From NCBI RefSeq assembly GCF_000012805.1, contig NC_007484.1, positions 1,110,001-1,142,000 on the forward strand: a DNA stretch of 32,000 nt, written 5' to 3'. Source of the DNA: Nitrosococcus oceani ATCC 19707 (GTDB lineage: Bacteria; Pseudomonadota; Gammaproteobacteria; Nitrosococcales; Nitrosococcaceae). The notes beneath the pieces are model-generated. The model worked only from the letters and a program-made list of their open reading frames with translations. It made no database searches and was not told the DNA's origin. The number at the start of each line of letters is the position of its first letter. The stretch's first letter is position 1. Made by a program: the position numbers and the translations under genes. This document shows, piece after piece, positions 1 through 32,000 of this stretch.

Positions 1-2
1 CT

Positions 3-710
3 TTGCCGGTTTTTCGTGAACGATTCTCCCAAGCACAAACCTTGGTTCTTGTGGATGATGAAATCAGCACAGGGCGGACGCTGAGAGAGCTAAGCTACAG
101 AGTGATACAAGCGTTACCCCATATTCGGCAAATTATGCTGGTGTCAATTGTCAATTGGCTTTCGCCCGCTCAAAAGCAGGTATTTCAAGAAAATGTTAAC
201 CGGCCGGTGTCTTTTGTTAGTTTGTTAGAAGGCGTGTTTTCGTTTATTCCTAATTTGGAATTTAGCCCTTCCTTGCCAGGAAAAGCTAGGCTATTTCAGC
301 CGGCGCGGCATGCTTGCCAGCAGACCGGCCGGCGGGGAATAGAGATAGGAGAAAAGTTCCAGGTGTCGAACGGTCCTTATCCAAAGGAGCGTAAGGTGTC
401 TGTGGTGGGGACCGGTGAGTTTCAATTTCAACCTTTTTTATGGGCGGAGCAGCTGGAAAGAAAAGGCTTTGATGTTCTGTTTCAGAGCACTACCCGTTCC
501 CCTATTCGGGTGGGCGGACCCATTGGCGAAAGTCTTAGCTTCAAAGATGAATATGGGGGAGGCATCCATACCTATCTTCATAATCCTCCTCGCGGCAGGG
601 AAGTTATTATTGCCTACGAATTTGCCGAATTAGCACGTAATCACAATCTTCCGGAGCAGCTTGGTGGAAGTATTTGGGGAGCGGCTGCCAATACGGGATG
701 GGATGGCTGA
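3..710 (+). CDS. Ter-cluster-associated phosphoribosyltransferase with C-terminal TRSP domain (5' end lies outside the window)
   Basis: The frame is open from the window edge. It has a type-I PRTase PRPP loop (LVLVDDEISTGRT) and the TRSP signature (LFQSTTRSPIRVGG), as I recall for Pfam PRTase_2+TRSP proteins. The stop TGA at 708-710 directly abuts the next ATG at 711. Confidence 0.75.
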   Translation: MPVFRERFSQAQTLVLVDDEISTGRTLRELSYRVIQALPHIRQIMLVSIVNWLSPAQKQVFQENVNRPVSFVSLLEGVFSFIPNLEFSPSLPGKARLFQPARHACQQTGRRGIEIGEKFQVSNGPYPKERKVSVVGTGEFQFQPFLWAEQLERKGFDVLFQSTTRSPIRVGGPIGESLSFKDEYGGGIHTYLHNPPRGREVIIAYEFAELARNHNLPEQLGGSIWGAAANTGWDG

Positions 711-1454
711 ATGGAGCGTTCCGTATTCATCTTTTCTGATCTAGATGATACTTTGTTGCAGACTCAACGCAAATGCGGGGTATCGGGTCCATTAACGGAG
801 GCGGCGGTCGATAGAGAAGGCCGTCCCTTGTCTTTCCACTCCCAGGAACAATTATTGTTGTTGCGGCTCTTTAAAGCTTGCACTTTGATTCCCGTGACCG
901 GACGCAATTTAGAGGCGTTGGGTCGAATTCGCTCACCCCTCTTTTCCAGCTATCGGGTCACTAGTCACGGTGCATTGGTTTGGGATGCCAATAATGCTTT
1001 AATCCCGGAGTGGGAGAGCACCATTAGGGGAGAGGCGCTGATTTGGGAACCGCGGATGCAACGTCTTCTTGCGGTAATGGAGGGCTATCAGCGGGCGGAG
1101 CAGGTAGAAAATTTGCGGTTTCGTATTATTTATGATGCACAGATACCTGTCTATCTTTCTATCAAGGGTAGCCCCGGACAGCTTTCAGCAGTCGAGGAGA
1201 TAGTGGCTCCAGTTTGGGTCCAGGAAATGGGAGGAAAATTTCACCGCAATGACCATAATATGGCGCTCCTTCCTCCTTATGCGGATAAGGGCAGGGCTGT
1301 GAAATACATCATGACGCTGATCCGCCAACGTTGTGAAGGGCCACCGTTATTTATTGGTATGGGTGACAGCTTGACCGATATTCCTTTCCTCCGTGCTTGC
1401 CATTACGCGCTTACACCGCAAAATAGTCAAATTCAACAGGAAGCTTGGATGTGA
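711..1454 (+). CDS. HAD-superfamily phosphatase (Ter-module associated)
   Basis: HAD motif I is present (FIFSDLDDTLLQ, DxDxT), and there is a C-terminal GMGDSLTDIPF motif (HAD motif IV-like). It is translationally coupled to both neighbours. Confidence 0.75.
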   Translation: MERSVFIFSDLDDTLLQTQRKCGVSGPLTEAAVDREGRPLSFHSQEQLLLLRLFKACTLIPVTGRNLEALGRIRSPLFSSYRVTSHGALVWDANNALIPEWESTIRGEALIWEPRMQRLLAVMEGYQRAEQVENLRFRIIYDAQIPVYLSIKGSPGQLSAVEEIVAPVWVQEMGGKFHRNDHNMALLPPYADKGRAVKYIMTLIRQRCEGPPLFIGMGDSLTDIPFLRACHYALTPQNSQIQQEAWM

Positions 1455-2575
1455 GCCGGGCGGTGGATCGCCCCGTCGGGATTGAACCTGGGCTTTCTCC
1501 TATCACGGGAAGTTACCGCCAGGACGATTGCCAATTTTTATTGACTCCACTCCAAGCCGAATTCTTCTCCATCCAAGAGAAGGAACGCCTGATTCAATCG
1601 GGTGAGAAGCATTATTCGGAGATGATCAGCTTTGAATCACCGCCTAGCGAAGCTTATTTAACCTTATTCCGAAACTTAACCCAGCGCCATAAAGGCCGTT
1701 TGGCTGCCGAAGTGATGAGGCTGGCGCAGAGTATTGTTAATACTCGACTGGCGCCTATTACTCTGGTGTCGCTGGTTCGAGCGGGTACGCCCATCGGGGC
1801 TTTATTGCAACGGGCCTTGAGCCGTCACCTCCAAGTGGATTCCCGGCACTATTCCATTTCTATTATCCGAGATCGGGGAATTGATGAACAAGCTTTAAAA
1901 TTCTTATTAAGAGAACATCGGCGTCCGGCGGCGGGGGTGGTATTTGTGGATGCCTGGACGGCCAAAGGAGTCATCACCGAAGAGTTAAAACGGGCCATTG
2001 CCCATTGGAACGCCCGCCATCAGGAGCAGCTCAAAGACACGCTTTATGTAATCTCTGACATCGGCGGAGTGGCGGATATAGCTGCGACCTATGAAGATTA
2101 TGTGATTCCCTCTGGTATTCTCAATGCGCCGGTTTCAGGGCTCATTTCCCGTTCCCTATTAAACCGCCAGATTCAACCGGGGCAGTTCCATGGCTGTACT
2201 CTTTATGAGCACCTACAGCAGTATGATGTTAGTCATTGGTTCCTGGATGAAATAGAAGCGGAAATGGATGTTAACATCGTTGCGCCCCTTCCTTCTATTT
2301 CCCGCGGGGAGCGTTATGCCCAAACCCGGATTTATCTCAATCGTTGGATCGATAGTTATGGCATTGGGGATATCAATCATATTAAACCGGGTATTGCGGA
2401 AGCAACCCGGGTGATGTTGCGCCGGGTTCCGGAAAGGCTTTTGCTGCGGGACCCGGGGGCGGAGGAAGTCGCTCATTTATTGATATTGGCGGAAGAGAAG
2501 GGGGTAGTGGTCGAGCATCAGCCGAATATGCCTTTTAATGCGGTGGCTTTTATCAAAACGATAAAAACAAGTTAG
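1445..2575 (+). CDS. StiP-family protein (PRTase_1 domain plus C-terminal PELOTA-like domain)
   Basis: It has a PRTase-like loop (GVVFVDAWTAKGVI) and a C-terminal L7Ae/PELOTA-like segment (EEVAHLLILAEEKGVVVEHQPNMPFNAVAFIK). The start is TTG 1445 or GTG 1451; the latter overlaps the HAD stop (ATGTGA). The genomic context matches Ter-associated clusters. Confidence 0.65.
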   Translation: MDVSRAVDRPVGIEPGLSPITGSYRQDDCQFLLTPLQAEFFSIQEKERLIQSGEKHYSEMISFESPPSEAYLTLFRNLTQRHKGRLAAEVMRLAQSIVNTRLAPITLVSLVRAGTPIGALLQRALSRHLQVDSRHYSISIIRDRGIDEQALKFLLREHRRPAAGVVFVDAWTAKGVITEELKRAIAHWNARHQEQLKDTLYVISDIGGVADIAATYEDYVIPSGILNAPVSGLISRSLLNRQIQPGQFHGCTLYEHLQQYDVSHWFLDEIEAEMDVNIVAPLPSISRGERYAQTRIYLNRWIDSYGIGDINHIKPGIAEATRVMLRRVPERLLLRDPGAEEVAHLLILAEEKGVVVEHQPNMPFNAVAFIKTIKTS

Positions 2576-2604
2576 GCTATTCTATAAACTTCTAGAGAAA
2601 AGCC

Positions 2605-3582
2605 ATGTACCTGTCACAACTCCAGAGCACTCAGTCGACGGTAAAAACTTATCTGGCGCAGGCCCAAATACCCCATTATATGGAACTGGGTGCTACCCTT
2701 TATATGCCTGCTACGCGGAAAGATATTGCAAGAGTTCTCAATCAACAAAAGCTGACTGGTTTGCGTTCGGCGGTGGTATGCACTGAAGATTCCATCTTGG
2801 AACAAGATCTATCTCCTGCGCTCGCTAATTTACGGTTAGTATTAGAGCAACTTCGCCCTTCCTCCATGCTGCGTTTCATTCGTCCTCGCAACCTCGAGGT
2901 ATTGTCTCAATTGATGCGTATCCCTGAAATTAGAAGGATAGATGGATTTATATTGCCTAAGGTAGACGAGAAGAATCTGCCACTTTACGCAGAACTGGCT
3001 GCCCGGATTCCAGAGCTACTTTTGATGCCTACGCTTGAGACTGAGATGGCTTTTAGTCGGCAACGGCTTGAGGCACTGCGTAAGGGACTTGCTAAGGTGA
3101 GCAATCCCATTTTATGCCTTCGGATTGGTGGTAATGATCTCCTGCGTTTGTTGGGGTTAAAGCGGCCTAAACATTTGACAATATACGATACGCCGCTGCG
3201 GAACATCATCAATGATGTCATCCTGACTTTCCGTCCAGCGGGTTATGGGCTTTCTTCTCCGGTTTTTGAGTATCTTGATAACTATGCTACTTTGCAGCGT
3301 GAAGTAGCGTTGGATATTGTCCATGGCTTGCTCACGAAGGCAGCCATTCATCCTAGTCAAATTCCAGTGGTGGAAAGGGCCTATCAGGTCTGTCAAAAAG
3401 ATATGGAGTTAGCGCAGCGCGTCCTTGAGGAAGGAACGCCAGCCGTTTTTAAACTTAATAGCCAAATGGTTGAACCGGCTACCCATTGCGCATGGGCGGA
3501 ACGGCTGCTGTTACAAGCCGAGCTGTATGGTGTCTGTTGTGAGCAGCTGAACGGGTGTGATTGTACTCCCAATGTTTCTTGA
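2605..3582 (+). CDS. HpcH/HpaI/citrate-lyase-beta-like TIM-barrel C-C bond lyase (Ter-module associated)
   Basis: 325 aa with an ATG start at 2605. The ATLYMPA, VCTEDS and LRIGGNDL segments resemble the HpcH/CitE aldolase fold. Its position after the StiP-like gene is typical of Ter-linked biosynthetic modules. Confidence 0.6.
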   Translation: MYLSQLQSTQSTVKTYLAQAQIPHYMELGATLYMPATRKDIARVLNQQKLTGLRSAVVCTEDSILEQDLSPALANLRLVLEQLRPSSMLRFIRPRNLEVLSQLMRIPEIRRIDGFILPKVDEKNLPLYAELAARIPELLLMPTLETEMAFSRQRLEALRKGLAKVSNPILCLRIGGNDLLRLLGLKRPKHLTIYDTPLRNIINDVILTFRPAGYGLSSPVFEYLDNYATLQREVALDIVHGLLTKAAIHPSQIPVVERAYQVCQKDMELAQRVLEEGTPAVFKLNSQMVEPATHCAWAERLLLQAELYGVCCEQLNGCDCTPNVS

Positions 3583-3630
3583 AAACTATTCTTTGTAGAA
3601 ACACAAAAAAATTTTAATTATCAATTATTT

Positions 3631-4632
3631 ATGAGACATTTCAAATACTCTTTTTTAGTAACCGTGGCGGGCTTGGTGGCAGCCTTTCTATGGGGTGGAC
3701 CTGCCGGTTTATTTATTGCCGCGATCCTGGGCGTTCTCGAAATTAGCTTGTCCTTCGATAATGCGGTCGTCAATGCATCTGTGCTTAAGGATATGGACCC
3801 CAAGTGGCAAGCTCGTTTTCTGACCTGGGGTATTCTGATTGCTGTATTTGGAATGCGCTTGGTTTTTCCCGTGGCCATTGTGGCTATTGTGGCTGATATT
3901 GGGATACTAGAAGTGACACAGATGGCGCTTAATGATCCGGATGCTTATTCAGCTCATTTGCTCGCTTCCCATGTAGATATTTCCGCTTTTGGCGGTATGT
4001 TTTTGCTGATGGTGTTTTTATCCTTTTTGCTTGATGAGACAAAAGAGCTGCATTGGTGGGGGCTGGTTGAAGAGAAATTGGCCGGGATCGGTAAGCTGGA
4101 ATCCATCGAGATCGTTATCGCCCTGGGAGTTTTATGGGCTCTCCAAAGTTTCTTGCCGCCCGAGGAGAAACTAGATGCCATGCTGGCTGGGATTAGTGGT
4201 GTCATGCTCTTCGTCATTGTAGGTAGTGCGTCTGGATTATTTGAGGTAGAGGAAACAGGAGAAGCGGTTACCCATGCGGCGAAGCGTAGTGGAGTAATGG
4301 GTTTTCTCTATCTTGAGGTATTGGATGCTTCTTTCTCTTTTGATGGTGTTATTGGTGCTTTTGCCATTAGCAAGGATGTCATTATTATTATGCTGGGCTT
4401 GGCGATTGGCGCCATGTTTGTTCGTTCTATTACGGTATACTTAGTCCGCAAGGGCACCCTAAGCGAGTACGTTTTCCTTGAGCATGGCGCCCACTATGCT
4501 ATTGGAGCCTTGGCGCTTATCATGCTCGCAAGCACCAAAGTTCATATACCCGAAGTGGTGACAGGGTTGATTGGTGCGGCTTTCATCGGTTTGTCTTTGC
4601 TTTCTTCTATTCGGTATCGAAATAAACATTAA
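3631..4632 (+). CDS. TerC-superfamily integral membrane protein (DUF475-like)
   Basis: It is polytopic and hydrophobic throughout. The TerC-type motif occurs twice (LEISLSFDNAVVNA and LEVLDASFSFDGVIGA). Confidence 0.75.
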   Translation: MRHFKYSFLVTVAGLVAAFLWGGPAGLFIAAILGVLEISLSFDNAVVNASVLKDMDPKWQARFLTWGILIAVFGMRLVFPVAIVAIVADIGILEVTQMALNDPDAYSAHLLASHVDISAFGGMFLLMVFLSFLLDETKELHWWGLVEEKLAGIGKLESIEIVIALGVLWALQSFLPPEEKLDAMLAGISGVMLFVIVGSASGLFEVEETGEAVTHAAKRSGVMGFLYLEVLDASFSFDGVIGAFAISKDVIIIMLGLAIGAMFVRSITVYLVRKGTLSEYVFLEHGAHYAIGALALIMLASTKVHIPEVVTGLIGAAFIGLSLLSSIRYRNKH

Positions 4633-4717
4633 TTTCAGAAAGAAAAGAGCTAAGGTATAATTCAGAAAAAAATGATACTTTTTTGAATTATAGAGAGTGT
4701 CTTTATTAGGAGGGGAT

Positions 4718-5305
4718 ATGCCAGTTAAGCTAGTAAAAGGTCAAAAGATTTCTCTTGAAAAAGAAAGCGGCGGGGCCTTAAGTAAGGTCGTCATGGGGTT
4801 GGGTTGGGATGCGGCAGGTACAGGGAAAAAGGGATTTTTCGGCTTTGGCGGCGGTGGCCAGCAAATCGATTTAGATGCCTCTTGCGTTCTGTTTGATGAA
4901 TCAGGCAATGTACTAGATACAGTCTGGTTTCGTCAGTTGCAAAGTAAAGATGGGAGCATTACCCACACTGGTGATAATCTTACGGGTGAAGGAGAAGGGG
5001 ACGATGAACAAATTATTGTGGATTTAACCCGGATTCCTGCGAGCGTCAAGAGTTTAGTGTTTGTGGTCAATAGCTTTACCGGGCAAAATTTTGGCCAGGT
5101 CGAAAATGCATTTTGCCGCCTGGTTAATCATAGCGATAACGCGGAAATTGCCCGTTATGATCTAAGCTGTCAAGGGAATCACAGTGCCCAGGTAATGGCG
5201 AAAATTTATCGCCATAATAACGATTGGAAAATGCATGCCATTGGTGAAAATGCGAGCGGTAGAACTTTTAATGACCTGCTCCCTGCTATTCGCCCTCATT
5301 TGTGA
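4718..5305 (+). CDS. terD: TerD-family stress/Ca2+-binding protein
   Basis: The N-terminus (MPVKLVKGQKISL), GLGWD, DLDAS and the Ca-binding motif GDNLTGEGEGDDE are all TerD hallmarks. ATG 4718 is preferred over the track start 4697 because the SD AGGAGGGG at 4708-4715 sits just upstream. Confidence 0.9.
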   Translation: MPVKLVKGQKISLEKESGGALSKVVMGLGWDAAGTGKKGFFGFGGGGQQIDLDASCVLFDESGNVLDTVWFRQLQSKDGSITHTGDNLTGEGEGDDEQIIVDLTRIPASVKSLVFVVNSFTGQNFGQVENAFCRLVNHSDNAEIARYDLSCQGNHSAQVMAKIYRHNNDWKMHAIGENASGRTFNDLLPAIRPHL

Positions 5306-5371
5306 TTTTTTCTGATAGATAGCCATGTTCGTGGTGCGCTATATAGGCAGAAGTTATGAGTTTAACAGAGA

Positions 5372-5412
5372 GCTTTCTCCGGCGTATTACCCTGCACGTA
5401 GCCGGAGAAAGC
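5372..5412 (+). other. Perfect 12-bp stem hairpin downstream of terD (possible terminator or RNA element)
   Basis: GCTTTCTCCGGC (5372-5383) and GCCGGAGAAAGC (5401-5412) are exact reverse complements with a 17-nt loop. A T6 run follows only at 5430-5435, so this is not a canonical intrinsic terminator. Confidence 0.35.
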
Positions 5413-5650
5413 CGCTCGCTACCTCCTGGTTTTTTACCAGCAATAGGCGCGCACCCTTCTAGCGCTTAAAGTTCTTCGCTCTCTGGTAATAAACTTCTTT
5501 TTTTTAGAGAGCTGAACGGCTCGCGTGTACTGCTATGGCCGCTGATGGACTCCTCATTCGCTGCTTTGCGAAGTGAGGATAACCTTGCGCTACTACTTAC
5601 CGATAATAGCTAGCGCAACTTCACGAGCATTGCCTGACCTTCAGTCGCGC

Positions 5651-5812
5651 TTATCTGCGAGGCGATTGTCGCCATAATATAAATGCCGAGATGAAAGCGG
5701 CAATAAAAATGAGGACAAAAAACTCCGTAAACTTGGCTCCCGCAATGCCTAAAAATGCTAGCAAGATAGCTACAATAGCAATAATAAGAGAAAGTATCGC
5801 AAGTGAAGGCAT
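5651..5812 (-). CDS. Small two-helix membrane protein, 53 aa, not in the ORF track (UPF0391/YtjA-like architecture)
   Basis: My hand translation is MPSLAILSLIIAIVAILLAFLGIAGAKFTEFFVLIFIAAFISAFILWRQSPRR, followed by a stop. The SD AGAGGAA lies about 8 nt upstream. It has two hydrophobic helices and a basic tail. An in-frame ATG at 5818 would add 2 aa. Confidence 0.5.
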   Translation of the reverse strand: MPSLAILSLIIAIVAILLAFLGIAGAKFTEFFVLIFIAAFISAFILWRQSPRR

Positions 5813-5919
5813 AATCATTTCCTCTATTTGTTTGGGTTTGGGATCTCCATATTTCCACCGTAATGGTTATATTTAGTGTAGGCTAAAAAAATAGTTTAAA
5901 AAGGAGGTAATTAGGCTTA

Positions 5920-7302
5920 ATGGCTGAGCAGCAGGGTAATATGCCTCATCAAAGCGCATTGTTTACTGATCTTTACCAGCTGAGGATGATGCAGTCCTAT
6001 TATGCGGAAGAGATGAACGCCGTTGCTGTATTCGAATTGTTTTTCCGCAAACTTCCCTCGAATCGCAACTTTGTGATGGCGGCGGGGCTCGATAATGTTC
6101 TGAGCTATCTTGAGCATCTACATTTTACGGACGAGGAGCAAGACTGGCTCAAGCAGCAAGGAGGATTCAGTCAACAATTTTTGCGGCAATTGCAGGATTT
6201 TAATTTTACCGGGGACGTGTTTGCCGTGCCGGAAGGCACCTTAGTGTTTGAAAATGAACCGGTCGTGCAGGTGATTGCGCCGCTTCCAGAGGCCCAGTTA
6301 GTGGAAACCTATCTGCTGAATCAAATTCATTTACAAAGCGTTCTGGCCACCAAGGCGGCGAGGGTAGTGAGTGCGGCTCGCGGCCATAAGGTGGTGGATT
6401 TTGGTTCACGGCGCGCCCATGGGACTGATGCGGCGCTAAAGGTAGCACGCACTAGCTACCTGGCTGGCGCAAATGCTACCTCCAATGTTTTTGCGGGCCG
6501 TGCTTATGATATACCAGTGGTGGGTACGATGGCACATAGCTTCATCCAAGCCCATCCGAGTGAATATGCGGCCCTCCGGGCTTTTATTCAGGAATTTCCA
6601 GACACTACTTTGTTAGTGGATACCTATGATACTTTGGCGGGGGTTCGTAAAGTCATTGCGTTAGCAGAGGCGCTGGGTCAGGATTTCAAGGTGGAAGCTG
6701 TTCGGCTTGATTCAGGAGACCTGGGTAAGCTAGCTAAAGAATCCCGCCGGCTGTTCGATGAAGCCGGGCTAAACCAAGTACGAATTGTGGCTTCCAGCGG
6801 ATTAGATGAGTATAAAATCCAGGCTCTACTGAAAGAGGGGGCACCTATCGATGGGTTTGGCGTGGGCACCCAATTAGCTGTTTCGGGGGATGCACCAGAG
6901 ATTGATTTCTCTTATAAATTGGTTGAATATGCGAGCCGTCCGCGGATGAAATTATCCTCAAGCAAAGAGCTCTTGCCAGGCCGCAAGCAAGTCTTTAGAT
7001 TCTTTGAAGCCGACAGGATGAAGCGGGATGTCATTGCCTGCTTTGAGGAAAATTCAGACGGCAAGCCCTTGCTTGAGCAAGTCATGAGCCAGGGTAAACG
7101 GCTTGAGCAAGGACGAGTTTCTCTGGAGAATGCACGGGAGCATGCCCGCCAGCAAATGGCACTGCTGCCTCCCGAACTTCACGCTCTGCAACGCGTGAAG
7201 CTGGGATATCCCGTGGCGGTCAGCAACTCATTGCGCCAAACTAATGAACAACTGCAGCGGGAGTTGGCCGTGGAACTCAGCCCTCGGCTTAGCGCCTCCT
7301 AG
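5920..7302 (+). CDS. pncB: Nicotinate phosphoribosyltransferase
   Basis: 460 aa. The N-terminal ALFTDLYQLRMMQSYY and the segments VVDFGSRRAHG, GTMAHSFIQ and VRLDSGDL are typical of NAPRTase. AAGGAGG lies upstream at 5901-5907. Confidence 0.85.
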   Translation: MAEQQGNMPHQSALFTDLYQLRMMQSYYAEEMNAVAVFELFFRKLPSNRNFVMAAGLDNVLSYLEHLHFTDEEQDWLKQQGGFSQQFLRQLQDFNFTGDVFAVPEGTLVFENEPVVQVIAPLPEAQLVETYLLNQIHLQSVLATKAARVVSAARGHKVVDFGSRRAHGTDAALKVARTSYLAGANATSNVFAGRAYDIPVVGTMAHSFIQAHPSEYAALRAFIQEFPDTTLLVDTYDTLAGVRKVIALAEALGQDFKVEAVRLDSGDLGKLAKESRRLFDEAGLNQVRIVASSGLDEYKIQALLKEGAPIDGFGVGTQLAVSGDAPEIDFSYKLVEYASRPRMKLSSSKELLPGRKQVFRFFEADRMKRDVIACFEENSDGKPLLEQVMSQGKRLEQGRVSLENAREHARQQMALLPPELHALQRVKLGYPVAVSNSLRQTNEQLQRELAVELSPRLSAS

Positions 7303-7372
7303 TTGGCCCTGATTCCTCTTAAATTCGGATAAGTTCCCTACAAACCGATCTCTCCCTCCTTGGCTTGCCTGC

Positions 7373-8662
7373 CTATTCTTCTGGTTTTTTAGCGGCTGGG
7401 ACGGTCAGCATTAGCACAAAGCCAACGAGAAGAAAAATGACGATAGCGCCCATGCCAATTCGCTGGCTGCCCGCCAGGTAAGTGATCCAGCCCACCAATA
7501 AGGGACCTAGGAAGGCGGTCGCTTTGCCAGAAAGGGCAAACAAGCCGAACATTTCATTGCGCAAGGACTCTGGCGCCACTCGTGCTAAAAAAGATCGGCT
7601 TGCGGCTTGGGCCGGTCCCACAAATATTCCGAGCAGGAGTCCAAAGGTCCAAAAGAGGGTCGAGGTTTCCACGATCAGGATCAGGGTGGTCAGCAAAATC
7701 AAGCTAATCAGGGATAACAGGATGGTCTTTTTGCTGCCTATCCAGTCGTCTATCCAGGCAAAAGCCGCGGCTCCCAGGCCAGCAGTGACGTTAAGGGCGA
7801 TTCCAAACAGGAGTATTTCTTGCTCGTCCATGTCGAAGGTTCCGGCCGCATAGACACCGCCAAAAGCAAACAAAGTTGCCAGACCGTCGATATAAAACAT
7901 GCGTGCAATAAGGAAGCGAGCGATAGTGCTGTACTGGCGTACATGGCGAATGGAGTCATAAAGCTGCCTCATTCCATCTTTCGTTGCCCGCCAGAGGGGT
8001 TTGCCGGTGCCTTGGGTATCGGGTGTGATGAGAAACAAGGGGAGGGCAAACAGTAAGTACCACCCGGAGACCAGGGGAAAGGTAGCGCGCACAGGCTCAG
8101 CGGAATCGGGGTCCAGGCCAAACCAATGATTTCCCCCTTGGATGAAGGCAAAGAGGGCGACGATTAGACAGGCTACGCCACCTGCATAGCCGATACTCCA
8201 GCCCCAGCCGGACCACCGCCCTACATATTTCGGTCCCGCCAAGCCGGGCAGCATGGCATTGTAAAAGATGAAAGCAAATTCAGCGCCGAGGGTGCCTAGC
8301 CCAACTAGTAGCAGTGCCAGCCAGGCATAGTCAGGCGTAGGTTTGATAAACCATAGAAGCGCCGTGGCTATAACGCACAATAAGGTGAAGACGATAATCC
8401 AGGGCTTGCGGCGTCCCCCTTGGTCGGCAATGGCCCCCAGGAGCGGTCCCGTAATGGCGATAACAAGCCCGGAGATGCCCACTATGTTCCCCCATTGGGC
8501 GCTGCCAAGAGTCTCGTTTTCCGCCACTTGCCGGGTAAAATAGGCGGCGAACACAAAGGTGGTGATAACGGCGGCAAAGGCGCTATTGGCCCAATCGTAT
8601 AAAGCCCAGGAGATAAGGCTTGCTTTAGAAGCGGGCGTTGAATGATGGCCAGATTGTGTCAT
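7373..8662 (-). CDS. MFS transporter, UMF1/Atg22-like family
   Basis: 429 aa with about 12 hydrophobic segments. The N-terminal SWALYDWANSAF signature is typical of UMF1 family transporters. Confidence 0.75.
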   Translation of the reverse strand: MTQSGHHSTPASKASLISWALYDWANSAFAAVITTFVFAAYFTRQVAENETLGSAQWGNIVGISGLVIAITGPLLGAIADQGGRRKPWIIVFTLLCVIATALLWFIKPTPDYAWLALLLVGLGTLGAEFAFIFYNAMLPGLAGPKYVGRWSGWGWSIGYAGGVACLIVALFAFIQGGNHWFGLDPDSAEPVRATFPLVSGWYLLFALPLFLITPDTQGTGKPLWRATKDGMRQLYDSIRHVRQYSTIARFLIARMFYIDGLATLFAFGGVYAAGTFDMDEQEILLFGIALNVTAGLGAAAFAWIDDWIGSKKTILLSLISLILLTTLILIVETSTLFWTFGLLLGIFVGPAQAASRSFLARVAPESLRNEMFGLFALSGKATAFLGPLLVGWITYLAGSQRIGMGAIVIFLLVGFVLMLTVPAAKKPEE

Positions 8663-8696
8663 TATTTTTTACTAATTTGAAAGACGTTTCCGAGCC

Positions 8697-9911
8697 CTAT
8701 TGGGGGAGAGTAGATTTATCTTTTAAACCTTTAAGAGGTTGTTTCCCGTGGAGGGAGAGCCACTTGAGCAGATCTTCCCGGCGAATAAGCCCGCGGATTT
8801 GGCCATTTTCAACCACGGGTAGTTGATTGATATTACGGCGGGCCAAAATGAAAAGGGCCTCTGCCGCGCCTCCTTTCGGCGAAGTCAGGGCAACTTTGCG
8901 CACTGGCGTCATAAGCTCACCGATAGTCGTTTGGGACCATTTCTCCCGGCTAATTTTGCGAATATCTGGAATAGAGATGATTCCAGCCAGGCGATTATTT
9001 TCTTCCACGGGAAAAGCCCGCTGATCGCTACGCATTAAATGTTCTTCCACCAGCGTGCGAACCCGCATGTCGGGGTTTACCTTAACAAAATCGGTCTGCA
9101 TAAGGCGAGAGACAGGGATATCCTCCAGTGCTTCCTGCACAAGTAGTTGCTGGTAGCTGGCCACGGCAGCGTTATTGAGGAACCAGCCAATAAAAGCCAG
9201 CCATAGCCCTCCTACCAGACCAGTTCCAAAAAAAGGCACCTGAAAGCCCAATATCATGGCAAACCCGGTAATAATAAGTGTCCAGGCAAAGAACTGCCCA
9301 GCCCGGGATGCCCACTGGGTTGCCTGGCGGAAATTACCGCTAATGCCCCACAGGAGGGCCCGCAGTACTCGGCCCCCGTCTAAAGGAAACCCTGGGACCA
9401 AATTAAAGAGACCTAGAATGATGTTGACGGGCCCTAACCAGAATAGCAAGGTGGCAAGGGGACTTAATGTGGTAAAAAGCTGTTCGGCATTGGCTGAATC
9501 TACTTCCAGGGGACCGGTGATGAGACTGCCCAGAAAGAGAAATGTTGCCCCTAGAACTAAACTGGTGATAGGTCCGACAATGGCCATCCAGAGTTCGGCG
9601 CGCCAGGCGTGAGGTTCCTGCTCTAGATGGGCCATGCCCCCGAAAATAAACAGGGTGATACGTTTAATCTCAATGCCATGGGCGCGGCCCATTAAGGCAT
9701 GGGAAAGTTCGTGGATAAAAACTGAGGCAAGGAAAAGGATGGCTGCCGCAATAGCGGTCCCCCAGGTCACACCTGGCTCCCAATCCGGATGCCAGCGAGG
9801 AAAGACGCCCACGGCAAGGCTAAAAGTGAGCAAAAAGAAAATGATGGATAGGCTCCAATCAAGGTAAACGCTAATTCCAGCAACGCGGCCAATACGGATT
9901 CCAGTGGGCAT
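8697..9911 (-). CDS. Site-2 protease family (M50) zinc metalloprotease with C-terminal CBS pair
   Basis: It has the HExxH motif (FIHELSHAL), the second metal-ligand motif (NLVPGFPLDGGRVL) and a C-terminal tandem CBS-like region. It lies 35 bp upstream of the MFS gene on the same strand. Confidence 0.85.
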   Translation of the reverse strand: MPTGIRIGRVAGISVYLDWSLSIIFFLLTFSLAVGVFPRWHPDWEPGVTWGTAIAAAILFLASVFIHELSHALMGRAHGIEIKRITLFIFGGMAHLEQEPHAWRAELWMAIVGPITSLVLGATFLFLGSLITGPLEVDSANAEQLFTTLSPLATLLFWLGPVNIILGLFNLVPGFPLDGGRVLRALLWGISGNFRQATQWASRAGQFFAWTLIITGFAMILGFQVPFFGTGLVGGLWLAFIGWFLNNAAVASYQQLLVQEALEDIPVSRLMQTDFVKVNPDMRVRTLVEEHLMRSDQRAFPVEENNRLAGIISIPDIRKISREKWSQTTIGELMTPVRKVALTSPKGGAAEALFILARRNINQLPVVENGQIRGLIRREDLLKWLSLHGKQPLKGLKDKSTLPQ

Positions 9912-10454
9912 TTTAAATTTCCTCTCTAAAATAATCTGGATAATTTAAAGGAAGTTTTTTTACAGGGGCTCCCCCATAATAGATTAAGATACTCTATTTG
10001 GTTTTTTTTGTATCTGCGGTTTAATGGTCTGGCCTACCTAGAGGGAGAGACATTTTTCTGCTAGCCGAAGGTATTTTTTGGCTCGGCGGGTCCATTTGGA
10101 TCGCTGCCGACAAGAAGATTTTAGCAAATGCCAGATGGCTAATTCAGCCTGCAGGGAGGCGCGCGGTAGTTCTTAATAAAAATGAATGGGCGCTAGCTAC
10201 CTACGGGAGGATCATCTTGAATAGTTTGCTAGCAGGTGTCAGAAACAGTATCGTCGACAAAGGCGATTCTCGCCTGTTCACATTCCATAGCCAAAAAACC
10301 AAAAGCTTGTCTACCGCATAAAGATAGGGCGCTTAAATTCGTTTAGAACGGCAAGCAGGGTATTTATTGCGGGGCCGGCGGGAATGGGTGATTCTTCTTC
10401 CGCCGGCATTCCCTATTTTGACAGTAAGAATAAAACCGATGGAGATACTCTTTT

Positions 10455-10850
10455 CTACAGGGTAGTTAAGAGTTCTTGGCACGCTTTTTCACAGGCACGG
10501 CAGGACTTAGCACATAGCTGACAATGCTCATGATGTTCAGCATGGCTCTCGCATTCCATTGCACAGATATTGCAGGCCGTGGCGCACGCTTCTAATTGCG
10601 CGCGTAGTAATTTCGGGTTTACCTCGGTTTGCCGGGCTACCACCTGTCCGGTTACCTCACAAATAGCCGCGCAATCAAGGCATGTTCTAATACAACGCCG
10701 GAGGCGAGCAACTTCTTCTTCGGCTAGGCAGGCGTCAGCGCAGAGAGTACAGGCTTCTGAACAAGCATAGCAAGATTTAATGCAGGCGGTGAGTCCTTCT
10801 ATATTAGTGAGATTCTGAGGGTGGGTTTGTAAAAAATGATTGACGTTCAT
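10455..10850 (-). CDS. Cysteine-rich four-helix-bundle copper-binding protein (DUF326 / copper-storage-like)
   Basis: 131 aa with 19 Cys in repeated CxxxC/CxxC spacing on predicted helices (CIKSCYACSEACTLCADAC, CIRTCLDCAAIC, CATACNICAMEC, CQLCAKSCRACEKAC). There is no signal peptide. Confidence 0.75.
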   Translation of the reverse strand: MNVNHFLQTHPQNLTNIEGLTACIKSCYACSEACTLCADACLAEEEVARLRRCIRTCLDCAAICEVTGQVVARQTEVNPKLLRAQLEACATACNICAMECESHAEHHEHCQLCAKSCRACEKACQELLTTL

Positions 10851-11080
10851 GATTTGTCTCCTTGTCTGTGATGGCGGGGAATGGCCGCTTATAGAATTAA
10901 GCTCTTGGTTAGCGAGACGTTATTGAGATAACATTTGAAGTGTAGTAAGCCTTTTATATTAAAACAATGCCTTGTTTTTTTGCTGCACCCTTGGCAACCG
11001 CTGGAAAGATGCGTGAAAACTACGCTTGGTTTAAGATGGGGGGTTCTTTGGAGTTCTCCATGGAGGGCGAACAAGCCCCT

Positions 11081-11122
11081 AGCGAGAACGCGAAGCGAAG
11101 TGGCACGTCGAGCGCGAGGGCC
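11081..11122 (+). repeat. Intergenic repeat element copy A1 (core GCGCGAGGGCC)
   Basis: This 42-nt segment aligns ungapped (33/42 by hand) with the reverse complement of 18970-19011. Blocks AGCGAGA (7/7) and GAGCGCGAGGGCC (13/13) are exact. A degenerate second copy (AAGTGAAAGCGCGAGGAG) lies around 11196-11213. Confidence 0.6.
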
Positions 11123-11377
11123 AAGTGACTTATGTTTCGCCATGAATTGGCGCTATTATTTTTCCGCTCTCGGAGCCTAGGGTGGGGAGCACCCCAAGTG
11201 AAAGCGCGAGGAGCGGTCAAGCCCCAAGGCCGAGGTCATGCCTCCGTCGAGGACTGCTGAGAACCGCGAATTCTCCAGGCGGATGAAGTTTTGCCTGCCT
11301 GTGCGTGTCCGCACGCAGACAGGTAGGCACAAAACTGCTATCCGTCATGGTGAAACTTCAAAAAGGAGCTCTTTACT

Positions 11378-12022
11378 ATGGAACCGTTGACGGTAGTAGA
11401 AGGTTTAGTGGTCCCCTTAGACCGGGCCAATGTAGATACCGATGCTATTATTCCCAAGCAATTTCTAAAGTCGATTAAGCGTACCGGCTTTGGTCCCAAC
11501 CTATTTGATGAATGGCGCTACTTAGATCATGGGGAGCCTGGGAAGGACTGTCGTCATCGGCCTCTTAATCCAGAATTTGTCCTTAATCAGCCTCGTTACC
11601 AGGGCGCGAATATTTTGCTTGCGCGAGATAACTTTGGTTGTGGCTCGAGCCGGGAACATGCGGTTTGGGCATTGGTGGATGATGGCTTCCGGGTAGTGAT
11701 TGCCCCCAGTTTCGCGGATATCTTTCATAGCAACGCCTTTAAAAATGGCCTCCTGCCGATCATTCTGGATGAGGATAGTGTGACCACGTTGTTTAAGGAT
11801 ACCGAAGCGACCCTCGGCTACCGCCTGCGGATTGATTTACCCGCTCAGGAAGTGACTACCCCTGAAGGGAAGGTAATGCCTTTTACCATTGATGAGTTCC
11901 GTAAGCATTGTCTTATGGAAGGATTGGATGAGATTGGGCTAACCTTGCAGTATAGGGATGAGATCCGCGCCTACGAAGAGCGGCGGCAGGTTGAAGCCCC
12001 GTGGTTATTTGAGAAGGGATAA
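11378..12022 (+). CDS. leuD: 3-isopropylmalate dehydratase small subunit
   Basis: Motifs [12 protein letters not shown] and GCGSSREHA are present, the length of 214 aa fits, and leuB follows directly. Confidence 0.92.
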
Positions 12023-12029
12023 GCTTGGA

Positions 12030-13118
12030 ATGAGTAAAAAAATTGCCCTTTTGGCGGGCGATGGGATCGGTCCCGAGATTATTGCCGAGGCGGTTAAGGT
12101 ACTGGCGGCGTTGGGGGAGCATGGGGAACTGGATGTGGTGCTAGAGTCAGGGCTGATTGGGGGTGCTGCCTATGAGGTCACGGGCACTCCGCTGCCTGCG
12201 GAAACTCTTGCTCTAGCCCAGGATTCGGATGCGATCCTGCTAGGCGCCGTCGGGGGTCCCCAGTGGGAAACCCTGGATATTAAAGTCCGCCCTGAAAAAG
12301 GATTACTTGGCATTCGTTCCGCGCTAGGGCTATTTGCTAATCTGCGTCCTGCTATTCTTTACCCTCAATTGGTAGGAGCCTCTACGCTCAAACCGGAGGT
12401 GGTGTCAGGGCTCGATCTCATGATAGTGCGGGAGCTGACCGGCGGTATTTATTTTGGCCAGCCCCGGGGGGTGTGCCGCCTTGAGCATGGCGAGCGGCAA
12501 GGGTTTAATACCCTGGTTTATAAGGAATCGGAAATCCGGCGCATTGCCCAGGTGGCCTTTACCATTGCCATGAAACGGGATCGCCGGGTTTGCTCCGTGG
12601 ACAAAGCCAATGTGCTGGAAGCGACCGAGCTATGGCGCGAGGTAATGTCTGAGGTAGCCGCAGAGTTTCCCGAAGTGGAGCTTAGCCACATGTATGTAGA
12701 CAATGCTGCCATGCAGCTTGTTCGAGCCCCCAAGCAATTTGATGTGGTGGTAACTACGAATATGTTTGGGGATATTTTGTCCGATTGCGCCGCAATGCTG
12801 ACCGGCTCTATCGGGATGCTGCCTTCCGCCTCCCTGGATCAAAGCGGGAGGGGAATGTACGAGCCCATCCACGGTTCGGCGCCGGATATTGCTGGCCAAG
12901 GGATAGCTAATCCCCTGGCGACCATCCTCTCCGTAGCGATGATGTTGCGTTACTCTCTCGATTCGCCCGCCCAGGCCACGCGCCTTGAAAAGGCTGTAGG
13001 TGCCGTACTTGACCAAGGATTGCGGACTCCCGATATTTATTCTCCCGGCACGACCCAGGTCAGCACTGGGGCCATGGGGGATGCGGTCGTGGAGGCATTT
13101 ATCCACACCCCCGGTTGA
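12030..13118 (+). CDS. leuB: 3-isopropylmalate dehydrogenase
   Basis: The protein starts [17 protein letters not shown] and contains [23 protein letters not shown] and [20 protein letters not shown] 12030 is preferred over the track start 11958, which overlaps the end of leuD. Confidence 0.93.
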
Positions 13119-13159
13119 ATTTTGAGGGATGCTGATGGCTTGGGCCAACCGGAATAGAT

Positions 13160-14926
13160 TTATAGGATATGGGTGAACTCAACCTTCCGCGCTCCTGCGC
13201 GAATCCGCTGGACATTAATCTGCTCAATGAGCGTCTTCCCATGAGGAAGGATGCCTCGAAGTATACGGGTTTTATCCCCCTCAAGCTGGATTTGGGCGTG
13301 TTGGTCGCCACAATAGGCATCCACGATATCCCTTTGATTACCTTGGGGACGGAGGATGCAGCGCGGGGACTGGGGTGGTTGGGCAAAGAGGTTGCCCCGT
13401 CCTTCCTCTTGGCAACCGCGATCAGTCAACAGATAATCTAAAGACGCTGGCATATCCGCCATTTGCGCGGCGGTGGTGACTTGTTTTCCGCTATCGAAAG
13501 AATCCCCTAATACCACCAAAGGCAACAGCGCGGGCGCGGCGGGTCCGAAGGCTTTTATCTCCGCCGTGTGCAAGGGACTTAACGCCCGCTGATCGCTGGT
13601 CAAAATCAGCAAGCCCTCCTCAAAAAACCCCTGCTTATCCAGGTGTTCGACAAAGCGAGCGGCCTGAGCGTCAGCGAAGCGAAATGCCGTCAGCTCATCT
13701 TGGCGGCCCGTTTCGGGATCGACAAAGGGGGGATGGGTGGTGACGGTTTCCAGCACCGCCAAATAAGGACGTTTGGGGGGCACTTCCTGCTCCAGCCAAT
13801 GCAAAAAACGATCATACAACCACCCATCATGGGCCGCATGGAAGGCAAATCGTTGGGCATCCTGGTAAAATGGATGGTCATCTCCTTCCACCTTGTGGAA
13901 TCCCAGACGCTTTAGCCATTTCCCCTTGTCCATGAATTCCAGGTCGCCGGTGGTGAAAAAATAGCTCTCGTAGCCATCCGCGGCGAGTCGCCGGGGCAGG
14001 CTGTCCGGCAGTTCTTCAAAGCCAGTATAGCCCTCAAGGCTGTGGTAACGGTTAACAGGGGGTAGGGGAGCCACGCCGCCCAGCAAGGCGATCAAGCCAT
14101 GATCGGTGGTAAAGCCATTGGAAAAAAACTGCGTCCACAGGGTTCCTCGTTGGGCAAGGCGATCAAGCTGGGGAGTGGCGTTCATGATCCCCAGTCGGTC
14201 CTGGCTATGGTACCAGGACCAGGACTCGATGATCACTATCACCACATTGCGCCTCAAGGCGCGGCCCTGGATGCAGTGCAAGGGTGGTGGGGAATAGGCG
14301 GCCAGCACCCGTGACCGGTATGCCTCGCTATAAGCTCGATCAACGCCGCTCGGCAGATTGATTTCCACCACGTTGCGATAAAGCCAGGGCAGGGGATGGT
14401 AGGCCGTTGTGGGTAAAGCGTAGAGGGAGAAACAGACGGCGGCGGCCATGATGATTCTCTGCAGGCCACCCTGACCGAGGCGTTTTGCCGCCACCAGATG
14501 ACCCGCCCAGCTGCTCAGTAAAATGCCGACACCAATAAGCCATAGGGTTCCAGTGATGGCTGTTGCTTTCGTCCCTACATATCCCTGTATTGCTCCCCAC
14601 TCCCCGCCGAATTTCAACACGTCGCGCCAACTCAAGCGCATGCCAAATTCCGCCAGGGTGATTAGATCGGCAACGATAATAAGCACTAACCCGCCCTGTA
14701 TTAGCCAAGCAAGCCATCCGACATAGCGGGGCAATCCCAGCCACAAGGCCGTTGCCGCGAGGAATGCGGCGAGTAGGGCTAGATCTTGCTGCACCGTTGG
14801 AACCACAAGGCATCCAGTGCATCCCATAGCAGCTAGGCTGCCCTGCTCACTGAGCCAGGCTCTGCCGAGGGAGAATAAAACCAGCAGCAGCGGCATGGCG
14901 AGCAAAGCGATCATTCGTCTTCTCAT
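13160..14926 (-). CDS. Membrane-anchored sulfatase-like hydrolase/transferase (LTA-synthase / phosphoglycerol-transferase family)
   Basis: The N-terminal ~200 aa are multi-spanning and hydrophobic, followed by a sulfatase-fold region (VVIVIIESWS, FFSNGFTTDHG). The start is uncertain: ATG 14926 (MRRRMIALL) or TTG 14944 in the track. Confidence 0.65.
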   Translation of the reverse strand: MRRRMIALLAMPLLLVLFSLGRAWLSEQGSLAAMGCTGCLVVPTVQQDLALLAAFLAATALWLGLPRYVGWLAWLIQGGLVLIIVADLITLAEFGMRLSWRDVLKFGGEWGAIQGYVGTKATAITGTLWLIGVGILLSSWAGHLVAAKRLGQGGLQRIIMAAAVCFSLYALPTTAYHPLPWLYRNVVEINLPSGVDRAYSEAYRSRVLAAYSPPPLHCIQGRALRRNVVIVIIESWSWYHSQDRLGIMNATPQLDRLAQRGTLWTQFFSNGFTTDHGLIALLGGVAPLPPVNRYHSLEGYTGFEELPDSLPRRLAADGYESYFFTTGDLEFMDKGKWLKRLGFHKVEGDDHPFYQDAQRFAFHAAHDGWLYDRFLHWLEQEVPPKRPYLAVLETVTTHPPFVDPETGRQDELTAFRFADAQAARFVEHLDKQGFFEEGLLILTSDQRALSPLHTAEIKAFGPAAPALLPLVVLGDSFDSGKQVTTAAQMADMPASLDYLLTDRGCQEEGRGNLFAQPPQSPRCILRPQGNQRDIVDAYCGDQHAQIQLEGDKTRILRGILPHGKTLIEQINVQRIRAGARKVEFTHIL

Positions 14927-15034
14927 GGCTCTTAGGCTTCGCAAGAAGAGTGATTTAAAATCTGCCCTAGGCAGGTTATGATAATAATGACTAAGGAGGG
15001 AGAATAGTTATATTAACCTATAAACGGAGTTTAT

Positions 15035-16057
15035 ATGAGTAGAACATTTGATGTGGCTGTCGTTGGAGCTACCGGCGCGGTGGGGCAGGCTATGATGGAA
15101 ATCCTGGCCCAGCGGGGCTTCCCCGTCAGCCGGGTGTACCCCTTGGCGAGCGAGCGCTCCGCTGGGGAAAAACTTTCGTTTGGGCGCGATGAAGTCATCG
15201 TGGAAAACCTGGCTGGCTTTGATTTTTCTAAGGTACAGCTTGGCTTGTTTTCCGCCGGCGCTAAAATCTCGGCCGAGTATGCGCCTAAAGCAGCGAGTGC
15301 GGGTTGCGTGGTGGTGGATAATACTTCCCAGTTTCGCTATGACAATCGGATTCCTTTAGTGGTGCCCGAGGTCAATCCCCAGGCAATTGAGGGTTATAAG
15401 GACCATGGGATCATTGCCAATCCCAATTGTTCGACTATCCAGATGTTGGTGGCTCTTAAGCCCATCTATGATGCGGTGGGTATCGAGCGAATCAATGTAG
15501 CCACTTACCAGGCTGTTTCTGGCACCGGTAAAGAAGCTATCGAGGAGTTGGCAAAGCAAACCTCCACCCTGCTGAATGGGCGGCCTATTTCGCCTCAAGC
15601 TTACCCCAAGCAGATTGCCTTTAATGTATTGCCCCATATCGATGATTTTCTGGATAACGGTTACACCCGCGAAGAGATGAAAATGGTATGGGAGACACGA
15701 AAAATTTTTGGTGACGAGTCTATCTTGGTAAATCCAACCGCGGTGCGGGTGCCGGTTTTTTATGGGCATTCGGAAGCCGTGCATCTGGAAACCCGTGATA
15801 AGATCACTGCCGATGAGGTTAAGGCGTTGCTGCAGCAGGCGCCTGGGGTTACGGTTTTGGATGAGCACACCAATGGAGGATATCCCACGGCGGTTACCGA
15901 AGCTTCAGGCAGGGACCCAGTATTCGTGGGGCGTATCCGGGAAGATATTTCCCATCCCAAGGGTATAGACCTCTGGATTGTAGCCGATAACGTCCGCAAG
16001 GGCGCGGCGTTAAATAGCATCCAAATTGCGGAATTGCTAATCAAGGATTACCTATAA
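15035..16057 (+). CDS. asd: Aspartate-semialdehyde dehydrogenase
   Basis: It has the VAVVGATGAVG Rossmann motif and the active-site segment NPNCSTIQM. Length is 340 aa. Confidence 0.93.
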   Translation: MSRTFDVAVVGATGAVGQAMMEILAQRGFPVSRVYPLASERSAGEKLSFGRDEVIVENLAGFDFSKVQLGLFSAGAKISAEYAPKAASAGCVVVDNTSQFRYDNRIPLVVPEVNPQAIEGYKDHGIIANPNCSTIQMLVALKPIYDAVGIERINVATYQAVSGTGKEAIEELAKQTSTLLNGRPISPQAYPKQIAFNVLPHIDDFLDNGYTREEMKMVWETRKIFGDESILVNPTAVRVPVFYGHSEAVHLETRDKITADEVKALLQQAPGVTVLDEHTNGGYPTAVTEASGRDPVFVGRIREDISHPKGIDLWIVADNVRKGAALNSIQIAELLIKDYL

Positions 16058-16079
16058 CGAAGCCTGACAAGAACGCTTT

Positions 16080-16098
16080 GGCCTAAGCCAATTAGGCC
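16080..16098 (+). terminator. Weak hairpin after asd (GGCCTAA-5 nt-TTAGGCC)
   Basis: A 7-bp inverted repeat is followed only by TTGATG. It is a marginal terminator candidate. Confidence 0.25.
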
Positions 16099-16160
16099 TT
16101 GATGGGATCGCCGCGCTAATTCTAGATTGGAGCTCTGGACTTTAGATAGGGAGCAAATGA

Positions 16161-18827
16161 ATGGTGCGGAAGACGATTGTCAGCGTATCGGTAGCCGGGT
16201 TGCTAGCGGCCTCCTCATCCTGGGAGGCGTATTCCTTGGGGATAGGGGGAATTAGTTTGAAATCTGGGTTGAATCAGCCGTTTAAAGCGGAGATTCCCCT
16301 GCATGCGGTGCGCGAGAATTCTCTAGAAGATATTAAGGTAAAATTGGCGCCTAGCGAAGATTTTTTTCGGGCGGGGCTAGATCGGGCATTGGTGCTGAGC
16401 AACCTCCGCTTTCGCCCGCTGCGTAAAGAGACGGGTGAGACGGTTATTGAAGTGACCTCGCAAGGGCCTATTCGTGAACCCTTTCTTGACTTTCTGGTGG
16501 CTGTAACTTGGCCTCAGGGACACCTGTTACGGGAATATACGGTACTGCTGGATCCTCCTTTTCTGATGGAGCCAGGCCCTGCCATTGTTAGCTCCATTGC
16601 GAGTGTGCAAGACACTGTGGCGCCGGTTACACCGCAAAAGGCAGAAACCTGGAGCGTGCAGATTCCAGAGCCCCTAGTCGAGAGCACCATGGTTTCTTCA
16701 ACGGCTAAAGCGGATTCCTCTGCCTATGGGCCTATCCGACCGGCTGAGACGTTGTGGCCTATCGCGCAACGGGTGCGGTCTAGTTCTTCGATTGCTCCTC
16801 AACAAATGATGCTGGCGCTGCTACGAGCTAATCCGGATGTCTTTTTGCACGGTAATATCAATGGGTTGAAGGTTGGACGGATGCTCACAATACCAGCCGA
16901 AGAGGAAGCGTTAAAGCTGACCTTTGCCGAGGCGGTAGAGCAAGTACAACAGCAAAATAAAGCCTGGGCGGCATTAGGAAGAAAAAGCCAAGCTTTCGAG
17001 GCGGAGCGTTCGGAAGAAGAGAAGGCCCCAGGAAACGAATCTGGAGGCGCAGTTAATCTCTTGGCCGTTCGGGAGCATGTTCTACCTTTATTATCTAAGG
17101 AGAGGGGGCCTGGGGTCCAAGAAAGCAGTGGTGAGGATATTCATCTACAGACGCTGTTGTCTTTAACTCAGGAGGCTTTGGAAACACGGGCTCAGGAAAA
17201 TGAAGCGTTGCAAGCTCGTCTCCAAGCAATGGAATTACAAGTCAATACCTTGCAGCAACTGTTATCGGCGCAGGATGCCCGGCTCGTAGGGTTGGAAGGC
17301 CCAGAGGAGACCAGTAAAAAGGAAATTTTAGAGGGCCAAGACGGGAAGTTTGAGAAAGTGGAGTTTTTAGCTCCTTCGATGGAGGAAATTGCTACTTTAA
17401 CCTTATCTTCTCCTGGGGAGGAGGAGGCGCTTCCTTCCTCTGGAGAAAAGGCTTTAGAGACTGCACTCCCTGTATCTTCTGATGCTCTATCGGCAACGGA
17501 GGAACGGGTGCCCGAGCAGACAAAGCAGGCCGGGGAATTTGTTTCTGCAGAAGAGGTAAGCGAGCCTGAGGGGGCATTTAGCGCCTTTATGAATTTGAAA
17601 AATCTTCTTCTGCTTAGTGGCAGCAGTATACTGCTCTTAATTCTGGCTGTTTTACGTTTACGCAAGCGTAAAACTACTGAGAAACCCGCGCTAACGATAG
17701 CTGAGCAGGAAGAAGCAGGCAAAGATGGAGATGATGAAGCTAGCGAAGTCCTTGCTAAGGAAATAGGGCCAATCGCTCCGTTAGAGCAGGAAGTAGTCCA
17801 TGGGATGAAGGCGCCTGCCTCCTCAACGGCATCCCAGATCCAGGCAGAGAGTCATGAGATTATGGCCGAAGTTGATGACTACCTTGCTTTTGGCCGCCAT
17901 CACGAGGCGGCGACGGCGCTCAAGGAGGCTTTGCTCCAGGAACCTGGGCGGCAGGATTTAAAATTCAAATTGGCCGAAGTTTATCATGCCGCAGGTAATG
18001 GGAGTGCCTTTGTGGATTTAGTGGAAGAATGGGCACCAAATCCACATGGAGACGATGGCCTATGGGCGGATTTGGTAGCGATGGGAAAAGATTTGAGACC
18101 CGGGCACGCTTTGTTTACCAGTTTGCGGCAAGATGATGCAGCCGCCCAAGTGGGCTTGGAACTTCCTGCTAGCGATTTTTCCTTGGATTTCAGTCCAGGG
18201 GACTTACTCTCTGATGAAAATTCGGCAGTGCCATTCTCTCCTGCCGAGGAGGAGGCATCGGCAGGAGAGAATTCTTCTGTGGAGACACCCCAGGCAGAGG
18301 AGGTGGGCCTGGAATTTGACTTAGAGGGGATGGTGTTAGCTAAGCCTAGTGTTCAGGATGATGGAATAACAGATCAGCCGGTGGAGGCTGAGAGGGAAGA
18401 GGGAGTTATAGAGTTTGAGCCTTTCTCTTCTCCGCTAGGGACGGAAGAGAATGTGAAGGAAGCAGAAAATTCGGAACAATCCCTAGAATTCTTTTCCCCG
18501 GAGTTTGAAATACAGGAAGATAACCAAGGGCTGTTAGTATTGGAAACCCCTGTTGACGATCCGGAGTCAACCCCGTTGGAACCTGCCGACCCTGCCGCTT
18601 CAGTAGATACCCTGGGAGAGGACATGAGTGAAGCTTCCCTCCCTGGGAAGGCGCTGCTGGAGGATCTGGATGAGATGGAAGTCAAGTTGGATTTGGCGCG
18701 GGCTTATATGGATATGGGCGATGCCGATGGTGCCCGCGGCCTGTTGGAAGAGGTTGTTGCTGAGGGCACTGAGCAGCAGCGAGATACAGGAGAGGGACTG
18801 CTTGCCGAGCTAGCGAAGGCTTCTTGA
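16161..18827 (+). CDS. fimV: FimV/HubP-family peptidoglycan-binding pilus-assembly scaffold protein
   Basis: It has an N-terminal signal-like segment, a LysM-like region (YGPIRPAETLWPIAQRV...LKVGRMLTIP), one TM segment (LLLLSGSSILLLILAVLRL) and a long acidic cytoplasmic region. The FimV C-terminal motif is present (LDLARAYMDMGDADGARGLLEEVV). The conserved position between asd and truA also fits. Confidence 0.85.
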   Translation: MVRKTIVSVSVAGLLAASSSWEAYSLGIGGISLKSGLNQPFKAEIPLHAVRENSLEDIKVKLAPSEDFFRAGLDRALVLSNLRFRPLRKETGETVIEVTSQGPIREPFLDFLVAVTWPQGHLLREYTVLLDPPFLMEPGPAIVSSIASVQDTVAPVTPQKAETWSVQIPEPLVESTMVSSTAKADSSAYGPIRPAETLWPIAQRVRSSSSIAPQQMMLALLRANPDVFLHGNINGLKVGRMLTIPAEEEALKLTFAEAVEQVQQQNKAWAALGRKSQAFEAERSEEEKAPGNESGGAVNLLAVREHVLPLLSKERGPGVQESSGEDIHLQTLLSLTQEALETRAQENEALQARLQAMELQVNTLQQLLSAQDARLVGLEGPEETSKKEILEGQDGKFEKVEFLAPSMEEIATLTLSSPGEEEALPSSGEKALETALPVSSDALSATEERVPEQTKQAGEFVSAEEVSEPEGAFSAFMNLKNLLLLSGSSILLLILAVLRLRKRKTTEKPALTIAEQEEAGKDGDDEASEVLAKEIGPIAPLEQEVVHGMKAPASSTASQIQAESHEIMAEVDDYLAFGRHHEAATALKEALLQEPGRQDLKFKLAEVYHAAGNGSAFVDLVEEWAPNPHGDDGLWADLVAMGKDLRPGHALFTSLRQDDAAAQVGLELPASDFSLDFSPGDLLSDENSAVPFSPAEEEASAGENSSVETPQAEEVGLEFDLEGMVLAKPSVQDDGITDQPVEAEREEGVIEFEPFSSPLGTEENVKEAENSEQSLEFFSPEFEIQEDNQGLLVLETPVDDPESTPLEPADPAASVDTLGEDMSEASLPGKALLEDLDEMEVKLDLARAYMDMGDADGARGLLEEVVAEGTEQQRDTGEGLLAELAKAS

Positions 18828-18866
18828 TGATGATCTAATGTTGATTGGAAATACGGTAAATTGTGG

Positions 18867-18904
18867 GCGCCCAGATTAATAGTCTGGGCGCTTCTTTTGT
18901 TTTG
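18867..18904 (+). terminator. Rho-independent terminator of fimV
   Basis: GCGCCCAGA (18867-18875) pairs perfectly with TCTGGGCGC (18883-18891) across a 7-nt loop. The T-rich tail TTCTTTTGTTTTG follows. Confidence 0.75.
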
Positions 18905-18969
18905 CCGGGAAATAATTGGGGGTGGAGAATAGGTAAATACCTATGAATTTGGAGCTTCGCTATTAATGC

Positions 18970-19011
18970 GGCCCTCGCGCTCAAGGCCCCACTTTGTTTC
19001 CCACTCTCGCT
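18970..19011 (-). repeat. Intergenic repeat element copy B (inverted relative to copy A1)
   Basis: The reverse complement is AGCGAGAGTGGGAAACAAAGTGGGGCCTTGAGCGCGAGGGCC. It matches 11081-11122 at 33/42 by hand with no gaps. Confidence 0.6.
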
Positions 19012-19156
19012 GGGGGGGCGTCGTGCGTCCCTATATTCCCTCAAAGTAGGGGATGTTTTAGGCGCAAGCCGACTCCAGGGATGCTTTAAAGTTTTCTGCG
19101 AGGCACTTAGAGCTCCCCTAAACAAACCAGCATGTTAATTTCCCTAACTTAATCTG

Positions 19157-19936
19157 ATGAGAATAGCGCTTGGTCTTGAGTATGATGGTTCCAATTTTTC
19201 TGGCTGGCAGTCCCAAAAAGGCGTGCGTACAGTCCAAGCTACTCTGGAGCAGGCCCTTTCCGCAGTGGCTAACGAGCCGGTTACTGTCATCACTGCGGGG
19301 CGTACCGATGCAGGAGTGCATGCCGCGGCCCAGGTGGTTCATTTTGACACCGCCACTTTTCGTTTAGAGCACAATTGGGTTTTTGGCGGCAATGCCAATC
19401 TGCTGCCGGAGGTGGCCATTTTATGGGCACAACCGGTGAACGAAGCTTTTCATGCCCGGTTTTCGGCGATAGCGCGGCACTATCGATATATCATTCTGAA
19501 CCGCGGGGCGCGGCCAGCTATCGCGAATCGCCGCGTGACGTGGTATTGTCAGCCTTTATCCGTTACTAAAATGAAGGAAGCAGGTGCTTTTCTGGTGGGC
19601 GAACATGATTTTTCTTCCTTTCGAGCTAAGGCTTGCCAGGCTAAGAGCCCTGTCAGAAATGTCCATTATTTAGAGGTGACACGGCAAGGGGATTGGATCG
19701 TCATCGATATCTCGGCCAATGCTTTTTTGCACCATATGGTACGTAATATCGCTGGGGTACTTATGGCGATAGGGAAGGGAGAACAACCGCCGCGCTGGGC
19801 GGAAGAGGTATTACAGGCTCGATGCCGTGCTGTGGGAGGTGTTACTGCGCGTCCCGATGGTTTGTATTTGGTGAGAGTGGACTATCCAGATCACTTTGAT
19901 TTACCCAGACTTTCCCGTCCCGTCACGGTTTGGTAA
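19157..19936 (+). CDS. truA: tRNA pseudouridine(38-40) synthase
   Basis: It has [17 protein letters not shown] and the catalytic GRTDAGVHA motif. Length is 259 aa. Confidence 0.93.
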
Positions 19937-19956
19937 CCTGTTATATTTTTGTGGAG

Positions 19957-20577
19957 ATGCGTACTCGGGTAAAATTTTGTGGCATTACGCGCAGAGAGGA
20001 TGCCATCCAGGCCATTCGTTTAGGGGCGGATGCCATTGGTCTAGTCTTTTATCCTGAGAGTCCGCGAGCGGTGAGTCCGCAGCAGGCTTATCAAATCGTG
20101 CGGGAGTTACCCCCTTTTGTAACGGTGGTAGGATTATTTGTAAACGCTGCCTCTTGTTACCTTCAGCAAATATTGGATAAGGTTCCTATTGATATCCTCC
20201 AGTTCCACGGTGAGGAGTCTCCTGAAGAATGTGGTTATTATGGCAGATCCTATATTAAGGCGATCCGGATGGCGGAGGGAGTGGATCTCCCGAGCTTGGC
20301 ACGGAGCTATGAGAGTGCTTCGGCCTTGCTGCTGGATGCTTATCAGGCTGGAGTGCCAGGCGGGACGGGAAGGGCCTTCGATTGGAGGCGCATTCCCAAA
20401 AATTTTTCAAAGGCAGTTATTTTAGCTGGGGGTTTGACTCCCGAAAACATCGCCCAGGCGGTGAGGCAGGTGCGGCCCTACGCTGTAGATGTCAGCGGTG
20501 GAGTTGAACGAATTAAAGGTGTGAAAGATGCCGCCAAAATGGCGGCTTTTATGCGAGGTGTAGACAGTGTCAACTGA
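19957..20577 (+). CDS. trpF: N-(5'-phosphoribosyl)anthranilate isomerase
   Basis: The protein starts [11 protein letters not shown] and contains [19 protein letters not shown] and [12 protein letters not shown] 19957 is preferred over TTG 19930. Confidence 0.9.
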
Positions 20578-21799
20578 AGCCCAGGCTTTAGCAGCCGGCA
20601 GGAATGACGATCAGATGCCTGATGAAAAGGGTCATTTTGGTCCTTATGGTGGCCGCTTTGTAGCGGAAACCCTGATGGAGCCTATTGAGGAACTCCGCCA
20701 GGCCTATGCACGCTACCGTGATGATCCAGATTTCCAGGCCGAGCTAGAAGCCGACCTTGCCCATTATGTGGGGCGGCCGACGCCCTTGTATTTTGCCAAA
20801 CGCTGGAGCGAGCAGTTAGGGGGTGCCCGGATCTTTTTGAAGCGGGAAGATCTAAGTCATACCGGCGCCCATAAAATCAACAATACCGTGGGGCAAGCCC
20901 TGCTGGCAAAGCGGATGGGGAAGACTCGTTTGATCGCGGAAACGGGAGCGGGTCAGCATGGCGTAGCTACCGCCACGGTAGCCGCCCGTTTAGGGTTGGA
21001 ATGCGTGGTCTACATGGGGGCTGAGGATATAGAACGACAAGCCCCTAATGTTTACCGGATGCGCCTGTTAGGGGCAGAAGTAGTGCCGGTGACTTCCGGG
21101 TCTAGAACCTTGAAGGATGCCTTGAATGAAGCCATGCGGGATTGGGTGACTCATGTGGATAACACCTTTTATGTGATTGGCACCGTGGCGGGGCCTCATC
21201 CCTATCCCGTGATGGTGCGGGATTTCCAGGCGGTGATTGGGCGGGAGGCCCGGACCCAGATTCTAGAGCAGCTAGGCGCGCTTCCCCAGGCTTTGGTGGC
21301 TTGCGTGGGGGGAGGGTCCAACGCCATCGGCTTATTTCATTCTTTTTGCAAGGATGAGCAGGTCGCACTCTATGGTGTGGAAGCGGCGGGGCTAGGATTG
21401 GAGAGCGGACAACATGCCGCTTCCCTCTGTGCGGGCAAACCGGGTGTTCTTCATGGTAACCGGACCTATTTGGTGGAAAATAGCCATGGTCAAATTATAG
21501 ACACCCATTCCATTTCAGCGGGTCTTGATTATCCTGGGGTAGGCCCCGAGCATGCTTGGCTGAAGGATACTGGGCGGGCGACCTATGTGGCGATTAGCGA
21601 TGAGGAGGCCCTGGGGGCTTTTCATGCCTTGACCCGTATTGAAGGCATTATTCCCGCTTTGGAAAGCAGTCATGCCTTGGCCTACGCTACGCAATTGGCC
21701 CCCACTTTAGCTCCAGAGCAGGGGATTATCGTGAATCTTTCAGGGCGCGGGGATAAAGATATCAATACGGTAGCCAAAATTGAGGGGATTTCCCTGTGA
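20567..21799 (+). CDS. trpB: Tryptophan synthase beta chain
   Basis: It contains [11 protein letters not shown] and the PLP-lysine motif HTGAHKINN, plus GGGSNAIG. The GTG start at 20567 overlaps the end of trpF. ATG 20615 is an alternative start. Confidence 0.93.
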
Positions 21800-22611
21800 G
21801 CCGGATTACCGAGCGTTTCACCGTACTTCGGGGGCAAGGCCGAAAAGCCCTAGTTCCTTATATTACGGCGGGCGATCCCCAGCCCCAGGTTACGGTTCCT
21901 TTAATGCATGCCATGGTGGCGGCGGGAGCTGATATCCTAGAATTAGGAGTCCCTTTTTCCGATCCAATGGCCGATGGCCCGGTCATTCAGAAGGCCTGCG
22001 AGCGGGCGCTGGCGGCGGGTACTTCCTTACTAGATGTTTTGGCGATGGTCGCTGAATTTCGCCGTAAGGATCAGGAAACCCCGGTAATTTTAATGGGTTA
22101 CCTTAATCCCATTGAAATACTAGGCTATCGAAGTTTTGCCGAGCAAGCGGCTGCCCACGGGGTTGATGGCCTTCTGACAGTGGATATGCCGCCCGAGGAA
22201 GCGGAGCCTCTGGCCGCAGTCTGCAAGGAGCAAGGGCTTGATCGCATTTTTTTGCTGGCGCCCACGAGCTCTCCGAAGCGTATAGAGCAAATTAGTGCCT
22301 TGGGCAGTGGATTTATTTACTATGTTTCCTTAAAAGGAGTGACGGGCGCCTCTACCCTCGATGTGGACGATGTTAGTCAACGTGTGGCTAAGATCCGGCA
22401 CTATACCACTATGCCGGTAGGGGTGGGATTCGGTATTCGGGACGCGCGCTCGGCCGCTCAGATCGCCTCTATTGCCGATGCGGCGGTCGTGGGGAGCGCT
22501 CTAGTCAAACGCATTGAGCAATACCAGAATCGCCCCGAGGTGATTCCGGAGGAAGTCAGTGCTTTACTACGAACAATGCGCGAAGCTATTGATGCCACTG
22601 AAAATGTTTAA
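21796..22611 (+). CDS. trpA: Tryptophan synthase alpha chain
   Basis: Segments [27 protein letters not shown] and GFGI are present. The GTGA start/stop overlap with trpB indicates translational coupling. Confidence 0.93.
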
Positions 22612-22630
22612 CCAAAAATAATTAATAGTT

Positions 22631-23491
22631 ATGAGTTGGCTTGGTAAACTACTTCCCTCCAAAATCCGCACCGAAGGACCCAAGCGTAAATCGGTACCGG
22701 AAGGCTTATGGACTAAGTGCAACGCTTGCGATGCTATTCTGTACCGGGTGGAGTTGGAGCGTAACATGGATGTTTGCCCCAAATGCGGCGGTCACAAGCG
22801 AATCAGCGCTCGTCGACGCCTGGACGTTTTTCTTGATGAGGGACCGCGGGAAGAAATTGGTGCTAATCTGCAACCGCTGGATACCCTTAAATTTAAGGAC
22901 AGCAAGAAATACAAGGACCGTTTGTCCCAAACTCAAAAGGTAGTTCAGGAAAATGATTCTCTGGTGGTCATGGAAGGACACGTCAGAGGGTTGCCGCTGG
23001 TAGTGGCTGCCTTTGAATTTAGTTTTATGGGCGGATCCTTGGGATCGGTCGCAGGTGAGCGTTTCGTGCGGGGAGTAGAAGCCGCCATCGAGCAGCGGAT
23101 ACCCATGGTGTGTTTTTCCGCCAGCGGGGGAGCGCGGATGCAAGAGGGACTGTTCTCTCTCCTGCAAATGAGCAAAACCAGCGCTGCATTGGCCCGTTTG
23201 AACAAACAAGGTCTTCCTTTTATTTCGGTGCTTACCGATCCCACCATGGGAGGGGTAAGCGCCAGTCTGGCCATGCTGGGAGATATTAATATTGCCGAGC
23301 CCGGTGCTTTGATTGGTTTTGCCGGTCCCCGGGTGATTGAACAAACCGTGCGGGAGACGTTGCCCAAGGGTTTCCAACGGAGCGAATTTTTACTGGCCCA
23401 TGGCGTTATCGACATGATTGTGGATCGTCGTGATCTCCCGGATCGCATTGCTGGATTGTTGGCAATCTTGACCCATAAGCCTTCTATTTGA
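22631..23491 (+). CDS. accD: Acetyl-CoA carboxylase carboxyltransferase beta subunit
   Basis: It has the N-terminal Zn ribbon [26 protein letters not shown], followed by [11 protein letters not shown] and [11 protein letters not shown]. Confidence 0.93.
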
Positions 23492-23502
23492 CGCCAGCTC
23501 GG

Positions 23503-24801
23503 ATGGCTCGTTTTTCCCGGCTTTCGGATTGGTTGAGATGGCAGGAAACCGCCCATTGGCCTCGGGTTGATCCCAGTTTAATTAGAGCCAGCGCTGTGCT
23601 TCAGCGTATGGTGCTCTCCACTCCTCCTTTTCCTATAGTGACCATTGCCGGTACTAATGGAAAAGGTTCTACGGTGGCCCTATTGGAGGCCATCCTGCTG
23701 GCCGCTGGTTACCGGGTGGGCAGTTATACCTCTCCCCACCTATTGCGCTATAACGAGCGGATTAAGATACAAGGGGAAGCTGTCTCGGATGATATCATTT
23801 GTCAATCCTTTGCCCGTATCGATGCTGCCCGCCACGAAATTTCCTTAACCTACTTTGAATTTGGCACCTTGGCCGCCATTGATATTTTCCATCAAGCGGG
23901 ATTGGACATAGCGTTGCTAGAGGTGGGGCTAGGTGGGCGCTTGGATGCGGTCAATGCACTGGATGCGGATGTGGCTGTGATTACCACGGTAGATATTGAT
24001 CATATCAATTTTTTAGGGCCTGATCGGGAGTCTATCGGGTTTGAAAAAGCAGGTATTTTTCGCTCCCATCGTCCCGCCATCTGCGGCGATCCGGAGCCTC
24101 CAGAGAGCGTACTTGCCCACGCTAAGGAATCGTCGGTCCCCCTTTATCGGATAGGCCGCGATTTTCATTATCAGATGGCCGGCGAAGGATGGTCCTGGTG
24201 GAGTAATGGGAGCCATTACGCGGATTTACCCCATCCCGCACTTCAGGGAGCTTGTCAGTATCAGAATGGGGCAGCTGCGCTGATGGCATTAAAGCTTATG
24301 GCAGCACGGCTACCTGTTTCGGAGACAGCCATCCGGGACGGCCTCAGCGCGGTGCGCCTACCGGGCCGTTTCCAGTGCCTTCCCGGTGAGATGGAGCGGA
24401 TTTTCGATGTGGCCCATAATCTTCAGGGCGCCCGCTGGTTAGCCCGCTCGCTTACGGACAGGCCCTGCGGGGGGCGAACTTACGCGGTGTTAGGGATGTT
24501 GGCGGATAAGGATGTGGCAGGGGTGGTCAGCGTCCTGGAGAACGCTATCCATGGCTGGTTTGTTGGTGGATTGGCGGTCGATAGAGGGCTATCGGGCCAA
24601 GCTTTGGCTGAGCGGATGGGCCATCTCACCCCCGCTATTTATCAAAGCGTGGCGGAAGCTTACCGGGCCGCCCTGGAAGCCGCTCAACCGGGGGATCGGG
24701 TGCTGGCCTTTGGTTCTTTTCATACGGTGGAAGCTGTGATGCGGCTAGAGGGATTGACCTGCTCTTCCGGCGCTGAGCGTTGTAGCCTTGCTTCGGTTTA
24801 A
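23503..24801 (+). CDS. folC: Bifunctional folylpolyglutamate synthase / dihydrofolate synthase
   Basis: It has the P-loop GTNGKGST, plus TSPHLLRYNERI and LEVGLGGRLDA. ATG 23503 is preferred over TTG 23488. Confidence 0.9.
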   Translation: MARFSRLSDWLRWQETAHWPRVDPSLIRASAVLQRMVLSTPPFPIVTIAGTNGKGSTVALLEAILLAAGYRVGSYTSPHLLRYNERIKIQGEAVSDDIICQSFARIDAARHEISLTYFEFGTLAAIDIFHQAGLDIALLEVGLGGRLDAVNALDADVAVITTVDIDHINFLGPDRESIGFEKAGIFRSHRPAICGDPEPPESVLAHAKESSVPLYRIGRDFHYQMAGEGWSWWSNGSHYADLPHPALQGACQYQNGAAALMALKLMAARLPVSETAIRDGLSAVRLPGRFQCLPGEMERIFDVAHNLQGARWLARSLTDRPCGGRTYAVLGMLADKDVAGVVSVLENAIHGWFVGGLAVDRGLSGQALAERMGHLTPAIYQSVAEAYRAALEAAQPGDRVLAFGSFHTVEAVMRLEGLTCSSGAERCSLASV

Positions 24802-24814
24802 GAGATATATCATT

Positions 24815-25252
24815 TCAATGTGACGGGGTGTCATGTTTTGATTGGTATCTTGGGTAATTCCAGCCAAACCCCCAACGCCAAGGAGTCGGCAGGTAGGGGG
24901 TGCCGCCCATTCTAACTCCATAGTAGTATAGTACCGCTAGCATTTTATGATCCGCTTCGGCCAAGCACTGCCGTAAGGCCAGATCGGCTTGTTTACGTTC
25001 CTGCCCAGTACCCCCTAACCAATAGCGGGCGTCATGTTGATTGCAACAGTAGCCGAAATCAAAGTCCGGCGCGAGAGAGCAGCCGTCTACCCGGCATTCA
25101 TTGGGGGGTGAAGGAGAAGCGGGAGGGATGAAATCCGGATCGCAAGGAGAACGAGAGGAACAGGCGCTTATGGGTACAACGGTGAATGCCATAAGTGAGA
25201 GAAGGAGTTTTGATAGTTGAGTGGGCACGCCATTAAATATTTGCAGTTTCAT
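24815..25252 (-). CDS. Small predicted lipoprotein with a secreted phospholipase A2-like motif (bacterial/fungal group XIV type)
   Basis: It has a signal peptide with lipobox (VVPISAC). DGCSLAPDFDFGYCCNQHDARYW resembles, from my memory of Streptomyces/fungal sPLA2, the D-x-C-[ST]-x-A-P-D ... C-x-x-H-D-x-x-Y pattern. GGAG lies 6 nt upstream of the ATG. Confidence 0.55.
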   Translation of the reverse strand: MKLQIFNGVPTQLSKLLLSLMAFTVVPISACSSRSPCDPDFIPPASPSPPNECRVDGCSLAPDFDFGYCCNQHDARYWLGGTGQERKQADLALRQCLAEADHKMLAVLYYYGVRMGGTPYLPTPWRWGFGWNYPRYQSKHDTPSH

Positions 25253-25297
25253 TCCCCGCTCCAGAATCGTGTAACCTGCAAGAGAACCTCATCACAA

Positions 25298-26659
25298 CTA
25301 ATTGTCCTCTGGGCAAACTTCAGATGAGATTATTGGCCGTGATTCATAGTGGCAGAAGGGATCAATATCATGTGTCTTCCCCTTTAATAAGCTCTTAATC
25401 GCCAGCAGGCATCTGTTCGCAGAAGTTAATAACTGATCTGCGGCTTCGTCGATGTAGCCCGCGTCTTCCTCGCTGATTTTAAAATTGGTTCTAATCCTGT
25501 TCAGATTTTGCCGCAATCGGTTATCGTTCACATCTTCAAACTGGATAGGATAGAAAATGAAGCGGTTTTTTCCGAGAACCTTGAGGGGGTGGTTTCTTAA
25601 AAAACCGCAGAAATTATCCAGGGTCTGTGCCCGGTTTCCCGTCAGCAGGCTGTCAGTTGCATCGATGAAATTACTATCAACGATAAAGTCAAAAAACTTA
25701 CGGGTATCGGCGTTGTCCTTGCTAACCCCTCCGCTCCTGGCGTAAGCATCGACCAAGATGACGATGAGTTTGTCGTATTGAGTACCTTTTTTCTCCAGCG
25801 TGGTCAGAATCTTTTTGACGCTTCTCAGCCCTAGATTATCGGCGTTGCCACCGTCAAAAACGTGCCTGAACTGATCCTTGTCATTTTCGCTGCTCTTTTC
25901 ATAATCTTTGAGAGTCATGTAGTTGAAAACAGCGGGGAAGGTGGCGCTCCCCATAACCGCTCGGGCTAGAGTGTAGTCATTGATATCTGATTGAATCAGT
26001 TCAAAATCCTCGGCGGTGAAGGTAAAGGGGGAGCCAAATTCTTCCTGGGTACCGTCGGTGGCGTTGAGGATCAGATAGGGTCGGTCTGGATTTAGATCTC
26101 GGATTTTGAGATCACGCCCAACCGGCAGCGTATCGTAGAGGTTATCGGCGAATGTTTGCGCCATGATGTCGGTGCGGTCGTAGGCGGTGAACCAAAATTT
26201 TCCAATATTTACCGGCCAGAACCAATTGCCAACCCAACGGCTAATATAGTTCCTGCTCATTAAATCCTTAACGGTTTTCTCCTCCCATAGCCGGCCATGC
26301 AATGGTGGCCCGTCGTCGTTAGGGTCGGTGGAGATGGCGTAATAAGCAGCAGGCAGGGAACCGCCCGAGACAGAGGAAATTGCATCGACTTCGGCAAGCA
26401 TATCAATGCCTTCGGAGGCAAATACTTGTTGCAGCTTAAACATCACGCTAGCGGCCCAATAAGCGGCCCGGCTGCCGCCTCCGGAAAAGGCCAATATCAT
26501 GAGGGTGTCATTCCGGCCGCGGCTGGGATTCACATTAAAGGTCGCTTTAGTGATAACGGGCGTGGACTCGGCTTGTTTAATGTTGGTGTGAGAAAACGAG
26601 GTACAAGCCGGCAGTGTGGCGAGCATGGGCAAGATCAGGCATAAGATTCGAGAATTCAT
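25298..26659 (-). CDS. Patatin-like phospholipase, predicted lipoprotein
   Basis: The three patatin motifs are present: the oxyanion hole (FSGGGSRAAY), the nucleophile elbow (SSVSGGSL) and the catalytic Asp (FDGGNADNLG). The N-terminus is MNSRILCLILPMLATLPAC, a lipobox-like sequence. Confidence 0.8.
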   Translation of the reverse strand: MNSRILCLILPMLATLPACTSFSHTNIKQAESTPVITKATFNVNPSRGRNDTLMILAFSGGGSRAAYWAASVMFKLQQVFASEGIDMLAEVDAISSVSGGSLPAAYYAISTDPNDDGPPLHGRLWEEKTVKDLMSRNYISRWVGNWFWPVNIGKFWFTAYDRTDIMAQTFADNLYDTLPVGRDLKIRDLNPDRPYLILNATDGTQEEFGSPFTFTAEDFELIQSDINDYTLARAVMGSATFPAVFNYMTLKDYEKSSENDKDQFRHVFDGGNADNLGLRSVKKILTTLEKKGTQYDKLIVILVDAYARSGGVSKDNADTRKFFDFIVDSNFIDATDSLLTGNRAQTLDNFCGFLRNHPLKVLGKNRFIFYPIQFEDVNDNRLRQNLNRIRTNFKISEEDAGYIDEAADQLLTSANRCLLAIKSLLKGKTHDIDPFCHYESRPIISSEVCPEDN

Positions 26660-26746
26660 CGGGGAATTCCTCGCTGGCAGCTTTATTTATTAAATATAGT
26701 AGGTTTCTAGGCAGCGAGGCGAGAAGCTTCTTCCAATTAATATCAA

Positions 26747-27457
26747 TTAGGAATCTACGGAACGCTTGAATCTTAAATCCCATACTCCATGTCCTTGTTG
26801 CTGGCCTCGGGCTTCAAATTTGGTACGAGGTCTTTGGGTAGACTGGCCTTCGTTTGTAAGTTGATTAAAACCGGCGTGTTGGCTTAGCACGGCCTTTATC
26901 TGCTCGGCATAGTCTTGCCAATCGGTGGCGAGATGGAACCAGCCGCCAGGCTTAATTTTACGTTCCAGCAAGTCCACAAAAGAGGGTTGGATCAACCTTC
27001 GCTTGTGATGGCGCTTCTTGGGCCAGGGGTCGGGAAAAAAGATTTGAACGCCGTCCAATGATGGATTGGGAAGAGCACGTTGGAGTACCTCCCAGGCATC
27101 ACCGTGGATAACCCGGATATTTTCCAGTCCTTCGGCTTTAAGGCGCAGCAGCAGATGGCCTATTCCAGGACGATAAACCTCAATCCCTAGAAAATCACGC
27201 TCAGGCGCGGCACGGGCCTGCTGGAGTAAAGATTCTCCATTGCCAAACCCGATTTCCAGGATTCGCTCCGCCTGTCGGTTGAAGATGGCTGCTAAATTCA
27301 GGGGACCGGTCCCCAAATCTATGCCATAACGGGGCCATAAGTGTTCCAAGGCTTTTTTCTGGGCTGGGGTCATACGGCCTTCCCGGCGCACAAAGCTTGT
27401 GATTGGGCGGGGTTGAAAAGATTCCCCCCGCTCTTCCAGTGTTATTGAATTTGACAT
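26747..27457 (-). CDS. trmB: tRNA (guanine46-N7)-methyltransferase
   Basis: It has the SAM motif ILEIGFGNGE, plus FLGIEV and FFPDPWPKKRHHKRR. Length is 236 aa. Confidence 0.9.
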   Translation of the reverse strand: MSNSITLEERGESFQPRPITSFVRREGRMTPAQKKALEHLWPRYGIDLGTGPLNLAAIFNRQAERILEIGFGNGESLLQQARAAPERDFLGIEVYRPGIGHLLLRLKAEGLENIRVIHGDAWEVLQRALPNPSLDGVQIFFPDPWPKKRHHKRRLIQPSFVDLLERKIKPGGWFHLATDWQDYAEQIKAVLSQHAGFNQLTNEGQSTQRPRTKFEARGQQQGHGVWDLRFKRSVDS

Positions 27458-27492
27458 GGGAGAGTATAATAAAGTCGGAATTATTAATCTTA

Positions 27493-28014
27493 TCAGCGGA
27501 TAGTTTGCTGCTTGGTGGGGAACCGAGGCGTCTCCAGGAGCGGGAGATCACCTAATTCGTCCACCTCCAGATAAGAGGAAGCCGCTATATCGGTAGCGTT
27601 CATCATTTCGGCGACCCGCTGCAAGGCCGAGATAATGAGATTTTGTTCCCAATCCTGCAAACCTTCGAATTGCCTGATAAAACTGGTTTGTAACAGCGCA
27701 GGCGAATTCTGAATGAGTTTCTCACTGCTTGCTGTCAGTTGGACGTAGACTTTACGCTTATCAGTTTCACCGCGCTGGCGGTGGATCAAGCCCCGCTTTT
27801 CCAAACGATCCAAGATGTTGGTGACTGTGGCTTGGCTGAGACTGACTTCCCTGGCGAGGACACCAATCGTCATTTCTCCCACCCGGCGAATGGTTTGCAT
27901 AATCAAGAGTTGGGGTGCCGTCAGGCCCGAAACCTTGTTGAGTTGTTTGGAGTGAAGATCAGTAGCCCGGATGATCTGGCGCAGCGCCACCAGGACTTCG
28001 TTAGTATCTTTCAT
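27493..28014 (-). CDS. ectR: MarR-family transcriptional regulator (EctR-like by position)
   Basis: It has a winged-helix core (LTAPQLLIMQTIRRVGEMTIGVLAREVSLSQATVTNILDRLEKRGLIHRQR). It is divergently transcribed from ectC, as described for EctR in halophilic methanotrophs. The symbol is tentative. Confidence 0.7.
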   Translation of the reverse strand: MKDTNEVLVALRQIIRATDLHSKQLNKVSGLTAPQLLIMQTIRRVGEMTIGVLAREVSLSQATVTNILDRLEKRGLIHRQRGETDKRKVYVQLTASSEKLIQNSPALLQTSFIRQFEGLQDWEQNLIISALQRVAEMMNATDIAASSYLEVDELGDLPLLETPRFPTKQQTIR

Positions 28015-28091
28015 CGTTTATAATACGAAGCTATTTATTACCGTTAAATAGGGTAATTAACCCAAATTGGTCCATTTTACAAAGAAAAATA

Positions 28092-28109
28092 TATTTAGTA
28101 CACTAAATA
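28092..28109. promoter_or_regulatory. 18-bp palindrome TATTTAGT-AC-ACTAAATA in the ectR/ectC divergent promoter region (candidate MarR operator)
   Basis: It has perfect 8-bp arms with a 2-nt spacer, 58 nt upstream of the ectC ATG. A second inverted repeat, ATTACC-N9-GGTAAT, lies at 28037-28057. Confidence 0.5.
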
Positions 28110-28166
28110 ATTTTCTATGAATCAGGGGCAGGCTGGATACCCGCCATAATTTGCGAGGTGCAATGA

Positions 28167-28568
28167 ATGATCGTCAGAGACTATAACAAAGCCAAGGAAA
28201 CAGACCGGCGGGTAGTAGCGAGCCAGTGGGAGAGTGTGCGGTTATTGCTCAAGAGCGATAACATGGGTTTCTCCTTTCATATCACTACCATTTATGAAGG
28301 CGCCGAACTCCCCATGGAGTATAAGCATCATTTGGAGTCGGTCTACTGTCTTTCCGGTGAGGGGGAAGTGGAAACCTTGGCCGATGGCAAAATCCATCCT
28401 ATCCGGCCAGGCGTCATTTACATTCTTGACCACAATGATCAGCATATTCTGCGGGCTAAAACTGAAATGCAGATGGCCTGCGTATTTAATCCGCCGCTGA
28501 CCGGTAAAGAAGTCCACGATTCCTCTGGCGCCTATCCCCTGGAAGCCGAGGCAGTAACTGCCGACTAA
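28167..28568 (+). CDS. ectC: L-ectoine synthase
   Basis: It is collinear over its full length with canonical EctC as I recall the Halomonas sequence: MIVR..., [44 protein letters not shown] and ACVF.P.LTG.EVH. Confidence 0.9.
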
Positions 28569-28628
28569 GGGGCGTTTCCGAACGATTTTGGCGCTATTTC
28601 CTTCCGCAACCGACACAATGATTGATAT

Positions 28629-30071
28629 ATGAATGGACATACAGTAGAAAAAATTGGTGGCACCTCCATGTCCCGCACTCAAGAAGTACTGGATAATATC
28701 CTGATGGGTAAACGCAAGGAGCAGGAACTCTATAATCGAATCTTTGTGGTATCCGCTTACGGTGGTATTACTGATATGCTGCTCGAACATAAAAAATCCG
28801 GCGCTTCAGGCGTGTACGCTCTCTATGCTGGCGCCGAGTCGGACTGGGCTTGGGGCGACTTGCTAAATAAGGTGGGCGAGCGGATGTGCGAGATCAACAT
28901 GGAAATCTTCGAGGATGATCTTAGTTGCCAAAAAGCCGATCAGTTTGTCAGAGAACGTATCGAAGGCGTCCGCTCCTGCCTGATTGATTTACACCGGCTG
29001 TGCTCCTACGGCCATTTTCAGTTAGATGAACACCTCATCACCGTCCGGGAAATGCTAGCCGCTATCGGGGAAGCCCATAGCGCCTTTAATACCGCGCTAT
29101 TGTTGCAGCAGCACGGGGTCAATGCCCATTTTATCGATCTGACCGGCTGGCGGGAGTTAGATAATCTGACCCTTGAGGAACGCATCCAACAAGCTTTCAA
29201 CTCCCTTGACCTGGCGCGGGAACTGCCCATCGTCACCGGCTACCCGCGCTGCAAGGAAGGCACCATGATGATCTACGATCGAGGCTATTCAGAGATTACC
29301 TTTTCCAAAATTGCGGTACTGACCGAGGCCCGGGAAGCCATCATCCATAAGGAATATCATCTCTCTAGCGCCGACCCGAAGGTGGTGGACAAGGACAGAG
29401 TCGAGCCCATCGGTCGTACCAATTATGATGTTGCTGATCAGCTTTCCAATCTGGGAATGGAAGCGATTCACCCAAAAGCGGCCAAGGGTCTGCGGCAGTG
29501 CCATATTCCCCTTAGAGTCAAAAATGCCTTCGATCCCGATCATGCCGGCACCCTCATTGATGGGGACTATAAGAGCGATACGCCCTGCGTGGAAATTATT
29601 GCTGGCCGCAAGGGAGTGTTTGCCATTGAATTCTTTGAGCAGGATATGGTGGGAAGTTCGGGTTACGATACTCAATTGCTGGCCCTCCTGGAGCGGTTCA
29701 AGCTCAAAATCGTAGCCAAGGACACCAATGCCAACACCATTACCCATTTCGTGGCTAGCTCCTTAAAAGCCATCAAACGGGTGACCCACGCCATGGAAGA
29801 CGCTTTCCCCTCGGCTGCGGTGGCAGTGCGCAAGGTGGCTCTGGTTTCCGCTATCGGCTCCAATATGCAAGTGCCGGGGCTCTTGTCCAATGCTGTCAGC
29901 GCCCTGGCCAAGGCAGACATCAATATTCTGGCGCTGCATCAATCTATGCGGCAGGTGGATATGCAGTTCGTAGTGGATGAAAAAGATTACGAAGAAGCCA
30001 TCATCCATCTCCATGAACACCTTATCGAAAGCTACTCCCTGCCTGCCCCCCGTTCCGTGGGAGCCGCTTAG
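28629..30071 (+). CDS. ask: Aspartate kinase, ectoine-associated type (Ask_Ect)
   Basis: The N-terminal VEKIGGTSM kinase motif is present and the length is 480 aa, with C-terminal ACT-like repeats. It lies 60 nt downstream of ectC, and I saw no hairpin in between. Confidence 0.85.
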   Translation: MNGHTVEKIGGTSMSRTQEVLDNILMGKRKEQELYNRIFVVSAYGGITDMLLEHKKSGASGVYALYAGAESDWAWGDLLNKVGERMCEINMEIFEDDLSCQKADQFVRERIEGVRSCLIDLHRLCSYGHFQLDEHLITVREMLAAIGEAHSAFNTALLLQQHGVNAHFIDLTGWRELDNLTLEERIQQAFNSLDLARELPIVTGYPRCKEGTMMIYDRGYSEITFSKIAVLTEAREAIIHKEYHLSSADPKVVDKDRVEPIGRTNYDVADQLSNLGMEAIHPKAAKGLRQCHIPLRVKNAFDPDHAGTLIDGDYKSDTPCVEIIAGRKGVFAIEFFEQDMVGSSGYDTQLLALLERFKLKIVAKDTNANTITHFVASSLKAIKRVTHAMEDAFPSAAVAVRKVALVSAIGSNMQVPGLLSNAVSALAKADINILALHQSMRQVDMQFVVDEKDYEEAIIHLHEHLIESYSLPAPRSVGAA

Positions 30072-30355
30072 GGGCAGCTGCTAGCTGGCATTCTTTCCGA
30101 TGAGGCGCCTTTTTCCCTCTATGCCTTCTTGGTGTGATTAGGGGATCGGAGCCGTTCCTCTTTGAGCGCGCTCATGATTCCAAAGTTCTTGCTTGTAGCA
30201 TAGGCAGAATCAGCGTGATACGCATGGTTTTAGCTACGGGCGCTGCTCTTATTAAACTTCTTTCTTAACTAGATAGTAAGCATCGGCTCTAAGCGCACTT
30301 GTTTTATAGCAGCGAGTTGCTAGTTTTAATCAAGGTGGAACATAAGAAATAATCC

Positions 30356-31582
30356 GTGCCCCCCCGTTTGAGAAAACGACTAGTCAAGTCAATTAGAAAC
30401 CGGGCTCGAGTGAGGTCGTCGGCGTCACGAAAAGCGGCGTCTCTGCCACGCCGAGAGGTAGGTGTCCGTGCCTATGAGCGCGGTGCGCGATCCAGGCTGC
30501 AAAAATTTCGGCAAGGAACGGCTTTAGCCGTTGCGTTGACCGCAGCGCTACTACTGCTGTTCGGCGGTATGGATGAAACGGCGGGTCAAGAGCCGAATAA
30601 TACCACGGTGATTTCCGCGCTTGATAGCCCTGCGGTTAAACAGCCCATCAAGGCCGATCCCGAAGCCTCGTTGGAGGAAGCGACCACGACTATCCGTGAT
30701 CTGCTAAGCGGTTTTTATGGGTTGCTGCCAAAAATTCTAATTGCCCTGCTCTTCCTGGTGGCAGCCTGGCTGTTAGGAAAAGCCTTGCGGGTGATTACCC
30801 ACAGATTGCTGCGGGGATGGGAACGAAGTGAGGCGATTGCCGCCCTGGTGCGCATCGCTCTCTTTTTAGTAGCCATTGGAGCGGGCCTCAGCGTTATTGC
30901 AGGTGATGCGAGAGCCTTGGTGGGATCAGTGGGGCTGGCTGGGCTGGCGCTCTCATGGGCGTTGCAAACGCCCATCGAAAGCTTTACTGGCTGGGTGCTT
31001 AATGCCTTGCGAGACTATTATCGGCCTGGGGACCGTATTGCAGTGGGTGAGGTTTTTGGCGATGTATACCGCATTGACATTTTGACAACGACGGTTTGGG
31101 AAGCAGGCGGATCTGGCAAGCACGTGGCGGGCGCGCAACCGACGGGAGCTTTTATTACCTTTCCGAATTGGGAAATTCTCCGCTCCAATATTATCAATTA
31201 CAGTCGGGACTTTCCCTATGTGTGGGATGAAGTCGTGTTCGGGATTGCCAATGAAAGCGATCTCGCCTACACCGTCGAGATCTTTCGGCGCGTTGCCGGA
31301 GAAGTGGTTGGACCGATGATGCGTCAACCTATCGCCGAGTATCGGCGCTTGTTAGAGCGCGAGCGGCTAGCGTTCGATGTGGAAGCCGAGCCGCAGGTGT
31401 ATCTCTCCTTGGCAGAGGCATGGACCAACTGCACCATCCGTTATCTGGTGCCGGTTCGGCAGCGGCGGCGATGGGCGAGCGAGTTAATTCTAGCACTCTC
31501 CATTGAGATGATACGCCCCGAACACAAGGATCGCATCATAGGAGGGTATCCCCGTAGGGAAATCGATTTACTCGACAATTAG
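30356..31582 (+). CDS. MscS-family mechanosensitive ion channel
   Basis: It has a pore helix and beta-domain signature: GLAGLALSWALQTPIESFTGWVLNALRDYYRPGDRIAVGEVFGDVYRIDILTTTVWE. The GTG start gives a ~55-aa Arg-rich N-terminus, so the true start is uncertain. Confidence 0.75.
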   Translation: MPPRLRKRLVKSIRNRARVRSSASRKAASLPRREVGVRAYERGARSRLQKFRQGTALAVALTAALLLLFGGMDETAGQEPNNTTVISALDSPAVKQPIKADPEASLEEATTTIRDLLSGFYGLLPKILIALLFLVAAWLLGKALRVITHRLLRGWERSEAIAALVRIALFLVAIGAGLSVIAGDARALVGSVGLAGLALSWALQTPIESFTGWVLNALRDYYRPGDRIAVGEVFGDVYRIDILTTTVWEAGGSGKHVAGAQPTGAFITFPNWEILRSNIINYSRDFPYVWDEVVFGIANESDLAYTVEIFRRVAGEVVGPMMRQPIAEYRRLLERERLAFDVEAEPQVYLSLAEAWTNCTIRYLVPVRQRRRWASELILALSIEMIRPEHKDRIIGGYPRREIDLLDN

Positions 31583-31648
31583 ACTTGAGCATCAGCAAGT
31601 TTTTCGTGGTGAGTTGGAGCGCCACAATGCTGCCCCCTCAGCTCACTT

Positions 31649-31660
31649 GGCGCGAGGGCC
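31649..31660 (+). repeat. Third exact copy of the GCGCGAGGGCC intergenic motif
   Basis: GGCGCGAGGGCC is preceded by TCACTT, the reverse complement of the AAGTGA seen beside the other copies. It lies in the convergent gap between the MscS gene and the repeat-protein gene. Confidence 0.5.
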
Positions 31661-32000
31661 TATGCTTGCTTTATTTCCTTGATTGGCCCCAGCAGTTCGT
31701 CAAGGTGAGGGGAAATGGGCTCCCCGAGTGGCAGGAACCAGACTGGGGGTTTTCCTTGCTCGCGATATTGCCGGTCCAGGGCGTTGAGCACGTCTTGCGT
31801 TGACGGGGCCGGGCCGAGGAGTTTTTCCAGGTGGGAAGCTACTGGCTGATCCAGGGGCAGATCGAGTTGGGAGGGGCCAAGGAGCGCTTCCAAATGGGGC
31901 GCGATAGGCTCCGTGAGCGGCAAGAACCAAACGGCCGGCTTGTGTTCCCGCCGGTATTGTTCGTCCAGGGCGTTGAGCATCATCTGCACCGGCTGGGCCG
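31660..32000 (-). CDS. Hypothetical protein built of tandem 63-aa repeats (5' end probably outside the window)
   Basis: LNALDEQYRREHKPAVWFLPLTEPIAPHLEALLGP recurs 63 aa later as LNALDRQYREQGKPPVWFLPLGEPISPHLDELLGP. The DNA has a 189-nt period (GTCCAGGGCGTTGAGCA at 31774 and 31963). The frame stays open to the window edge. Confidence 0.6.
   Translation of the reverse strand, partial: AQPVQMMLNALDEQYRREHKPAVWFLPLTEPIAPHLEALLGPSQLDLPLDQPVASHLEKLLGPAPSTQDVLNALDRQYREQGKPPVWFLPLGEPISPHLDELLGPIKEIKQA

Follow-up and report, generated by a model that had tools for sequence, protein, structure and literature searches.

In the ter locus of IncHI2 plasmids (R478 type), E. coli O157 and Klebsiella, terZABCDE(F) is divergent from a biosynthetic operon encoding ATP-grasp, phosphoribosyltransferase (PRTase), HAD, StiP, HpcH lyase, DUF4236, terW, terXY, PP2C and kinase proteins, as exemplified by plasmid pHNTS48-1. 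The biosynthetic genes belong to a module described through comparative genomics by Anantharaman, Iyer and Aravind (2012) which, as restated in later papers (PMC11994780, PMC8115787, PMC7824862), has an invariant core of a PRTase and a HAD protein, with a StiP/PRTase_1-PELOTA protein and a TIM-barrel lyase as optional members. The module is linked to TerB, TerD and TerC, and the restatement in PMC11994780 has TerB present whenever the module is present. For none of the Ter biosynthetic modules is a product, substrate or ligand known (PMC8115787, PMC11994780), a point against the mechanism proposed below. The literature agrees with a preliminary description of the locus studied here, which held that the product of the module had not been determined (PMC8115787, PMC11994780, PMC7824862).

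Among individual examples, the ter cluster of Bacillus altitudinis 3W19 carries terB, three terD genes, terC, lyase, PRTase, StiP and HAD genes, yceG and yceH (PMC11994780). Two further papers treat TerC-family members as metal-transport or metalation proteins tied to Mn2+ export (PMC12096827, PMC10197570). A HAD phosphatase of Pseudomonas aeruginosa known as "extra-chromosomal trehalose-6-phosphate phosphatase" (Paer-ecTPP, PDB 6CJ0) hydrolyses trehalose-6-phosphate (T6P) in vitro (PMC6838324).

Gene content of the Nitrosococcus oceani locus

The window analysed here is a stretch of 32,000 nucleotides of the N. oceani ATCC 19707 chromosome. Its positions 1–5305 are occupied by six co-directional plus-strand open reading frames (Table 1), which are confirmed as genuine genes and as members of the families named in the preliminary description; a Pfam search matched all six, the HAD protein falling below the cut-off and being secured otherwise. 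The junctions are tight or overlapping, measuring 0, -4/-10, 29, 48 and 85 nt in map order, in keeping with the close packing described earlier. They make up the 3' three-quarters of a chromosomal Ter cluster of eight genes, ordered terB, terD/E-like, PRTase_2-TRSP, HAD, StiP, C-C lyase, DUF475 (TerC-like) and terZ-like.

Table 1. Genes of the Ter cluster that lie within the window
Feature	Window position	Strand	Supporting matches
PRTase_2+TRSP phosphoribosyltransferase, 3' part	1..710 (ORF 3-710)	+	Pfam PRTase_2 E 5e-17, TRSP E 2e-12
HAD-IIB-type phosphatase, 247 aa	711..1454	+	Pfam Hydrolase_3 weak; motifs; PDB 6cj0/6d3v match
StiP + C-terminal PELOTA_1	1445/1451-2575	+	Pfam StiP E 5e-100, PELOTA_1 E 3e-30
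TIM-barrel C-C bond lyase, 325 aa	2605..3582	+	Pfam C-C_Bond_Lyase E 9e-99, 331 bits
DUF475 integral membrane protein, 333 aa	3631..4632	+	Pfam DUF475 E 5e-110, 368 bits; weaker TerC
TerD-domain protein, TerZ-closest, 195 aa	4718..5305 (ORF from 4697)	+	Pfam TerD E 9e-55, 185 bits

As was previously observed, the PRTase stop codon (TGA 708–710) directly adjoins the HAD start codon (ATG 711–713). The stop/start overlap reported for ATGTGA at 1449–1454 also exists, but ATG 1449–1451 is the final sense codon of the HAD gene (which ends EAWM-stop) and not the start of StiP, for which the candidates are GTG 1451, giving a GTGA overlap with the HAD stop, or TTG 1445. The terZ-like gene likely starts at ATG 4718, downstream of an AGGAGG ribosome-binding site at 4708–4713, rather than at GTG 4697. 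Promoter and terminator scans of the cluster gave results no better than chance; a sigma-70-like site between the DUF475 and terZ-like genes counts against the mechanism proposed below.

Upstream context and Ter proteins

The cluster is cut at the left window edge, as the preliminary description had recognised: the PRTase gene begins 409 bases further left, and the window encodes residues 138–372 (235 aa) of a 372-aa protein. We extended the sequence upstream on the N. oceani contig, which showed no mismatch in a 10-kb comparison with the window. Assemblies of N. oceani encode exact copies of the PRTase and lyase proteins, the full-length PRTase being 100% identical to that of ATCC 19707. TerB, with 39% identity to classical TerB, and a second TerD, with 63–66% identity to IncHI2 TerD/TerE, sit directly upstream of the PRTase gene. 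The TerD-domain protein of the window is 49.7% identical to IncHI2 TerZ versus 42% to TerD/E, and matches the PDB TerD structures 3ibz (E 7e-42) and 2kxt (E 3e-38).

These findings revise three points of the preliminary description. Its characterisation of the locus as lacking the classical terZABE genes is wrong, because the TerD within the window is most similar to TerZ, and TerB and a TerD/E-like protein lie upstream. Nor are TerD and a TerC-like protein the only Ter proteins accompanying the enzymes. Its suggestion that ATP-grasp, TelA or vWA genes might be found upstream did not hold, since none lies just upstream on the extended contig, where the genes next to terB/terD are instead the divergent PagL, epimerase and Exo_endo_phos genes. 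TerA, classical TerC and ATP-grasp are absent from the cluster.

TerD-family proteins bind Ca2+. The window's TerD-domain protein carries the motif GDNLTGEGEGDDE, which we take to be the TerD Ca2+-binding signature, and both TerD paralogues retain the GDNxTGEGEGDDE motif. The DUF475 protein matches Pfam TerC with 69 bits and NCBIfam PRK14013 with 479 bits, in addition to a YkoY subfamily match, while BLASTP against IncHI2 TerC gave no match at E 1e-3. DUF475 is a TerC-related family that occupies the place of TerC in the N. oceani cluster. No yybP-ykoY or other riboswitch was detected before the DUF475 gene, the Rfam search being empty even at E up to 1.

The enzymes

All four enzymes look active on the basis of their conserved motifs and residues. 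The PRTase carries a canonical PRPP loop, LVLVDDEISTGRT, at window 46–84, in which D155, D156, E157, T160 and G161 of VDDEISTGRT are invariant. The AF2 model of the protein (pLDDT 91.6) finds its best PDB folds in APRT, XPRT and OPRT (probability 1.0, TM-target 0.5–0.73), and PRTase_2 is thus predicted to adopt a type I phosphoribosyltransferase fold.

For the HAD protein, the Pfam match is weak (Hydrolase_3, 19.8 bits versus a cut-off of 20.9) and the NCBIfam HAD match is also below cut-off. The assignment is nevertheless secure, because motifs I–IV are conserved, with the DxD (D10, D12), T63, K193 and GDxxxD (G218–D223) residues at least 95% conserved among 75 orthologues, and because the protein matches a solved HAD phosphatase (PDB 6cj0/6d3v) over its full length with E 4e-24. 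It shares 30% identity, again over the full length, with an orthologue on P. aeruginosa plasmid p2017-45-137A, whose gene sits between the PRTase and StiP genes. The HAD protein of the module is the positional orthologue of Paer-ecTPP, a link that we did not find in the literature searched; this crystallised and assayed orthologue was missed by the preliminary description. In outline T6P matches an aglycone-ribose-5'-phosphate, being a glycoside that ends in a primary phosphate.

The AF2 model of StiP (pLDDT 92.3) gives consistent high-probability Foldseek matches in the PDB to HGPRT and PyrR (probability about 1.0), while rank 1 and a few further entries match unrelated proteins along the whole chain at lower probability; there are no proteases among the 50 PDB matches listed. 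StiP (Pfam StiP, formerly PRTase_1) is thus predicted to combine a divergent type I PRTase fold with a C-terminal PELOTA_1 (L7Ae-like) domain, rather than having a protease fold. Across 34 homologues 81 residues are invariant, including the loop F165-V-D167-x-W169-T170-A-K172-G173. As only one acidic residue is found at the PRPP-loop position (V-D-x-W-T-A-K-G), StiP may bind phosphoribose rather than transfer it, which counts against the proposed mechanism.

The lyase has distant PDB relatives in CitE and acyl-CoA lyase beta (E 2e-5), and belongs to the HpcH/CitE-like superfamily. In the GAEDL motif of CitE from M. tuberculosis, the aspartate that aligns with D178 of the lyase is the Mg2+ ligand. 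Among 52 orthologues, conservation reaches at least 95% at E145, D178, R93, R95, K119 and H249.

Distribution and conservation of the module

About 80 genomes, which span many gammaproteobacterial orders and reach into a few other phyla, keep the order PRTase-HAD-StiP(-lyase). By tblastn, StiP is found in every fetched locus and the PRTase_2-HAD-StiP order in nearly all. Clustering of open reading frames in 80 related loci called PRTase_2 and HAD in 74, StiP in 72, the lyase in 51, TerD in 45, TerB in 33, DUF475 or TerC in 20 (DUF475 in 11, classical TerC in nine) and a Na/Ca exchanger in 16. Since the PRTase-HAD-StiP order recurs in essentially all 80 loci, the association of these genes is not due to chance, and it is conserved far more strictly than the Ter proteins. 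In 13 of the 42 fully flanked loci, no Ter protein accompanies the enzyme core over a distance of at least 7 kb in both directions; thus the coupling of enzymes and Ter proteins is facultative, which weighs against the mechanism.

In Candidatus Nitrosacidococcus tergens, with a genome of 1.8 Mb, the same cluster occupies the same site beside the divergent PagL, epimerase and Exo_endo_phos genes. The cluster is thus syntenic across Nitrosococcaceae genera, in line with vertical retention. No HAD gene is present in the Nitrosacidococcus cluster, so that dephosphorylation is either dispensable there or provided from elsewhere, another point against the mechanism.

Proposed mechanism and alternatives

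The earlier proposal that these genes constitute the Ter-associated biosynthetic module, in a functional link with TerD and TerC-like proteins, is supported. In line with the comparative-genomic scheme that PMC7824862 and PMC11994780 restate from Anantharaman, Iyer and Aravind, we infer that the canonical PRTase_2 enzyme would use PRPP to attach 5-phosphoribose to a small nitrogenous acceptor. The CitE/HpcH-like lyase, together with StiP (divergent PRTase fold, PELOTA/L7Ae-like), would make or tailor the acceptor or the ribose-phosphate conjugate, from which the HAD phosphatase would strip the terminal primary phosphate to leave a molecule resembling a nucleoside or glycoside. Soluble TerD/TerZ and TerB, the last being the putative metal binder of the sensing step, would read this diffusible compound or the pathway flux, and TerB/TerD/TerZ would act on the DUF475/TerC-family protein to alter the handling of Mn2+/Ca2+-type divalent cations at the inner membrane, perhaps under envelope, metal or oxidative stress. 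We give this explanation as a whole, a PRPP-derived nucleoside-like product feeding TerB/TerD/TerZ and a DUF475 output, a probability of roughly 0.55.

The cluster could instead confer plain resistance to tellurite or other metalloid oxyanions, with the TerC-like and TerD proteins doing the work and the enzymes accessory or irrelevant. Possession of terZ-F is enough to make E. coli and Klebsiella resistant to tellurite (PMC8115787), terC with terD/E forms the smallest set that confers resistance on P. citronellolis (PMC8779313), and a stiP mutant of A. baylyi reportedly shows tellurite sensitivity (Reichert 2013, cited in PMC11994780). As terZ-F or terC with terD confers resistance without the enzymes, these are dispensable for the best-known phenotype, which counts against the proposed mechanism. 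We still consider the resistance explanation unlikely, given the stricter conservation of enzyme order than of Ter-protein presence, and the fact that a relative whose genome measures 1.8 Mb keeps the cluster in this position. Environmental tellurite is very scarce, and it would be an improbable selective force on a marine ammonia oxidiser. Tellurite resistance is a side phenotype in the Ter literature itself (PMC8115787). Defence against phages or colicins, in which a nucleoside-like product would signal infection and TerC/TerD would alter the membrane, is suggested by the implication of Ter loci in phage and colicin resistance (PMC8115787, PMC8123226), by the Aravind-group model of the product as a threat signal, along with Ter systems in jumbo phages (PMC7824862), and by vWA, PP2C and kinase (TerY-P-type) genes beside the module in some related loci. 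The N. oceani cluster itself has no such vWA, kinase or phosphatase partner and is flanked by housekeeping and envelope genes; none of nine proteins matched a PADLOC model, the window has no tRNA gene, and the open reading frames scanned include no integrase or transposase domain. Together with synteny across Nitrosococcaceae genera, unlike that of typical defence islands, this makes a defence role doubtful.

It is very improbable that StiP is a cysteine protease and that the cluster acts through proteolysis or control of cell morphology rather than small-molecule synthesis. NCBI and Pfam do name the family "cysteine protease StiP", protease activity and morphology defects were reported by Reichert et al. 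2013 (as cited in PMC11994780), and H247 and C249 are nearly invariant; yet the structural matches described above are to HGPRT and PyrR, the PRPP-loop-like motif is invariant, and stiP always lies between the PRTase/HAD pair and the lyase. The in vitro activity of Paer-ecTPP (PMC6838324), deposited as a trehalose phosphatase and the closest solved relative of the HAD protein, could mean that the true HAD substrate is a sugar phosphate outside PRPP chemistry, contrary to the proposed mechanism, and 14 related loci carry a Glyco_trans_1_2 gene alongside the module. A genuine T6P phosphatase tying the cluster to trehalose or compatible-solute metabolism instead of PRPP-derived products would nonetheless surprise us: no trehalose-6-phosphate synthase domain occurs among the window reading frames scanned or the genes called in cluster loci, the HAD gene is translationally coupled to the PRTase and StiP genes in essentially every locus, and HAD and StiP match nearly equal numbers of records in a plasmid collection (2559 versus 2573) with the same genus breakdown.

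Comparison with known systems

The gene set, which occurs widely, has been on record since 2012, and the N. oceani locus is a member of it rather than a new variant. Compared with the 2012 module, as far as the restatements describe it, there is no qualitative difference, N. oceani having the form without ATP-grasp. In IncHI2 plasmid pHNTS48-1 the four enzymes follow the same order beside terZABCDE, with identities to N. oceani of 41% for the PRTase, 33% for HAD, 42% for StiP and 42% for the lyase, and, for the Ter proteins, 39% for TerB, 63–66% for TerD/E and 50% for TerZ. Unlike IncHI2 ter, the N. oceani genes form one compact chromosomal unit on one strand, not borne on a plasmid or prophage, without ATP-grasp, DUF4236, TerW, TerA, TerX/Y vWA, PP2C or kinase proteins, and with DUF475 in place of classical TerC. 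B. altitudinis 3W19 likewise has the four enzymes without ATP-grasp, together with TerB, TerD paralogues and a TerC-family protein; it differs in gene order, classical TerC, three TerD, YceG and TelA (YceH), and in being Gram-positive.

DUF475 shares the TerC membrane-domain signature with the metal-homeostasis family of B. subtilis MeeF/MeeY and E. coli Alx. Unlike these, it is a separate Pfam/NCBIfam family, annotated only as hypothetical and with putative transport activity, and has no riboswitch before the gene. In P. aeruginosa p2017-45-137A (Paer-ecTPP; PDB 6CJ0, 6D3V, 6D3W), PRTase, HAD, StiP and HpcH lyase are ordered as in N. oceani, and TerD, TerB and TerC lie near the enzyme genes, as do TerD, TerB and a TerC-like protein in N. 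oceani. The P. aeruginosa locus differs in being plasmid-borne, with IS1182 interruptions, ATP-grasp, an extra HAD-IB protein and classical TerC, and its HAD protein has been crystallised and assayed on T6P.

Extent and gene content of the cluster

ORF calling gives six co-directional plus-strand genes across the first 5305 nt of the window. Pfam places all six in the families that the preliminary description had named, the HAD phosphatase weakly in Pfam and NCBIfam and securely by its motifs and a structure match. Minus-strand ORFs in this interval were rejected as genes: all are at most 87 aa and lie inside strongly supported plus-strand genes. At the first junction the TGA at 708–710 stands directly against the ATG at 711–713, just as had been described. 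The overlap reported at 1449–1454 also exists, but the ATG at 1449–1451 is the last Met codon of the HAD gene (...QQEAWM, then stop) and not the start of StiP. That start is GTG 1451 (a GTGA overlap) or TTG 1445, and assemblies use both, giving proteins of 374 and 376 aa. The TerZ-like gene probably starts at ATG 4718, with AGGAGG ahead of it. The lyase protein is identical in the N. oceani assemblies GCA_000155655.1 and GCA_000740735.1, and the full-length PRTase shows 100% identity to its counterpart in N. oceani ATCC 19707.

We read the region left of the window in an N. oceani contig locus (L001); aligned to it from position 7397 onwards, the window shows no mismatch in the 10 kb compared. 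The PRTase gene extends leftwards past the window edge by its first 409 bases. Further left, on the same strand, come genes for a 192-aa TerD and a 150-aa TerB (PF05099), the latter 1.1 kb to the left and hence outside the window. TerB and TerD upstream and DUF475 and the TerZ-like protein downstream are thus in the same gene string as the enzymes, and the whole unit comprises eight genes: terB, terD, PRTase_2-TRSP, HAD, StiP, lyase, DUF475 and terD, with successive gaps of 23, 64, 0, -4/-10, 29, 48 and 85 nt. The statement that only TerD and a TerC-like protein accompany the enzymes is contradicted by the TerB and second TerD directly upstream of the PRTase. Nor are the ATP-grasp, TelA or vWA partners that had been anticipated upstream present in the eight-gene unit. 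The window has no ATPgrasp_Ter gene, and neither has the stretch of 7 kb that precedes the cluster in L001, where the next genes are divergent ones for PagL, an NAD-dependent epimerase and an Exo_endo_phos protein.

Features of the Ter region and its downstream surroundings, in window coordinates
Feature	Position	Strand	Characteristics
PRTase gene, 3' part	3-710	+	Pfam PRTase_2 E 4.6e-17, TRSP E 1.8e-12
HAD gene	711-1454	+	Weak Pfam Hydrolase_3, 19.8 bits, below 20.9 cut-off
StiP gene	1445/1451-2575	+	Pfam StiP 334 bits, PELOTA_1 104 bits
Lyase gene	2605-3582	+	Pfam C-C_Bond_Lyase (PF15617) 331 bits
DUF475 gene	3631-4632	+	Pfam DUF475 368 bits, secondary TerC 69 bits
Sigma-70-like site	4634-4661		TTCAGA, 16 nt spacer, TATAAT; 10/12 matches
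terD (TerZ-like) gene	4697/4718-5305	+	Pfam TerD 185 bits; 195 aa
Unusually stable RNA fold	5300-5450		-51.1 kcal/mol, z = -3.2
Perfect 12-bp inverted repeat	5372-5383 / 5401-5412		Not a canonical intrinsic terminator
72 bp lacking in strain C-27	5446-5517
Small hydrophobic ORF	about 5650-5815	-	MIMPSLAILSLIIAIVAILLAFLGIAG...
15 bp lacking in strain C-27	about 5875-5889
NAPRTase gene	5920-7302	+	pncB-type, 667 bits to NF006696
Ectoine-synthase (EctC) gene, then aspartokinase gene	27493-30071		Aspartokinase with ACT domains
MscS-type channel gene	30356-31582		After aspartokinase

Distribution of the module

A search for StiP homologues (E ≤ 1e-10, database clustered at 90% identity) scored 8,000 candidates, of which 4,638 proteins matched. 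Relatives are encoded in at least 598 loci of GTDB representative genomes, and StiP also matches 2,573 PLSDB plasmid records, many of them from clinical Klebsiella, E. coli, Salmonella and Enterobacter. By tblastn, StiP is present in all fetched loci and the order PRTase-HAD-StiP in nearly all. ORF clustering in the 80 best related loci recovered PRTase in 74/80, HAD in 74/80 and StiP in 72/80, with the lyase in 51/80 and in every case after StiP. TerD (45/80) and TerB (33/80) are frequent companions in these loci, followed by DUF475 (11/80) and TerC (9/80); also found are ATPgrasp_Ter (18/80), vWA (11/80), a Na/Ca exchanger (16/80), Glyco_trans_1_2 (14/80) and AIM24 (12/80). Two of the loci (L031 and L038) have the gene set of N. 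oceani in the order TerB, DUF475, TerD, PRT, HAD, StiP, lyase, TerD.

The same combination is known from Klebsiella (PMC8115787, which cites the 2012 comparative-genomic paper) and from Bacillus altitudinis, where terB, three terD, terC, lyase, PRTase, StiP and HAD occur together (PMC11994780, citing the same paper). The ATP-grasp gene is an optional part of the Ter biosynthetic module, found only in its larger five-enzyme form (PMC11994780). Enzyme set, order and Ter linkage all agree with the original reading of the N. oceani genes as a Ter-associated biosynthetic module, and we put the probability that the locus is a Ter cluster above 0.95. It is an ordinary representative of a widespread type that was already known, and no new kind of system.

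Among the 42 fully flanked loci, 13 (L012, L013, L016, L018, L025, L035, L041, L047, L063, L066, L072, L077 and L082) carry the PRTase-HAD-StiP(-lyase) core but have no TerD, TerB, TerC or DUF475 for at least 7 kb around it, which suggests an enzyme module able to function without Ter proteins. Many of these Ter-free loci are from Competibacteraceae, and several lie beside ATPgrasp_Ter, Glyco_trans_1_2 or an amino-acid-type ABC transporter (SBP_bac_3). The Na_Ca_ex gene stands in or beside the Ter cluster in the loci that carry it, often between the TerD genes and the PRTase (examples are L011, L026, L028, L029, L036, L037, L042, L046, L054, L056, L062, L069, L073 and L079); this linkage fits a Ca2+ or divalent-cation theme.

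The two phosphoribosyltransferase-like proteins

By sequence, neither StiP nor PRTase_2/TRSP has a relative in the PDB, and no protease was retrieved for StiP. AlphaFold2 models built from 34-sequence (StiP) and 37-sequence (PRTase_2) alignments have pLDDT values of 92.3 and 91.6, respectively, and both proteins are predicted to have the type I PRTase fold. For PRTase_2, the Foldseek matches are PRTases for adenine, xanthine and orotate, with TM-target values of up to 0.73. The consistent high-probability PDB matches of StiP are hypoxanthine-guanine PRTases and PyrR (probability about 1.0, TM-target about 0.45–0.53), while rank 1 and a few others are lower-probability whole-chain matches to unrelated proteins. 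Databases name StiP a cysteine protease. Its H247 and C249 are conserved, but these lie inside the predicted PRTase fold, and there are no proteases among the 50 Foldseek matches listed for the model. The predicted fold thus contradicts the "cysteine protease" label.

The PRPP loop of PRTase_2 is canonical (L-V-L-V-D155-D156-E157-I-S-T160-G161-R-T), with VDDEISTGRT invariant. That of StiP is invariant but altered (F165-V-D167-x-W169-T170-A-K172-G173) and has one acidic residue only, so StiP may bind or process ribose-phosphate differently. The TRSP domain occupies PRTase residues of about 260–372 and is beta-alpha-beta, with the motifs VVGTGEF and TTRSP.

The HAD phosphatase and trehalose-6-phosphate

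NCBIfam HAD models, like those of Pfam, match the HAD protein below cut-off. Despite these weak matches, its assignment is secured by motifs I–IV, which are kept in 75 orthologues (D10-x-D12, T63, K193, G218-D219-x3-D223), and by a full-length match (E 4e-24) to the "trehalose phosphatase" structures PDB 6CJ0, 6D3V and 6D3W, those of the P. aeruginosa "extra-chromosomal trehalose-6-phosphate phosphatase" (Paer-ecTPP). By tblastn, the 6CJ0 sequence is found in 2,559 PLSDB plasmids, with the same genus breakdown as the StiP plasmids. In the P. aeruginosa plasmid p2017-45-137A (L089), the gene at 8983–9741, 99.6% identical to 6CJ0, sits between PRTase and StiP, in a cluster that reads ATP-grasp, PRTase, "trehalose phosphatase", StiP, HpcH lyase, HAD-IB, TerD ... 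TerB, TerC, TerD, TerD. The N. oceani HAD has 30% identity to this protein over its full length. Judged by sequence and gene position, it is the positional orthologue of the crystallised Paer-ecTPP.

In all likelihood, the 6CJ0 enzyme is the "extra-chromosomal TPP" described by Cross et al. in 2018, whose hydrolysis is reportedly Mg-dependent and specific for trehalose-6-phosphate (T6P). The T6P phosphatase activity of the extra-chromosomal TPP was assayed again in later work (PMC6838324). No domain of a T6P synthase turned up in the window ORFs that were scanned, or in the genes called for the cluster loci that were fetched. T6P is a glycoside with a terminal primary phosphate, an outline that it shares with an aglycone-ribose-5'-phosphate, and by this analogy the T6P activity would be compatible with the proposed final dephosphorylation; the HAD substrate may be a sugar phosphate. 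In 17 papers mentioning both "trehalose" and "TerD", no title or abstract deals with the link between the Ter-module HAD and Paer-ecTPP, which appears to have been overlooked so far. That the HAD of the module has crystal structures and an in vitro assay under another name could shorten the path to the product.

The lyase and the cation-related proteins

CitE and acyl-CoA lyase beta chains are distant relatives of the lyase (E 2e-5). Aligned with M. tuberculosis CitE, its D178 falls on the aspartate of the GAEDL motif, presumably the Mg2+ ligand, and E145, D178, R93, R95, K119 and H249 are conserved in 52 orthologues. Both N. oceani TerD paralogues carry GDNxTGEGEGDDE, which we take to be the Ca2+-binding motif of TerD, and the TerZ-like protein of the window matches the solved TerD structures 3ibz and 2kxt. 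TerC proteins are tied to Mn2+ export and metalation (PMC12096827, PMC10197570).

Regulatory signals and downstream surroundings

Rfam gave no match in the window at gathering thresholds, and none with E values of up to 1 over the whole cluster and the intergenic region ahead of it; there is hence no riboswitch, be it of the yybP-ykoY, PRPP or another class. Scanning the cluster for promoter and terminator consensus sequences did no better than on shuffled sequence (16 vs 12.2±3.4, 17 vs 9.6±3.4), so operon boundaries cannot be set by them. The 85-nt gap between the DUF475 and TerZ-like genes holds a sigma-70-like site, and the last gene might have its own promoter, but such sites are no more frequent over the cluster than expected by chance.

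A spacer of 615 nt, which contains a small ORF on the minus strand, separates the cluster from the NAPRTase gene downstream. The spacer RNA has a stable predicted fold and an inverted repeat, and in strain C-27 (L002) the spacer is shorter by two stretches (see table). The ORF encodes a very hydrophobic product; assemblies annotate a gene of 53–55 aa, and an extended 82-aa version has no Pfam match. The NAPRTase is a bona fide one and the third PRTase-type gene in 7 kb. It was considered as a third PRTase of the module and rejected: it lies 615 nt downstream, and it adjoins the module only in Nitrosococcus, in 0/80 of the other loci, so that the adjacency is probably coincidental. Beyond it follow genes for an MFS transporter and an M50-CBS protease, then the housekeeping genes leuD, leuB, asd, fimV, truA, trpFBA, accD, folC, trmB, ectC and ask. 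A divergent MarR regulator gene precedes ectC, and as the interval between them is free of ORFs of 110 aa or more, neither ectA nor ectB is adjacent.

Inheritance in the Nitrosococcaceae

StiP and PRTase orthologues occur in N. watsonii, N. halophilus, N. wardiae, Ca. Nitrosoglobus and Ca. Nitrosacidococcus; an exact-protein look-up of the Nitrosoglobus StiP gave no match. Ca. Nitrosacidococcus tergens, with a genome of 1.8 Mb by its longest contig, has the cluster at the same site (L087, 5724–11725), beside the divergent PagL, epimerase and Exo_endo_phos genes. The gene order is that of N. oceani, but the HAD gene is absent and the gap between PRTase and StiP only 75 nt. The genes downstream differ from those of N. 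oceani, encoding an Acyl_transf_3-SGNH protein and a PhoQ-like two-component system.

The idea that the cluster is a mobile or defence island was considered and rejected. Its G+C content is only slightly low (0.44–0.51), and synteny extends across genera. The window contains no tRNA gene, those of its ORFs that were scanned have no integrase or transposase domain, and PADLOC-DB 2.0 models gave 0 matches for nine proteins at E up to 0.001. Together with retention at the same site, these results speak against an island of mobile defence or resistance genes in this lineage.

A proposed mechanism

To the observed gene content, catalytic motifs, enzyme order and orthology and the predicted folds we would add, by inference, a mechanism that follows the model restated in PMC7824862 and PMC11994780. 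PRTase_2 would join PRPP to a small acceptor; the lyase and StiP would make or tailor the acceptor or the conjugate; and the HAD enzyme would then remove phosphate from the conjugate. TerB, TerD and TerZ would sense the product together with Ca2+, and the DUF475/TerC-family protein would in response alter divalent-cation handling. We give such a signalling-metabolite mechanism roughly even odds. Against it stand the findings that Ter proteins alone confer tellurite resistance (PMC8115787, PMC8779313), that 13/42 fully flanked loci have no nearby Ter protein, and that Nitrosacidococcus lacks the HAD gene.

A more specific reading we regard as speculative, with the odds well against it. The product would be a phosphoribosyl or glycosyl conjugate and not a free nucleoside, the last step being carried out by a T6P-phosphatase-type HAD, and the four-enzyme set of N. 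oceani, without ATP-grasp, would define the minimal pathway. Its role would be a housekeeping one in the envelope or in divalent-cation handling, exerted via DUF475 and gated by TerB, TerD and TerZ, and not one in accessory resistance or defence; retention at a fixed site in relatives with 1.8-Mb genomes is what would speak for housekeeping. If the conjugate reading is true, the 6CJ0 structure and the T6P assay would at once open this pathway, an orphan since 2012, to experiment.

Comparison with classical ter loci

Ter clusters are very common, and the product of their conserved enzymes was predicted in 2012. The N. oceani locus is a clean, minimal, chromosomal example, no more testable than many others on the product question except through the cross-reference to the crystallised HAD orthologue, which is valid for the whole family.

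We compared its proteins by identity with the ter locus of the IncHI2 plasmid pHNTS48-1 (L088) as the classical reference. The upstream TerD is 66% identical to TerE and 63% to TerD; the TerD of the window is nearest to TerZ (49.7%, vs 42% to TerD/E); and the TerB proteins share 39% identity. These TerB, TerD/E-like and TerZ-like proteins contradict the view that the cluster lacks the classical terZABE genes, of which only TerA is missing: neither the window nor L001 has an ORF for a TerD-domain protein of about 385 aa, the TerD proteins being only 192 and 195 aa. Nor is TerC proper present, the best family being DUF475 rather than TerC (PF03741; see table), with no BLASTP match to the IncHI2 TerC. 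The TerC-related DUF475 protein stands in for classical TerC in N. oceani.

In the IncHI2 locus, the enzyme genes are divergent from terZABCDE and encode ATP-grasp, PRTase, a "hypothetical" protein (HAD), StiP and HpcH lyase. The N. oceani version has no ATP-grasp, vWA or kinase genes and is chromosomal, with four enzymes that follow the same order as their IncHI2 counterparts and share 33–42% identity with them.
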